NCBI GenBank assembly: GCA_011049595.1
Contig: DRHN01000450.1
Span: 1-40,497, forward strand
DNA length: 40,497 nt
Origin: Spirochaetota bacterium
GTDB lineage: Bacteria; Spirochaetota; B62-G9; DRHN01
Direction of reading: 5' to 3'
Shown here: piece by piece, positions 1 to 40,497 of the stretch
How positions within the stretch are numbered: position 1 is the stretch's first letter
Layout of the letters: each line of letters starts with the position of its first letter
Notes under the pieces: generated by a model
What the model was told of the DNA's origin: nothing
Seen by the model: the letters and a program-made list of their open reading frames with translations, nothing else
Databases searched by the model: none
Program-made: the position numbers and the translations under genes

Positions 1-42
1 ATCCCGGCTTTTTTTATTTAAATGGTCTTTATTTAAATAGCC

Positions 43-1625
43 TTATGTCATAGTTTCTCTTATGCTTTTTACAATTCTCTTTACAGAAGGCATACATTCC
101 ATTTCGAGAGACGGGGCCATGGGGGGAGGAACATCGTAGCTCGACTCACCATGTGAGAATAAGCGACAACCGTGATATCTCCACCCTCTTTTACAACTCG
201 TGCTTCCCCGAAGGGGATTAAATATTCTTCCCGTTCAGGAACTACTGCCTTTTCAAGATAAACCCATTGATGCTCAATAAATATGACAGGGTTGTCATCA
301 CGAATAGCAGTTTTTAAAAGTCCTTTCATGTCATAAGCATTGGATGGGATAACTACCTTTAATCCGGGAAAATGAGTTAAAACAGACTCAAGGCTCTGGG
401 AATGCTGTCCCGCGTATCCCTTGCCGCCACCGATTGTCGTTCTTATGGTCAGGGGAATACTGTACTGTCCGCCGAACATAAATCTCGCTTTGGCGGCCTG
501 GTTACCGACCTGATCCATTGCCTGGAGAATAAAATCTATAAACATTATCTCAACAACTGGCCGCAATCCTGTCATTGCAGCACCGACACCTGTTCCGATA
601 ATCGCTGCCTCAGAAATCGCGGTATTAAAAATGCGTTGGGCGCCGAATATATCATATAGACCGAGGGTAGCGCTAAAAGCACCGCCATGCTCCGATATGT
701 CTTCGCCCCAGAGCACAACTCTTTTATCTCTCATCATTTCTTCAATCAGCGCCTCTGTTACAGCATGCCTGGCAAGTATCTTCCCCTCGTTATTCCTGGG
801 ATATTTTCGAGGGTTCCTTAGGATTTGCTTTGTTTTATAGTTAGAATCTATTTCATTTGCCTCAATAAGCACCGGACCTTCGCCCTTAATACACAGTTCC
901 CTTGCTCTTCTTACTGCCTCGCGAACACTCAGAACGTTCATTCCACAGATCGATTCAGCGTGCATTGAAACATCATTGTACGCGCAGCCCCTCTTTGCAA
1001 GCAGTTCAATACCGGTCACCTCGCCCTTCTGCTGGCCTGTGTATCCGTACTGATTATTTTCAACAAAATAGACCACCGGAAGCCCCTTTTTAAATTGAGC
1101 CATCGTGGCGAAATTCATCGCTTCGTGAGCGATTCCGTTATTCATAGAACCGTCACCCACGCAGCACAGGATAATTTTTTCCTGACCATAATGTGCTATC
1201 GTGAATGCCGCCCCGGTGGCTATTCCAAAACTCCCTCCGACGATCGCATTTGCGCCCATATTCCCAACGGAGAAATCCGCGATATGCATTCCCCCCCCTC
1301 TGCCCCTGCAATAGCCTTCCTCCTTTCCAATCAACTCAGCCATAGTTCTAAACAGGTGATAATCTACAGCTGCATCCAGGAGATTGTCGTATTGATCTGT
1401 GTCAAACAGGTTGGTTTTCGCGGATTCGATAAATTTATTAAGTTCATCTTCATTCATTTGATAGAGGGCAAACAACCCCTTACTTACACAATGCCCGTGA
1501 CCTCTATGTGTGCTGGTTATGTAATCTGATTTCATTAATGAAGATATTGCTCCTACAGCAGTCGCTTCCTGGTGCTCTGCAAGTCCTATCGAATCGTTAT
1601 TGAACAAGCCACTGGGGATCAGCAT
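43..1625 (-). pseudogene. Fused 2-oxoacid/acetoin dehydrogenase-type E1 alpha-beta gene, inactivated by multiple deletions
   Basis: Alpha motifs QEATAVG, STHRGHGH, GRGGGMH and GDG..NNG..ENN, and beta motifs GEDI, ISEAAIIG, RPVVEIMF and QHSQS lie in one ORF. The alpha N-terminus and the TYR..GH loop are absent. The true beta C-terminus (DVPPPMAPSLEMECMPSVKRIVKSIRETMT*, stop 43-45) is in another frame after a gap. Confidence 0.85.
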
Positions 1626-2250
1626 AATCCTTTAATTCTGCATTAAGACGATTTGATCTCTCCAAAACAGGATGGGAAATAATTATGGGATCTTTGCTCA
1701 AAGGACCGGCGATGCTCTTCAATAAGTCAAAAAATCCCTTTGCCGGAGCTTCAGGGTCATTCCAAAGATCCAACCCGAGACCGGCGACGAGAAAGACAAG
1801 GCCGTCAGCGTACATCACGGCTTTTTCTTCCCATGTAACAGGAACGACATCTTCAGCTGGAAGAGGAAGGATCCCGAGCTGGGCTCTTTCATCAAGGTTA
1901 ACTGCGATCAATTCGTGTCGTAAGATGATCATTTGAACCTCATAATTAAATCCCATCTCCTTTGCTATCTCAGCACCATACATGCCGTGTAGAACAACAT
2001 CCTCCGGCACTTCAAATTCTTTTTTACCGAGAATAGAAACGGTTATTGGTTTTCCTTTGCACCTTGTAAAACCTGCATCATGTATCAATGCCCCGGACAT
2101 AATATTGGTATGATCAAGGCTGACTCCCTCTTTTGCCTCAATTCTCGCTGCGATTTTTAGCGCCAGATCACAAACCTGACCTCCATGCTCGATCCTCTCA
2201 TCAGGGATTTCCTTGTCCTTCATTTTTCTTATTACATCGATTCTGTCCAT
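1597..2250 (-). CDS. HD-domain metal-dependent phosphohydrolase (HDIG/TIGR00295-like)
   Basis: H...ALIHD...HG...RH...EEKAVMYAD pattern; AGGAGG RBS upstream. Confidence 0.85.
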   Translation of the reverse strand: MDRIDVIRKMKDKEIPDERIEHGGQVCDLALKIAARIEAKEGVSLDHTNIMSGALIHDAGFTRCKGKPITVSILGKKEFEVPEDVVLHGMYGAEIAKEMGFNYEVQMIILRHELIAVNLDERAQLGILPLPAEDVVPVTWEEKAVMYADGLVFLVAGLGLDLWNDPEAPAKGFFDLLKSIAGPLSKDPIIISHPVLERSNRLNAELKDYADPQWLVQ

Positions 2251-2259
2251 ACAACCTCC

Positions 2260-3300
2260 TCAGGAGATTTTAATTATAGCTTTTCCGCATTTTCCCTCCT
2301 GTGCTGTTAGAATTGCCTTTTCGGTTTCTTCAAGAGGAAATTCATGGGTCAAAACATCTTTTACATTTATCTTTCCACTCTGCATGAGATTTTCCGCCTG
2401 ATACCAGCTTTCAAACATCTCTCTTCCTGTAACTCCATAGACAGTTGCCTCTTTATACGTTATATTATTTACAAAATCAAGGCTGACCTCTCTGGAGTGC
2501 AGTCCTATAATACATATTCTCCCGCTTTTTCGCAGCAATTCAAATCCCATTCTTGTCGCTTCCGGAGAGCCTGCTAATTCTATCACGACATCGGCGCCGT
2601 ATCCTTTTGTTTTGTCCTTTACTATTTCTACTATTTTATCCCGGTGGGGATTCAATGCAATCACGTTATCGCTCAGCTTTTGAGCTATTTTCAAACGATA
2701 ATCGTTTATATCAATAGCAAAAACAGGTGAAGCACCACAGACGGAAGCAACATTGACCGCAAATAGGCCAATGGGGCCGCAACCGAAAATTGCAGTAGAA
2801 CAGCCGCCTATTTTATCCTTTAATACCCCATGTACCGCGATCGTGAAAGGCTCATAAATCGCGCCAATATCATGGGGCGTATCCGCCGGTAACTTATAGG
2901 CACAAATTTCAGGAATCTTCGTGTACTGCGCAAACGCCCCATCTGTGTGAACACCAACTATTTTCATATCCTGGCAAATATGCTGTTTTCCTGTTCTACA
3001 CAACATGCAGGTACCGCATGGAATATGGGTCTCACCCGCTACCAGATCTCCGGTTTTTACAAGGGAAACATTTGAACCGACATCCACAACCTCGCCGCAG
3101 AATTCATGACCGATTATTATCGGATTTTTCGCGTGTACGTTATCACACCAATCATTCCAGTTGTACAGGTGGATATCAGATCCGCAAACAGCAGCTGATC
3201 TTACTTTTATTAGAACTTCGTTGTCTGAGATTACCGGCTCCGGGAGCTCTCTTATTTCAATACCTTTGCTCCGATCTGCTTTATAGACTGCTTTCATCAT
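2260..3300 (-). CDS. tdh: Zn-dependent MDR dehydrogenase, L-threonine 3-dehydrogenase-like
   Basis: CGSDIHLYNWNDW, GHEFCGEV, structural Zn CxxCxxC-x7-C, GCGPIG, and Tdh-type GVTGREMFESWY. Confidence 0.75.
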   Translation of the reverse strand: MMKAVYKADRSKGIEIRELPEPVISDNEVLIKVRSAAVCGSDIHLYNWNDWCDNVHAKNPIIIGHEFCGEVVDVGSNVSLVKTGDLVAGETHIPCGTCMLCRTGKQHICQDMKIVGVHTDGAFAQYTKIPEICAYKLPADTPHDIGAIYEPFTIAVHGVLKDKIGGCSTAIFGCGPIGLFAVNVASVCGASPVFAIDINDYRLKIAQKLSDNVIALNPHRDKIVEIVKDKTKGYGADVVIELAGSPEATRMGFELLRKSGRICIIGLHSREVSLDFVNNITYKEATVYGVTGREMFESWYQAENLMQSGKINVKDVLTHEFPLEETEKAILTAQEGKCGKAIIKIS

Positions 3301-3323
3301 ACTATCTTCCTCTTAAAAATTTA

Positions 3324-4349
3324 TCATTTTCTTTTTGATAATTTTACGGCCATTTCGATTGCCTCCACCATGCTTTTCTCGTTCGCCCTGCCTTCACCCG
3401 CTTTTCCAAATGCAACTCCATGGTCTACAGAGGTCCGTATCACCGGCAAACCGACAGTTGTATTTACACCGCTCATGGATGACCACCTGTTAGTGCGACT
3501 GTCATATACAAATCCTTTGAATTTCATCGGAATATGTCCCTGGTCATGATACATTACCACAGCGATATCGTACTGTTTACCCCTTAATTTAGAGAAAAGT
3601 GTATCCGGAGGGACAGGCCCTTCGACATTGATATTTTCATTTCTTGCCAGTTCTATTGCCGGTATTATTTCATTTATCTCCTCATCTCCAAAAAGCCCAC
3701 CCTCACCGGCATGGGGATTCAATCCCGCTACGGCAATTTTAGGTTTTTCAATCCCCAAATCACGCAGTGTTTGATCAGCGAGCCGTATCACAGTCAAAAC
3801 CCTCTCCTTTTTAACCCTGTCACATGCCTCCCTTAATGAGACATGTGTGGATACATGAATCACACTCATATCCTCATCCGAGATTATCATGGCATAATCT
3901 TTTGATTTAGTCTTTTCGGCAAAAATTTCAGTGTGCCCGGAATAATGAAACCCGGCAGCCGAAATAGCTTCTTTATGTATTGGGCCGGTAACCACAGCAT
4001 CTACTTTTTTTCCAACCGCCAGATCGATAGCCTTTAGAATATATTCCATGGAAGCCCTTCCTGCTTCGGCATTCACTTTCCCATACTTAAAATCATCAAG
4101 GCCGATGTTGTTTAAATCCATCAAATCTATCGATCCAAAATCCCCGGTTACTTCATCAACATTTTCCACTATATGTAATTTTAAGTTAGAGGGAATAAAA
4201 TTCAGAGCGTCTTTCATTACCGTACTACTACCAATTACCAGCGGTTTCGATATCCTGTATACATCTTCACTGCTCAGTGATTTTACAATTATTTCCGCCC
4301 CGATACCCGCCGGATCGCCCATCGTTATGCTTATTAGTGGTTTTTTCAT
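3324..4349 (-). CDS. pdxA: PdxA-family dehydrogenase, PdxA2 type (tetronate/4-hydroxythreonine 4-phosphate dehydrogenase)
   Basis: TMGDPAGIG, GHTE, GLNPHAGE, MYHDQGHIP and RTSVDHG motifs; adjacent to a DUF1537 kinase. Confidence 0.93.
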   Translation of the reverse strand: MKKPLISITMGDPAGIGAEIIVKSLSSEDVYRISKPLVIGSSTVMKDALNFIPSNLKLHIVENVDEVTGDFGSIDLMDLNNIGLDDFKYGKVNAEAGRASMEYILKAIDLAVGKKVDAVVTGPIHKEAISAAGFHYSGHTEIFAEKTKSKDYAMIISDEDMSVIHVSTHVSLREACDRVKKERVLTVIRLADQTLRDLGIEKPKIAVAGLNPHAGEGGLFGDEEINEIIPAIELARNENINVEGPVPPDTLFSKLRGKQYDIAVVMYHDQGHIPMKFKGFVYDSRTNRWSSMSGVNTTVGLPVIRTSVDHGVAFGKAGEGRANEKSMVEAIEMAVKLSKRK

Positions 4350-4365
4350 GGGTTGATTGTAAAGG

Positions 4366-5673
4366 CTATGTCAACACCTGTCTCCTTTGTCCTATATTGA
4401 GTGACATCTTATCAATAATTTCAAAAAGCGTATCTTCCTCGCCGAATCCGCCCGCTTTTGTTACTAACTTTAATTGTAAATCCCCAAAATCTACCATTGA
4501 CACGGGAATACCTGGAAAAAGTTCATCCAGGATGTATAAATTATGTAAATCCAGAGCCGAGCAAACCCCTAAAGCAGTATCACCACCACTCAATATTAAG
4601 CTCCTGACTGAGCTTTTTCGAACAACGGCAGCGGTAAGCTCACCCAGGAAATTCCTTATTGTTAATTCAAGTTCTCTAGCTTTTAGCCCGTGTTTTTTGA
4701 CCAGCTTTTCATTTATTTTCATTTTTTCAGTATTGAGAGGGTCAGTATGTATTACTACATCCCGTCTCTCATTCAATGCCTTGACTGATTTACCGCTGTA
4801 CTCTTCAATTGCCGATGCCCGCCCGGCAAAAATTGTTTCCAGATCAACAATCACCTCACAAAATTCAACCCTCCCCTTAAGGTAATCTATTTGAGATTTC
4901 ATAACCGGCTGCCTCGTCGCGCAAACCGCCAAGACCGGTCTTTCATTATCAAGTGCTTTTATCTTACTATTTACATGGCCTTTATTCATTCCTAATAGAT
5001 GATTTGCGAGACCGGCAGAACCTGAATATAGAATTGAGCCGTCAAATTTAAAACTGCTCTTTATTATATTTTGAAGATGTGTTTCATCCGCGGCATCAAT
5101 TACAACGATCTTAATCCCTTTTTCATACAGTTCTTTTATCTTTTCAAGAATAACATCAGGGCCCTTTGCAACGTCTTTTAATTCAATTCTCGACACAGGC
5201 AGGTCTGTTTGCCTTTCAAGAAGAGAAGGTATATAAGAAGCTTCCCCTGGTTCTATATCTTCATTGCCATAATTACTGAGTTCAAGGATAGTTCCCTGTA
5301 CAATAAGATAACCGCCGACAGTAATTCTCTTGTTAAAGGAAAAGGTGGGAGAAAAAATACATATATCCATCTGTAAAAAATTCATTATTTCTTCTATCTC
5401 GGCCCCGATACAGCCCCTCAGGGTTGAATCAACCTTTTTATACACGATGTCATTTTTTCCCGGATTTAGTTTCTCCAATACTTGTTTCACTCTTTTTCTT
5501 GCTATTGAAGGCTCTATCTCGCGGGTTTCAATGTCCACTACCATGACGTCCGTATCTTCAATCAAAATGGGCGAGTTATTTATTATTGAAACGACTGTTC
5601 TGTATCCCCTTTTAGAAAATTGAACCCCGGTATCATTCGCTCCTGTAAGATCATCAGCAATAATATATATCAT
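4366..5673 (-). CDS. Four-carbon acid sugar kinase (DUF1537; DtnK/DenK-like)
   Basis: IADDLTGAND, KKVDSTLRG, GSAGLA, SGGDTA and TKAGGFG family motifs. Confidence 0.93.
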   Translation of the reverse strand: MIYIIADDLTGANDTGVQFSKRGYRTVVSIINNSPILIEDTDVMVVDIETREIEPSIARKRVKQVLEKLNPGKNDIVYKKVDSTLRGCIGAEIEEIMNFLQMDICIFSPTFSFNKRITVGGYLIVQGTILELSNYGNEDIEPGEASYIPSLLERQTDLPVSRIELKDVAKGPDVILEKIKELYEKGIKIVVIDAADETHLQNIIKSSFKFDGSILYSGSAGLANHLLGMNKGHVNSKIKALDNERPVLAVCATRQPVMKSQIDYLKGRVEFCEVIVDLETIFAGRASAIEEYSGKSVKALNERRDVVIHTDPLNTEKMKINEKLVKKHGLKARELELTIRNFLGELTAAVVRKSSVRSLILSGGDTALGVCSALDLHNLYILDELFPGIPVSMVDFGDLQLKLVTKAGGFGEEDTLFEIIDKMSLNIGQRRQVLT

Positions 5674-5768
5674 CCAATAAACCTAACCTTTCCTCAAACC
5701 ATTGTTTGCTTTCGAGTCGAACCAGCTTATAACTGTTTCTCCGATATATCGAGAAATATTAGACCGGG

Positions 5769-7100
5769 TCAAACTTTCACAGGGCTGACCTTATCCTGAA
5801 GCATACGAAGATGATAAAGCATAGAATCAACCTTTGGGGCGATTGAATCATATGTGACAATTTGGTCCTTTTTTATATCTTTTATCAGCGCGGCACCTTC
5901 CAGAAGACCAAAGGGAACACTATCGTCCTTTTTTGCAGTGTCCGCCAGTTCATTTAAAGCGTACATCATATAATTATTTTTTATTATCGTCCCGGTTTTT
6001 ATATCAAATTTAGCAGCACCGACAACCTCGGAGAGAAGCCCAAACCTTGGTACAACTGTAGGTTCATGATCTTCAACAGCCCAAACAATAGAAAGAGGAA
6101 GCTCATTTGAAGCAAGGTGATATGGTGTATAAAAGGTATAATAATCCCCGGAGTGTATAACGTTCCAGTATTCAAGATCCCTTTTAAGTTGCGGGTGCTG
6201 GGTGCGCAGTAAAACAAAAACACCGGGTGAAACACTGTTCACAAAATCCACCGAGCCATCCGGCAGGAGTAAAGGCCGGGCATAATCTACAACACCACGT
6301 TTGTTCAACAGACCGCCTTCACTTTTCAAACAGAACAGCTTTGCAATATCCTGGATCCCGGCTGCCGGGCCGTGCATGCCCCTTATATCAGGGATTAACC
6401 CTGTTGCATTTGATATGCACGACATTTCAATCGAAGTTTTGGTACCGTCACGAAATGTAACAAGTATTTCAGGGTTAATATCTAAAATCCTTCCATCCTC
6501 CTCGACAGTATCGGGTGTTGCGTATCTGTCCATTTTTGCAAGGCTTACAGGGCTTTTGCCCACTGCAACCACTTCCAATCCCAACCCGCCCCAGCGATCG
6601 ACAAGCTCTGTGATAAGCCCGGGCTCATCCCCACTGGACACGGAATATATCACACCTGCATTTTCGGCCATATGGTGAAGGATCGGGCCTATAACGACAT
6701 CAGTTTCCACGTTAAGCAGTATGACATTCTTTCCCCCCTGGATCGAACGGAAAGCAACCTGAGCCCCAATTTCCGGTATACCGGTACCGCCGACAACACA
6801 ATCAATAGAAAGCTCCGGCAATATTTCAAAGGTTTCTGTTACAGCGGGTTTCCCTTTATTAATCGCGTCATTTGCCTCACCCGGATTGTTGGTTATGACT
6901 ATGTCCCCGCGTTTTACACCGTTGATTTCATAAGCGCGGACGGCCATTTCAACTTTGATGTCGCAGATGATTGCATTTACAATCCCTACCATCGAATCCG
7001 TCTGGCAGATAGCGCCGGTATTCATGCGCCCGGCACCAACCCAGCCCACCCTTATCGGATTCCCCTCAGCCTTTCTCCGCTCCAGCTTGACAGATATCAC
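5769..7100 (-). CDS. NAD(P)-dependent oxidoreductase, homoserine-dehydrogenase-like with C-terminal SAF domain (COG4091-like)
   Basis: Rossmann VGAGRM, NVETDVVIGP, GDEPG, DGTKT..EM and YTPYHL; C-terminal SAF-like VPFGLLEGA...IKKDQIVTYD. GTG start. Confidence 0.8.
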   Translation of the reverse strand: MISVKLERRKAEGNPIRVGWVGAGRMNTGAICQTDSMVGIVNAIICDIKVEMAVRAYEINGVKRGDIVITNNPGEANDAINKGKPAVTETFEILPELSIDCVVGGTGIPEIGAQVAFRSIQGGKNVILLNVETDVVIGPILHHMAENAGVIYSVSSGDEPGLITELVDRWGGLGLEVVAVGKSPVSLAKMDRYATPDTVEEDGRILDINPEILVTFRDGTKTSIEMSCISNATGLIPDIRGMHGPAAGIQDIAKLFCLKSEGGLLNKRGVVDYARPLLLPDGSVDFVNSVSPGVFVLLRTQHPQLKRDLEYWNVIHSGDYYTFYTPYHLASNELPLSIVWAVEDHEPTVVPRFGLLSEVVGAAKFDIKTGTIIKNNYMMYALNELADTAKKDDSVPFGLLEGAALIKDIKKDQIVTYDSIAPKVDSMLYHLRMLQDKVSPVKV

Positions 7101-7165
7101 TTTCTTTTCTTCTCCCCGATTTCAAAAAGTACTTAATTTATTCTTTTCGATTACCAGGCACGATA

Positions 7166-8110
7166 TTACCGGTCCCGCTTTTGGAGCAGTATTTTCGCAC
7201 TTCTGGAAATATTCTCAGCTGTTAGACCGAACTTTTCAAAGAGATCACCATACAAACATGATTCGCCAAAGCAATCCGGAACTCCTATTCTATACAATCT
7301 CCCTTTCCCGTATTCAGCCAGAACTTCAGCCACCGCGCTGCCCAGACCGCCGATAACTGAATGGTCCTCGGATGAAACTATACCGGCCGTCTCTTCAGCC
7401 GCCGAGATTATCGTTTCTTTATCAATGGGTTTTATGGTTGACATGTTGATCACACGTGCAGAAATCCCATCCCTGTCCAGATCTGCTGCCGCGGAAAGTG
7501 ATATTTCAACCATTATTCCACAGGCTATTAACGTTACATCATTCCCCTGCTGCAATACTTGTGCCTTACCCAGTTTCATTTCATAATCCTGTGGAAGTAT
7601 TGCAGGTATTGCGTGCCGTATAAGCCTCACATAGACAGGGCCTTCAGTAGAGTATGCAATGACCGTAGCCTGTTTTGCTTCAAGAGGATCACATGGCACC
7701 AGCACCTTAAAGTTCGGAAGCCCCCGCATAAGGGATATATCTTCACACGACTGGTGTGTCGGCCCATCCTGGCCGACACTGATGCCGCTGTAGCCCCCTA
7801 TCACTTTAACGCTCAGATTTGGGTATGCGACTGATTGTCTGATCTGATCATAGGTCCTGCCGGTGGCGAATGTTGCTATGGTCCCGGCGAATGGGATTTT
7901 CCCTGCCGACGCCAGCCCGGCAGACACACCGATCATGTTCTGCTCCGCGATACCAACGTCAATATGCCGATCGGGATATTTATCCTTTAAGAATTTTGTT
8001 CCCATGCGTATCGCCACATCCGCGTCGACCGCGATAATTCGATCGTCTTTTTCAGCAAGCTCAAAAAGCTTTTCACCGTAGGCGTCAGCCTGTTTCATCA
8101 TATCACTCAT
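7166..8110 (-). CDS. Split transketolase, C-terminal (pyrimidine-binding/C-terminal) subunit
   Basis: DVGIAEQNM, YDQIRQS, DGPTHQ, TIKPID and EDH..GGLG motifs. ATG at 8110 follows a GGGGGTGG RBS and overlaps the upstream stop. Confidence 0.92.
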   Translation of the reverse strand: MSDMMKQADAYGEKLFELAEKDDRIIAVDADVAIRMGTKFLKDKYPDRHIDVGIAEQNMIGVSAGLASAGKIPFAGTIATFATGRTYDQIRQSVAYPNLSVKVIGGYSGISVGQDGPTHQSCEDISLMRGLPNFKVLVPCDPLEAKQATVIAYSTEGPVYVRLIRHAIPAILPQDYEMKLGKAQVLQQGNDVTLIACGIMVEISLSAAADLDRDGISARVINMSTIKPIDKETIISAAEETAGIVSSEDHSVIGGLGSAVAEVLAEYGKGRLYRIGVPDCFGESCLYGDLFEKFGLTAENISRSAKILLQKRDR

Positions 8111-8978
8111 TGAGACCACCCCCTGACCAGTTTAGCTCGGCAAGGGCCAGGGCCAGCTGGTCATCCGTTACCGGCTTCGCGTGCCATTCCATTCTATTTT
8201 CCATAAAAGAGACCCCTTTCCCCTTTACCGTACGGGCCAGAATTACTTTCGGTCTGCCCTTTTTCTTACCCTTCAACGTTTGAAAGGTTTTATAAATTTC
8301 ATGTATGTTGTGCCCGTCTATTTCTGTTGTATCCCAGCCAAAAACCTTCCATTTTTCCTCCAGGTCGCCGAGGGGCATAATTTCATCAACAGGCCCATCA
8401 TTCTGGATCCCATTCCAATCCACTATCGCGATTAAATTATCGAGTCTGTATTTTGACGCCGTCATAATAGCTTCCCATATCTGCCCTTCATCGTGCTCTC
8501 CGTCAGACAGCAGTGAAAACACGTTGTAAGATTTTTTATCTATTTTCCCGGCAATAGCCATACCCACCGCGGCAGACAACCCCTGCCCCAGAGACCCTGT
8601 GGTCATATCCAAACCCGGGGTCTTTCTCATATCAGGATGACCCTGGAGAATGCTTCCCGGTTGTCGAAGTGTTGCTAATTTTGATCTTGGAAAATACCCC
8701 CTTTCAGCAAGGGCTGCATACACCGCAGGCACCCCATGCCCTTTGGAAAGAACAAAACGGTCCCTGTCGGGCCAATCCGGTTTTTCGGGGTCGATATTCA
8801 TCACCCCGAAGTATAACACGGCAATTATGTCAGCAGCGGAAAGGGACCCTCCGGGATGGCCGGGATGATCGGTTGGAGCGGAGTTTATCATCTGCAATAT
8901 TCGAACTCTAATAGCGGCAGCCCTACCGGCAAGTTTATCTACTGTTTCATCACCGGAAGCTAAACGGTTTTTTGCCAT
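8103..8978 (-). CDS. Split transketolase, N-terminal (ThDP-binding) subunit
   Basis: GHPGGSLS, RDRFVLSKGH, LQGHP, TGSLGQG, SDGE..EG and TVKGKG motifs. Confidence 0.93.
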   Translation of the reverse strand: MAKNRLASGDETVDKLAGRAAAIRVRILQMINSAPTDHPGHPGGSLSAADIIAVLYFGVMNIDPEKPDWPDRDRFVLSKGHGVPAVYAALAERGYFPRSKLATLRQPGSILQGHPDMRKTPGLDMTTGSLGQGLSAAVGMAIAGKIDKKSYNVFSLLSDGEHDEGQIWEAIMTASKYRLDNLIAIVDWNGIQNDGPVDEIMPLGDLEEKWKVFGWDTTEIDGHNIHEIYKTFQTLKGKKKGRPKVILARTVKGKGVSFMENRMEWHAKPVTDDQLALALAELNWSGGGLNE

Positions 8979-9094
8979 TGATATAACCCTACTTAATAAA
9001 TTTATAATTAGTTCCTGGTGACTATTCCAGGTTTTCCTGGCTGATTAGTATTTTAATAATAATTGCTGACAATTATTTTCAGTTTCAGCGGCAT

Positions 9095-9856
9095 TTAATC
9101 CATATAAACGCCGCCATTGATATCTATATCCTCCCCTGTTATATATCCGGCCTCCTCGGAAGCAAGAAAACAGATAGCAGCAGCTACTTCATCGGTGCGT
9201 CCGAACCTTCTGCATGGAATTCTGGCTGAAATCTCCATCTGTTTTTCCTCGCTTTCAAGACCACCGCGAATATCGGTTGCTATTGTCCCCGGTGTAATGG
9301 AGTTCACTGTGATGCCGTAAGGGCTTACCTCCTGGACAAGGTGTTTTGAAAAACCAAGTATACCGGCCTTCGAGGCACAATAATGGGCCCCTCCGTAGGA
9401 AATACACCCGGTTTTCCCTGCGACTGAGCTAAGATTGATAATTCTTCCGTATTTTCTCTCAATCATCGAAGGAAGAACCGCCCTGCAAAACAGAAACGCA
9501 CTCGTCAGGTTAACCGCTATAACTCGATCCCAGTCCTCCTCACTCATATCGATTACCTTGACTGGTTGGTTGATAGCGGCATTGTTTACCAGAATATCGA
9601 TCTTGCCGAACTTTCCGAGTGTTTCATTTACAACTTTTTGTATATCACCTGCGGAAGAAACATCGGTTTTGAATGCCAACGCTTCCTGACCCTTCGCTTT
9701 TATTATTCCTTCGACGTCCATAACCCCGTCCAGGTCAATATCGCAAATGATCACCTTTGCCCCCTGCCCTGCGAACGATATCGCGGTCGCGCGTCCGATA
9801 CCCCTCTTTGAACCCGCACCGGTTACGATTGCCACTCTCCCGTCTAAACTAAACAT
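9095..9856 (-). CDS. SDR-family NAD(P)-dependent oxidoreductase (FabG-like)
   Basis: TGAGSKRGIG, NNAA, YCASK catalytic motif and C-terminal YITG..I.INGG. ATG at 9856 after GGAGG. Confidence 0.9.
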   Translation of the reverse strand: MFSLDGRVAIVTGAGSKRGIGRATAISFAGQGAKVIICDIDLDGVMDVEGIIKAKGQEALAFKTDVSSAGDIQKVVNETLGKFGKIDILVNNAAINQPVKVIDMSEEDWDRVIAVNLTSAFLFCRAVLPSMIERKYGRIINLSSVAGKTGCISYGGAHYCASKAGILGFSKHLVQEVSPYGITVNSITPGTIATDIRGGLESEEKQMEISARIPCRRFGRTDEVAAAICFLASEEAGYITGEDIDINGGVYMD

Positions 9857-9901
9857 ACGCACCTCCCAATAATTTCATACCACGGTTAGAAAGCTTCTCG
9901 A

Positions 9902-10547
9902 TTACCAGATTGCATATCCTCCATCCAGTACCAGAATATGACCCACCAGCATGGTCGTATCCGGGAGCAATGGCATTTACTATGACATTGTACTTAACCC
10001 ACTCGACAGCGAAGGCCTTTGTCATCATATTGACGGCAGCTTTTGATATACAATAAATGCAATTTTCTCTTCCACGGTTCACAACGAAGGATGACATCGA
10101 AGAATTATTAATAATCCTCCCCTTTTGCCGCTCAATCATGGTGAGGCCGACACTATGCGCGACAAGAAATGTCCCGTCCTGGTTAACTTTCATTATGTAA
10201 CGATAATCCTCAAAAGTGAAATCTTTAATCGGGCCCCTTTTTGTCACCCCGGCGTTGTTAAAAAGGATGTCAATCCTATCGAATGTATCGATCGACTTTT
10301 TTACCATTGCATTTACATCTTCAGGGCTGCTCACGTCTGCCTTAATAGCGATAAAAGTTGCTCCGGGGTGATTTGAGGCAAGCTCGTCTCTGACCTTTGT
10401 AACGGTCTCATTGTTCCAGTCCACCAGAATTACATGAGCGCCCGACTTCGCAAAAGCTCTTGCGGTAACCTCACCGATGCCCTGTCCGGCACCGGTAATG
10501 AGCACAACTTCATCGGTAAAATCATAGACTATTTTTTGCTTTCCCAA
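9902..10547 (-). pseudogene. SDR oxidoreductase (polyol/gluconate dehydrogenase-like) with internal deletion and frameshift
   Basis: TGAGQGIG, NNAG, YCISK and NAIAPGY are intact. The sequence then jumps to TMLVGHILVLDGGYAIW* in another frame (stop 9902-9904). About 45 codons are missing relative to the neighbouring SDR. Confidence 0.85.
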
Positions 10548-10583
10548 TTTAAAATACCTCCTAATGAAAAATAAATATCCCTA

Positions 10584-11621
10584 TTAAATCTCCGGTTTGA
10601 CTATAATTTTCAAGGCCTTTTTCTGCTTCAATTTTTCAAACGCGGGCAGCCAGTCTGAAAAAGGTACCACTTCTGAAATCAAGTTGTCCCATTTTCCCTT
10701 ACCGGTGGCATACAGCTCGATTGCTTTCTCCCACGCCGACCATTTGTGAGCATAGGCACCAAATACTTTTATTTCTTTAAAAATAATAGGGTCCATATTT
10801 ATGCTGATCCTGTCTTTAAAAAGACCTATTTGTGTATACTTACCCTCTCGCTTTAAAAGACCCACTCCTAAATCGACTGCTTCCTCTGCTCCCGAACATT
10901 CAAGAAAAACATCAACCCCGTCCGGACCCGTGAGATCACGAACAACCTGAACAGGGTCCTCTTCAGCCAGGTTTATTGTTCTTTCCATTCCCAGATCGCG
11001 GCTGATTTTCAACCTGAGGGCATCATCTCCCGTGCCGATAACAACAACCCTGGCTCCGGCTGTTTTTGCGATTAATGCTGATATCAACCCAATAGGTCCC
11101 GGGCCGGTTACCAGTACCCAGTTGTTTACAACAATACCTGTTACTTCGATAACACAATGGTAACAGCCGGCAATTGGCTCGATTATCGGGGCATTATCTA
11201 AATTTATCGAAACTGGCAATTTATGAATCCTTTTTGCGGGGACAACAACAAAAGGAGCAAAAACACCATTTTCCCAATAGCCGATTACATGACGGTCCTC
11301 GCAGAGCTGATCTGATCCATGCCTGCATGACCAGCACTGCCCGCATGATGAAAAAGTAGTCTCCGATAACACACGGTCACCAATCTTCAAATGTTTTACC
11401 CCCTCACCAAGCTCAACAATAGTCCCGGCAAATTCATGACCGATAACAACCGGGTACTTCATTGCTATCCCTATTTTATCGTAATATATGTGAAGATCGG
11501 AACCGCATATACCGGTAGCATGAACTGCCACCTTGACCTGTTCATAACCGGGTGATGGTTCGGGCACATCTCTTATTTCCATGTTATACGGTCCGGGAGA
11601 GTATTTAACAAGGGCTTTCAT
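10584..11621 (-). CDS. Zn-dependent MDR sugar-alcohol dehydrogenase (sorbitol/iditol dehydrogenase-like)
   Basis: GICGSDLH, GHEFAG, CGQCWSC..C and GPGPIG motifs; GGAGG RBS. Confidence 0.9.
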   Translation of the reverse strand: MKALVKYSPGPYNMEIRDVPEPSPGYEQVKVAVHATGICGSDLHIYYDKIGIAMKYPVVIGHEFAGTIVELGEGVKHLKIGDRVLSETTFSSCGQCWSCRHGSDQLCEDRHVIGYWENGVFAPFVVVPAKRIHKLPVSINLDNAPIIEPIAGCYHCVIEVTGIVVNNWVLVTGPGPIGLISALIAKTAGARVVVIGTGDDALRLKISRDLGMERTINLAEEDPVQVVRDLTGPDGVDVFLECSGAEEAVDLGVGLLKREGKYTQIGLFKDRISINMDPIIFKEIKVFGAYAHKWSAWEKAIELYATGKGKWDNLISEVVPFSDWLPAFEKLKQKKALKIIVKPEI

Positions 11622-11744
11622 TCGATAATCCTCCGTGTAATAATTTATTGTTGATAGAAAATGTTAACGAGAAATTGCTTTAATAAATCCAATCAGTATT
11701 ACTATCTTGAAAAATTAATAGCGGTTGTATTTGCTGTAATAAAA

Positions 11745-11760
11745 TGCAATAATTATGCCA
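11745..11760 (-). promoter_or_regulatory. Sigma-54 (-24/-12) promoter
   Basis: Minus strand TGGCA-TAATTA-TTGCA has canonical GG-N10-GC spacing. It lies about 125 nt upstream of the 11621 start and next to a bEBP gene. Confidence 0.88.
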
Positions 11761-11872
11761 ATCTGAATTTATCATTTTATATTCTTAATTGACATTAATT
11801 TGCTAAAAATTCTAAAATTCAGAGGTGCGGAAAACTCGATACGGTTAATTTTATTTATTTTGCAATTTGACA

Positions 11873-11889
11873 TGTTTCAATATGAAACA
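11873..11889. promoter_or_regulatory. Palindromic upstream activator site (bEBP enhancer), copy 1
   Basis: Perfect TGTTTCA-ATA-TGAAACA inverted repeat about 113 nt upstream of the sigma-54 promoter. Confidence 0.78.
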
Positions 11890-11950
11890 ATAGCTGCCTT
11901 TTACTCGATAATCCGGGACAGGATTTTATTATTAAGTTGAAAAATAGAAT

Positions 11951-11967
11951 TGTTTCAATATGAAAAT
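11951..11967. promoter_or_regulatory. Upstream activator site, copy 2
   Basis: TGTTTCAATATGAAAAT, 15/17 identical to copy 1. Confidence 0.7.
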
Positions 11968-12013
11968 TACAAAACATACTGTTCCAAATCGACATTTGCG
12001 GGTGACACTCAGG

Positions 12014-13954
12014 TTAGTTGTTGTTTATTTTTCTCCATAATGTTGTTCGGCCGATACCGAGTTTTTCAGCGGCAGCCGTTTTATTACCATTTTCTTTTTG
12101 AATCACTTTTTCAATTATTGTTCGCTCGATATCTTCCAGACTACCCATTAAAGGAATCCTTATACTCTTTTGAGGCGTATCAAAACCGTATCCGTCATCA
12201 ATGCCTAAGATTAATTTGCTGCCCGGCAACGATTTTAAAACAAACTTTACATTTTTGGCAGTTATGTAACCTTCCTTTGTTTTTACCATAAGTCTTTCAA
12301 TTATATTTTCCAGTTGTCTGATATTACCCGGCCAATTGTAATTCATTAACAGCTGCGTCCCCTCTTTGGAAATGCCTTCAATAACAATCTTAAATTTATG
12401 TGTGTATTTCCTGACAAAATAGTTTGCCAATAATGGTATATCAATTTTGCGCGCGCGGAGAGGTGGAAGGTTTATGTTTAACACATTGATTCTATAGTAA
12501 AGATCTTCTCTAAATGTATTACATTCAATCAGAGAATAAAGGTCTTTGTTCGTTGATGCTACTACCCGGACATCTACGTGAGTCAATTTATTGTCTCCCA
12601 GCCTCCTTACCTTTCGCTCCTGAATAACACGAAGCAGCCGGGATTGTAAATTAATCGAAATTTCACCAATTTCATCAAGAAATATTGTGCCCTCATGCGC
12701 CTGTTCAAAAAGACCCATTTTACCTTTTTTATTTGCCCCTGTAAAAGCTCCTTCCACATACCCGAAAAGCTCGCTTTCAAGAAGGTTTTCCGGAAGGGCC
12801 GCGCAATTTACCGCCACAAAAGGTTTATTCTTTCTCAGACTCACATTGTGAATCGCCTGAGCAAATAATTCTTTTCCGGTTCCAGTTTCACCATATATCA
12901 GTATGGGAGAATCTACCTGAGCGTAATTCCTGGCCTCCTCCTTTATATATAATATCACTTCGCTTTCCCCGATGATGTCATCGAAACTATTCTCTGCTGT
13001 ATGCCCCTTTAAATATAACTCCTCCCTTATCTTTTGCTCCACCTTCTGTATTTGAGAGACTTTTTGGAATGTAACTATTACTTTGACTATTTCTTTGTTG
13101 ATAATGATTGGAATAACATTAGCCACAATTTTTATACCATCTATTGCCCAGACCTTGCCTTTTGACGTACAGCCGTTTTGAACGGTATTCAACAGATCCA
13201 TACCTGGAAGAACTTCCCCAATGTTTTTTCCAATAACTTTATAAGCTTCCTTGTTAAAAATTTCTTCCGCCCTCGGATTAAAAGTATCAATAACGCCCGC
13301 CCGGTTAATGCTGATAATGCCTTCATAAGCGTAATCTATAATGGTCTTTACCCGTTTCGCCTTTTCGCTTTCCTGCCTTTTAACCTTCAGGACCCGCTCG
13401 GCTTCAAAAAGAGCCTGTATAAGAGCTTCTTTCCCTGATCTGATCAGCAGAGCATTCAATCCTAATTCTTTGGCTGTTTTAACAGAAATAGTATCCCCAA
13501 CAACCCAATTAATACCCATCTTCTTAATATCTTCAAGTTTGGTTTTAATACTGTCTGTATGATGGAAACAATCAAAGTCCAGCGTTATGACATTGAGCTC
13601 AATATTAAAAATATCTCCCAGGTCTTTGATTCCATCTGTGAACGGATTAAAACCAACGATTGCAATTTTATCTGTATGCTCTTTGGCCTGCTGCAGCACA
13701 CGTATCAAATCAAACCCGCTGACCTGTATTTCAACCACAGAAAGATTTATCAGCTCCCCTTTCATCGCTGCGGCAGTTCCCCCTCTGCTTATAACAACAT
13801 CAAAGCCCTTCTCTTCAAGCTCTACCGCTTTTCGAACTCCTTCATCGAGATCTCCTATCTCAATGTGAATGTCTTTTTTAAGTTCTCTGCACACATCATC
13901 AAACAATTCAGCCAATTTTTTATACGGCGCAATAAAAGCTATCGGCTTTGTCAT
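12014..13954 (-). CDS. Sigma-54-dependent activator (PrpR_N + PAS + AAA+ + Fis HTH)
   Basis: N-terminal VVISRGGTA (PrpR_N type), PAS segment, GETGTGKE, ESELFGY..GAFTGA, FLDEIGE, WPGNIRQL and C-terminal LGIGRTTLWRK. Confidence 0.93.
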   Translation of the reverse strand: MTKPIAFIAPYKKLAELFDDVCRELKKDIHIEIGDLDEGVRKAVELEEKGFDVVISRGGTAAAMKGELINLSVVEIQVSGFDLIRVLQQAKEHTDKIAIVGFNPFTDGIKDLGDIFNIELNVITLDFDCFHHTDSIKTKLEDIKKMGINWVVGDTISVKTAKELGLNALLIRSGKEALIQALFEAERVLKVKRQESEKAKRVKTIIDYAYEGIISINRAGVIDTFNPRAEEIFNKEAYKVIGKNIGEVLPGMDLLNTVQNGCTSKGKVWAIDGIKIVANVIPIIINKEIVKVIVTFQKVSQIQKVEQKIREELYLKGHTAENSFDDIIGESEVILYIKEEARNYAQVDSPILIYGETGTGKELFAQAIHNVSLRKNKPFVAVNCAALPENLLESELFGYVEGAFTGANKKGKMGLFEQAHEGTIFLDEIGEISINLQSRLLRVIQERKVRRLGDNKLTHVDVRVVASTNKDLYSLIECNTFREDLYYRINVLNINLPPLRARKIDIPLLANYFVRKYTHKFKIVIEGISKEGTQLLMNYNWPGNIRQLENIIERLMVKTKEGYITAKNVKFVLKSLPGSKLILGIDDGYGFDTPQKSIRIPLMGSLEDIERTIIEKVIQKENGNKTAAAEKLGIGRTTLWRKINNN

Positions 13955-14017
13955 GGATGCCCCCCTTAGCAGTAGTTACTTATATTATAAATACTGTTTT
14001 TATTATCAGTATTTCTA

Positions 14018-14233
14018 TTAGCTGTATGAAATAACATATCTCACTGCATCTTTTATTTCATCAACCTGAGGTATTGACGCATTTTCAAGCGATGCAGAAT
14101 AAGGGACAGGGACATCCGCACCCCCTACAATACCGCTTCTGAACAACAGGGTTGCTTTTTCTTCGAAGAACCTTATTTTAAGCATCATTTCATACATTTC
14201 AATCATTTTGCTCTCGGGTAATATTTTTTCCAT
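14018..14233 (-). pseudogene. Remnant of an E1 alpha + E1 beta gene pair (alpha N-terminus fused in frame to beta C-terminus)
   Basis: MYEMMLKIRFFEEK..LFRSGIVGG matches an E1 alpha start. VGGADVPVPYSASLENASIPQVDEIKDAV matches an E1 beta end. Confidence 0.85.
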
Positions 14234-14319
14234 TTTCTACAGAGTCTCCAATAAAAATCATTTGGAAAACAGGAGAAACCAGTGCATGAGGGTCGCTGTT
14301 AACATTAAAAGGAACGATA

Positions 14320-14607
14320 TCAGTTTTTCCTTTTCATGCCGGTGAGAGCCTCAAAATCATACTCTTCACCCGGCTCACCTATAATCCCCATCGGTGCGCC
14401 GACAGGAAAAACCTGCTCCGGTTCTGCTATTTTTTCTAAAAGCACACCTTCATATAAGGATTCAATATCCAGTATCGATTTTTCAGTTTCGATCTGAAAT
14501 AGAGGTTCTTCAACCTCTACTTCTTCTCCGACTTCTTTTAGCCAACCTACAAATATATTCTCAGTTGTCATTATATCTGAACGCGGCATTACAACAACCT
14601 TAGCCAT
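14320..14607 (-). CDS. Stand-alone lipoyl/biotinyl-attachment domain protein
   Basis: MP...W.K..GE.V...EPL..IETEKS...IES...GVL lipoyl pattern. It stops after a short tail, and no E2 remnant was seen downstream. Confidence 0.85.
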   Translation of the reverse strand: MAKVVVMPRSDIMTTENIFVGWLKEVGEEVEVEEPLFQIETEKSILDIESLYEGVLLEKIAEPEQVFPVGAPMGIIGEPGEEYDFEALTGMKRKN

Positions 14608-14723
14608 AATTTATAATTCCTTTCACAATAGGCAATAATTTCTATCCTGCATAGTCATTTAAAATTACCAACAACCAGTAGTATTATTAAAACGAAGGTT
14701 AATCCAACGCAAACACGACGGAG

Positions 14724-15755
14724 TTACTTTTTTGATTGTTCATTCTCAAGCTCCTCCATTTTTACAGTAGTGAGAACTCTTCGCCGCGCGGTGTATACAG
14801 CAAATGACACTGCCACAATAAGCATTGACCCGTTAAACAACGGCTCCACAAAGAACTCGGCTCCCATCTGCTGAAGACCTGAAACAGCAACGGCAAGCAT
14901 CAGCACCGCGACCACAGTACCCCCGACATTCATCCTGCCGGGACGGATCGATGTGGCACCCAACAGCGCCCCTGTAAAAGCGGGCAGCAGGTAATTCGGA
15001 CCCGTAGATATCTGACCCACACGCAGCTGAGACGCAAGAATAACCCCCGCGATACTAACAATAACAGATGAGATGATGAAAGTGAGTGTAACGTATTTTA
15101 CCCTTGATATACCGACCAGTTCTGCGGCACGTGTATTTGCTCCAAGGGCGTAAAAATAGCGCCCCAACGGTAAATACTCATATACAAGCCACAGGATAGC
15201 TCCTATCACGATTACAAAAAAAATCGGGATCGGAATGCCAAAAACATTTAGACCGAGCTTCAAAAAACCTGCCGCAAGGTCCTTTCCCAGCACCTGCGCA
15301 CCTCCGGTAACCCAGAATCCGATACCGTACAGGATAGTCCCGCTTCCAAGCGTCGCGATAAAGGCATGTATACCCACACGGGTTATCAGTGTTCCGTTAA
15401 TAAAACCATAAACAGCTCCCATGGCGATCATAATAACAACAATGACTCCCCAGGGTAATGCCGTAACATTCTGAAGTGATATCATTACGATATGCACCAG
15501 TCCAACGAGATAGCCGACTGATAAATCAAAATTATCCGTTGATAACGGCACCATCTCTGCAAGAGCGAGCAATAAAACAACTGACTGGGTATTCAGCATG
15601 GTGCGGAGGTTGAAAGCAGTTGGAAATGTATCAGGCATGAGAGCGGAAAATACAACAATAAGAGTGCCTAAAAATACTGCCAGCCCGTAATTAGAAAAAA
15701 ACTGCAGGATTGATTGTGAAGCCGTTTTCTTCAACTGTCCTGAAGACTTTTCCAT
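14724..15755 (-). CDS. Sugar ABC transporter permease (RbsC family)
   Basis: FDLSVG, AFIATLG, GRYFYALGAN..AA.LVG and LLGATS motifs; multiple hydrophobic segments. ATG 15755 after GAGGA. Confidence 0.92.
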   Translation of the reverse strand: MEKSSGQLKKTASQSILQFFSNYGLAVFLGTLIVVFSALMPDTFPTAFNLRTMLNTQSVVLLLALAEMVPLSTDNFDLSVGYLVGLVHIVMISLQNVTALPWGVIVVIMIAMGAVYGFINGTLITRVGIHAFIATLGSGTILYGIGFWVTGGAQVLGKDLAAGFLKLGLNVFGIPIPIFFVIVIGAILWLVYEYLPLGRYFYALGANTRAAELVGISRVKYVTLTFIISSVIVSIAGVILASQLRVGQISTGPNYLLPAFTGALLGATSIRPGRMNVGGTVVAVLMLAVAVSGLQQMGAEFFVEPLFNGSMLIVAVSFAVYTARRRVLTTVKMEELENEQSKK

Positions 15756-15756
15756 C

Positions 15757-17325
15757 TTAATCCTCACATTGCACACTGTATTTTTGCCCGGTATGCTCAA
15801 TTAGTCCGGAGGCAATACCTGTAAGCTGCTCAATCGAAAGGTCTTTTTTTGATATCTCAGCAGTTACCAAACCGCGATTGAATACTATCGCGCGGTGACA
15901 GATCCCGGCAACTTCCTCAAAATCAGAGGAAATAAGCAAAACTCCTTTACCTTCATTTAACCCTTCTTCCATCAAAGCGTAAATATCAGCTTTGGCGCCC
16001 ACATCAACTCCGAAAGTCGGCTCTTCAAGAATCAGGATTTTACTCCCAGCCTCGAATAACCTGGCAAGTATCACTTTTTGCTGATTCCCACCGCTTAAAG
16101 TACTGACAATCCGTTCACCATCCATGGGTTTTACTGTAAAACGTTTGAGAGTTACCTCACATTTATCACGCTCTTCCTTTTTGTATATCGCCGACAATAC
16201 ATTCCGGTCATCGGATACAGGGTTTAAATAGATATTCTCCCGCACAAAAAGACTCTGCGCAAGACTCTCCTCGGCCCTTTTGCTCGAAAGAAAGCCGATC
16301 CCAGCTCTTCTTGCTTCCACCGGGTTCGTCACCTGTACAGATAACCCGTTTACAACAATATCTCCATAATACGCGTCCATAATTCCGAAAAGAGCACGAC
16401 CGACACCCTGATGGCCAGCTCCCCGCAGTCCAACAAGCCCTAAAATCTCGCCTGCTTTTAGCTCGAAAGAAACAGACTTCACGCATCCAACCCTCATGTT
16501 TTGGACCTTTAAAAGGACTTTCGCGGAAGGTGGAGGCGGTTCTATAAAAACCTCAGCTGGAGGTCTTCCTACGATCTTCAAGACAAGGTCGGCCGGCGGT
16601 GTATCTTTTACGAATGTTGTTGATACCTTCTTACCATTACGTAATACAGTCACCCGGTCAGCGATACGATATACTTCATCGAGACGGTGTGTAACATAGA
16701 TTACACCAACACCTCTTTCCCTAATCTGTTTTAAAAAATCGAACAATTTTGCCACATCGTTTTCCGGTAAAGTGGCAGTCGGCTCATCCAAAATGATAAG
16801 GCTCGCCTTTACAGCTAGAGCTCGAGAGATCGCGACAATCGATTTTTCAGCTGAAGATAGTTTCGAAATTTCGGTTTCGAAATCCACAGTGCTCCCCATC
16901 ATTTTTAATACATCCAACGCTCTTTGATTTGTCTCCTGCCAGGAAATAAAACCTTTACGCTTCTTGTAACCGAGGACAAGAGCAATGTTTTCAGCCACAG
17001 TCATGGACTCTATAAGACCAAGGTCCTGATGGATGAACGAAATGGGCAGTTCCTGCGTGTATAGCTGTATCTCTTCACCCTTTATCCAGGCCTTACCGGA
17101 ATCAGGCTCATACTCAGGAATACCCGCAAGTATTTTAATCAATGTAGATTTTCCCGCCCCATTTTCCCCGAGCAGTGCGTGTATTTCTCCCGGATAAACA
17201 TCAAAATCAACACCATCCAGAGCGCGTGTGCCTGTAAATGTCTTCGATAAACCACGTATCACTAAAAGGGGTACAGTCGAGGTATTTTGAGCCTCCTTCC
17301 CGTCCGGTTTTATGTCGGCCACCAT
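15757..17325 (-). CDS. Sugar ABC transporter ATP-binding protein (RbsA/MglA type, tandem NBD)
   Basis: GENGAGKST, LDEPT, LSGGNQQKV and EEPTFGVDVGAK motifs. The likely start is ATG 17325 after AGGAG. Confidence 0.93.
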   Translation of the reverse strand: MVADIKPDGKEAQNTSTVPLLVIRGLSKTFTGTRALDGVDFDVYPGEIHALLGENGAGKSTLIKILAGIPEYEPDSGKAWIKGEEIQLYTQELPISFIHQDLGLIESMTVAENIALVLGYKKRKGFISWQETNQRALDVLKMMGSTVDFETEISKLSSAEKSIVAISRALAVKASLIILDEPTATLPENDVAKLFDFLKQIRERGVGVIYVTHRLDEVYRIADRVTVLRNGKKVSTTFVKDTPPADLVLKIVGRPPAEVFIEPPPPSAKVLLKVQNMRVGCVKSVSFELKAGEILGLVGLRGAGHQGVGRALFGIMDAYYGDIVVNGLSVQVTNPVEARRAGIGFLSSKRAEESLAQSLFVRENIYLNPVSDDRNVLSAIYKKEERDKCEVTLKRFTVKPMDGERIVSTLSGGNQQKVILARLFEAGSKILILEEPTFGVDVGAKADIYALMEEGLNEGKGVLLISSDFEEVAGICHRAIVFNRGLVTAEISKKDLSIEQLTGIASGLIEHTGQKYSVQCED

Positions 17326-17400
17326 CTGATTCACACTCCTCGATTTCTTATTCTCCGGTTGGTTGAACATTGAAAGCCCGGATTGTGATCTACCAGGCAA

Positions 17401-17476
17401 TGTATAAAAATGTAAGATCTGAGCCCCCAATCTTCTATCATTGAAAACACAGGAACTCAGATCTTATTATTATACA
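17401..17476. repeat. Intergenic inverted repeat / stem-loop between the SBP and ATPase genes
   Basis: TAAGATCTGAG (17413-17423) and CTCAGATCTTA (17456-17466) are a perfect 11-bp IR, with outer arms TGTATAA/TTATACA. Confidence 0.7.
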
Positions 17477-17496
17477 CTTTTAAATATGGATGTCAA
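17469..17496 (-). promoter_or_regulatory. Consensus sigma-70 promoter internal to the ABC operon
   Basis: Minus strand TTGACA-N16-TATAAT; both hexamers are perfect. Confidence 0.7.
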
Positions 17497-17517
17497 TCTA
17501 TCAAGCAAATTACACGG

Positions 17518-18675
17518 TTATTTAACACCCCATATCTTTTTGTACCTGTCCTGGTAGCCGTTCTGAGGGATAAACTCATCATTAATGCCGCCTTCTTCAT
17601 CCACATTATCCGAATCTATACAGAACACAGGCTGGTGCCATGTATACACATCCTCACCATTGAAGTATCTGTTCATGGCGTCAAAAGTCTGATAGACAAA
17701 TAGGTCCCAGGGCTCAGGGATGGTAACAATCTGATATTCACCCTTTCGTATTCTGTCATATGCGCTTGGAGGTGCGTCCGACCCTAACAATATTACATCT
17801 TCCGTGGGAACTCCTCCCGAACGCAGAGAGGAAACCATAAAATCATAGTAGTAGTCTGCAATAGTCATTACATAGAATGGTTTCGGGTGTTCCTGTACCC
17901 ATTTCACGCCGATTTGCGGCATCTGCGTTGGAACTTCAGCTATGGGATAGTTCGCGTACTCAAGCAGTTCAACGCTGCTGACCTCAATAAACCGGTCTCG
18001 CATTGCTTCGGCTTTCGCGCGGGCAATCGCGTATAGAGCGTCATAGAGGACTATGGCCTTGCCCCTTCCGTTTGAATGCGCGATGATGTAATCGGCCAGC
18101 GCCGCTCCAATATCTCCAGGTCTTGTAGTGCTGTTGTACAACAGCCCGTATTCAGGAACAGGACCCGGAATGTGCAACGCGTGCATTCCGGTTACAGCGA
18201 TACCTTTATCATTCGCTTCCTGGATTGGAACCTGTAAAACTTCAGCATTAGCATCAATGAGAATTCCGTCGGGTTTCATGGAAATTGCCTGATTGAATCC
18301 CGCTATCCAGCTATCAACCGTACCTTTACCGTCTATACTTACAACTCTCCACCCGATTTCCTCCCCCAGCCGTTCAGCATAATCTGCCATTACTTTCACA
18401 ATATGGTTCTGAAAATTGGAACCGAGAAAAACAATAAACTTATCGGGAGCAAGTTTTGGCCCGGATGTCGGCCCAACCCACTCGGTCTGCGGGCCCTTTC
18501 GTTCATCTGTCAGCTCAATTGCCCTTTTGACCAGGGCCCTGTCTTCAGCCGAGAGCTCGGCGAGAGGAGCCCCCGTCACCGTATCAGCCGTTTCCTCCTT
18601 TTCTGAAGCGAAAGCCGGCACAATAAATGCCAAACATACAACTAATACCAGACAAAACAGTATCGGTTTTTTCAT
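17518..18675 (-). CDS. Sugar ABC transporter substrate-binding protein (periplasmic binding protein type 1)
   Basis: Signal peptide MKKPILFC...PAFA/SEKEE; IGWRVVSIDGKG, KPDGILI and AYDRIRKG..IVTIPEP. GGAGG RBS before ATG 18675. Confidence 0.88.
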   Translation of the reverse strand: MKKPILFCLVLVVCLAFIVPAFASEKEETADTVTGAPLAELSAEDRALVKRAIELTDERKGPQTEWVGPTSGPKLAPDKFIVFLGSNFQNHIVKVMADYAERLGEEIGWRVVSIDGKGTVDSWIAGFNQAISMKPDGILIDANAEVLQVPIQEANDKGIAVTGMHALHIPGPVPEYGLLYNSTTRPGDIGAALADYIIAHSNGRGKAIVLYDALYAIARAKAEAMRDRFIEVSSVELLEYANYPIAEVPTQMPQIGVKWVQEHPKPFYVMTIADYYYDFMVSSLRSGGVPTEDVILLGSDAPPSAYDRIRKGEYQIVTIPEPWDLFVYQTFDAMNRYFNGEDVYTWHQPVFCIDSDNVDEEGGINDEFIPQNGYQDRYKKIWGVK

Positions 18676-18922
18676 CTTTTCCTCCACTTAAATTATTGAG
18701 ATTAAAATTAAGAACATTTAAAAAATTTTTATACCCACCTGCTTCACGGTCGGCAAATTCTTGCAAAATACAGCATACTTTATTATTCAGTATACCTTTT
18801 CACAATACCGAAAAACTAGAACCATCGTTGATCATTTGTTCATAAAATATCCCACTATCGTAATTCTATTTTTCAAAAAAGCATTTTACTCACCTCCTTT
18901 TTATAATTAGTACCTGCCTTCT

Positions 18923-19972
18923 TTAATAAGTAAGCAGCTCTTGTACCGCCTGTACGATATGATGCTTTTGAGGAAGAACTGCTTCTTCCAGGGGATTCGT
19001 ACATTTTTTCAATTCATCAGATAACGCCGGTATGGCTCCGTAGCCGCCACCTTCTCCGGTACGTGTCAGGCTGAACGGTATAGGGGTATTTTTTGCAGCT
19101 ACAATCTTAATCGGCGCTTTCAACGACTTAAAAGCCTTTTCAGATACAATGCTTGAAATGTGCGCTCCGTATCCACCGCGCCTCACAGCTTCATGTGCTA
19201 TAACTAAACGTCCGGTCCTGCGAACCGAATGGAGGATCGCTTCTTCGTCCGTCGGAACAAGGGTACGGAGGTCGATTATCTCGGCGCTTATCCCTTCAGT
19301 TTCTAAATCCTCGGCTGCATCTATGGCAAAGTTCACCATATCCGACCAGGAGACGATCGTAACATCCTTACCTTTTCGCCTCACATTTGCAACACCCAGG
19401 GGAACAGTGTAATCACCTTCAGGAACAGGGCCTCTACTGTTATATAGCATTTTATGTTCTATAAAGATCACGGGGTCATCGTCACGTATAGAAGATAACA
19501 AAAGCCCCTTTGCATCAGCCGGAGTTGAGGGCATTACCACTTTCAGTCCGGGTATGTGGCAGTAAAGAGCTTCAAGACACTGGGAATGCTGGCAACCGAC
19601 AGACACACGGCCCCCTTCCTGCATCCTGATCACCATTGGAACTGAAGACTCTCCTCCTGTTATATAACGGATCTTTGCTGCACGGTTCATTATATGATCC
19701 ATTCCAAGTGTCGAAAAATCAATATACATGATTTCAAAAACCGGACGCATACCCGCTAAAGCGGCCCCAACAGCTGCCCCGGAGATAGCCTCTTCACTCA
19801 AAGGGGAATCTATCACCCTATCTGATCCGAATTCCTCCCACAACCCTGCCAGGACCATAAAGGTGTTGCCTAACCGGCCTATATCTTCACCCAAAAGAAA
19901 AACGCGGTCATCCTTCAACATCTCAAATCTTATTGCTTCTCTTATGGCCTCTGATCCCTTGATCTCTCTCAT
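18923..19972 (-). CDS. ThDP-dependent dehydrogenase E1 beta subunit (AcoB/PdhB-like)
   Basis: GEDIG, DSPLSE, RPVFEIMY, QHSQCLE and IDLRTLVP motifs. Confidence 0.92.
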   Translation of the reverse strand: MREIKGSEAIREAIRFEMLKDDRVFLLGEDIGRLGNTFMVLAGLWEEFGSDRVIDSPLSEEAISGAAVGAALAGMRPVFEIMYIDFSTLGMDHIMNRAAKIRYITGGESSVPMVIRMQEGGRVSVGCQHSQCLEALYCHIPGLKVVMPSTPADAKGLLLSSIRDDDPVIFIEHKMLYNSRGPVPEGDYTVPLGVANVRRKGKDVTIVSWSDMVNFAIDAAEDLETEGISAEIIDLRTLVPTDEEAILHSVRRTGRLVIAHEAVRRGGYGAHISSIVSEKAFKSLKAPIKIVAAKNTPIPFSLTRTGEGGGYGAIPALSDELKKCTNPLEEAVLPQKHHIVQAVQELLTY

Positions 19973-20095
19973 GGTCCCGTAGCCTCATGTGAACAACCTG
20001 TATATTTTAGCACTCAAATATTCCTGTCTGCTAGACAGAACTTCAATATTAATGTACCAACCCCTTCTCCCGTACCGTAAAAAAAAACGCACAAA

Positions 20096-21058
20096 TTATT
20101 TTTCCACGCCAAAAACATCTTTCAGCGCTATTTCAACATCAGGAAAGGGAGATCTCAGAGCATATTCAACCGCCTTCTCAATCTCCTCATCGATTTCCTT
20201 TTTCATATCGTTGTGGGCATCTTTACTAAGTAACCCGTTTTCTTCAAGAGTTTTTGCAAACGCTTTTACCGGGTCCTTTTTACGCCACATTGCAATTTCT
20301 TCTTTAGATCTATAGGTTTGCGGATCACCCTCCCGGTGGCCGCGCAACCGGTACGTTGTTATTTCCAAAAGTGTTGCACCATTGCCTTTTCTTGCCCGGT
20401 CTACCGCTCTACAGCCGGCTTCATACACTGCAATGGGATCATAGCCATCGATTTTCTCACCGGCAATGCCAAAGGCCTTAGCACGTGCTGAAAGACCGGG
20501 TTTTGCAGTAGATATTTCAGTATGGGTTGAAATTGCATAGAGATTATCTTCAAGAATCAGCAAAATAGGAAGCTTCCATAATGATGCCATATTCATTGCT
20601 TCATACAGGCACCCCTGATTTGCAGCCCCGTCTCCGAAAAAATACGCAGACAGATCACCATTTTTTTGAAGTTTCTGAGCAAGAGCCGTGCCGACCACAG
20701 GGCCAAACCCGCCTCCTACAATCCCATCAGCGTAAACATTGACATCAGTAGCAATAACATGCATATGGCCACCCTTGCCATGATTGTACCCCCACTCTCT
20801 CCCAAAAACCTCCGCAAGTACTTTATCCATCCGAGCCCCTTTTGCAAGAAGATGCCCGTGTGCGCGGTGAGTGCTGAAAACAAAATCCGGATCCCGCAAG
20901 TGAATACACACCCCGGATGCGATTGGTTCCTGGCCGATATACAGGTGTATGTGCCCGGGAATAAATCCTTCCGCGTAGAGTTGGATACATTTCTGCTCAA
21001 ATCGTCTTATTCGAAACATCGATTTATATAATAAAATCTGTTTTTCAGGATCTATCAT
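20096..21058 (-). CDS. ThDP-dependent dehydrogenase E1 alpha subunit (AcoA/PdhA-like)
   Basis: IRRFE, HLYIGQE, STHRAHGH, GKGGHMH, GDGAANQG..EDN and TYRLRGH motifs. Confidence 0.92.
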   Translation of the reverse strand: MIDPEKQILLYKSMFRIRRFEQKCIQLYAEGFIPGHIHLYIGQEPIASGVCIHLRDPDFVFSTHRAHGHLLAKGARMDKVLAEVFGREWGYNHGKGGHMHVIATDVNVYADGIVGGGFGPVVGTALAQKLQKNGDLSAYFFGDGAANQGCLYEAMNMASLWKLPILLILEDNLYAISTHTEISTAKPGLSARAKAFGIAGEKIDGYDPIAVYEAGCRAVDRARKGNGATLLEITTYRLRGHREGDPQTYRSKEEIAMWRKKDPVKAFAKTLEENGLLSKDAHNDMKKEIDEEIEKAVEYALRSPFPDVEIALKDVFGVEK

Positions 21059-21134
21059 TGCAGAAAAATCCCCCTGATGGACACAGAAATACGTTTAATA
21101 TCAAAGTTATTATATAAATTATTAGTGAAATAAC

Positions 21135-21150
21135 TGCAAAATTAATGCCA
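21135..21150 (-). promoter_or_regulatory. Sigma-54 (-24/-12) promoter
   Basis: Minus strand TGGCA-TTAATT-TTGCA with canonical spacing, about 77 nt upstream of the E1 alpha start. Confidence 0.88.
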
Positions 21151-21445
21151 ATTTAATTTTATTTATTTCAAAGTGCTAATCCGAGCTTGACCGGCTGATC
21201 CACATTTTCAAATAATTCAAGATTTTTTTAAATGTTTAATTGACCAAATATAATGAGTTATAAAGAATTAATAAAATATTGTATTCTACGCCTGAATACA
21301 CATTGAAACTATTTTAGCAAACCTTTAATATACAATTAATAATACAGATACGTGTCCACGGGCCTGTCATTTTTTCGAAAAAGACAGCTTAATGGCCTGA
21401 AATAATACATTTCATATTAATCTTATAGAAACCTATCTTTTTCTA

Positions 21446-21480
21446 TGTTTCAAAATAAAAAGGTGTTTCAAAAAGAAACG
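21446..21480. promoter_or_regulatory. Tandem degenerate copies of the TGTTTCA-N3-TGAAACA enhancer
   Basis: TGTTTCAAAATAAAAAG (21446-21462) and TGTTTCAAAAAGAAACG (21464-21480). Confidence 0.6.
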
Positions 21481-21546
21481 GTTCACTATAATCATTATTT
21501 CAAATAAATATCACAAATGAATTTAGACATTTTAATTTAGTCACTT

Positions 21547-21574
21547 ATTATACCAATATTATAAAAACTGTCAA
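21547..21574 (-). promoter_or_regulatory. Consensus sigma-70 promoter facing left
   Basis: Minus strand TTGACA-N16-TATAAT with a TG extended -10 (TGGTATAAT). Confidence 0.65.
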
Positions 21575-21829
21575 GTAAATATTTTCATTTTATTTTCTTG
21601 TAAATGAAAATTTATATTGATATTTTTAACTCCATAAAATATATTAAAATTTATGTTCGTATTAATTGTTTTATATTAAGAATTTACTACTTTATTGTTA
21701 ATCTATTTTATATTTTTCATTTAAACATTTTCATAATATAATATGAAAAACGGAAATATATATTAATACCAGCGCAACTCTTTTTATCAAGCAGATTTAA
21801 TCGGTAATTAACAAAAAAACGATCACAAA

Positions 21830-23362
21830 ATGAAAAAAACTGACAACTTTTTGATGGGTGCTGATATAGGAAGCAGTTCTTGCAAAATTAGTATTGTTGA
21901 CGATACTGGCAGAATATTGGCTTATGGAAATACCGATTATTTTGCCGAAACAAAAAAAGAAGGGTGGGCTGAACAAAATCCCGATGTCTGGTTTCAGGCT
22001 TTCAAATCATCTGTTCGACAATGCCTGAAGGAAAGTAGAATACCACCCTCCAAAATTTACGCGCTGAGCGTTTGCGGCCCGGCTCATAATGCAGTTCTTC
22101 TTGATAAAAATAATGAAGTTCTCCGGCCGGCAATTTTGTGGTGGGATCAACGCAGCACGCATCAGAGTGACTGGCTGCTTAAAAAATTTGGAAGAACAAT
22201 ATTTAAAACAACACTTCAGCCTGTACATCCAAGCTGGACACTCGCTCAACTACTCTGGATAAAAGAAAATGAACCATACATATTTAAGAAAATTCATCGA
22301 ATAATCATCGGAAAAGACTTTATTACATACAGACTCACCGGGTCATGGCAGACTGATTGGTATGATGCTATGGGAACACAGCTGTTCAATGGAAAAGCAA
22401 AAAAATGGTCAAAAGAGATCTGCCGGATATTAAACCTTCCTGTTAAATGCCTTCCACCGGTCCTTAACTCATTGGACATCGCAGGACATGTAACCCCTTG
22501 CGCAAGCATTGAAACAGGACTCCCTGTTGGTCTGCCGGTAGCTGTTGGAAGCGGAGATTCTGTAGTTGAAGCCTTCGGAGTCGCTGCCGTTGAACCAATG
22601 GACTGCCTTGTAAAACTGGCAACAACAGGGACGGTCAGTGTGGTGACCGCAAAACAGCACCCAAGCAAAAAGGCCATGTCGTATTTTCATGTAATCCCTG
22701 ACCTTTTTTACACAATTACCGCAACCAACTCCGGGGCGTCATCAGCTCAGTGGTTCTATAAAACATTTCATGATAATGCAAAAGATTCTTATGAAACCAT
22801 GGAACAGCTAGCGGAAAAAGTTGCACCAGGTAGTGAGGGTTTAATATTTCATCCCTACCTGAAGGGAGAACGCTCTCCATACTGGGACCCGGACCTGCGG
22901 GCTGATTTTATAGGTATTTCTCATACTCATAAAAAACAACACTTCATAAGAGCGGTCTTTGAAGGGGTGGCATTTTCCCTGCGGGATTGTATGGAATTGA
23001 TCAGAAGCATGGATATTCCAATTAAAAGAACTTTTCTGGTTGGAGGCGGTGCCAGAATCAAACTGTGGCGTCAAATTACCTCTGACATTCTTGCAACAAG
23101 GCTGCATATTCCAAAAGTGCCTTCTCTTTATGTTGCGACCTACGGGGCGGCCCTTCTCGCGGGTTTGGCCTCTGGAGTTTTTTCGAGTTTAAAGGAAATC
23201 ACTAAAATTGCCGGAAAATCTGATGAAACAATCAAACCCGATCCAAATTATGCGGATCAGTATGAAAAAACATATACAGTTTATAAAGAAATTACCCGGA
23301 ATTTACAGCCGATCTATAAAAAACTGAAAAATATTTACTCCGGTCAGAAATCTATTAAATAG
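21830..23362 (+). CDS. FGGY-family carbohydrate kinase (xylulokinase-like)
   Basis: GADIGSSSCK, GWAEQNP, AILWWDQRS, GSGD, PYLKGERSP, RAVFEGVAF and GGGA motifs. Confidence 0.9.
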   Translation: MKKTDNFLMGADIGSSSCKISIVDDTGRILAYGNTDYFAETKKEGWAEQNPDVWFQAFKSSVRQCLKESRIPPSKIYALSVCGPAHNAVLLDKNNEVLRPAILWWDQRSTHQSDWLLKKFGRTIFKTTLQPVHPSWTLAQLLWIKENEPYIFKKIHRIIIGKDFITYRLTGSWQTDWYDAMGTQLFNGKAKKWSKEICRILNLPVKCLPPVLNSLDIAGHVTPCASIETGLPVGLPVAVGSGDSVVEAFGVAAVEPMDCLVKLATTGTVSVVTAKQHPSKKAMSYFHVIPDLFYTITATNSGASSAQWFYKTFHDNAKDSYETMEQLAEKVAPGSEGLIFHPYLKGERSPYWDPDLRADFIGISHTHKKQHFIRAVFEGVAFSLRDCMELIRSMDIPIKRTFLVGGGARIKLWRQITSDILATRLHIPKVPSLYVATYGAALLAGLASGVFSSLKEITKIAGKSDETIKPDPNYADQYEKTYTVYKEITRNLQPIYKKLKNIYSGQKSIK

Positions 23363-23400
23363 AGTGATAGAGAGAAAAAATTTGTAAAGGAGCTTTTAAT

Positions 23401-24381
23401 ATGGATGATGTTTCTGAATTGAGATCATATGAACCTCAATTTTTAAAAAGCATTTTAAAAAAAATGGTAATGATCCGTGAATTCGAACTAAAAATCAACA
23501 GGCTGTTTCTTCAGGGAATGCTGCCCGGTACTATTCACCTGTCTCATGGTCAGGAGGCAACAGTTGTCGGGGTATGCGAGGCATTGAACACAGACGATGT
23601 CATAACAATCACACACCGAGGACACGGACAGGCGCTTGCAAAAGGTGTTACTCCGAAAGAGCTCATGGCCGAGCTTTTTGGTAAAAAAACCGGATGCTGC
23701 AAGGGTAAAGGAGGCTCTCTTCATGTAGGCAAAATGTCTGTTGGGGCTTTACCGGGAATTGCTATCGTGGCAGCTTCCGCACCCATTGCTTCTGGAATGG
23801 CCCTGGCATTTAAACAGAAAGGTTCAAAACAGGTATCTGTATGTTTTCATGGGGATGGCGCAAGTAACGAAGGCGATTGGCATGAGGCATTAAATCTAGC
23901 CGCTGTTTTCAAACTTCCTGTAATCTTCCTGTGTGAAAACAACCTTTACGCTGTCACAACCCATATAACTACTGTAACTTTGGTTCCTGATATCGCAAAA
24001 CGGGCCGGAGCATATGGAATTCCGGGAAAATCCGTGGATGGCAACGACCCGGTTGAAGTTTTCAAAGCTGCTAGCAGGGCAGTTGAGCACGCCAGGGGAG
24101 GGAAGGGGCCTACATTGCTTGAGTGTAAAACCTACCGGCAGGGCGGTCATAAACGTGATGACCCAGCGACTTACAGACCAAAGGAAGAAGTAGCTGCCTG
24201 GCTTGCTAAAGACCCCATTAAATGTTTTCAAGAGAAGTTAATGAAACTGGAAATAGTGGCCCCTAAAGATCTGGAAGTTATAAGACAGAGTGTTCTCGTA
24301 GAATTAAACGAAGCGGAGAAATTCGCGAAGGGAAGTCCGTTCCCGGAAGTAGAATCAGCCGCGGAGGGTGTCTATGCCTGA
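23401..24381 (+). CDS. ThDP-dependent dehydrogenase E1 alpha subunit
   Basis: IREFE, HLSHGQE, THRGHG, GKGGSLH, GDGASNEG..ENN and TYRQGGH motifs. Confidence 0.92.
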   Translation: MDDVSELRSYEPQFLKSILKKMVMIREFELKINRLFLQGMLPGTIHLSHGQEATVVGVCEALNTDDVITITHRGHGQALAKGVTPKELMAELFGKKTGCCKGKGGSLHVGKMSVGALPGIAIVAASAPIASGMALAFKQKGSKQVSVCFHGDGASNEGDWHEALNLAAVFKLPVIFLCENNLYAVTTHITTVTLVPDIAKRAGAYGIPGKSVDGNDPVEVFKAASRAVEHARGGKGPTLLECKTYRQGGHKRDDPATYRPKEEVAAWLAKDPIKCFQEKLMKLEIVAPKDLEVIRQSVLVELNEAEKFAKGSPFPEVESAAEGVYA

Positions 24382-25420
24382 ACCAAAAGGCAGAAATATC
24401 ACAGTTGTGGAAGCCATCCGGGAGGCTGTTACCCAGGAAATGAAAAATGATGAATCGGTGTTCATAATCGGTGAAGATATACGTATAGGCGGCTCTTTTT
24501 TATTTACATTAGGGCTGGTGGATAAATTCGGCCCGGATAGGATCATAGATATGCCTATATCCGAGTCCGGGTTCGTGGGAATGGCTATTGGCGCGGCCAT
24601 TCAGGGCCGCAGACCCATTGTGGATTTTCAGTACGGTGATTTTGTTTTGGAAGCGATGGATCAAATAATCCAGCAGGCTTCCAAGCTACATTATATGTCT
24701 GGAGGCCAGGTAAACATCCCAATTGTTCTTCAGATGCCGACAGGTGCTTCAGGCAGAGGTTCTCAACATGCGAACTCTGTAGAGGGTTTTTTCTTCCACA
24801 TACCGGGACTTAAATTGGTCACTCCATCCACCCCCTATGACGCAAAAGGTTTAATGATACGATCAATCAGAGATAATAATCCAGTTATGTTTTGTGTCCA
24901 CAAACACAACTACGGTAGCAAAGGCCGCCCTCTTTCAAATAGCACGATTGCAACCGGTCATGTCCCTCAAGAACCTTACACCATTGATTTTGGTAAAGCT
25001 GATATAAAAAGAACAGGAAAAGATGTTACAATTGTGTCAATTCTGAGAATGGTACACCTTTCTATCAACGCTGCTAAAGAATTACAAAAGGAAGGGATAA
25101 GTGCGGAAGTAATAGATCTTAGAACTCTTGTACCTCTTGATACGGAAACAATAATAGATTCAATTAAAAAAACACACAGGCTTGTGATTGTGCAGGAGGA
25201 CAACATGAGAGGGGGCTGGGGCTCCGAAGTGTCTGCAATTGTCGCTGAAAACGCACTTTCCTACCTTGACGCGCCTATTTTACGTGTCGCGTCTTTGGAC
25301 ACGCCTGTTCCTTTTTCACCGCTGCTGGAAGATATTGTAATTCCCAATGAAACAAGGATTATTAATACAGTCCGCACCCAAATGGATATGAATATAAAGA
25401 AGGATTTTAATGGTCAATGA
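24374..25420 (+). CDS. ThDP-dependent dehydrogenase E1 beta subunit
   Basis: GEDI, DMPISE, RPIVDFQY, SQHA, IDLRTLVPLD and DTPVPFS motifs. ATG 24374 after GGAGG overlaps the alpha stop. Confidence 0.92.
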   Translation: MPEPKGRNITVVEAIREAVTQEMKNDESVFIIGEDIRIGGSFLFTLGLVDKFGPDRIIDMPISESGFVGMAIGAAIQGRRPIVDFQYGDFVLEAMDQIIQQASKLHYMSGGQVNIPIVLQMPTGASGRGSQHANSVEGFFFHIPGLKLVTPSTPYDAKGLMIRSIRDNNPVMFCVHKHNYGSKGRPLSNSTIATGHVPQEPYTIDFGKADIKRTGKDVTIVSILRMVHLSINAAKELQKEGISAEVIDLRTLVPLDTETIIDSIKKTHRLVIVQEDNMRGGWGSEVSAIVAENALSYLDAPILRVASLDTPVPFSPLLEDIVIPNETRIINTVRTQMDMNIKKDFNGQ

Positions 25421-25652
25421 CATAGTAATCCCGCAAATAGGTGAAGCCTCCTCCGAATTCTATCTTGTTAAATGGCTTAAAAATACCGGTGATCGAGTGA
25501 CAGAAGGAGAGACGCTTTTTGAACTTGACATAGAGAAATCTGTTTTAGAAATAGAATCGGTTTATACCGGAATCTTAACTGAAATCCTGGTAGAGGAAGG
25601 AGAAAAAGTTATACCTCTACAGGTAGCAGGTAAAATCATAACGGATGAATGA
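25410..25652 (+). CDS. Stand-alone lipoyl-attachment domain protein
   Basis: IPQIGE...VKWLK..GD.V.EGE.L.ELDIEKS...IES...G.L; 80 aa; overlaps both neighbouring genes. Confidence 0.87.
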   Translation: MVNDIVIPQIGEASSEFYLVKWLKNTGDRVTEGETLFELDIEKSVLEIESVYTGILTEILVEEGEKVIPLQVAGKIITDE

Positions 25653-26064
25653 ATTGAGGGAAAAAATGACTGAAATTACCGTGAATAGCAATAAAAAAAT
25701 AGACGCAATTAATATCACTGGCAATATTTCCAATTTTATCCCCGAAAATGCTCAGGGATTTATCCATCTTTATTGCCCGCACTCCACTGCCGCTCTTATT
25801 ATAAGTGAATATGAGGATAAGCTGATCAAAGATCTCAAAAGTGTGGCCAACCGGCTTCTAGAGCATTGCGGACCCTTTGAACACAATGATAACAATAATC
25901 CAAACGCCTCCGCCCATATTTTAAGCAGCATTATGGGTGTCAGTACATGGGTTCCCGTTCAGAACGGCAAAATGAAATTGGGCAAATATCAAAATATTCT
26001 TTTGCTTGAACTGGATGGCCCCAAACAACGTAAAATTCAATTTTCTTTTATAAAAGCTGAATAG
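25645..26064 (+). CDS. yjbQ: YjbQ/UPF0047 family protein
   Basis: PHSTAAL, H.D..N..AHI and LGKYQNILLLELDGP motifs. Confidence 0.88.
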   Translation: MNELREKMTEITVNSNKKIDAINITGNISNFIPENAQGFIHLYCPHSTAALIISEYEDKLIKDLKSVANRLLEHCGPFEHNDNNNPNASAHILSSIMGVSTWVPVQNGKMKLGKYQNILLLELDGPKQRKIQFSFIKAE

Positions 26065-26109
26065 TAATTGTTTGTAAAATAAATAAAATTACGAATTAAT
26101 ACAATTTTA

Positions 26110-26985
26110 ATGGAAAATATCGAAAAAAGAAACAGTTTTAACTGGCTTTTAAAATTAAAAGCCATTTACAATTCATTAAAAACTGCGGAAAAAAATGCGG
26201 CCGAACATCTTCTAAAACATTCGAATTTGCTATCAGGGATGACAATAACAGAGGCTTCGAAATTTATTGGGTGCAGTCAGGCAACACTATTCCGCCTATC
26301 AAAAAAATTGGGGTTCAACGGTTACCCTGAGCTCCGTCAGGCATTCAAACTTAACCGGGATAGTAAAGAATTTTATCTTTACACTGATATAAAACAGGAT
26401 GATTCCAGTGAAAAAATACTAAACAAAGTTTTTTCCACCACTATTCACACCATCCAAAACACCCTGGATGTTGTGAATCTTTCTGAATATGATAAAGCTC
26501 TAAATGCGATTTTAAACGCAAACAAGATTTCATTTTTTGCTATCGGGGGAGCATCATCTGTAGCAATGATCGGATTTTATAAATTTAACCGTATCGGCTG
26601 TAATTGTACATATTATACTGATCCTGATCTATCACTTATCGCAGCCTCCCATTTAAAAAAACAGGATGTGTCAATCCTTATATCCCATTCAGGAAAAAGC
26701 AAACCTGTTATAAACGCTGCAAAATTAAGTAAAGATTCCGGAGCTACTTCAATATCAATTACTAATTTCCCTTTGTCCCCTCTGGCAAAAATCAGCGATA
26801 TTATTCTCTTAACGGCAGCTTTTGCTGAATATTCATCGAGAGATATTTTAGCCAACCGAGTTGCTCAGTTATGTCTGATAGAATCCCTTTATATCGGGGT
26901 GTTTAACATCCTGCACAAAAATAAAGATGAATTATTAAGTAATGTAAACAAGATTGACGATATCATTAAGTTAAATAAAGTGTAA
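26110..26985 (+). CDS. RpiR/MurR-family transcriptional regulator (HTH + SIS)
   Basis: SQATLFRLSKKLGFNGYPEL HTH; SIS motifs IGGAS, ISHSG and ITN..SPLA. Confidence 0.93.
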   Translation: MENIEKRNSFNWLLKLKAIYNSLKTAEKNAAEHLLKHSNLLSGMTITEASKFIGCSQATLFRLSKKLGFNGYPELRQAFKLNRDSKEFYLYTDIKQDDSSEKILNKVFSTTIHTIQNTLDVVNLSEYDKALNAILNANKISFFAIGGASSVAMIGFYKFNRIGCNCTYYTDPDLSLIAASHLKKQDVSILISHSGKSKPVINAAKLSKDSGATSISITNFPLSPLAKISDIILLTAAFAEYSSRDILANRVAQLCLIESLYIGVFNILHKNKDELLSNVNKIDDIIKLNKV

Positions 26986-27079
26986 ATCATGTTCAGCTTA
27001 CCGTCATACGGGCATTATTAAGAGTGAATAAAATCTACGCAGGTTGAACAAAAGAGTGAAATTCTTTCTGTTATAAATT

Positions 27080-27739
27080 TTATTTAAAAATGTCCCCGGT
27101 TTCTTTGTACCAGAGCACAAAATCAAGATGGCTCAAAGGTATTTCCAGGCTTTCGGAAAACCCGGCCATTTTCTTCTCGATATTGAGATATTTTTTTCTT
27201 GACAGGCTTCCCGGGATTTCATCGATCACACAGCAGGCGTCCAGGTTCTTCAATATGTGTCTGTCCAGAATGGCGATATCGTCCCCGAAACCGATATTTC
27301 TCAAGAAATGGCCGGACTCTTTATAGCCGATACCTTTTACATTTGAGACAAACCATTCCCTTTTGTCGTACACGGAAGCATGTGCGCTGATTTTTTCTCT
27401 CAGGTTTATCCTCCCGCCCATTACAAACAGTTTTCTTGCCAGGTCTATGTATTTAGCTTTGTTGTTGCGGAAACGAACAATATTTAATTCGCCGGCGATC
27501 TGAGAAAGTGTGCCCTTAAAAAGGAGATTTTTCTGTAAAAGGTTTTTTACCGCCTTTTCGGCAGAGCGCGCCCGGGATGACGGTGTCAGAATACAAAAAA
27601 CCAGCTCCTGGAATATATCCTCATCACTGCCGTTTCTCCAAAGGGCGTTAAATTCTTCGAGCCTGTCTATGATCCGGGTTTTTATTTTTTTATATACGGC
27701 CATAATCTCTTCTATTGGAGTAAGATTTTTGCTATGCAT
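27080..27739 (-). CDS. ogg: 8-oxoguanine DNA glycosylase/AP lyase, OGG2 (archaeal-like) family
   Basis: ELVFCILT, RFRNNKAKYI, HhH VKGIGYKESGHFLRN, AILDRH, and C-terminal WY.ETG..FK ending in Lys. Confidence 0.9.
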   Translation of the reverse strand: MHSKNLTPIEEIMAVYKKIKTRIIDRLEEFNALWRNGSDEDIFQELVFCILTPSSRARSAEKAVKNLLQKNLLFKGTLSQIAGELNIVRFRNNKAKYIDLARKLFVMGGRINLREKISAHASVYDKREWFVSNVKGIGYKESGHFLRNIGFGDDIAILDRHILKNLDACCVIDEIPGSLSRKKYLNIEKKMAGFSESLEIPLSHLDFVLWYKETGDIFK

Positions 27740-27760
27740 AATGTTATTTACTACCCCGGG

Positions 27761-28324
27761 TCATTCTACATCAAATTCTAATATCACACGCTCGCCTGCC
27801 ACGAGTGAATACTTCCCCTTTTCCAGGCCATCTATAAGCACACTCGGTTCGGTAACATGCCCATGGGCCTCTATTTTTTTGCCGTCAAGGTAAAAGAAAA
27901 AACTCTTTCCCTCGGCACGCGTAATTTCGGCACAAAATTTACCGCCTTTGTCGCCAAAGATGTCAACATTCATTACATCGGTTTTCAGCCTGTATATGAT
28001 TTTTTCTTCATCCCCTATATGCCCTAAAGTGCCTTTCAGTTCCAGAGGGACAAACAAATCCGGACCGGTTAAGTTTTTAATGATCCGGATCCCATCCTTT
28101 AACAGTTTAAAAACCGCCCTCCTGTGCATCAATCTCTCAGGAACATCCATCAGCTTCATCGAGTTCATCAGAAAAAGATCCTTCTCGAGAGCAAGGAGGG
28201 CCCCGGCGCACTCTTTACAGGCCAATATGTGCTCTGAAAACCTCTTTTCAGCCTCGTTTTCAAGAGCCCTGTCATAGTACAGGGATATATAATCCGGATC
28301 ATTAAAACGGCATTTCTTCATCAT
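27761..28324 (-). CDS. Soluble zf-HC2 (ZAS-like) putative anti-sigma factor with C-terminal beta-rich domain
   Basis: C-x7-ISLYYD..L......F.EHILACKEC (HxxxCxxC); no hydrophobic TM segment; overlaps the upstream sigma-like gene. Confidence 0.7.
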   Translation of the reverse strand: MMKKCRFNDPDYISLYYDRALENEAEKRFSEHILACKECAGALLALEKDLFLMNSMKLMDVPERLMHRRAVFKLLKDGIRIIKNLTGPDLFVPLELKGTLGHIGDEEKIIYRLKTDVMNVDIFGDKGGKFCAEITRAEGKSFFFYLDGKKIEAHGHVTEPSVLIDGLEKGKYSLVAGERVILEFDVE

Positions 28325-29168
28325 AGCGCTCCTTTAAAAAGTTTTGAACAGCACTCTTCGTTCGCATGATCCCGGTCGAAACCGTTCCTATTGGAAATCC
28401 CAAGAATTGCGAAAGACTCTCATAGGAAGGAGTTAATTTCACTCTTTTATATTCATCTAACACTTTATTCCTTTTTTTCTTTAATTTTTCCACCTCTATC
28501 TTATTATTTTCTTCCTGACTTTTTAATATGCCATAATAGAGATCGTTCAATCTCTGGAACAGCTTATTTTTGAGCCTGTATTTTTCCAGCATTGTGTTCC
28601 TGATCACGCTGATCCCGTTAAGAGATTCACGAAAGGATTTATCAAGATAAATAGATATAAAACTGATATCTTCAGGTCTTATGGTCTCGATAAAATACAG
28701 GTGAAAAAATAATCTATGTTTTTCCTTTAAATCTATTATTATTTCATTAATAAGCCTGTCAAACTTTAAAAATTCCCCGTAGTTTTTACCGTCACCGATA
28801 AAATTGTGCAGGCTTTGATTACTTTCATAGCCGTAATCAAATGAAACCGCCCCGCCCTGCTCTTCGACCCTGTTTTTCAGCTTTTTCCCTCTGACAAAAT
28901 TGAGGTACCTGTTCCTCAGAACGACGGTAAACCATGTGATAAATTTAACATCTGTTTCCCTGTATCCATTTAGTATGGCTTTCATTCTGGTAAGAACATA
29001 CTCAAAAAAATCCCCGCAGGTATCCACGCTCATGCCGAAAGCTACACGGGGGTAATTATATATAAAGTTGGACAGCATTTCGATCAAAAGGGTATAGCTT
29101 TTTTCATCACCCTTTTTATACAGTTTTACAGCCTCTTTGATCCTGCTGTCAGGCGGTCGACTTTTCAT
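28302..29168 (-). CDS. Atypical sigma-70/ECF-like RNA polymerase sigma factor
   Basis: Region 2-like KFITWFTVVLRNRYLNFVR; region 4.1-like LKEKHRLFFHLYF; region 4.2 SYESLSQFLGFPIGTVSTGIMR. Confidence 0.75.
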   Translation of the reverse strand: MKSRPPDSRIKEAVKLYKKGDEKSYTLLIEMLSNFIYNYPRVAFGMSVDTCGDFFEYVLTRMKAILNGYRETDVKFITWFTVVLRNRYLNFVRGKKLKNRVEEQGGAVSFDYGYESNQSLHNFIGDGKNYGEFLKFDRLINEIIIDLKEKHRLFFHLYFIETIRPEDISFISIYLDKSFRESLNGISVIRNTMLEKYRLKNKLFQRLNDLYYGILKSQEENNKIEVEKLKKKRNKVLDEYKRVKLTPSYESLSQFLGFPIGTVSTGIMRTKSAVQNFLKERYDEEMPF

Positions 29169-30513
29169 ATATTAACCGGCTTTCTCCAAATAATGAAAAT
29201 GCGAGGGGTACAGGGTTTTTTCCTGTGTATGATTCACACATAGCCCTGTTGAACGCGTACCCGATCTCGCAATTATTTATCAGCAGCTCGTAGAAACAAA
29301 GAACAAAATCGGTGACGCCTCCATCCGTGATCTTCCATCTTGATGAAACAACATTTTTCACACCCGCTTTAAGAAAACTCGACGCAAGCTTCAAAGTATT
29401 TCCGCAGGAGCATGAAAAGACCAGATGAGGGCATCGCTTTGCGCCCGCAATATCCAGGGCAGTAAAATGAGACTCTCCGAGGTCCCAGGCGGGTGACGAG
29501 TCATCCGGACTGCTGTGTCCGGAAAAATGTACTATGTCGTACTGTGAAAACCAATCGACCAGCCTGTCCTTTAGCCGGTCCCTTGAATAAAAATCAACAG
29601 ATATCCCCATTGCTGAAAAAAAATCATACAGCTTCAGCCCCTCATCATAAGCACCGCTGAAACTGCCTGAAGGGTCAGCAATGATAAGAACTCTTTTGAC
29701 CCTCGCAGTTTCGTGTCTTTTTCCTTCATCCCCTCGAAAAGCAAGAAAATTATTTTCAAAAATAAAAGCCCCGTCATAGGAAATTTCGAAAGGTATATCA
29801 TTTACCCTTGCATCCCCCGCTATGTATATACTGAATCCGCCTCTTGTAAACACTTTTTCAAGCCCTGTACCCCTGAATACGGCATCATAAACCAATCGGC
29901 CGATATCCTTCAGCGATTCTGTGTAATTTTCCATGTTCGAGGTCTGTAACAGGTTTTCCCCTATTTTCATTTTTCGCTCCAGCACAGACCGGAAATTTGC
30001 GGTCAACTTGAAGGTAAAATCTGAAAATTGGGTCCCCCTGTTGATCTCGATCACAGTTGCCCTGCCATCGTCACCTGAAAATGATATGTTTATGATCAGG
30101 GGGATTTTCTCGTTATTTACTTTATTGAGCTCTTCAAAAAATATGCTCTCATCTTTTTTCTTTAAAAAAAATGTATCCTCGCCCTTCTTAAATCCGGCAA
30201 AACGGAAAGGCAAACCCTTTTCAAAGACCTGTGAACAGTCCACCCGGGTACTTATGTAGTGATAATGGCTGCCGGTTTTCCCATATCCATTAAACGGCCC
30301 GGATTTCGGATTTTTCTCTTCATTCACGTCTTCCGAGCTTTTGATAAAAGGCCCGGCTATTTTCATGTTTTCAAAATCATAAAGAAATACAATGTCCCCT
30401 TTTCTCAGCTGGTAGATATTAAAACGTTCAATCAGGCTGCGCGGGATGCGGATCAAACCTGTCTTGAGGGTTTTAACAAGGTTGTTCTCATCAGTGTGTA
30501 TCAGATAGGCCAT
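29149..30513 (-). CDS. CHAT (caspase-like peptidase) domain protein with N-terminal DCD/EVE-like domain
   Basis: CHAT motifs IPFE, VLIIADP, DIVHFSGH, LVFSCSC, LASSFLKAGV..VVSSRW.I.D, FY..L and F.LFG. N-terminal QLRKGDIVFLYDFENMKIAGPF resembles DCD/EVE. Confidence 0.8.
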   Translation of the reverse strand: MAYLIHTDENNLVKTLKTGLIRIPRSLIERFNIYQLRKGDIVFLYDFENMKIAGPFIKSSEDVNEEKNPKSGPFNGYGKTGSHYHYISTRVDCSQVFEKGLPFRFAGFKKGEDTFFLKKKDESIFFEELNKVNNEKIPLIINISFSGDDGRATVIEINRGTQFSDFTFKLTANFRSVLERKMKIGENLLQTSNMENYTESLKDIGRLVYDAVFRGTGLEKVFTRGGFSIYIAGDARVNDIPFEISYDGAFIFENNFLAFRGDEGKRHETARVKRVLIIADPSGSFSGAYDEGLKLYDFFSAMGISVDFYSRDRLKDRLVDWFSQYDIVHFSGHSSPDDSSPAWDLGESHFTALDIAGAKRCPHLVFSCSCGNTLKLASSFLKAGVKNVVSSRWKITDGGVTDFVLCFYELLINNCEIGYAFNRAMCESYTGKNPVPLAFSLFGESRLIYEKSTA

Positions 30514-30527
30514 GGTTCCGTCAAAAT

Positions 30528-31157
30528 CTAAATTCCCCGTAAGTATAAGGGTTTTAAATACTTTTTTTCAGGCTTCAACCCGCAGGTTTCAGCAAGCCGG
30601 TACGCGTTTCGCGCGCTTGGATAGGCAAATACCGTTTTTATTTTAATATCAGTGTCATCCCGGATCATAATGCTCCTGTGATCTTTTTCCGATGATATAA
30701 GACATTCGGGGGCATTCTCTTTAATAAATGAAAAAAAATCTTCCCTGTTCAATGCAAGATAATCAGTTACGCTTTCCCCTTCTCTGTAGCAGGCAGTATA
30801 GACTTCCTGTCTTCCGGATCTTATGAACGGGATGGCCGAATTATAACATTTTCTTATTGCAAATGCAAGAAGGTCAAGTGAAGGTATACCGAGTATCGGA
30901 ATCCCCCGGACCTGACACATTGTGTTTGCAAAAGACAGACCTATACGTATTCCTGTAAAAGACCCCGGACCCATTCCGGCGTATATTTGTGTTATATCAC
31001 TTACCGGCCTGTTAATACTTTTCAACAAAAAATCAACAGCGTTGACTATATTCTGGGAGTGAGTTACATCATGCAGAAGTTCCAGACTGGCAATTTCGGC
31101 ATCCTGGAATATGGAAACGGAAAATGCTTTTGTGGAAGTTTCAATAGAAAGAATCAA
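30528..31157 (-). CDS. tsaB: tRNA t6A biosynthesis protein TsaB
   Basis: ILSIETS, HS, GMGPGSFTGIRIG and C-terminal PLYLR motifs. TTG start overlaps the tsaE stop. Confidence 0.93.
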   Translation of the reverse strand: MILSIETSTKAFSVSIFQDAEIASLELLHDVTHSQNIVNAVDFLLKSINRPVSDITQIYAGMGPGSFTGIRIGLSFANTMCQVRGIPILGIPSLDLLAFAIRKCYNSAIPFIRSGRQEVYTACYREGESVTDYLALNREDFFSFIKENAPECLISSEKDHRSIMIRDDTDIKIKTVFAYPSARNAYRLAETCGLKPEKKYLKPLYLRGI

Positions 31158-31567
31158 AATTCTTTCCTTTCAATCGAAATAGACCTGCATTCCTCATGGA
31201 TTCTGAATGAAATAATGATAAACCTGTTCAGTTTTTCTGCCATTTTCTCACCCCATTCTATGACCGTTACTCCCTCTTCGCTGTATAGATAATCCTCGAG
31301 AAGATCGTCCATCTCGGATATATTTTCGATCCTGTAAAAATCAAAGTGATAAAGATCCAGGCTGCCCTTATATATGTTCATAATTGAAAAAGAGGGGCTT
31401 GTCACATTTTCCCCGATATCGAGCGATCCGGCGATCCCCTTCGTAAACACGGTTTTCCCGCATCCCAGACCGCCGGTGAGCAGTACAACTTCTCCGCCTT
31501 TTAAAGTCTTTCCGAGATCCGATCCGTAATTGATCGTATCCATAAATGATTTTGATATATATTCCAT
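31154..31567 (-). CDS. tsaE: tRNA t6A biosynthesis ATPase TsaE
   Basis: GGLGCGKT, VTSPSF, HFDFYR and IEWGE motifs. Confidence 0.95.
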   Translation of the reverse strand: MEYISKSFMDTINYGSDLGKTLKGGEVVLLTGGLGCGKTVFTKGIAGSLDIGENVTSPSFSIMNIYKGSLDLYHFDFYRIENISEMDDLLEDYLYSEEGVTVIEWGEKMAEKLNRFIIISFRIHEECRSISIERKEF

Positions 31568-31653
31568 TCTATCAAATACCCGGTTTTATTAATAAATCGT
31601 CAATGTCAGGCTGAACAACAGGCTGGAGGAGGGATCCACTCGTTGAAAGATAT

Positions 31654-32493
31654 TTATTTCTCTTGAGAATGAAAAGTATAATTTAATTCCACCCCGAAAA
31701 GCACAATTACCCATGTACAATACAGCCATATTAAAAAGATGGGGATAAAGGCAAGAGAGCCGTACAGTACATTGATCTGCGGTATTACCCGTACATATAT
31801 GGTTAATCCTCTGCGCAGCAGGTACCACAACGACCCCGTAACAACACCTGCCGTAAGGGCATGCGCAAATTTCACTTTCCTGTGGGGAATAAATGAGTAC
31901 ACAACAAACAGCAAAACCCAGTGCAGAACAAGGGAAAAAAACTTTGTCAAACGTAAATTGAATTTCATAAAGTCAGGGAGATAGCTCAGGTACTTCTGAA
32001 ACGACAGATAATTCTGCAGATAAAAAGTCGCGACTATGAGCGCTGGGACGCACACGATGATAATAATAAATTTCAGAAAAGTGTACAGGATGGCCCTGGA
32101 GCGTCTGCTTCTCCAGATATGGTTCATTCCCCTGCTCAACGCGATGAAAAGCAAAAAAGCAATACCGATGGTAACAATTATTCCGAAAAAACCGATCGAG
32201 CCGGTGTCCTCCAGTATAGACTCAATATATCCGACAATTTTTGCTGTCATTTCCGGGAGGATATAATCTGATATGACCCTGAACAGCTCCTCTTTAATAC
32301 GGTCATAAAAGCTGAACCTTCTGAGCCCGAGCAGTATGATCGTTAGAAGAGGGACCAGGGAGAGAAGTGAAACAAAGCTCAGCGCCCGTGCTTCAATATC
32401 GCAGCGGTCTTTTATAAAACGTTTCAGGGTCTGTGCGGTGATCCTGTATATCCGGATTAAAAGATTCAAATGTCTCAAACCCTCGTTTTTCAT
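31654..32493 (-). CDS. YihY/virulence factor BrkB family membrane protein
   Basis: A.ALSF.SLLSLVPL, MNHIW and LYGSLAFIPIFLIWLY..W.IVLFG.E motifs; multi-TM. Confidence 0.9.
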   Translation of the reverse strand: MKNEGLRHLNLLIRIYRITAQTLKRFIKDRCDIEARALSFVSLLSLVPLLTIILLGLRRFSFYDRIKEELFRVISDYILPEMTAKIVGYIESILEDTGSIGFFGIIVTIGIAFLLFIALSRGMNHIWRSRRSRAILYTFLKFIIIIVCVPALIVATFYLQNYLSFQKYLSYLPDFMKFNLRLTKFFSLVLHWVLLFVVYSFIPHRKVKFAHALTAGVVTGSLWYLLRRGLTIYVRVIPQINVLYGSLAFIPIFLIWLYCTWVIVLFGVELNYTFHSQEK

Positions 32494-32529
32494 GGATTAG
32501 CGGTAAATATAAATAAGGGGAGCGCATTG

Positions 32530-33636
32530 TCATAAAGTCTGGTAATTATAAAGAACAGCAAATATTTCATTTTTATATTTTTTGTCCATTTTCGTCGTCT
32601 GAATATTCATCACCCATGTTTTTCTCGAGGCATCTCTTTCAATCCTTTTAACTTTTCCATACCCCAGGACCTTGTATCCCTCTCTCAGTTCAAAGTCCAC
32701 CCGGACAAAATTATTTTTACCTACAGGCGCCGTTGTTTCGATGGACAGACCCCCGACAGAAATATCGATGATCGTTCCCCAGTGTGTTTCCTTTTTGTCC
32801 ACAAGGGCTTTTTTCTTCCCGCCTTCCGTGATTATACGCATTTTTGAGAAAAATACAGGCAAGCGAACATTTTTTCTGGGATAAAGCCTTTTTTGTATTC
32901 TCGCAATCTTATATGTGTGTCTTAAACAAATTGCCTTGAGTTCTTCGGTGATAACTACGTCGATCACCTTTGAATCAAAAACATACACCGCGTCATTTTC
33001 TCGCCAGAAGGAGCATTTTACTTTTTTTCGGGCCCAGTTTATTGTTTTACCCTGTGGAAGAACAGGAATACTCACACTCAGGTAATCAGTAACGTTTTTA
33101 ACCACATGTGTAGTAAAATACCCGTAATCCTGGGTCCCCAGCCTCATTCTAACACCAACATCAATGCCTCTTGTCGAACGTATTATCCTGCCGCTGCGGC
33201 CCCTTGATATTTTATTCCGTAACCGGTAGTACATGTTTATCAAATCAGCGTTGGATTCATCCTTTGTCTCCTGAAGGGTCAGTCTTCTGACAGCCCTCTG
33301 TATGCATGAATCAAGAATTGTTGCGGAGGTAAATATCAGCGTCGGGTTTGCGACATTTCGGCTAATAACCAGCTTTTTTAGTACTGCGGTCTCTTTTTTA
33401 GACAGCGTCCTCATTTTAGCTATTTGATAGAAATCGTGCCAGCCGGTCCCGGAGGACCTGCCCGGTCTTCGCTTAGTGACACCCATTTTAACAGCTGCTA
33501 TAAAAAAGGCTGCGCCTATCACCACCACAACCACAAGGAGGATTATATATTGGCCGGTTGTCGGAGCGGTGATACGGAAAGCTTCTATTTCCAAGTTTTT
33601 ACTCCGGTCAAATCCTGATGAGCTACAGAAAATCAA
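32530..33636 (-). CDS. Membrane-anchored PilZ-domain (YcgR/flagellar-brake-like) c-di-GMP receptor
   Basis: One N-terminal TM; PilZ motifs QKRLYPR (RxxxR) and DISVGG (DxSxxG). Start codon uncertain (TTG). Confidence 0.82.
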   Translation of the reverse strand: MIFCSSSGFDRSKNLEIEAFRITAPTTGQYIILLVVVVVIGAAFFIAAVKMGVTKRRPGRSSGTGWHDFYQIAKMRTLSKKETAVLKKLVISRNVANPTLIFTSATILDSCIQRAVRRLTLQETKDESNADLINMYYRLRNKISRGRSGRIIRSTRGIDVGVRMRLGTQDYGYFTTHVVKNVTDYLSVSIPVLPQGKTINWARKKVKCSFWRENDAVYVFDSKVIDVVITEELKAICLRHTYKIARIQKRLYPRKNVRLPVFFSKMRIITEGGKKKALVDKKETHWGTIIDISVGGLSIETTAPVGKNNFVRVDFELREGYKVLGYGKVKRIERDASRKTWVMNIQTTKMDKKYKNEIFAVLYNYQTL

Positions 33637-33695
33637 TGTATTTTTAACTCAGGATAAGAATGAATTTAATCCCTCAATATGAACTTCTATACATT

Positions 33696-33722
33696 TTATC
33701 GACACATAGATACAGAAATTTA
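33696..33722 (-). promoter_or_regulatory. Sigma-28 (FliA) promoter upstream of the PilZ gene
   Basis: Minus strand TAAA-N15-GTCGATAA versus consensus TAAA-N15-GCCGATAA. Confidence 0.72.
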
Positions 33723-33782
33723 GAGAACAGCATTTGCTGTACAGCGATAGGCGAAGATATTTAAGAGCAGTTCAGCCGGTAA

Positions 33783-34595
33783 TTACTTAAGACGGTTATA
33801 TATCTGGGGAATATTTTTTTGACCTTTCCCTGGAGAATATTTATTGAGTATAAATACCACCTCCAGTTTCTTTTTTCGTGGCAGTCTCGCCGGAACAACC
33901 ATTTTCAGCGGTAATTTAAGATCATCTGCTCCGACAAAGATCTCAATGCCTAAACCCCCCACCTGTTTTATTTTCCTGGCGGGAATTAAAGTTTTTAAAG
34001 ATATCTTTGGAATACTGATCTCTGTCTCACCTTCGTCCGCGAAGTGTACGGTACGCACCGATCTCGGCTCTAAAAAATCAAATGTGTATGTCTCGTTGAT
34101 CACGGCGGGATTGTTTCGAAAAAAGTAAATCATCGAAAATAAGTCAAAAACGTAATTTTTGGATTGAATATGTTTTTCTTCACCCGTGTTTTCGTCGTAA
34201 AGTATAACAAGATTTTCATTCTGTTTGATGTCGTATATGTAGAACCCTTCACTCTTTCCCTCAACAAAATCTTTTTCGATCCTGACAGGAAGAAAGGTGT
34301 TTTTATCGATATAGATCGTCCATTTGTCATTTAATTTATAAAAAATGCTTATCAAACCTGCTGTCTTTGACAGCCCCTTTAGAACATATGTTTCCACCCC
34401 GTTTATTTTCCGTTCGGCTTCCAATTCGAGCGTCTGATATCCCACGTACAGTCCGGCCGCGTAGATTTTGAACTTGAGTTTTTCACCGACAGAAAAAGCC
34501 GAATTACCGTTTGCGGCAAAAGTTGCCGACACAAAAACAATGTTTATTCCTAAAAGAAATAGTAAGATCTTTTTCAAGTACTCTGACATCTTCAT
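33783..34595 (-). CDS. Exported DUF3108-like protein
   Basis: Signal peptide, then F.VGEKLKF.I...G..VG, D...FLP and D.FS.IYF.R pattern. Confidence 0.7.
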   Translation of the reverse strand: MKMSEYLKKILLFLLGINIVFVSATFAANGNSAFSVGEKLKFKIYAAGLYVGYQTLELEAERKINGVETYVLKGLSKTAGLISIFYKLNDKWTIYIDKNTFLPVRIEKDFVEGKSEGFYIYDIKQNENLVILYDENTGEEKHIQSKNYVFDLFSMIYFFRNNPAVINETYTFDFLEPRSVRTVHFADEGETEISIPKISLKTLIPARKIKQVGGLGIEIFVGADDLKLPLKMVVPARLPRKKKLEVVFILNKYSPGKGQKNIPQIYNRLK

Positions 34596-34647
34596 TCCCG
34601 GCCCCTTTTATTCAAGTATAGATAATATTATCCGATTTTGCCAGGAT

Positions 34648-35967
34648 TTATTTGCCGAAGAAGCTGCTGATGTCATTCATCGTGACAAAAATGAGTACAG
34701 CGATCAGGACTATGAACCCGAAAGCCTGGATCTTCTGTATTACTTTGAGATTTGGTTTTTTTCTGGCAATGAGTTCATAGAGGGATATGACGACATGGCT
34801 TCCGTCAAGGGCAGGGAACGGGATCAGGTTCATGATAAAAAACGCTATACTGATGTAACTCAGTACCTGCAGAAAGTAAGTGAACCCCTCTTTTGCGATA
34901 ACACCGGAAAGATAAACTAATTTTGCGGGCCCGGCCACAGCAGACCTGGCCCTGATTTTACCGCTGAAAACTAAATAAATACCCCGGACCGTATCGTTAA
35001 CTCCCTCTATTGATTTTAAAACCCCTCTGCCGAAGGATATATGGACAGGGAACTTTTCAGCCCTGTATGTATCCGTCTGGAAAGATATACCGGCGGAATC
35101 GTACCCTTCCATCTCTTTTGGGATTAAAATAAGTTCTTTTTGTCCGCTTTCGCGTGAGATAATAACCGCCAACACGCTGCCGCTTTTGCCTTTAATCGCA
35201 TTGTAAAAATCCATATGGTGCAATATCTTTACACCATCGACTGAAAGAATAATATCCCCTTTTTCAAAACCACCCACTTCGGCAGGCTCACCCGGGACAA
35301 TATCACCTATTACAGGTTCAACCCATGGATAAATACCGATCAACCCCCGGCCGGTCTCTCTATCGAGCTTCGGCACTACCAGCAGCTCATGTAAAGTCCC
35401 TTCCCGAAGTACCTTCATCTGAATGGGCTTTAGTGCGTTTCGTACAATATTTTCAGTAATATCATCCCAGTTGGTGATATTCTTCCCGTTTAACTCAACT
35501 ATTACATCACCATCGAGCAATCCTGCCGACTGGGCCGGGGTTTTTCTGTCCTCCCCTGTAATATCCTGGGCCTCTGCGAGGAGGATCCTGTTTGAGAAAG
35601 TCCTGATCTCGTAACCGATGATAATGATCATTGAAAACAGCAGCACCGCAAAAATGTAATTAAATACCGGCCCGCCCAGGGCCACGAAGATCCTTTTAAA
35701 AGGCGAGCTCGAATAATATTCATCCGGGCTGTCCTGCAGATCGTCCCTTAAAGAATCTCCCGCGAGTTTACAATAACCGCCGAAGGGTATCCATCCAAGC
35801 TGTATTTTTGTCTCTTTCCATTTGAACGATACGAGACCTTTACCCCACCCGATTGAAAACACCTCGACCCTGATGCCCACAGCCCTGGCCATCAGGAAAT
35901 GGCCAAGCTCATGAACGAATATCAAAATGCCTATAGAAATAATTCCCAGTAAGATTGTTGTTGCCAT
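34648..35967 (-). CDS. rseP: RIP metalloprotease RseP (two PDZ domains)
   Basis: HELGH, FSIGWG, IPFGGY, GGP..N and NLIPFPALDG motifs. Confidence 0.95.
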   Translation of the reverse strand: MATTILLGIISIGILIFVHELGHFLMARAVGIRVEVFSIGWGKGLVSFKWKETKIQLGWIPFGGYCKLAGDSLRDDLQDSPDEYYSSSPFKRIFVALGGPVFNYIFAVLLFSMIIIIGYEIRTFSNRILLAEAQDITGEDRKTPAQSAGLLDGDVIVELNGKNITNWDDITENIVRNALKPIQMKVLREGTLHELLVVPKLDRETGRGLIGIYPWVEPVIGDIVPGEPAEVGGFEKGDIILSVDGVKILHHMDFYNAIKGKSGSVLAVIISRESGQKELILIPKEMEGYDSAGISFQTDTYRAEKFPVHISFGRGVLKSIEGVNDTVRGIYLVFSGKIRARSAVAGPAKLVYLSGVIAKEGFTYFLQVLSYISIAFFIMNLIPFPALDGSHVVISLYELIARKKPNLKVIQKIQAFGFIVLIAVLIFVTMNDISSFFGK

Positions 35968-36009
35968 GATTTTATTTATTACCTCTTGAAATATTTATTT
36001 TTTTAAAAT

Positions 36010-36846
36010 TCAGATGACAGCAAATATCTTTAAAAGCAAATAATAAAAGGGAACAGATAACAATATGCTGTCAAACACATCAAGCACCCCGCCAAGACCG
36101 GGCAAAAAACCGGAAGAGTCTTTTGCACCGGCTTTTCGCTTAACTATTGATTCACATAAATCTCCCAGGGGCGCGAAAACAGAGATCAGAAACCCTGCCG
36201 CAACTGACTCGGTAAAACCCAGATACAGCCTAGGCCGCAGGGCAAGCTGCAGTCCGGCCGCGATCATGATTGTCAATACAAATGACCCTATGTATCCCTC
36301 AAGGCTCTTATTCGGGCTGTATTTGATCAAGCCTCTTGTTCTTCCCAGGAAGGTGCCTATGAAATAAGCAAGCGCGTCGTTTAACCATCCAAGGAAAAAC
36401 AGAAAGTATATTAAAATATACCCCTGTGGTTCCAGTCTTATGACCCATATAATAAGGGGAAAGACCGATGTATAAATATAGCAGGCGCTGAAAACCAGTA
36501 AATATTTCCCGCTGCTTTTCATTCCGAAACCCGCAAAAGTCCCTATAAACACGAGCGCCATGTAACCCGCTATTATATATAAGATACCCATTGAATGGGA
36601 TTTGAAAAAGACATTTATGTAACTGGTCAGCAATAGAGCCAGGCCCGGTATATGGGACCATAAAACAGCAAACCCGCTATCTTCTATCCCGTAAATTTTT
36701 TTTAACAAATTGTATAATTCTTTTGACCCGAGGTAGGACAGGGCGAGAACAAAACATAAAAGGAGGATCGAATTTAAAAAGTCCGCGTATATAACATAAA
36801 TTAATACAGGAATAAGTATTACTGAAGTAATTATTCTACGAAGCAT
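36010..36846 (-). CDS. cdsA: Phosphatidate cytidylyltransferase
   Basis: SPNKSLEG and GDLCES..KR.AG.KDS...PG.GGVLD.FDS motifs. Confidence 0.95.
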   Translation of the reverse strand: MLRRIITSVILIPVLIYVIYADFLNSILLLCFVLALSYLGSKELYNLLKKIYGIEDSGFAVLWSHIPGLALLLTSYINVFFKSHSMGILYIIAGYMALVFIGTFAGFGMKSSGKYLLVFSACYIYTSVFPLIIWVIRLEPQGYILIYFLFFLGWLNDALAYFIGTFLGRTRGLIKYSPNKSLEGYIGSFVLTIMIAAGLQLALRPRLYLGFTESVAAGFLISVFAPLGDLCESIVKRKAGAKDSSGFLPGLGGVLDVFDSILLSVPFYYLLLKIFAVI

Positions 36847-36866
36847 TTACAATTTATCGAATTAAT

Positions 36867-37015
36867 TTAGTTCTTGGTGAACAATTCACCAACTCACTTT
36901 ATTGAGCCGTCTCACCGCGACTAATTAGTTCTATTTAACTTTTTATGTTTAACTAGGTAATAATTTAAAATTTACTTGAATTATTAAAAAACACAAATTG
37001 TGCACCAAGAACTAA
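36867..37015. mobile_element. MITE-like element (149 bp, 20-bp terminal inverted repeats)
   Basis: TTAGTTCTTGGTGAACAATT (36867-36886) versus the reverse complement of 36996-37015 (TTAGTTCTTGGTGCACAATT): 19/20 identical. Non-coding AT-rich interior. Confidence 0.65.
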
Positions 37016-37045
37016 TTATTGATCGGGTGATTGTTTCGGGAAAAA

Positions 37046-37774
37046 TTACACACCGCCGAAACGCCTTTCCCTTCTCCTGTAGTCAGAGATCGCCCCAAGG
37101 AAAACCTCGGCGCTGAAATCCGGCCACAGTACGTCCGTCACCCAGATCTCGGTGTACGCGATCTGCCACAGAAGAAAATTGCTGACCCTCATTTCACCGC
37201 CCGTGCGTATCAACAGGTCAGGGTCCGGCATTCCATGGGTAAAAAGAAAACTCTCGATTTTATCCTCGGTGATATCAGATACCTTTATCTCATCCTGCCG
37301 AACGAGAGTACAGAGCTGTTTGACAGCATTTGTCAGCTCGCTTCTGCCGCTGTAGTTGAAAGCGATGTTTAAATACAGTTTTCGTTCGACCGCGTTATTT
37401 CTTTCCATGTTTTTAATTATTTTAATTATGAACGGGGGGAGGTTTTCGGTGTCACCCAGATGAACGAAATAAACGCCTTTGCTCTTTAACCGGTTAAACT
37501 CTCTATTAAAAAATACTTCTGAGAGTTTCATAATACCGCTGACTTCTTTACCGGGCCGCTTCCAGTTTTCTTTTGAAAACGCGTATATGGTAAAATATTT
37601 TACACCCAGCTCCAGACATTTTTCAACGATTTCCCTTACGCGCCCTGCACCTACCCTGTGGCCCTCTGTCCTGGGCAGCCCGTGCTTTTTGGCCCACCTT
37701 CCGTTGCCATCCATTATAACCGCAACATGATCCGGTATTTTTCTTTCAGTTTCTGTCAGGTCCTGTTCTCTCAC
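37046..37774 (-). CDS. uppS: Undecaprenyl/polyprenyl diphosphate synthase
   Basis: HVAVIMDGNGRWA, YAFSKENW.R and DLLIRTGGE.R.SNFLLWQ motifs. Confidence 0.96.
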   Translation of the reverse strand: MREQDLTETERKIPDHVAVIMDGNGRWAKKHGLPRTEGHRVGAGRVREIVEKCLELGVKYFTIYAFSKENWKRPGKEVSGIMKLSEVFFNREFNRLKSKGVYFVHLGDTENLPPFIIKIIKNMERNNAVERKLYLNIAFNYSGRSELTNAVKQLCTLVRQDEIKVSDITEDKIESFLFTHGMPDPDLLIRTGGEMRVSNFLLWQIAYTEIWVTDVLWPDFSAEVFLGAISDYRRRERRFGGV

Positions 37775-38332
37775 CTAAATTTCCATGATCTCCGTTTCTT
37801 TTATTTCCATAAGTTTGTTCAGCTCGTCGATATATTCATCAGTTATTTTTTGAATATCTATTAATACTTTCTTTGAGTCGTCTTTACTTATATGGTCTTT
37901 CTTTTCGGCCTCTTTTACCTCTTCGTTGCCGTCTCTTCTAATGTTTCTTATCGCGACCCGTGTGTCTTCTGTCTTTCCTTTTGCGATCTTCACAAGCTCT
38001 TTCCGTCTTTCCTCTGTCAGAGGCGGAATTGAGATCCGGATCACTTTTCCGTCATTGCTCGGATTGAGCATTAGGTCCGATTTATGGAACGCTTTCTCTA
38101 TAAAAGGAAGGGCCCCTTTGTCCCACGGCTGTATCACGACAAGTCTCGGTTCAGGCGCCGATATTCCGGCGATCTGTCTCAACGGAATTCTGTTCCCGTA
38201 GTACTCAACCATCAATCCTTCGACAAGTGAAGTGCTGGCCCTGCCTGACCTGATTTTTTTAAAATCTTCATTTAAACTTTCTACCGACTTGTCCATCCGC
38301 TGTCGTACTTTCTTTTTGATCTCTTCATACAT
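37775..38332 (-). CDS. frr: Ribosome recycling factor
   Basis: IRSGRA, IQPWD, PPLTEERRKEL and RNIRRD motifs. Confidence 0.97.
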   Translation of the reverse strand: MYEEIKKKVRQRMDKSVESLNEDFKKIRSGRASTSLVEGLMVEYYGNRIPLRQIAGISAPEPRLVVIQPWDKGALPFIEKAFHKSDLMLNPSNDGKVIRISIPPLTEERRKELVKIAKGKTEDTRVAIRNIRRDGNEEVKEAEKKDHISKDDSKKVLIDIQKITDEYIDELNKLMEIKETEIMEI

Positions 38333-38335
38333 GGC

Positions 38336-39058
38336 TCACTCCTTTATATAGGTTCCAAGGTTATCACCCATAACTATCCTGACGATATTGCCGCTTTGAT
38401 TAATGTTGAATACTCTAACAGGCAGATTCCCATCCCTGCACAGAGAAATTGCCGTCATGTCCATCACTGTTAGATTTCTATCAAGCACGTCGTTGTATGT
38501 GAGAGTTTTGTAAAACCTGGCATCATCGTGAACTTCAGGGTCTTTGTCAAATACCCCGTCTACTTTTGTTGCCTTTATAAACACCTGGGCGTTTATCTCG
38601 AGAGCCCTGAGCGCGGCCGCAGTGTCGGTTGTAAAATATGGGTTCCCTGTTCCGGCAGCGAAAATGACAATAGTTTTATCAGATAAATAAAAAGCGGTCT
38701 TATTTAGGTCAATACTCTCTGTCACGGTGTCGATGTGAAGGGCTGACTGAAGTATAACCGGGGCGCCGATTGATTTAAGGATACTCTCGAAAAGCAGGCC
38801 GTTTATTATGGTCGCTGTCATTCCCATGTAATCGGACATGTTTCTATCCAGCCCGTATCCTGCCAGCTTTTCACCTCTTATGATGTTTCCACCGCCGATC
38901 ACCAGGCCGATCTCGACACCCTTCTTTTGAACCAGCGCGATCTCCGACGCAATTCTTTTAACGATTTCAAGATCAAACACAGAGTCGGGGCCTCCAATAG
39001 CCTCTCCGCTTATTTTTAGAAGTACCCGTTTATACTTCGGCTTTCTATTCTTCTCCAA
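38336..39058 (-). CDS. pyrH: UMP kinase
   Basis: LLKISGEA, GGGNI.RG, GTGNPYFTTD and VMD.TA motifs. Confidence 0.97.
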   Translation of the reverse strand: MEKNRKPKYKRVLLKISGEAIGGPDSVFDLEIVKRIASEIALVQKKGVEIGLVIGGGNIIRGEKLAGYGLDRNMSDYMGMTATIINGLLFESILKSIGAPVILQSALHIDTVTESIDLNKTAFYLSDKTIVIFAAGTGNPYFTTDTAAALRALEINAQVFIKATKVDGVFDKDPEVHDDARFYKTLTYNDVLDRNLTVMDMTAISLCRDGNLPVRVFNINQSGNIVRIVMGDNLGTYIKE

Positions 39059-39896
39059 GTTTGAACCTCGCCAGCCTCTCTATAGTAAATTTACCTTTTA
39101 TTTTCTCCTCTGTTTGTTTGAGATATTTACCAACTGTCAGGTCGCTGTCCTTGACATACTTTTGCTCCAGGAGGCACATCTGCGCAAAAAACTTTTCCAA
39201 TCTTCCTGCTACTATCTTTTCGATTATTTTTTCCGGTTTGCCGCTGTCTCCGGCCTGCTTTGAAAGCGCCTTCTTTTGATCCTCGACCACATCCGCCGGG
39301 ACATCGTCCCTTGATACTGCTATGGGATCCATTGATGCAATCTGAAGCACGACATTGTCAATAAACTCTTTAAAGTCTTCATGCTGACCGACAGCCTCGT
39401 CATCAATCTTGAGCTCTATTATTACACCGACTTTTCCGCCGAGATGAATATAGGAGTGAAGGACGCTTAAACTTTCGTCACTTTTCTTAAAACGCTCTAT
39501 CTTACGTAGAACTATATTTTCACCGAAAGAAGCTATCGCTTCCTTAACACCGGTCTTCACTTTTTCGGAAAGATTCTCGGCGCCTTCATCAAGGACCGCG
39601 AGGGCAGTTTTCTGTACGAAATCCGTGTATTTATCTGTCCTCGAGACAAAATCAGTTTCACAGTTCACCTCAATCATTACGACCTCACTGCCGCCGCTGC
39701 TGTAGACAACTGTTATTATCCCTTCTTTTACCTCTCTTGTGCTCCTTTTTTTTGCTTCCGCGAGACCCTTTTCTCTTAAAAACTTTACAGCTTTATCAAT
39801 ATCGCCGTTGCTTTCGGCCAGCGCCTTTTTACACTCCATTATACCGGCACCGGTTTTTTCGCGAAGCGTTTTAACGTCCTGAGCGCTAATGGTCAA
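39045..39896 (-). CDS. tsf: Elongation factor Ts
   Basis: VKTLREKTGAGIMECKKAL, EVNCETDFV and RFKLGE motifs. TTG start after GGAGG. Confidence 0.97.
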   Translation of the reverse strand: MTISAQDVKTLREKTGAGIMECKKALAESNGDIDKAVKFLREKGLAEAKKRSTREVKEGIITVVYSSGGSEVVMIEVNCETDFVSRTDKYTDFVQKTALAVLDEGAENLSEKVKTGVKEAIASFGENIVLRKIERFKKSDESLSVLHSYIHLGGKVGVIIELKIDDEAVGQHEDFKEFIDNVVLQIASMDPIAVSRDDVPADVVEDQKKALSKQAGDSGKPEKIIEKIVAGRLEKFFAQMCLLEQKYVKDSDLTVGKYLKQTEEKIKGKFTIERLARFKLGEE

Positions 39897-39941
39897 TTTA
39901 GACCTCCCTCGAAATATTTGTCACCCTTTATCTGTAGCTTC

Positions 39942-40496
39942 TTATTTTTCGGAATCCTTTTTTTCACCAGTTTCCTTTGAGTCAGCTGCATTTTCTTCGG
40001 CTGCCGGCTCTTCTGCTCTTTCCTCAGCCTCCGGCGCCGCTTTTTCTTCGGCTGCCGGCTCTTCTGCTCTTTCCTCAGCCTCCGGCGCCGCTTTTTCCTC
40101 GGCTGCCGGCTCTTCTGCGCTTTCCTCAGCCTCCGGCGCCGCTTTTTCCTCGGCTGCCGGCTCTTCGGAAGAAGGTGCTGTTTCTTTTTTTTGTTCACGT
40201 TCCTTCACATCAATTTGATCCGGTATTTCATCTTCTGCTGCGGCCCTGTCAGGCTCATCCGCAGGTACGGTTTTTTTCGCGCCTCCGTCAACCATTATTT
40301 CATCGGATAGATCCTCCTCTTCCGATAAATACCCCTCCTCCTCTATCGCGTCAGCCTTCGCTTCTTCCTCCTCGAGAGAAATAATTTTTGTTTCCTCGGC
40401 AATCTCTAATTTACCTGCTTCATTTTGTCCTTCGATTACTGCAGAAGAAACTATAGAAGCGAAAAGGTTTATCGCCCTGATAGCATCATCATTACC
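39942..40496 (-). CDS. rpsB: 30S ribosomal protein S2 (3' part; 5' end outside window) with long acidic tail
   Basis: The frame from 40496 reads GNDDAIRAINLFASIVSSAVIEG and stays open to the stop at 39942; canonical position upstream of tsf. Confidence 0.93.
   Translation of the reverse strand, partial: GNDDAIRAINLFASIVSSAVIEGQNEAGKLEIAEETKIISLEEEEAKADAIEEEGYLSEEEDLSDEIMVDGGAKKTVPADEPDRAAAEDEIPDQIDVKEREQKKETAPSSEEPAAEEKAAPEAEESAEEPAAEEKAAPEAEERAEEPAAEEKAAPEAEERAEEPAAEENAADSKETGEKKDSEK
39991..40166. repeat. Coding tandem repeat, 51-bp unit x ~3.5, in the rpsB tail
   Basis: Units start at 39991, 40042, 40093 and 40144; they encode EEPAAEEKAAPEAEE(S/R)A. Confidence 0.92.
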
Positions 40497-40497
40497 G

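Follow-up and report, generated by a model that had tools for sequence, protein, structure and literature searches.

Two predicted sugar-catabolic operons of a Spirochaetota bacterium, each pairing a ThDP-dependent E1 with a free-standing lipoyl-domain protein

In a 40,497-nt contig of a marine-sediment Spirochaetota bacterium (DRHN01000450.1, assembly GCA_011049595.1; the whole stretch is hereafter called the window), we find two sugar-uptake or sugar-kinase operons that share a conserved, stripped-down layout of an E1 and a lipoyl arm. Judged from their sequences, these are two carbohydrate-catabolic operons, each predicted to encode an acetoin/pyruvate-dehydrogenase-like ThDP-dependent E1 together with a dedicated, free-standing lipoyl protein of the E2 type (Table 1). 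The account we favour, to which we give slightly less than an even chance, is that they form E1/lipoyl cassettes, each specific for its substrate, that act on sugar-derived alpha-hydroxyketones (for example, ketose or 1-deoxyketose phosphates) and would rely on an unlinked E2 and E3.

Table 1. Features of the two operons and of damaged genes in the window.
Feature	Positions	Strand	Assignment or remark
Fused E1	81-1625		Without three segments of the 756-aa paralogue
Truncated SDR	9849-10547		C-terminal part missing
Sigma-54-dependent activator, operon 1	12014..13954	-	PrpR_N, PAS, AAA+, HTH_8 (Pfam)
Relic ORF, 71 aa	14018..14233	-	E1 alpha N-terminus fused to extreme E1 beta C-terminus (sequence matches)
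Stand-alone lipoyl-domain protein, operon 1, 95 aa	14320..14607	-	PF00364 (Biotin_lipoyl), 30.9 bits, cut-off 22.1
ABC permease, ribose/branched-chain type, operon 1	14724..15800	-	PF02653 (BPD_transp_2)
ABC ATPase, two ABC_tran domains, operon 1	15757..17430	-	PF00005, two stretches
Periplasmic sugar-type binding protein, operon 1	17518..18687	-	PF13407 (Peripla_BP_4)
E1 beta, operon 1, 349 aa	18923..19972	-	PF02779+PF02780 (Transket_pyr+Transketolase_C)
E1 alpha, operon 1, 320 aa	20096..21058	-	PF00676 (E1_dh), 263.6 bits
Sigma-54-type -24/-12 element, TGGCAT-N5-TTGC	21136..21150	-	~80 nt upstream of operon-1 E1 alpha start
FGGY sugar kinase, xylulokinase-like, operon 2	21830..23362	+	PF00370+PF02782
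E1 alpha, operon 2, 326 aa	23401..24381	+	PF00676, 277.5 bits
E1 beta, operon 2, 350 aa	24368..25420	+	Transket_pyr+Transketolase_C
Stand-alone lipoyl-domain protein, operon 2, 80 aa	25410..25652	+	PF00364, 52.4 bits, cut-off 22.1
UPF0047/YjbQ family protein, operon 2	25645..26064	+	TIGR00149
RpiR-type regulator with SIS (sugar-phosphate binding) domain	26110..26985	+	PF01418+PF01380

Both operons are laid out around sugar genes, and the claim of a first-pass annotation that the E1 pairs adjoin a sugar ABC importer or an FGGY kinase is borne out by Pfam. Operon 2 opens with the xylulokinase-like kinase (TIGR01312 XylB, score 417.4 over a cut-off of 380.25) and closes with the UPF0047 gene (score 97.6 over a cut-off of 67.75), after which the gene for the RpiR/SIS regulator follows. 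Operon 1, with its sugar-type ABC importer inside the operon, appears from sequence to be sigma-54 dependent. Its activator has a PrpR_N/PAS sensor domain and scores under every NCBIfam equivalog cut-off, and the intergenic element upstream of E1 alpha has one mismatch to TGGCAC-N5-TTGC; activator and site concern operon 1 only. We argue for the element from its position alone, because -24/-12-like matches in the whole window number 23 against 27.9 expected, which is not above chance. The neighbourhood of the operons in the window also contains a DUF1537 kinase and PdxA, which are sugar-acid genes, and alcohol and short-chain dehydrogenases lie downstream.

The E1 genes encode the subunits of heterotetrameric ThDP-dependent enzymes: in Pfam, both alpha subunits are E1_dh proteins and both beta subunits combine Transket_pyr with Transketolase_C. 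The ThDP/Mg motif of E1 alpha, which we take to be GDG-X(25-27)-N(N), is intact in both (GDGAANQG...LEDN in operon 1; GDGASNEG...CENN, a GDG-X26-NN, in operon 2). The domains, the motifs and the two short lipoyl proteins (95 and 80 aa) thus agree with the earlier description of two intact E1 pairs, each with its own lipoyl-only gene. For both alpha subunits the closest-scoring NCBIfam model is still that of pyruvate dehydrogenase, at 337.8 (operon 1) and 339.0 (operon 2) against the TIGR03182 E1 alpha equivalog cut-off of 393.85. The operon-1 E1 beta, which carries a ~25-aa insertion near its C-terminus in alignment with the operon-2 beta subunit, passes NF006667 (362.6 over a cut-off of 321). 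Solved relatives are found at 1e-41 to 1e-87, the best one for the operon-2 E1 beta being the Geobacillus pyruvate dehydrogenase E1 beta (2.5e-87). Homologues of E1 alpha with 44-52% identity lie within sigma-54/E1/E2/E3 operons of Clostridia and Desulfobacterota. E1 sequence cannot separate 2-oxo acids from acyloins as substrates. The operon-2 E1 alpha falls into one clade with those of two homologous loci, L009 (Pelolinea) and L010 (SH-aLRT 100); operon 1 has no orthologue among the genomes searched, and its E1 alpha none above 47% identity in 19 relatives.

Both small lipoyl proteins carry a lysine within an E-T/I-E-K-S hairpin. This residue, K43, aligns with the lysine of the (S/E)TDK motif of solved E2 and E3BP lipoyl domains, the residue that is lipoylated in such domains, and is kept in 13 of 13 aligned stand-alone lipoyl proteins. 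The carrier had been thought GcvH-like, which the domain assignments contradict: each protein matches the E2-type family PF00364 and neither matches PF01597, in a Pfam scan that recognised the true GcvH of L010. Neither contains a 2-oxoacid_dh catalytic domain (DHR..DG motif) or an E3-binding domain, and the 95-aa protein finds its best NCBIfam match in the lipoyl portion of NF011457, an acetoin E2 model. The AlphaFold models have mean pLDDT values of 56.0 and 57.7, too low to judge the flattened beta-barrel fold. We regard the carriers as E2s reduced to the swinging arm rather than relatives of GcvH, because a full-length E2 (Pelolinea) or a lipoyl+E3_binding protein (L010) fills the same slot in the closest homologues of operon 2. 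Since these homologues have a conventional E2, the ancestral system was an ordinary E1-E2 complex, and the lipoyl-only state of the window could be a loss.

A loss may also be read as decay, in which deletions at a locus of waning function would have cut E2 genes down to the lipoyl-only genes, with the E1s idle or on their way out. Besides the full E2 in the Pelolinea slot, the signs of this are the fused E1, the truncated SDR and the relic ORF in the window and, in relatives, a lipoyl fragment of 59 aa and E1 alpha frames interrupted by stop codons. The relic ORF matches E1 alpha N-termini over residues 1-42 (34-46% identity) and, over residues 35-71, the ~35 C-terminal residues of E1 beta paralogues (36-47%); the matches are individually weak (E 0.003-0.1), yet all lie at the expected ends. 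We read it as what a third E1 pair left behind on its deletion and not as a functional part, and the start originally given to the system, at 14018, falls within it.

The two lipoyl genes, in contrast to what decay would predict, have counterparts of similar length with an invariant lysine in other samples: eight short homologues of the 95-aa protein (91-99 aa, 70-95% identity), in which the ETEK motif is invariant and the acidic tail GEPGEEYD is conserved, and four of the 80-aa protein (79-84 aa, 64-90% identity). Because relatives at 64-95% identity have stayed equally short, the genes are no stumps in decay, and both appear, by this comparison, to be conserved small genes. The refutation envisaged at first pass, that they are truncated E2 genes in close relatives, is near the mark insofar as they are reduced E2s and the closest homologues of operon 2 have a full E2 in the same slot, but it does not hold for the relatives that keep the small size. 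The two strain differences listed inside the lipoyl genes are both synonymous. Also against decay are the tidy gene boundaries, with the 80-aa gene overlapping its neighbours by 11 and 8 nt, the intact E1 frames with their cofactor motifs, and the absence of E2 remnants from all six reading frames. The layout is not a misassembly either, since collinear Logan contigs from two studies bridge both lipoyl sites: those of run X1 cover 13901-15779 and 15938-26200, those of run X2 cover 13901-15849, 15851-20463 and 20465-26200, and none has an insertion or deletion at either lipoyl gene, although one run may be the window's own source. On balance, we find decay quite improbable.

The layout also recurs in relatives, which is a further point against decay. 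In the fetched stretches, eight small lipoyl or lipoyl+E3_binding genes without an E2 core occur in 5 of 19 relatives (three in G012, two in G004 and one each in G006, G016 and G015), and seven of the eight adjoin an E1 pair, the exception being the G015 copy, whose contig of 1.1 kb shows none. Their neighbours include FGGY or PfkB kinases, AP_endonuc_2 isomerases, a lactonase, a split transketolase and sugar ABC importers, so that the neighbourhood analysis proposed at the outset finds E1 plus lipoyl-only genes repeatedly beside sugar kinases, sugar isomerases and sugar importers. Outside the lineage, Christensenella has a lipoyl-only gene with SDR, E1 and ALDH genes, and in a Thermoprotei MAG lipoyl domain and core are encoded by separate genes. 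Full-E2 loci also have a sugar context: that of Pelolinea combines an ABC importer, FGGY kinase, E1, E2, UPF0047 and RpiB with a lactonase and an aldo-keto reductase, and a Sinorhizobium plasmid combines a sugar kinase, sugar ABC importer, DRL-like oxidoreductase, E1, E2 and LpdA.

Where the acyl group would be discharged depends on what the rest of the genome offers. In the window, 2-oxoacid_dh and Pyr_redox_dim are absent from every Pfam-scanned ORF, no acyltransferase or carrier-protein domain occurs among the ORFs scanned, and an HMM of 66 E2 catalytic domains reaches a best E-value of 1.7 over all six frames. The statement that E2 core and E3 are missing therefore stands for the window and fails for the genome, which has ~10 PF00198 E2 catalytic-domain matches (at least eight of them in frames that also bear a lipoyl domain, along with one core-only E2), one true LpdA not linked to the operons, and LipA. 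For LplA, the genome search returned two non-BirA matches of the BPL_LplA_LipB family (contigs C179 and C294), neither beside a biotin carrier, as candidate lipoate-attachment enzymes.

With these parts, we infer lipoylation, substrate class, acyl group and discharging enzyme as follows. The cell's LipA and ligase would lipoylate the small protein. The cognate E1 would then cleave a sugar-derived alpha-hydroxyketone, as a ketose phosphate or 1-deoxyketose phosphate, releasing a shortened aldose(-phosphate) and charging the lipoyl lysine with a C2 unit (glycolyl or acetyl). Lipoyl domains in isolation serve their cognate E1 well as substrates, and an alpha-hydroxyketone is what the E1 of acetoin dehydrogenase cleaves. 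A catalytic E2 core from another locus, in one of at least eight full E2s or in the core-only E2, would pass the acyl group to CoA, and the single unlinked LpdA would reoxidise the lipoyl arm. The core-only E2 is conserved, being also present in relatives G001 and G002, in which no E1 alpha and, apart from biotin-carrier-sized frames, no lipoyl domain over the Pfam cut-off was found; its role may therefore be unrelated, and it is not the sequence closest to the Pelolinea E2 core. The E1 pairs on contigs C339 and C362 and the fused E1s on C45, C322 and C311, all on short contigs, are adjoined by no E2 and no lipoyl gene, and since several E1 pairs lack such a neighbour, proximity is not a rule in this genome.

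The same inventory fits conventional 2-oxo-acid dehydrogenase E1s, acting on pyruvate, a branched-chain or a sugar-acid-derived 2-oxo acid and docking on one of the genome's eight full-length E2 cores, with the small lipoyl protein as an extra arm only. We consider this rather unlikely. The genome is rich in full E2s, but each of them already adjoins its own E1 pair. The best NCBIfam and PDB matches are pyruvate dehydrogenase E1 subunits, yet both alpha subunits stay under the equivalog cut-off. An acid substrate would suit the sugar-acid genes nearby and the lactonase and aldo-keto reductase of Pelolinea, whose normal E2, that of the nearest homologue, has two E3_binding domains; neither operon, however, contains a 2-oxo-acid-making dehydratase by Pfam, and the kinase, the RpiR/SIS regulator and the Pelolinea RpiB suggest a phosphosugar instead.

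The strong form of the original proposal did without an E2 core altogether, a non-E2 enzyme discharging a diffusible acyl-lipoyl carrier. Candidates would be UPF0047, whose gene follows the lipoyl gene in the window and the E2 gene in Pelolinea, the putative cyclase/hydrolase proteins (PF04199 Cyclase) that accompany E1 modules in G012 and G006 and, in this genome, on contig C314, and the glyoxalase-fold proteins beside E1 pairs on C314 and C339; coreless lipoyl+E3_binding proteins, moreover, would tether only E1 or E3. Because UPF0047 occurs alongside a complete E2 in Pelolinea, it is no replacement for one, and E2 cores are plentiful in the genome. We know of no member of the three families that acts on acyl-lipoyl groups, and we judge this form very doubtful.

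The cassette reading favoured here may be extended to a sixth, modular kind of lipoate-dependent system in this bacterial family. Many substrate-specific cassettes of E1 alpha/beta with their own lipoyl arm, spread across different sugar and polyol utilisation loci, would oxidatively cleave ketoses or 1-deoxyketoses (or their phosphates), yielding a shortened aldose(-phosphate) and a C2 acyl group shared by all; as this group would be the same every time, a single shared E2 core and one E3 could serve them all. If true, it would explain how the E2 could be pared down to its lipoyl domain at one locus after another, but we think it unlikely.

Among known systems, acetoin dehydrogenase comprises AcoA/AcoB (E1), AcoC (E2) and AcoL (E3); in Bacillus, AcoR is its sigma-54 activator. 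The window resembles it in the heterotetramer-type E1, in the downstream alcohol/short-chain dehydrogenases, in the NF011457 match of the 95-aa protein and perhaps, for operon 1 only and with a site count not above chance, in the sigma-54 activator, whose sensor domain is PrpR_N/PAS, and the -24/-12-like element. It differs in that its operons lack AcoC and AcoL, the lipoyl domain stands by itself as a small protein, and a sugar ABC importer or FGGY kinase is included. The pyruvate and branched-chain 2-oxo-acid dehydrogenase complexes share the E1 fold and motifs and the E2-type lipoyl domain, whereas the window alphas score below the pyruvate dehydrogenase equivalog cut-off, their partner has neither an E2 core nor an E3-binding domain, and the operons are sugar operons.

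The sole described case of the chemistry first proposed is QncN/QncL/QncM, in which a ThDP E1-like enzyme converts a ketose phosphate, for instance xylulose-5-phosphate, to a lipoyl-bound glycolicacyl unit (PMC6335953); the comparison is by description only. This system and SclQ1-4 provide glycolicacyl units in tetrahydroisoquinoline and scleric acid biosynthesis, with an acyltransferase domain and a dedicated ACP feeding an NRPS, whereas the window has no ACP, acyltransferase or biosynthetic cluster and its context is catabolic. GcvH and LbpA are likewise free-standing lipoylated carriers that shuttle between separately encoded enzymes (PMC6067878). They belong, however, to PF01597 and not to PF00364; the group borne by GcvH is aminomethyl, LbpA works in sulfur oxidation, and neither pairs with an E1 alpha/beta. 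A lipoyl domain detached from the catalytic E2 is also seen in the eukaryotic E3-binding protein (protein X), which, unlike the window proteins, keeps a core-forming domain, and in lipoyl-E3 fusions; protein X structures (2dnc and 1zy8) are among the best PDB matches of the 95-aa family, and lipoyl-E3 fusions of 567-581 aa lie beside core-only E2s among the E1 homologues found.

Two divergent operons abut the AT-rich spacer at 21059–21829 in Pfam scans of the window, and each carries an E1 alpha/beta pair together with a gene for a small, lipoyl-only protein (see table). The ThDP motif is kept in both alpha subunits, and both small proteins have a lysine in an ETEK/IEK hairpin that aligns with the K of (S/E)TDK in solved lipoyl domains of E2 and protein X, a residue that we take to be the lipoylated one. 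Predicted structures of the two lipoyl proteins are of low confidence (pLDDT 56.0 and 57.7). The contig is from a metagenome-assembled genome of 4.44 Mb (completeness 89%, contamination 7.7%). Pelolinea and other Anaerolineae are the named relatives closest to it at this locus, and marine-sediment metagenomes from two studies contain near-identical DNA. Logan contigs of two sequencing runs from separate studies (X1 and X2), one of which may be the source of this genome, are collinear with the window across both lipoyl genes with no indels, and the two-operon layout is therefore no assembly artefact. The first-pass annotation had described two intact E1 pairs with lipoyl-only genes, and Pfam, the motifs and the Logan contigs all bear this out.

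Coding features of the two E1 operons and of the regulatory genes beside them
Feature	Location	Coordinates	Strand	Basis
Sigma-54 activator	downstream of operon 1	12014–13954		Pfam
95-aa lipoyl-domain protein	operon 1	14320–14607	minus	Pfam
Permease, sugar-type ABC importer	operon 1	14724–15800	minus	Pfam
Double ATPase, sugar-type ABC importer	operon 1	15757–17430	minus	Pfam
Binding protein, sugar-type ABC importer	operon 1	17518–18687	minus	Pfam
E1 beta	operon 1	18923–19972	minus	Pfam
E1 alpha	operon 1	20096–21058	minus	Pfam
FGGY kinase	operon 2	21830–23362	plus	above XylB model cut-off
E1 alpha	operon 2	23401–24381	plus	Pfam
E1 beta	operon 2	24368–25420	plus	Pfam
80-aa lipoyl-domain protein	operon 2	25410–25652	plus	Pfam
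UPF0047/YjbQ protein	operon 2	25645–26064	plus	Pfam
RpiR/SIS regulator	3' of operon 2	26110–26985	plus	Pfam

Single-base insertion/deletion differences from contigs of X2 and a further run, X3, lie at 17423 and 20079, one at the annotated 5' end of the ABC ATPase ORF and the other in the E1 alpha/E1 beta spacer. The true start of the ATPase, whose long ORF is TTG-initiated, is probably further downstream.

In a quick E1 alpha tree, which has many unsupported deep forks and of which only this clade is used, operon 2 groups with two Anaerolineae loci, one from Pelolinea and one from another MAG (SH-aLRT 100). The operon-2 E1 alpha and beta are 60–64% identical to those of the two loci, and the order FGGY kinase, E1 alpha, E1 beta is common to all three; what differs is the next gene. 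It encodes a complete 432-aa E2 in Pelolinea (lipoyl domain, two E3_binding stretches and catalytic core), followed by UPF0047 and RpiB, and a 179-aa lipoyl+E3_binding protein with no core in the other MAG. Because the same slot holds these two forms, the 80-aa carrier is likely a reduced E2, most likely descended from one that lost its core first and its E3-binding domain second. The GcvH-likeness earlier ascribed to the carriers is wrong on the same grounds.

Near-length searches of a large protein database returned four further proteins of 79–84 aa for the operon-2 carrier (64–90% identity) and eight of 91–99 aa for the operon-1 carrier (70–95%), and in the latter family the ETEK motif is invariant and the acidic tail, GEPGEEYDxxxLxG, conserved. 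Judged by these sequences, the small size of the lipoyl proteins is conserved. The notion that they are E2 genes truncated in close relatives has the full E2 of the Pelolinea slot in its favor, but the close homologues keep their small size. The strain differences listed inside the lipoyl genes, a small sample of two, are both synonymous. The operon-2 lipoyl family was met on three short contigs only (1.2–1.7 kb) in a metagenome scan and at one distant locus in a genome scan. For operon 1, no orthologue turned up in the genomes searched; the closest E1 alpha proteins were 40–47% identical.

The pattern extends across the family. In 19 relatives from the same class, a Pfam lipoyl search and subsequent retrieval of the loci gave eight further small lipoyl genes in five genomes, no E2 core being present in the stretches retrieved; seven of the eight adjoin an E1 alpha/beta pair, and the layout is more general than was first claimed. 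Three modules belong to one closed genome, G012 (94 aa lipoyl-only; 159 and 174 aa lipoyl+E3_binding), and one of them adjoins AP_endonuc_2 isomerases, a lactonase and a split transketolase. In G016, an FGGY kinase comes directly after the ~80-aa carrier, and in G006 the genes after the 80-aa carrier encode a PfkB kinase, a class-III aminotransferase and a sugar ABC importer. G004 has carriers of 83 and 102 aa, close to genes for an AraA-like isomerase, SDRs and a GFO/IDH/MocA oxidoreductase, and the 81-aa carrier of G015 is on a contig of 1.1 kb that shows no E1 pair. The lysine is kept in 13 of 13 aligned stand-alone lipoyl proteins, which share just 23–38% identity with the window's 95-aa carrier, indicating that these modules have long diverged.

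In a set of 80 more distant homologues of the E1s, most loci carry the lipoyl domain on a full E2. At four others (L045, L057, L068, L087), it forms the N-terminus of a 567–581-aa protein that adjoins a core-only E2 and, from its length and a weak label, is probably E3; L012 and L051 have comparable ORFs that begin with a lipoyl domain (575 and at least 497 aa). At two loci, the domain is found at the C-terminus of E1, namely on a fused E1 of 789 aa (L054 7968–10337) and on an E1 beta of 368 aa (L086 9079–10185). Christensenella combines a lipoyl-only gene with an SDR, an E1 pair, an aldehyde dehydrogenase and a sigma-54 activator, and in a Thermoprotei MAG the genes for the lipoyl domain (80 aa) and the core (280 aa) are separate. 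From these varied placements, we infer that the arm has changed place readily as this E1 group evolved. Loci without an E2 are dispersed across the E1 alpha tree.

The further claim of a missing E2 core and E3 holds for the window but not for the organism as a whole. No 2-oxoacid_dh or Pyr_redox_dim match occurs among the scanned window ORFs, and an HMM of 66 E2 cores found none in its six frames (best E 1.7). The genome, however, has about ten PF00198 matches, at least eight in lipoyl-bearing open frames of 368–469 aa, most of which adjoin an E1 pair of their own, and one genuine LpdA, on contig C203; a second Pyr_redox_dim match is a MerA-like protein. LipA is present, as are four BPL_LplA_LipB matches, two of them BirA-type and adjoining biotin carriers.

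One further protein is a core-only E2 of 235 aa (contig C219 26959–27666, minus; L093 6960–7667) with a DHR..DG motif and without a lipoyl or E3-binding domain, whose neighbors are glycosyltransferase, HAD and RecR genes. It is the obvious candidate to discharge the lipoyl arm, and we keep it as a candidate, not as evidence; any full E2 of the genome could discharge the arm too. Orthologues occur in 18 of the 19 relatives (57–77% identity, frames of 234–296 aa). The protein is also found in G001 and G002, two relatives in which we found no lipoyl domain over Pfam's cut-off except in biotin-carrier-sized frames and no E1 alpha at E≤1e-60. We rejected the idea that it is the missing half of the operon-2 E2, as its nearest relatives are other E2s and not the Pelolinea E2. 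Given its presence where no such arms or E1 alpha were found and its distance from the Pelolinea core, its role may be unrelated to the E1/lipoyl cassettes. UPF0047 is ruled out as an E2 replacement because Pelolinea has it together with a full E2; the operon-2 copy has no match at E≤1e-25 among 400 other genomes sampled from the phylum.

The genome encodes about a dozen E1 alpha paralogues, and several other E1 pairs, on short contigs, have no adjoining lipoyl gene or E2. Four further pairs (contigs C95, C339, C362 and C314) occur in sugar-type contexts that include AP_endonuc_2 isomerases, a PGDH_C/KARI_N protein, a class-II aldolase, an FGGY kinase, LacI and GntR regulators, and sugar ABC importers. 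The gene set on C314 (aminotransferase, E1 pair, sugar importer, cyclase) resembles that of the carrier loci in the relatives and includes a full E2.

The two E1 alpha subunits score best against the PDH model, at 338 and 339 bits, under its cut-off of 393.85, and the accessible text of PMC2663715 offers no usable discriminator among the active-site residues that tell 2-oxo-acid from acyloin E1s. Gene context argues for a substrate that would be sugar-derived: a kinase and a SIS-domain regulator at operon 2, and an importer inside operon 1. Genes that lie farther along this strand point the same way: a pair each of alcohol dehydrogenases and SDRs, a split transketolase, a DRL-family oxidoreductase, a DUF1537 acid-sugar kinase and PdxA. 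The Pelolinea locus also has RpiB, a lactonase and an aldo-keto reductase. A Sinorhizobium americanum plasmid (NZ_CP013052; L131) carries a sugar kinase, a sugar ABC importer, E1, E2, LpdA and a DRL-like oxidoreductase 36% identical to that of the window, and DRL homologues lie near E1 genes in 5 of 80 loci.

The stretch 2260–8978 (minus), on the operon-1 strand, comprises a Tdh-like Zn-dehydrogenase, PdxA, the DUF1537 kinase (D-threonate-kinase-like, below cut-off), the DRL-family oxidoreductase and the split transketolase, a cluster typical of C4/C5 acid-sugar and branched-sugar catabolism. The neighborhood in which a DRL-family (DXR-like) oxidoreductase recurs beside E1 alpha/beta and E2 (and E3), in L131 as well as in L021, L024, L027, L055 and L080, is apparently undescribed in function. 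We also considered a link to ApnO, which has a KARI-like fold, and ruled it out as an explanation of the E1s, since PMC13753588, in its accessible text, is silent on lipoyl, thiamine and PDH components.

With a ketose phosphate as substrate, an acetoin-type E1 would yield glycolyl-lipoyl and a shorter aldose phosphate, and with a 1-deoxyketose phosphate, acetyl-lipoyl. The former chemistry is that of the QncN/QncL/QncM system, which, according to the accessible part of PMC6335953, takes a ketose phosphate to glycolyl-lipoyl, but for a biosynthetic purpose. If all cassettes delivered one and the same C2 acyl group, they could share a single E2 core and dedicated E2s would be dispensable, which favors an acyloin reading; with 2-oxo acids as substrates, the acyl groups would differ, and dedicated E2s are the rule. 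Ketose cleavage onto a diffusible carrier, as put forward in the first-pass annotation, is plausible in kind, but it was overstated on the absence of E2/E3 and mistaken in its GcvH comparison.

We found no description of stand-alone lipoyl proteins with E1 pairs in sugar loci in open-access papers or preprints, and the accessible text of PMC6067878 counts only five characterized lipoate-dependent enzyme complexes, plus the LbpA sulfur system. A conserved E1 set wired into sugar-uptake and sugar-kinase operons, in Chloroflexota-like sediment bacteria and, with full E2/E3, on rhizobial plasmids, suggests that carbohydrate catabolism includes a lipoate-dependent reaction yet to be characterized. 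With the lipoyl-only and lipoyl+E3-binding forms, nature has made its own "minimal E2" experiments, in which the swinging arm is retained and the core lost; they bear on complex assembly and on how E1 recognizes the arm. Were the substrates ketose phosphates, the reaction would match those of phosphoketolase and transketolase in an oxidative form that yields a thioester; should the E1s be ordinary 2-oxo-acid enzymes with a borrowed E2, the finding shrinks to an unusual gene layout.

A -24/-12-like element, TGGCATTAATTTTGC, lies upstream of operon 1 at 21136–21150, and a second, TGGCATAATTATTGC, at 11746–11760 (minus), ~125 nt upstream of a Zn-alcohol dehydrogenase gene starting at 11621. The count of such matches across the window is not above chance, and it is on position alone that the sigma-54 reading leans. 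A generic scan of the window, which did not define the operon ends, gave 12 terminator-like sites against 13.2 in shuffles, not above chance, and 49 promoter-like sites against 38.0 (sd 6.4), a modest excess only.

The 71-aa ORF at 14018–14233, with which the range given in the first-pass annotation begins, is a chimera of an E1 alpha N-terminus and the last ~35 residues of E1 beta, and we read it as the scar of a deleted third E1 pair. Exactly this type of arrangement exists in the closed G012 genome, where E1 alpha, E1 beta, a lipoyl+E3_binding gene (159 aa), E1 alpha, E1 beta and a lipoyl-only gene (94 aa) stand in tandem. The relic, a shortened SDR and a gapped fused E1 are other damage in the array and a caveat to a functional reading, as are the missing orthologue of operon 1 in the genomes searched and the other E1 pairs, on short contigs, that have neither a lipoyl gene nor an E2 adjoining. 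The short-chain dehydrogenase at 9849–10547 (minus) matches only positions 1–175 of 236 of its family profile, and its last residues, at the point where the next SDR gene (9095–9862) begins, are unrelated; lacking ~60 C-terminal residues, it looks like a C-terminal truncation. The fused E1 alpha-beta ORF at 81–1625 (minus; 514 aa) is missing residues 1–84, 318–412 and 644–756 of a 756-aa paralogue on contig C45, segments that take in the entire Transketolase_C domain; full or partial fused-E1 copies occur on C45, C322 and C311, with no E2 adjoining. Immediately to the right of the two operons and the RpiR/SIS gene, at 27761–30513 (minus), a zf-HC2 anti-sigma-like protein, an ORF of no family and a CHAT-domain protein are encoded in a row.

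Follow-up and report, generated by a model that had tools for sequence, protein, structure and literature searches.

Three overlapping genes in a spirochaete genome seem to encode a mode of gene activation by proteolysis that has not been described before. We analysed a window of 40,497 nucleotides (40.5 kb) from a Spirochaetota bacterium (GCA_011049595.1 DRHN01000450.1:1-40497), in which a CHAT protein, an ECF-like sigma factor and a soluble zinc anti-sigma factor are encoded side by side (Table 1), and a literature search found no description of this module. The reading that we prefer, with a probability of roughly 0.55, is that the trio forms a single cytoplasmic module in which the CHAT protease, docked on the anti-sigma factor, cuts it in response to a signal and thereby frees the sigma factor.

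Table 1. Features of the module and its neighbouring genes, numbered from the first nucleotide of the window
Feature	Position	Strand	Basis
tsaE	31154-31567	minus	Pfam TsaE
tsaB	30528-31157	minus	Pfam TsaD-family
CHAT protein gene, 454 aa	29149..30513	minus	ORF listing
DCD/EVE-type PUA-like domain, CHAT protein residues 1-135	30109..30513	minus	fold and profile matches
Pseudo-caspase subdomain, CHAT protein residues ~136-265	29719..30108	minus	boundary inferred from fold alignments
CHAT residues 273-317, predicted anti-sigma contact (strand 304-310)	29563..29697	minus	complex model
Predicted catalytic His333 codon	29515..29517	minus	profile alignment to 8tl0
Predicted catalytic Cys370 codon	29404..29406	minus	profile alignment to 8tl0
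ECF-like sigma factor gene, 288 aa	28302..29168	minus	ORF listing
~84-aa insertion inside sigma-4, residues ~164-247	28428..28679	minus	SigW profile alignment
Soluble zinc anti-sigma gene, 187 aa	27761..28324	minus	ORF listing
Fourth zinc ligand Cys5	28310-28312	minus	upstream of HxxxCxxC
Zinc motif H32-x3-C36-x2-C39	28208..28231	minus	HxxxCxxC
Anti-sigma residues 141-166 in C-terminal beta domain, predicted CHAT contact	27827..27904	minus	complex model
Ogg-type 8-oxoguanine DNA glycosylase/lyase gene	27080..27739	minus	PF22175 188.6 bits; NF002305 223.7 bits, cut-off 183

Gene layout, neighbours and inheritance of the trio

The open reading frames lie where an earlier note, made from the sequence of the window, had placed three overlapping genes, with 20 nt shared by the CHAT and sigma genes (29149-29168) and 23 nt by the sigma and anti-sigma genes (28302-28324). 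The identities proposed there were borne out, as Pfam CHAT (PF12770) matched residues 204-433 of the first protein at 47.4 bits (curated cut-off 24), the sigma70-ECF model TIGR02937 matched the putative sigma-70/ECF-like factor at 47.8 bits (cut-off 42.9), and zf-HC2 (PF13490) matched the third protein, described as an HxxxCxxC protein free of transmembrane helices, at 22.8 bits (cut-off 22.2). The note had also remarked on the lack of a CRISPR array and of a TPR region; array-like repeats are indeed absent from the 40.5-kb window, and no TPR family of Pfam matched the CHAT protein at E values up to 1. An Rfam scan of the whole window gave no match, and the G+C content of the module resembles that of the surrounding DNA.

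The joint conservation of the three genes, which the note had proposed to survey, extends across the phylum. All 18 related loci within the order have the CHAT and sigma genes next to each other and 17 of them have the anti-sigma gene, the contig of the eighteenth ending before the anti-sigma position, and because of these counts the linkage of the trio is not chance; of 19 loci, 16 show an overlap between the aligned CHAT and sigma coding regions. Of 24 sigma loci from beyond the order, five, belonging to four other families, have the same gene order. No CHAT gene is adjacent in 17 of the 24, so the sigma/anti-sigma pair can work without one nearby. In the Leptospiraceae the order is sigma, middle gene, CHAT in 15 of 15 comparable genomes, all three proteins of the Leptospira form being uncharacterised, and CHAT was found in 40 of 41 genomes of this family searched, much like a core gene. 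The module is single-copy and inherited vertically, none of its three proteins matched a PADLOC family, and its context is not that of defence.

Directly upstream, on the same strand, lie tsaE and tsaB (30528..31567), with 14 nt between the end of tsaB and the CHAT gene, and all 18 loci of the order have tsaB in this upstream place. Other trio-bearing families have a gene for ornithine carbamoyltransferase or an M23 peptidase there, or unassigned genes, and for this reason we set aside a functional tie to t6A synthesis; the association with tsaE-tsaB within the order is probably one of synteny. On the downstream side, ogg starts 21 nt after the anti-sigma gene on the same strand and is retained downstream in 14 of the 16 relatives with at least 1.1 kb of flank, a rubrerythrin gene lying between anti-sigma and ogg in nine relatives. 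A NUDIX gene follows the trio in four loci of other families, and a Tag gene follows the module in a Brachyspira-type locus. These downstream repair genes may merely be co-transcribed neighbours. For 12 intergenic regions that precede the CHAT gene we enumerated dyads of a 5-mer, a spacer of 14-19 nt and a 4-mer. The top-ranking dyad was present in 3 of the 12, no better than in shuffled sequences, and thus no autoregulated ECF-type promoter was found there.

The CHAT protein and its N-terminal domain

The model of the full CHAT protein (pLDDT 87.7, pTM 0.87) suggests a DCD/EVE-like domain followed by a pseudo-caspase subdomain and a predicted active caspase-like subdomain. In fold comparisons, residues 136-454 matched separase (5fc2_B; Z 26.1, r.m.s.d. 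3.4, 299 residues aligned) and Csx29 (7y9x_B; Z 23.4, r.m.s.d. 3.1, 282 residues aligned), and Foldseek likewise matched the model to Csx29 (E 2.6e-11). The alignments to separase, Csx29 and DdvA begin at residue 136 and those to SAVED-CHAT and MALT1 only at 268-269, and it is from these starting points that the subdomain boundary was inferred.

The top sequence match of the CHAT protein among solved structures was SAVED-CHAT 8tl0 (E 0.0044), and in a profile alignment His333 falls on His355 of the 8tl0 chain and Cys370 on a Cys of the same chain. In the literature the dyad of this protein is numbered H375/C422, and the offset of 20 between the two numberings is equal for the His and the Cys. 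These are the residues of the two motifs in which the earlier note had seen the catalytic pair, HFSGH (residues 329-333, nt 29515-29529) and FSCSC (whose Cys is residue 370), and the predicted dyad is assigned through sequence alignment rather than coordinate superposition. The Cys is kept in 39 of 39 members of the CHAT family and the His in 37 of 39, Arg or Lys replacing it in the other two; a His and a Cys at the catalytic positions are also present in six distant CHAT sequences.

The DCD/EVE-like input domain suggested in the same note was recovered by fold and by profile. A model of residues 1-135 alone (pLDDT 90.5) gave PH1033 as its top fold match (1wmm; Z 13.9, r.m.s.d. 2.1, 117 residues aligned), with further matches to the YTH domain of Mmi1 (Z 11.9), 2ar1 (Z 11.1), VcaM4I (Z 11.1) and THYN1 with 5mC DNA (Z 9.9). 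Sixteen of 48,161 chains reached a Z of at least 8, and by their entry titles, together with what is known of PH1033, 2ar1, 2gbs and VcaM4I, they are EVE, YTH, ASCH or McrB-N domains. A profile of the domain matched 49 proteins among 1.84 billion, and all ten of the matches that were scanned carry Pfam DCD and/or EVE, most of them above the cut-off, the tenth (P0202) matching weakly and below both cut-offs. In eight of the ten the DCD/EVE match coincides with the N-terminal stretch aligned by the profile, and in P0191 and P0202 it is internal. Pfam EVE (PF01878) and DCD (PF10539) gave no direct match in the CHAT protein of the window at E values up to 1, a search of a protein atlas with the domain gave no usable match, and a literature search on PH1033 returned nothing relevant. 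Profile and fold comparisons together indicate that residues 1-135 form a divergent DCD/EVE (PUA-like) domain.

Two genomes of one genus lack the domain, and in a third genome and in three metagenomic proteins it is without its most conserved loop. Outside the family, the nearest sequence relatives of the domain include DCD/EVE domains fused to a NucS_C nuclease domain, which recalls modification-dependent restriction.

The sigma factor and its zinc anti-sigma partner

The sigma factor, with a mean column identity of 59% over 19 orthologues, scored 14 with Pfam Sigma70_r2 alone, under the cut-off of 24, and its profile matched SigW (5wuq_A, E 1.3e-5). SigW residues 4-153 are covered by profile positions 9-165 and residues 157-185 by positions 253-281, so that sigma-2 and both halves of sigma-4 are accounted for, with about 84 residues inserted within sigma-4. 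On this alignment the insertion would sit between the 4.1-type helix and the 4.2 helix-turn-helix, and it is conserved phylum-wide. The word CHAT does not occur in the main text of PMC7826278, and the two Spirochaetes-only ECF groups described there have other gene contexts.

The anti-sigma profile matched RsiW (5wuq_C, E 1.2e-4), an RslA-type protein (3hug_B, E 5e-4) and the N-terminus of DdvA (8rlz_A, E 0.006), and by its sequence the protein is an RsiW/DdvA-like anti-sigma factor of the Cys-His-Cys-Cys type. All 18 orthologues have the four putative ligands C5, H32, C36 and C39 unchanged, and the zinc motif has been lost in 6 of 15 anti-sigma relatives elsewhere. No transmembrane helix was predicted in the 18 anti-sigma proteins, the highest 19-residue Kyte-Doolittle mean being 1.34. 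For the C-terminal domain, the protein atlas gave as its only leads other zf-HC2 clusters and spirochaete hypothetical proteins. Residues 141-166 are the sole part with any similarity, itself weak, to the middle protein of the Leptospira trio, and an hhalign comparison of the anti-sigma profile with that protein gave a probability of 10.7% over 41 columns, which does not establish homology. An Arg-Gly pair near residue 100, found in most aligned orthologues, was considered as a cleavage site; it is a weak lead, as the copy in the window has Leu-Gly.

Modelling of the CHAT:anti-sigma complex, which the earlier note had suggested, placed the C-terminal domain of the anti-sigma factor on the CHAT domain, with an ipSAE of 0.80 in three of three runs, as against 0.47, 0.00 and 0.00 for the control pairs. 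Of 80 solved complexes 58 attain this value, and of 110 mismatched pairs 2 do, counts that hold only roughly here because custom alignments were used. At least 95% of contacts are shared between the runs, with partner pLDDT of at least 74. The predicted contact is an exosite, away from the CHAT active site, and therefore speaks for docking at most and not for cutting. The interface residues are not enriched for conservation, since 3522 and 5296 of 10000 random sets were equally conserved for the two domains.

A proposed proteolytic switch and its alternatives

In the switch that we propose, the soluble RsiW/DdvA-type zinc anti-sigma factor would keep the ECF-like sigma factor inactive, and its C-terminal beta domain would dock by strand pairing onto the separase/Csx29-type CHAT protease with its putative His333/Cys370 dyad. 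The N-terminal DCD/EVE domain is the likely sensor of the protease, which on a signal would most likely cut the docked anti-sigma factor, so that the sigma factor would be freed. The output probably includes the downstream oxidative and base-damage sanitation genes, Ogg here and rubrerythrin, NUDIX or Tag in relatives, and the switch probably serves oxidative or base-damage repair. The analysis shows the layout of the genes, the folds, the retention of the dyad, the linkage of the trio across spirochaetes and a predicted docking; we infer the proteolysis of the anti-sigma factor, the nature of the signal and the regulon. A more specific version, speculative and on balance improbable, would be a LexA-independent base-damage response of spirochaetes, in which the DCD/EVE domain reads a damaged or modified DNA or RNA base (e.g. 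an oxidised purine), CHAT then cuts the anti-sigma factor and the sigma factor turns on Ogg, NUDIX, Tag and rubrerythrin, the rearranged Leptospira circuit using another sensor.

The zinc anti-sigma factor might instead be a thiol or redox switch of the RsrA/ChrR type in its own right, with CHAT as an accessory that does not gate the sigma factor but, for example, clears oxidised anti-sigma or resets the circuit. Such a role would suit the invariant Cys-His-Cys-Cys ligands, a weak RsrA-family match, the rubrerythrin and ogg genes downstream, the 17 outside sigma loci that have no CHAT neighbour and a sensor domain that one genus can dispense with. It sits poorly with a CHAT gene that adjoins without exception in the order, does so again at five loci from four other families and recurs rearranged in the Leptospiraceae, with the overlap of the genes and the predicted docking, and with the loss of the zinc motif in relatives elsewhere; moreover, most zinc anti-sigmas are not redox sensors, which also counts against it, and we consider it unlikely. 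The protease could also act on the sigma factor itself, removing or cutting the sigma-4 insertion as pro-sigma processing or inactivation, with the anti-sigma C-terminal domain serving as the adaptor between sigma factor and protease. The phylum-wide insertion would provide the substrate, cleavage of a sigma factor by a caspase-like protease has been reported for the type III-B SAVED-CHAT cascade, and docking away from the active site, as modelled, would fit an adaptor, but there are spirochaete sigma genes that encode the insertion and have no CHAT gene beside them, and this account seems to us decidedly doubtful.

That the CHAT protein cuts nothing, and as a non-catalytic scaffold or partner-switching factor binds the anti-sigma factor in competition with the sigma factor, would be compatible with the predicted exosite contact and with the two family members that lack the catalytic His; the near-complete retention of His and Cys in the family, and the presence of both in the six distant sequences, would be unexpected for a pure scaffold and make this very improbable. 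Equally slim are the chances of a role against phage or in abortive infection, as for Craspase or CalpL/T/S, with a DCD/EVE domain that would sense phage-modified nucleic acid. Type III CRISPR loci do encode CHAT or Lon proteases with control over a sigma factor, and relatives of the N-terminal domain carry the NucS_C nuclease; yet this module is single-copy, has no PADLOC match and no CRISPR array in the window, keeps a constant place between tsaE-tsaB and ogg across the order with a G+C content like its surroundings, and has a CHAT gene that behaves like a core gene in the Leptospiraceae.

Proteolytic release of the sigma factor by the docked CHAT protease remains our preferred reading. The cases known so far in which a CHAT or Lon protease releases a sigma factor (Craspase, CalpL, DdvA) come from defence islands; if our reading is true, a whole phylum would use the same logic in a signalling device of the housekeeping type, inherited vertically and pairing the protease with another class of sensor, a modified-base reader, and with a sigma factor that has a large sigma-4 insertion. 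It would also point to a way in which the repair of oxidative and base damage might be controlled in anaerobic spirochaetes, and the rearranged form in the Leptospiraceae makes the idea testable in culturable saprophytic Leptospira.

Comparison with known systems

A close parallel in organisation is the type III-E Craspase, in which cleavage of Csx30 has been proposed to relieve CASP-sigma. Both systems set a CHAT protein with pseudo-caspase and caspase parts beside an ECF-like sigma factor and its inhibitor. Unlike Craspase, the present module has no TPR, residues 1-135 forming a PUA-like barrel, and has a DCD/EVE sensor in place of an RNA-guided effector, with no CRISPR array in the 40.5-kb window; its inhibitor is a classical zinc anti-sigma factor and not Csx30, its sigma factor scores 17.8 bits against the cut-off of 100 for the III-E CRISPR-associated family NF041236, and it is vertically inherited among housekeeping genes. 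In CalpL/CalpT/CalpS and SAVED-CHAT/PCaspase/PCc-sigma (type III-B), a sensor-fused protease cuts a cytoplasmic anti-sigma-like protein or a sigma factor; those systems, of which CalpL is a Lon-type protease, are reported to sense cyclic oligoadenylates through SAVED domains and to lie in defence loci, whereas neither a SAVED domain nor a cyclase was seen at the module.

DdvA/DdvS of Myxococcus xanthus combines a Cys-His-Cys-Cys anti-sigma domain, a CHAT protease domain and an ECF sigma factor (PMC11506125), and what the module shares with DdvA is the zinc domain (as matched above) and the CHAT fold (Z 18.9), and nothing else. DdvA is described as one transmembrane polypeptide with a periplasmic TPR-CHAT part that controls a defence island (PMC11506125), whereas the module has a separate soluble anti-sigma factor and protease, no transmembrane helix and no TPR, and a DCD/EVE domain in addition. 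HetF of Anabaena is a CHAT-family protease that degrades the small regulator PatU3 (PMC9457339) and is reported to act in cell division and heterocyst development. With the EVE/DCD readers the module shares the fold of the N-terminal domain and, within the order only, a place beside t6A genes (tsaE, tsaB), as EVE has been described within the TsaD operon of alpha-proteobacteria (PMC7641849); the words CHAT and Spirochaet are absent from the main text of that survey.

For the sigma/anti-sigma pair itself the nearest pair of solved structure is SigW/RsiW, whose chains are the top solved-structure sequence matches of both proteins (5wuq_A and 5wuq_C), and the zinc ligand pattern is that of SigW/RsiW, RsrA/SigR and RslA/SigL. 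RsiW is membrane-bound and removed by regulated intramembrane proteolysis, whereas the anti-sigma factor of the module is soluble and has a C-terminal beta domain, and, unlike SigW/RsiW, the module has a sigma factor with an insertion of about 84 residues in sigma-4 and, as its partner protease, a CHAT enzyme.

Gene layout and the CHAT protease

The three genes of the module overlap by 20 nt (CHAT/sigma) and 23 nt (sigma/anti-sigma) in the ORF listing of the window, and both their coordinates and these overlaps are the same as those in the earlier note. All of the flanking genes lie on the strand of the trio, with tsaE and tsaB immediately upstream, 14 nt separating the end of tsaB from CHAT, and the gene for an Ogg-type 8-oxoguanine glycosylase starting 21 nt downstream, and the G+C of the region is similar to that of the remainder of the window. 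A search of the 40.5-kb window revealed no CRISPR-like array, as had been noted earlier. Elsewhere in the window, a long and very G+C-poor intergenic region between divergent genes (G+C 0.257 in the 21001-22000 bin) has no Rfam match, and a tandem repeat lies inside an open frame at the window end.

Coordinates of the module and of related features (L-numbers are related loci; G093 is a Leptospira genome)
Source	Positions	Strand	Feature
Window	29149-30513	minus	CHAT protein gene (ORF, 454 aa)
Window	28302-29168	minus	Sigma gene (ORF, 288 aa)
Window	27761-28324	minus	Anti-sigma gene (ORF, 187 aa)
Window	27740-27760		21-nt spacer between anti-sigma and ogg
Window	21059-21829		Intergenic region, ~770 nt
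Window	39991-40166		51-nt tandem repeat, 3.5 copies, 98% match
L015	1566-2609		CHAT without DCD/EVE, or without NPxxGPFNG loop; one genus
L016	2996-4039		As L015
L009	1501-1905		As L015
L013	5856-6353		Rubrerythrin-family gene
L045	3002-3161		Rubrerythrin remnant, two short pieces
L033	3298-7026		Rearranged Leptospira trio (also in L035)
G093:C35	38931-40753		Leptospira CHAT gene beside sigma, split, with stop codons
L054	1821-2402		NUDIX hydrolase gene after anti-sigma
L060	4010-4558		NUDIX hydrolase gene after anti-sigma
L058	2118-2660		NUDIX hydrolase gene after anti-sigma
L061	5088-5618		NUDIX hydrolase gene after anti-sigma
L037	2791-5229		Brachyspira-type locus with Tag gene
L020	3045-4376		443-aa protein matching the entire CHAT protein, ~25% identity

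Pfam CHAT matches residues 204-433 of the 454-aa protein (47.4 bits, cut-off 24), and the Pfam scan matched no TPR family, in agreement with the lack of a recognisable TPR region remarked on before. The structure was modelled with 25 homologues as input (mean pLDDT 87.7, pTM 0.87), and Foldseek with this model returned Csx29/TPR-CHAT at the top (E 2.6e-11), followed by separases, SAVED-CHAT and DdvA. Alignment with VIA-align, used for all Z, rmsd and aligned counts of the CHAT model, matched residues 136-454 to the separase protease domain 5fc2_B (Z 26.1, rmsd 3.4, 299 aligned), 136-447 to Csx29 7y9x_B (Z 23.4, rmsd 3.1, 282 aligned) and 136-443 to DdvA (8rot, 8rw5; Z 18.9, rmsd 3.2, 258-260 aligned). 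The alignments to SAVED-CHAT and MALT1 begin no earlier than residues 268-269, from which we infer a pseudo-caspase subdomain (136-265), an active subdomain (266-454), as in separase, and the boundary between the two.

The HFSGH and FSCSC motifs, which the earlier note had located correctly, are residues 329-333 and 366-370. Profile alignment to the SAVED-CHAT chain 8tl0 pairs His333 with chain residue 355 and Cys370 with 402, and the catalytic dyad of that protein is published as H375/C422; the offset between the two numberings is 20 for His and Cys alike, which marks the second His of HFSGH as the predicted catalytic residue. Cys370 is present in 39/39 family members and His333 in 37/39, being Arg or Lys in two metagenomic proteins. 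Six distant CHAT members from other spirochaete families also retain the catalytic His and Cys; the first His of HFSGH is variable among them.

The N-terminal DCD/EVE-type domain

Residues 1-135, modelled alone from 18 sequences (pLDDT 90.5), were compared with 48161 representative chains. The domain aligns with PH1033 (1wmm; Z 13.9, rmsd 2.1, 117 aligned), Mmi1 YTH (Z 11.9), 2ar1 and VcaM4I (both Z 11.1), YTHDC2 (Z 10.7), YTHDC1 (Z 10.3), ASCH (Z 10.2), THYN1 with 5-methylcytosine DNA bound (Z 9.9) and the McrB N-domain (Z 9.0). No more than 16 chains score Z >= 8, and all of these we take, in part from their entry titles, to belong to the PUA-like group.

Neither Pfam EVE nor Pfam DCD matches the window CHAT protein directly. 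A profile of the domain matched 49 proteins among 1.84 billion representatives, mostly CHAT fusions of ~450 aa, and each of the ten non-fusion matches that were scanned has Pfam DCD and/or EVE matches. The match falls on the profile-aligned N-terminal stretch in eight of the ten and is internal in the other two, one of which (P0202) scores below both the DCD and the EVE cut-offs. Fold match and transitive homology together thus back the label "DCD/EVE-like" that had been given to this domain. Four of the ten scanned proteins (P0181, P0182, P0184 and P0195; ~310 aa) have DCD/EVE fused to a NucS_C endonuclease domain; these are among the closest sequence relatives of the domain apart from the CHAT fusions, and their layout recalls modification-dependent restriction enzymes. 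The domain is absent from two genomes of one genus, where a 348-aa CHAT protein starts at about residue 131, and the version in a third genome, like that in three metagenomic proteins, lacks the conserved NPxxGPFNG loop.

The sigma factor and the anti-sigma

The 288-aa protein matches NCBIfam TIGR02937 (sigma70-ECF) at 47.8 bits (cut-off 42.9), which bears out its reading as a sigma-70/ECF-like factor; against the type III-E CRISPR sigma family it scores 17.8 bits, far under the cut-off of 100. A profile of 19 orthologues (mean column identity 59%) has SigW as its best match (E 1.3e-5), with profile positions 9-165 aligning to SigW 4-153 and 253-281 to SigW 157-185. The gap in this alignment therefore predicts that ~84 residues (window sigma ~164-247) are inserted inside sigma-4, between a 4.1-type helix and the 4.2 helix-turn-helix.

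Pfam zf-HC2 matches the 187-aa protein at 22.8 bits (cut-off 22.2), and the anti-sigma profile aligns with RsiW at E 1.2e-4, with an RslA-type protein at E 5e-4 and with the N terminus of DdvA at E 0.006. Cys5, His32, Cys36 and Cys39 are invariant in 18/18 orthologues. Among these 18 the highest mean hydropathy over 19 residues is 1.34, so that no membrane helix is predicted, consistent with the TM-less anti-sigma originally described. Residues ~65-187 make up another domain, which matches no family and for which a protein atlas gave leads only.

Conservation within the order

The source genome is a spirochaete assembly of 521 contigs, 89% complete, and the sequencing runs in which this DNA occurs carry the label marine sediment metagenome. 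The CHAT protein was matched in 15 of 16 further genomes from the family (the exception, from the same genus, is 60% complete) and in all three genomes from other families of the order. In the 18 loci of these relatives tsaB, CHAT and sigma are always adjacent, and the anti-sigma gene comes next in 17, the contig of the 18th ending before it; the three genes that the earlier note had treated as one system are thus conserved together. Counting the window, 16/19 loci have an overlap between the aligned coding sequences for CHAT and sigma.

Of the 16 relatives whose flank reaches 1.1 kb or more, 14 have Ogg downstream of the trio; it was not found in L038 nor in the short L042. Between anti-sigma and Ogg, nine relatives carry a gene of the rubrerythrin family (PF02915, E 2e-15), of which a tenth retains a remnant. 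In the window there is no such gene, only the short spacer, and this together with the short remnants suggests loss of the rubrerythrin-family gene on more than one occasion.

The module beyond the order

At E <= 1e-10 the sigma profile found matches in 126 of 201 Spirochaetota genomes, mostly in open frames of ~250-360 aa, with most matches taking in, as a minimum, sigma-2 and the beginning of sigma-4; the named matches are Brachyspira "sigma-70 family" proteins. We examined 24 sigma loci outside the order with HMMs from our own alignments. An anti-sigma relative lies directly downstream of sigma in 15 (nine of these relatives having the HxxxCxxC motif), and a CHAT relative directly upstream in five (spirochaete families f7 twice, f9, f28 and f37). 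In two further loci, both Leptospira-type, CHAT lies downstream of sigma after a middle gene, and in one more the upstream protein has a sub-threshold Pfam CHAT match (E 5e-4). A single-protein CHAT search missed some genomes in which the HMMs place CHAT by sigma.

The gene order in Leptospiraceae is sigma, a 242-aa cysteine-less "hypothetical protein" and a 609-aa CHAT protein, which has a ~290-aa C-terminal extension of no assigned family; the sigma of the tabulated Leptospira trio is 330 aa and of the same family. This CHAT protein matches 40/41 Leptospiraceae genomes, and in all 15 genomes common to both searches the sigma and CHAT matches are ~1.2 kb apart on one strand, the CHAT gene being broken in one of them.

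Upstream of the trio the genes vary by lineage (tsaE-tsaB, ornithine carbamoyltransferase, unassigned genes or an M23 peptidase gene), and the trio itself is the constant unit. Downstream of the sigma/anti-sigma loci, sanitation genes of differing kinds recur: a NUDIX hydrolase gene in four loci of other families, and a Tag-type 3-methyladenine DNA glycosylase gene in the Brachyspira-type locus. The latter runs DciA-family gene, sigma homologue, 166-aa anti-sigma relative without the zinc motif and Tag gene, with no adjacent CHAT gene. NusG_II and Hpre_diP_synt_I genes follow NUDIX in L060 and come directly after anti-sigma in L052. The 7.4-kb locus L020, from another spirochaete family, has no sigma or anti-sigma match around its CHAT relative; its neighbours, judged by eye, are heptosyltransferase-like, ATPase-like and FliS-like.

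Predicted docking of the anti-sigma on CHAT

Complex prediction with CHAT and anti-sigma, each given as its own alignment, yielded an ipSAE of 0.80 in 3/3 runs (controls 0.47, 0.00 and 0.00), with contacts agreeing to at least 95% and partner pLDDT of at least 74. The ipSAE mark of the tool is reached by 58/80 solved complexes and 2/110 mismatched pairs, counts that apply roughly here, the alignments being our own. The model supports binding of the anti-sigma by CHAT, and is not proof of it. In the model CHAT 304-310 pairs as a strand with anti-sigma 150-157, distant from the dyad, and we read this interface as a possible docking site. Its residues are no more conserved than the remainder of either domain, so conservation adds nothing to the case for docking. 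The predicted docking stretch is the only part of the anti-sigma that resembles the Leptospira middle protein, and the resemblance is weak (hhalign probability 10.7%).

Discussion

The strongest reading of these data is a cytoplasmic protease-gated sigma switch, in which proteolysis, ligand and regulon are inferred. The zinc anti-sigma would hold sigma and at the same time sit on the CHAT protease. Activation of the protease would come from a signal, for which the DCD/EVE domain, in proteins that have it, is the probable reader, and the protease would then cut the anti-sigma or, less likely, the insertion of sigma. As the principal alternative, the zinc domain could act by itself as a redox switch, to which CHAT would be an accessory. 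As to the role of the protease-gated switch, the module is single-copy, and no PADLOC family matches the trio proteins; together with vertical inheritance and the downstream genes, these findings argue for a function in stress or repair and not in phage defence.

Our searches of the literature on CHAT with ECF/anti-sigma, Spirochaetes and Leptospira yielded only the defence-linked DdvA, Craspase and SAVED-CHAT, plus one Leptospira transcriptome paper. The ECF reclassification (PMC7826278) never mentions "CHAT" in its main text, and from the main text of the EVE/DCD survey (PMC7641849) both "CHAT" and "Spirochaet" are absent; the supplements of both could list these genes. The spirochaete module shares its logic with Craspase, DdvA and CalpL, but differs from them in that its sensor is of another kind, its proteins are soluble and separate, its sigma is atypical, and its setting is housekeeping and phylum-wide.

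Follow-up and report, generated by a model that had tools for sequence, protein, structure and literature searches.

A DCD/EVE-like domain fused to a predicted CHAT protease in Spirochaetota, encoded beside an ECF sigma factor and a putative anti-sigma factor

We analysed a stretch of 40,497 nt of DNA from a marine-sediment spirochaete (hereafter the window) and found a gene (29149..30513, minus strand) whose 454-aa product joins an N-terminal DCD/EVE-like domain to a CHAT domain. The genes of an ECF-type sigma factor and of a putative soluble anti-sigma factor follow directly, with overlapping ends. With a presumed reader, a predicted protease, a sigma factor and the putative inhibitor of that factor in one operon, the locus may act as a switch by which a nucleic-acid signal alters transcription. 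The DCD/EVE-CHAT fusion appears to be undescribed. Full-text literature searches for it returned nothing relevant, and the census of EVE and DCD domains by Bell, Wolf and Koonin (2020, PMC7641849) has 0 occurrences of the word CHAT in its main text.

The gene was defined from its open reading frame and translation. The first-pass annotation of this DNA had quoted three peptide strings for the fusion; all of them lie in the minus-strand translation of 29149..30513, of which 30112..30513 encodes residues 1-134. No signal peptide, transmembrane segment or hydrophobic segment was found in the protein, which is predicted to be cytoplasmic. Its full-length AlphaFold model has a pLDDT of 89.4 and a pTM of 0.88. 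A search of the source genome for CHAT domains gave one match, the fusion gene itself. About 30 full-length homologues were found, roughly 450 aa each, and they occur only in one order of Spirochaetota, always 3' of tsaE-tsaB in a housekeeping region and with one copy per genome. The gene is present in 13 of the 16 other genomes searched of the same family and in all three searched of two sister families; elsewhere in Spirochaetota we obtained only weak matches, in 6/35 genomes of one genus. This distribution looks vertical, not patchy. Among sequencing runs, the sequence came up in DNA contigs of marine and marine-sediment metagenomes, some of which may be the very source of the window, and in no RNA run. 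The fusion protein had no match in NCBIfam.

The N-terminal domain (residues 1-134; 30112..30513, minus strand), the presumed ligand sensor, was assigned from its fold and from profile homology. Its boundary is supported by two natural 327-aa homologues (P0030, P0031), which start exactly past the equivalent of residue 134. In Pfam, the full-length protein gave no DCD match at E ≤ 1. Residues 1-134 alone reached 13 bits with Dev_Cell_Death (PF10539; E 0.088), below the cut-off of 27.8, and did not match EVE (PF01878, cut-off 23 bits) even at E ≤ 10. A profile of 23 domain sequences, searched against 1.84 billion representatives, gave 34 matches at E ≤ 0.001. Among them were seven prokaryotic proteins (P0053-P0059, E 9e-11 to 1e-5), all above the Pfam DCD cut-off, and three DCD proteins (profile E 2.5e-5 to 3e-4) with Pfam DCD scores of their own of 1e-70 to 1e-85. 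The seven prokaryotic proteins are the nearest DCD relatives; they are fused to NucS_C-like PD-(D/E)xK nucleases, score 16-29 bits for Pfam EVE, and align with the fusion-family domain by hhalign with a probability of 98.8% (E 1.3e-16, 132 columns). The DCD resemblance thus exceeds chance, though a single sequence alone does not show DCD membership. The kinship to DCD and EVE had been proposed in the first-pass annotation from a sequence pattern; it is borne out by the family profile, which reaches Pfam-positive DCD proteins, and not by the domain searched singly, which stays below both cut-offs. Two further searches gave little: a 9-sequence profile against PDB sequences returned chance-level TFIIF matches only (E 0.089 and 0.52), and an ESM Atlas feature search with residues 1-134 returned, as leads only, unnamed clusters (0.93) and one cluster (0.92) with EVE on 15% of its members.

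The structural comparison agreed with the profile search. The AlphaFold model of residues 1-134 (pLDDT 91.2) has a PUA-like fold, as had been anticipated, and not a non-PUA one; the secondary-structure order is beta-alpha-beta...beta-alpha, and the model superposes on solved EVE, YTH and ASCH domains. The best superposition was on PH1033 (Z 13.7, rmsd 2.1 Å, 117 residues), and VIA-align of the model also gave the YTH domain of Mmi1 (Z 11.4), the EVE domain of VcaM4I (11.1), ASCH (10.5) and THYN1 (9.6). All 16 chains at Z ≥ 8 are EVE, YTH, ASCH or McrB-N domains, and Lon N-terminal domains stand further down the list (Z ~4.5). The best Foldseek matches of the domain are likewise all EVE, ASCH or YTH (TM scores 0.5-0.68), with the EVE-HNH restriction enzyme VcaM4I ranked first.

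Conservation within the fusion family is similar for the domain (mean pairwise identity 0.426) and for the CHAT catalytic core (0.479). The motifs E-x2-P-x2-G-P-[FW] and [HF]-Y-x-Y are conserved in the family and held in common with the DCD-nuclease family, as are the aromatic residues Tyr3, Phe74, Tyr84 and Tyr86. The domain tends to be slightly basic: its net charge averages +3.3 and is positive in 19/23 sequences. Bell et al. interpreted the DCD-nuclease architecture as one of modified-DNA recognition (PMC7641849), and we presume from the homology that the domain in the window may also read a modified base.

It is unlikely, but worth weighing, that the PUA-like domain is no longer a base reader and has a docking or autoinhibitory role, for instance as an anchor for the sigma/anti-sigma complex or as a lid over the active site, with the protease controlled otherwise, such as by redox through the zinc anti-sigma factor. 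PUA-like folds serve many purposes, as the Lon N-terminal domains illustrate, and in the subgroup P0024, P0026 and P0028 the conserved NPxxGPFNG...HY loop is missing. In two genomes of one genus (G036, G169) the CHAT domain and the sigma factor were kept and the DCD domain was lost, so that the core module, whatever its role, can do without the sensor. In the anti-sigma factor, moreover, a C-H-C-C zinc site is invariant, and a site of this type has been described for DdvA (PMC11506125). However, the aromatic and loop motifs are kept in common with the DCD-nuclease family, which has no protease or sigma partner on which to dock, and the strongest fold matches are base-binding EVE and YTH domains (Z 9-13.7), well above those of the Lon type.

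In residues 135-203 (29905..30111, minus strand), DSSP of the model assigns a three-stranded beta-sheet and two long helices that lead into CHAT. The region is also present in CHAT-only relatives; DCD-less homologues begin within it, and the tblastn matches of CHAT-TPR relatives begin at query residues 129-200. The CHAT domain itself (Pfam PF12770; residues 204-433; 29215..29904, minus strand) was matched at E 2.4e-12 with 47.4 bits against a cut-off of 24, so the fusion proposed in the first-pass annotation is supported at both ends. Foldseek of the full model returned the Craspase TPR-CHAT protein 8d9f (E 1.3e-11) and also 8eey, separase 5fc2, SAVED-CHAT 8tl0 and DdvA 8rot (E 1.1e-6). 8tl0 is the sole PDB sequence match of the family profile (E 0.0023), and the GH and C motifs align.

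We compared the predicted catalytic residues across 31 family sequences. His333 (29515..29517, minus strand), in VHFSGHS, aligns with the GHG His of 8tl0, and Cys370 (29404..29406, minus strand), in FSCSCGNT, with its NAC Cys. Cys370 is invariant (31/31). His333 is His in 28 sequences and R, R and K in the other three (P0011, P0012, P0021); for this subgroup at least, catalysis is thus unlikely to be obligatory. From the Pfam match and these alignments the domain is assigned as CHAT with a His/Cys dyad, a predicted caspase-like protease of clan CD. The GHS and CSC contexts that had been noted at the dyad are indeed there. The suggestion that they mean altered specificity does not hold up: GHS is the family consensus, and position 368 varies (23 S, 4 N, 3 C and 1 H), so that the contexts are ordinary family variation.

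Directly downstream lies the ECF-type sigma factor gene (28302..29168, minus strand; 288 aa), identified by TIGR02937 (sigma70-ECF, E 1.2e-12, 47.8 bits, cut-off 42.9); Pfam Sigma70_r2 alone gave 14 bits, below its cut-off. The start of the sigma gene overlaps the stop of the CHAT gene by 20 nt. The next gene (27761..28324, minus strand; 187 aa) overlaps the sigma gene by 23 nt. Its product matches Pfam zf-HC2 (22.8 bits, cut-off 22.2) and is a putative zinc-binding anti-sigma factor, in which a variable linker joins the zf-HC2 domain to a beta-rich C-terminal domain. Its Cys5, His32, Cys36 and Cys39, in an H-x3-C-x2-C motif, are invariant in 8/8 sequences. Among the eight related loci, the sigma gene follows the CHAT gene in all eight and the anti-sigma gene is present in seven; the eighth contig ends before it. 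A second family of the order also retains the triad, with a more diverged sensor (E 4.7e-6), and so do the two genomes in which the sensor was lost. The first-pass annotation, which covered the fusion gene, does not mention the sigma/anti-sigma pair.

None of the three proteins has a transmembrane segment or a signal-like N-terminus, so a cytoplasmic protease can reach the sigma and anti-sigma factors. For the same reason we rejected the possibility that the CHAT protein is a periplasmic protease or the site-1 protease of a membrane anti-sigma factor. rseP, 4 kb upstream, was also rejected as a member of the module, because it belongs to the usual uppS-cdsA-rseP cluster and the anti-sigma factor has no membrane helix. 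A three-chain complex prediction of CHAT, sigma and anti-sigma scored 0.77, 0.75 and 0.76, against 0.00 and 0.00 for controls with the CHAT chain replaced; a control with sigma replaced still gave 0.73. The prediction therefore fell short of the mark, and the score may stem from the retained chain.

The surroundings are of a housekeeping kind (tsf, pyrH, frr, uppS, cdsA, rseP ... tsaE, tsaB ... ogg). Upstream of the fusion gene are tsaE (31154..31567, minus strand; Pfam TsaE, E 5.6e-33) and tsaB (30528..31157, minus strand; Pfam TsaD-family, E 9.8e-20), both of t6A tRNA modification and both found at this place in 8/8 related loci. Downstream, ogg (27080..27739, minus strand; 8-oxoguanine DNA glycosylase, Pfam Ogg-HhH, E 9.2e-56) starts 21 nt past the anti-sigma stop and is probably co-transcribed with the anti-sigma gene; it is downstream in 6/8 related loci, and also in the genome G022. 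We searched 250 nt upstream of 13 distinct orthologous loci for a shared ECF-type promoter and found none. The best -35/-10 word pair occurred in 5/13 loci, compared with 3-4 in shuffles, and probably reflects the conservation of the tsaB coding sequence.

Synteny extends from rseP to ogg throughout the order, so shared ancestry accounts in part for the conservation of the triad, and adjacency alone is weak evidence. The protease could then be unrelated to the sigma/anti-sigma pair, its position being inherited synteny and its substrates others, such as the upstream translation or tRNA-modification factors or cell-wall enzymes. That tsaB ends only 14 nt before the CHAT gene fits this explanation. 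So does a distant DCD-like/CHAT family in another spirochaete family (G183, G213; hhalign probability 98.2%), which has no sigma or anti-sigma gene nearby and is followed by an Amidase_2 gene; the DCD-like/CHAT fusion therefore does not always act on an anti-sigma factor. We nevertheless consider an unrelated protease improbable for the window, since the overlaps of 20 nt and 23 nt imply coupled translation, and the link of CHAT with sigma and anti-sigma recurs in three other phyla in another gene order and with another sensor.

This recurrence was found among the nearest CHAT relatives outside the fusion family, which are CHAT-TPR proteins of ~730 aa in Omnitrophota, Planctomycetota and Desulfobacterota (loci L009-L080), in keeping with the earlier remark that CHAT domains usually carry TPR sensors. 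Their genes come directly after an ECF sigma gene in 50/57 loci examined, and 27 of 62 loci have an upstream ORF that matches zf-HC2 at E ≤ 0.001. As in the window, an ECF sigma factor is combined with a soluble zf-HC2 anti-sigma factor that has the same C-terminal beta-domain, and the proteins are cytoplasmic. The order is sigma, anti-sigma, CHAT in these cassettes, whereas it is CHAT, sigma, anti-sigma in the window; the sigma factor has ~200 aa compared with 288 aa; and the CHAT protein starts with its CHAT domain, continues with a hydrophobic segment and a TPR array, and has no DCD domain.

The anti-sigma factors of the two cassette types align by hhalign over both domains (98.6%, E 5.8e-16, 161 columns), and the C-terminal domain common to both also counts against an unrelated protease. 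The match between the sigma factors may reflect no more than the general similarity of ECF factors. In the window's genome, the sigma profile of the CHAT-TPR cassettes matched four other sigma genes by HMM search and missed the window sigma gene, and the anti-sigma profile had no match, so common descent of the cassettes rests on hhalign only. CHAT proteins have also been reported in the gene context of ECF54 (PMC8999054), and the CHAT-TPR cassettes are possibly related to them.

The fusion protease, the sigma factor and the soluble zinc-finger anti-sigma factor may form a three-gene signalling module, and we give roughly an even chance to a ligand-gated protease that cleaves the anti-sigma factor and frees the sigma factor in the manner of Craspase, with a DCD reader in place of the TPR sensor. 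At rest, the sigma factor would be held by the anti-sigma factor. The DCD/EVE-like domain would bind a modified base, whose carrier could be a nucleoside or nucleotide, RNA (e.g. tRNA) or DNA, and binding would switch on the His333/Cys370 dyad allosterically. The protease would then cut the anti-sigma factor, most plausibly in the variable linker after the zinc-binding, sigma-binding domain. Once free, the sigma factor would redirect RNA polymerase to its regulon, of which its own operon and the probably co-transcribed ogg are likely members. The ligand binding, the allosteric activation, the proteolysis, the substrate and the regulon are inferred; most of the mechanistic information comes from the sigma/anti-sigma pair coupled downstream.

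What the signal might be is suggested by the neighbours. Since tsaE-tsaB lies immediately upstream, t6A in tRNA, its absence, or a metabolite of the t6A pathway is a possible signal; given the probably co-transcribed ogg, it could also be an oxidised base such as 8-oxoG. A tentative and rather unlikely form of the proposal is accordingly a housekeeping sensor of nucleic-acid quality, in which the DCD domain would read a specific modified or damaged nucleoside and gate a protease that destroys the soluble anti-sigma factor, leading to a sigma programme.

The signal might instead come from an invader. The DCD domain would then recognise modified invader bases, in the way that EVE/DCD domains of type IV restriction enzymes do, and activate CHAT, with a sigma-driven defence programme or broad proteolysis (abortive infection) as the outcome. 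The nearest DCD relatives are fused to nucleases, as in type IV restriction (PMC7641849), the first Foldseek match of the domain is the restriction enzyme VcaM4I, and the known CHAT-sigma systems (Craspase, SAVED-CHAT/PCaspase, DdvA) are linked to defence. A preprint (10.64898/2026.01.15.699771) describes a PUA domain that senses m6-dAMP and activates an immune effector. Against such an anti-phage sensor, which we judge quite unlikely, the gene lies in a housekeeping stretch that is syntenic across the order, with a vertical-looking distribution and a single copy per genome. PADLOC-DB gave no family at E ≤ 1 for the fusion, sigma or anti-sigma protein, and the scanned neighbours in the window included no restriction, CRISPR or mobile-element genes.

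CRISPR-linked defence provides known cases of sigma factors controlled by CHAT proteases, and their inputs are RNA-guided complexes, cyclic oligonucleotides or periplasmic cues. The protein in the window would bring a different type of input, a predicted modified-base reader of the DCD/EVE type beside genes of tRNA modification and base repair. If the proposed switch is true, the logic of nucleic-acid signal, caspase-like cleavage and sigma release would extend beyond immunity. The system would be compact and soluble, with three proteins, and a simple assay of cleavage or of a reporter could identify the ligand of a bacterial DCD domain. The DCD-less variants, the His-less variants and the CHAT-TPR cousins would be a natural comparison set. 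If the quality-sensor form is true, it would be a non-CRISPR, non-defence counterpart of Craspase and the first case in bacteria of a DCD ("development and cell death") domain coupled to a caspase-like enzyme. DCD owes its name to cell death in plants, and its link in bacteria to a predicted caspase-like enzyme bears on ideas of how programmed-cell-death machinery arose from prokaryotic roots (Bell et al. 2020).

Bell, Wolf and Koonin have described prokaryotic DCD/EVE fusions with PD-(D/E)xK nucleases, McrB and methyltransferases. The N-terminal domain of the window protein is homologous to the DCD and EVE domains of these fusions, with an equal order of secondary structure. The effectors in the fusions they describe are nucleases, GTPases or methyltransferases, whereas it is a predicted protease in the window. 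Prokaryotic DCD is mostly archaeal or hyperthermophile according to PMC7641849, and the setting of those fusions is defence; the window is from Spirochaetota, and its operon is a conserved housekeeping one. In the latter respect the fusion resembles a known EVE protein that is slow-evolving and is encoded in a conserved operon with t6A genes in a housekeeping context. There, a stand-alone EVE protein accompanies tsaD; in the window, the domain is fused to CHAT and comes after tsaE-tsaB. The link between an EVE-like domain and t6A in the window was seen in one order only and may be inherited synteny.

Among CHAT systems, SAVED-CHAT/PCaspase of type III-B CRISPR-CBASS is a parallel to our proposal, since cA3, a small ligand derived from nucleic acid, binds a fused sensor and activates CHAT, and a putative sigma factor is among the proteins cleaved downstream. 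Steens et al. (bioRxiv 2023.06.23.546230) report that PCaspase cleaves a putative sigma factor. That system differs from the window in its SAVED sensor, its activation by filaments, its defence island and its cascade of two proteases. DdvA of Myxococcus xanthus is a CHAT-bearing anti-sigma factor with a C-H-C-C zinc site (PMC11506125). The DdvA-DdvS system shares with the window a CHAT domain tied to an ECF sigma/anti-sigma pair and the C-H-C-C zinc site of the anti-sigma factor. DdvA, however, is a transmembrane anti-sigma factor with TPR-CHAT on the periplasmic side, and its proteolysis is hypothetical, whereas the predicted protease in the window is separate and soluble and has a DCD sensor.

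The best structural match of the full-length model is Craspase (8d9f, E 1.3e-11; 8eey). Strecker et al. (2022, PMC10028731) report that Csx29 (TPR-CHAT) cleaves the sigma inhibitor Csx30. In Csx29-Csx30-CASP-sigma, a cytoplasmic CHAT protein triggered by nucleic acid cleaves a sigma inhibitor and so elicits a transcriptional response, and this is the parallel that we propose for the window. The type III-E sigma model matches the window sigma factor faintly (E 0.0025; 17.8 bits, cut-off 100), and Cas7-11/gRAMP, crRNA and CRISPR were absent among the scanned neighbours, as were Rfam matches. The protease of Craspase has ~700 aa, whereas the window protein has 454 aa and stands in a housekeeping setting. 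The inhibitor would be a zf-HC2 anti-sigma factor in the window as compared with Csx30, and the sensor would be a fused DCD/EVE domain, compared with TPR docked on an RNA-guided effector in Craspase.

The DCD-CHAT gene, an open reading frame 454 codons long, occupies 29149-30513 of the window (minus strand). All peptide strings quoted in the first-pass annotation are present in its translation, and the interval 30112-30513, to which a DCD/EVE-like domain had been assigned, corresponds to residues 1-134. The CHAT domain covers residues 204-433 (Pfam, E = 2.4e-12; 47.4 bits, with the cut-off at 24) and has no second CHAT match beside it in the genome, a draft assembly in 521 contigs with 89% completeness. 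A search of 5.8 billion proteins by word index returned 34 homologues at E ≤ 0.001. A single family accounts for 31 of them (P0002-P0032, E ≤ 6.5e-59), and the remaining three are CHAT proteins of greater length whose match is confined to the C-terminal 55-63%. In 29 family members, with 30-87% identity, the alignment spans 98% or more of the query. It spans 70% in two others, P0030 and P0031 (327 aa), which begin just past residue ~130 and so fix the domain boundary there. The family alignment (A1) holds the query and 30 of the 31 members, the near-duplicate P0003 being omitted.

Residues 1-147 alone matched only Dev_Cell_Death in Pfam (E = 0.088, 13 bits), with no EVE match; a DCD/EVE likeness was not established from the single sequence. 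The domain alignment (A3) contains 23 sequences, namely the query and 22 of the 28 other full-length members, with six near-duplicates omitted. Its profile was compared with 1.84 billion cluster representatives and matched 34 proteins at E ≤ 0.001, of which 21 were DCD-CHAT family members or fragments of them. Seven further proteins (P0053-P0059, 160-311 aa; profile E 9e-11 to 1e-5) each scored 34-47 bits for DCD, above the Pfam cut-off of 27.8, and had weaker EVE matches; five of these seven also matched a NucS_C-like PD-(D/E)xK nuclease at E ≤ 0.001. All seven carry the Pfam-positive DCD domain at the N-terminus, and no other proteins are more closely related to the window's presumed sensor domain. 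Three proteins (P0060-P0062, profile E 2.5e-5 to 3e-4) score strongly as DCD in Pfam (E 1e-70 to 1e-85). P0063, 442 aa long, pairs CHAT with a remote form of the N-terminal domain, and P0064 and P0065 were judged marginal or spurious. In profile-profile comparison, A3 and the DCD-nuclease set P0053-P0059 aligned over 132 of 134 columns (probability 98.8%, E = 1.3e-16); E-x2-P-x2-G-P-[FW] and an aromatic [HF]-Y-x-Y strand are among the motifs in common.

The domain was modelled with AlphaFold2 on A3 (pLDDT 91.2) and compared with 48,161 PDB representatives by VIA-align. The top match was PH1033 (Z 13.7, rmsd 2.1 Å, 117 residues), followed by the YTH domain of Mmi1 (11.4), the EVE domain of the restriction enzyme VcaM4I (11.1), YTHDC2 (11.1), ASCH (10.5), THYN1 (9.6) and the McrB N-domain (9.0). 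All 16 chains with Z ≥ 8 belong to the EVE/YTH/ASCH/McrB-N group, and Foldseek gave the same list. Mean pairwise identity was 0.426 in the N-terminal domain, 0.479 in the catalytic core and 0.358 in the intervening region; the domain is about as conserved as the core and is therefore under selection. Judged by its profiles and predicted fold, the N-terminal domain is PUA-like, with DCD as the nearest sequence family. Profile search, profile-profile comparison and predicted fold all bear out the DCD/EVE-like domain proposed earlier.

The genes around DCD-CHAT all lie on the same strand and are tightly packed, in the order tsf, pyrH, frr, uppS, cdsA, rseP, a DUF3108 protein, a PilZ protein, yihY, tsaE, tsaB, DCD-CHAT, sigma, anti-sigma and an Ogg-type 8-oxoguanine glycosylase (ogg). 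Only 14 nt separate the end of tsaB from the DCD-CHAT start. The sigma gene (28302-29168, minus strand) encodes a 288-aa ECF-type protein (TIGR02937, 47.8 bits against 42.9) and shares its first 20 nt with the end of the CHAT gene. The anti-sigma gene (27761-28324, minus strand), encoding a 187-aa zf-HC2 protein, overlaps the sigma gene by 23 nt and stops 21 nt before the ogg start. No TM-like segment was found in the window's CHAT, sigma or anti-sigma proteins. The surroundings are a housekeeping region and not a defence island; PADLOC had no match to the CHAT, sigma or anti-sigma protein, and Rfam gave no match either.

Elsewhere in the window, a 770-bp AT-rich spacer (21059-21829; GC 0.26 in the surrounding 1-kb window) separates divergent operons and has no Rfam match; it is flanked by two paralogous E1 alpha/beta dehydrogenase gene pairs (18923-21058, minus strand; 23401-25420, plus strand). 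A PrpR-type sigma-54 activator lies at 12014-13954.

The best-supported reading, drawn by analogy, is that DCD-CHAT, sigma and anti-sigma would form a three-protein switch: the sensor domain would gate the CHAT protease, which would cleave the soluble anti-sigma and so release the ECF sigma. Published systems supply this logic: the sigma inhibitor Csx30 is cut by Csx29 (PMC10028731) and a putative sigma factor by PCaspase (bioRxiv 2023.06.23.546230), DdvA is an anti-sigma bearing CHAT (PMC11506125), and the gene context of ECF54 includes CHAT proteins (PMC8999054). In the window's anti-sigma, Cys5, His32, Cys36 and Cys39 are invariant and are followed by a variable-length linker and a beta-rich C-terminal domain. 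Residues ~46-72 include a conserved DLFLMxSMKYxxLP stretch with invariant Pro62, and the linker after it differs by up to ~20 residues among orthologues. By inference, the protease may recognise or cut the anti-sigma here.

The full-length model (pLDDT 89.4, pTM 0.88) matched Craspase TPR-CHAT/Csx29 (8d9f, E = 1.3e-11), separase, SAVED-CHAT, gingipain and the anti-sigma factor DdvA. Aligned with SAVED-CHAT, the family profile pairs VHFSGH with the GHG motif and FSxxCG with NAC. The first-pass annotation had taken the GHS and CSC contexts of the dyad as possibly altered specificity. Residue counts point instead to ordinary family variation: Cys370 is invariant (31/31), His333 occurs in 28 of 31 sequences, and position 368 of the CSC context is S in 23, N in four, C in three and H in one. 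His329 is also invariant. The three members without His333 (R, R and K in P0011, P0012 and P0021) count against the switch; these proteins may be pseudo-proteases. All three keep Cys370, His329 and the DCD domain (A1, query position 333 = R/K).

Full-length relatives at 37-51% identity occur in eight species-representative genomes, all labelled Spirochaetota MAGs. Their loci have tsaE-tsaB upstream and sigma downstream in 8/8 cases, anti-sigma in 7/8 (the contig of the eighth ends first) and ogg in 6/8 (absent from L002 and from the contig ending early). The domain profile matched 23 of 401 genomes of the phylum, the window's own included: 13 of the 16 others in the same family, 3/3 genomes of two sister families in the same order, and, as weak matches (E about 5e-4), 6 of 35 genomes in one genus of another family. 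The remainder of the 401 gave no match. These genomes are kin rather than independent samples, which weakens the case for the switch. Among the sister-family genomes, G022 retains PilZ, tsaE, tsaB, CHAT (463 aa), an ORF of 285 aa, a zf-HC2 protein and ogg, even though its domain has diverged strongly (E = 4.7e-6).

Variants without the domain also weigh against the switch. In one genus, two genomes out of three (G036, 95% complete; G169, 71%) carry a DCD-less CHAT gene (L102, G036:C34, 1498-2544, minus strand; also G169:C226). As read from sequence, this is a clean domain loss, because the gene retains its place between tsaB and sigma. The variants correspond to P0030 and P0031. Another spirochaete family has distant DCD-like/CHAT proteins of 430-434 aa (L094, G183:C1, 5082-6374; L096, G213:C1, 4682-5986; both minus strand) that align with the family over the whole length (hhalign 98.2%, E = 4e-14) and lack the NPxxGPFNG loop. 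An Amidase_2/PG-binding gene overlaps the 3' end, followed by TP_methylase and HD-domain genes, and the flanking genes scanned included no sigma/anti-sigma; this amidase linkage likewise speaks against the switch.

The genome scan gave 72 other loci, in Omnitrophota, Planctomycetales and Desulfobacterota. Their CHAT proteins are ~730 aa long, with 24-31% identity across the CHAT part. Three of four scanned proteins have CHAT (~70-350), a hydrophobic segment and a TPR array (~405-715); the fourth, from Desulfonema, differs in its C-terminal half. In 62 loci, the one or two same-strand ORFs upstream were compared with Pfam; the other ten lacked a complete ORF there. ECF sigma (Sigma70_r2 or r4, E ≤ 0.001) lay upstream in 50 of the 57 loci with two testable ORFs, and zf-HC2 was present in 27 of 62 immediately upstream ORFs. 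A TM-like segment occurred in only 1 of 63 such ORFs of anti-sigma size. This widespread cassette (L009-L080; e.g. L045:4652-8232, L020:4631-8166) comprises an ECF sigma of ~200 aa, a soluble zf-HC2 anti-sigma of ~234 aa and CHAT-TPR of ~730 aa; apart from the ECF54 remark, no dedicated account of it was found in the literature searched.

We compared both partners with their cassette counterparts, profile against profile. The anti-sigmas matched over 161 columns (98.6%, E = 5.8e-16), spanning the zinc domain and the C-terminal beta-domain, and the sigmas matched at 97.0% (E = 1.1e-10), which could be generic ECF similarity. Pro62 aligns with a nearly invariant Pro of the cassette anti-sigma. 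In the window's genome, the CHAT-TPR sigma HMM matched four other sigma genes and not the module's, and the anti-sigma HMM matched nothing; this failure to recover the window's genes counts against a single inherited cassette. The window's sigma is longer (288 aa against ~200 aa). The extra length appears from sequence to be a lysine-rich, coiled-coil-like insertion at roughly residues 195-245, before the final helix-turn-helix, and the insertion is kept across all nine aligned orthologues.

The nearest relatives of the domain suggest, by analogy, a modified base in DNA as the sensor ligand (PMC7641849, main text), and the conserved neighbour genes suggest a t6A-related or oxidised-base signal. 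Bell et al. describe, in that main text, EVE genes in a conserved tsaD operon of alpha-proteobacteria, so the tsaE-tsaB adjacency is of interest for the ligand; here it could be inherited synteny. The term CHAT has 0 occurrences in the same main text, and no description of a DCD/EVE-CHAT fusion was found in the literature searched for CHAT with EVE, PUA and caspase. CHAT proteases coupled to sigma/anti-sigma pairs are already known, and DCD-CHAT falls within that group. Its CHAT relatives carry TPR, whereas the window protein carries a DCD/EVE domain; the novelty of the proposed switch lies in this sensor, which stands in the place of TPR.
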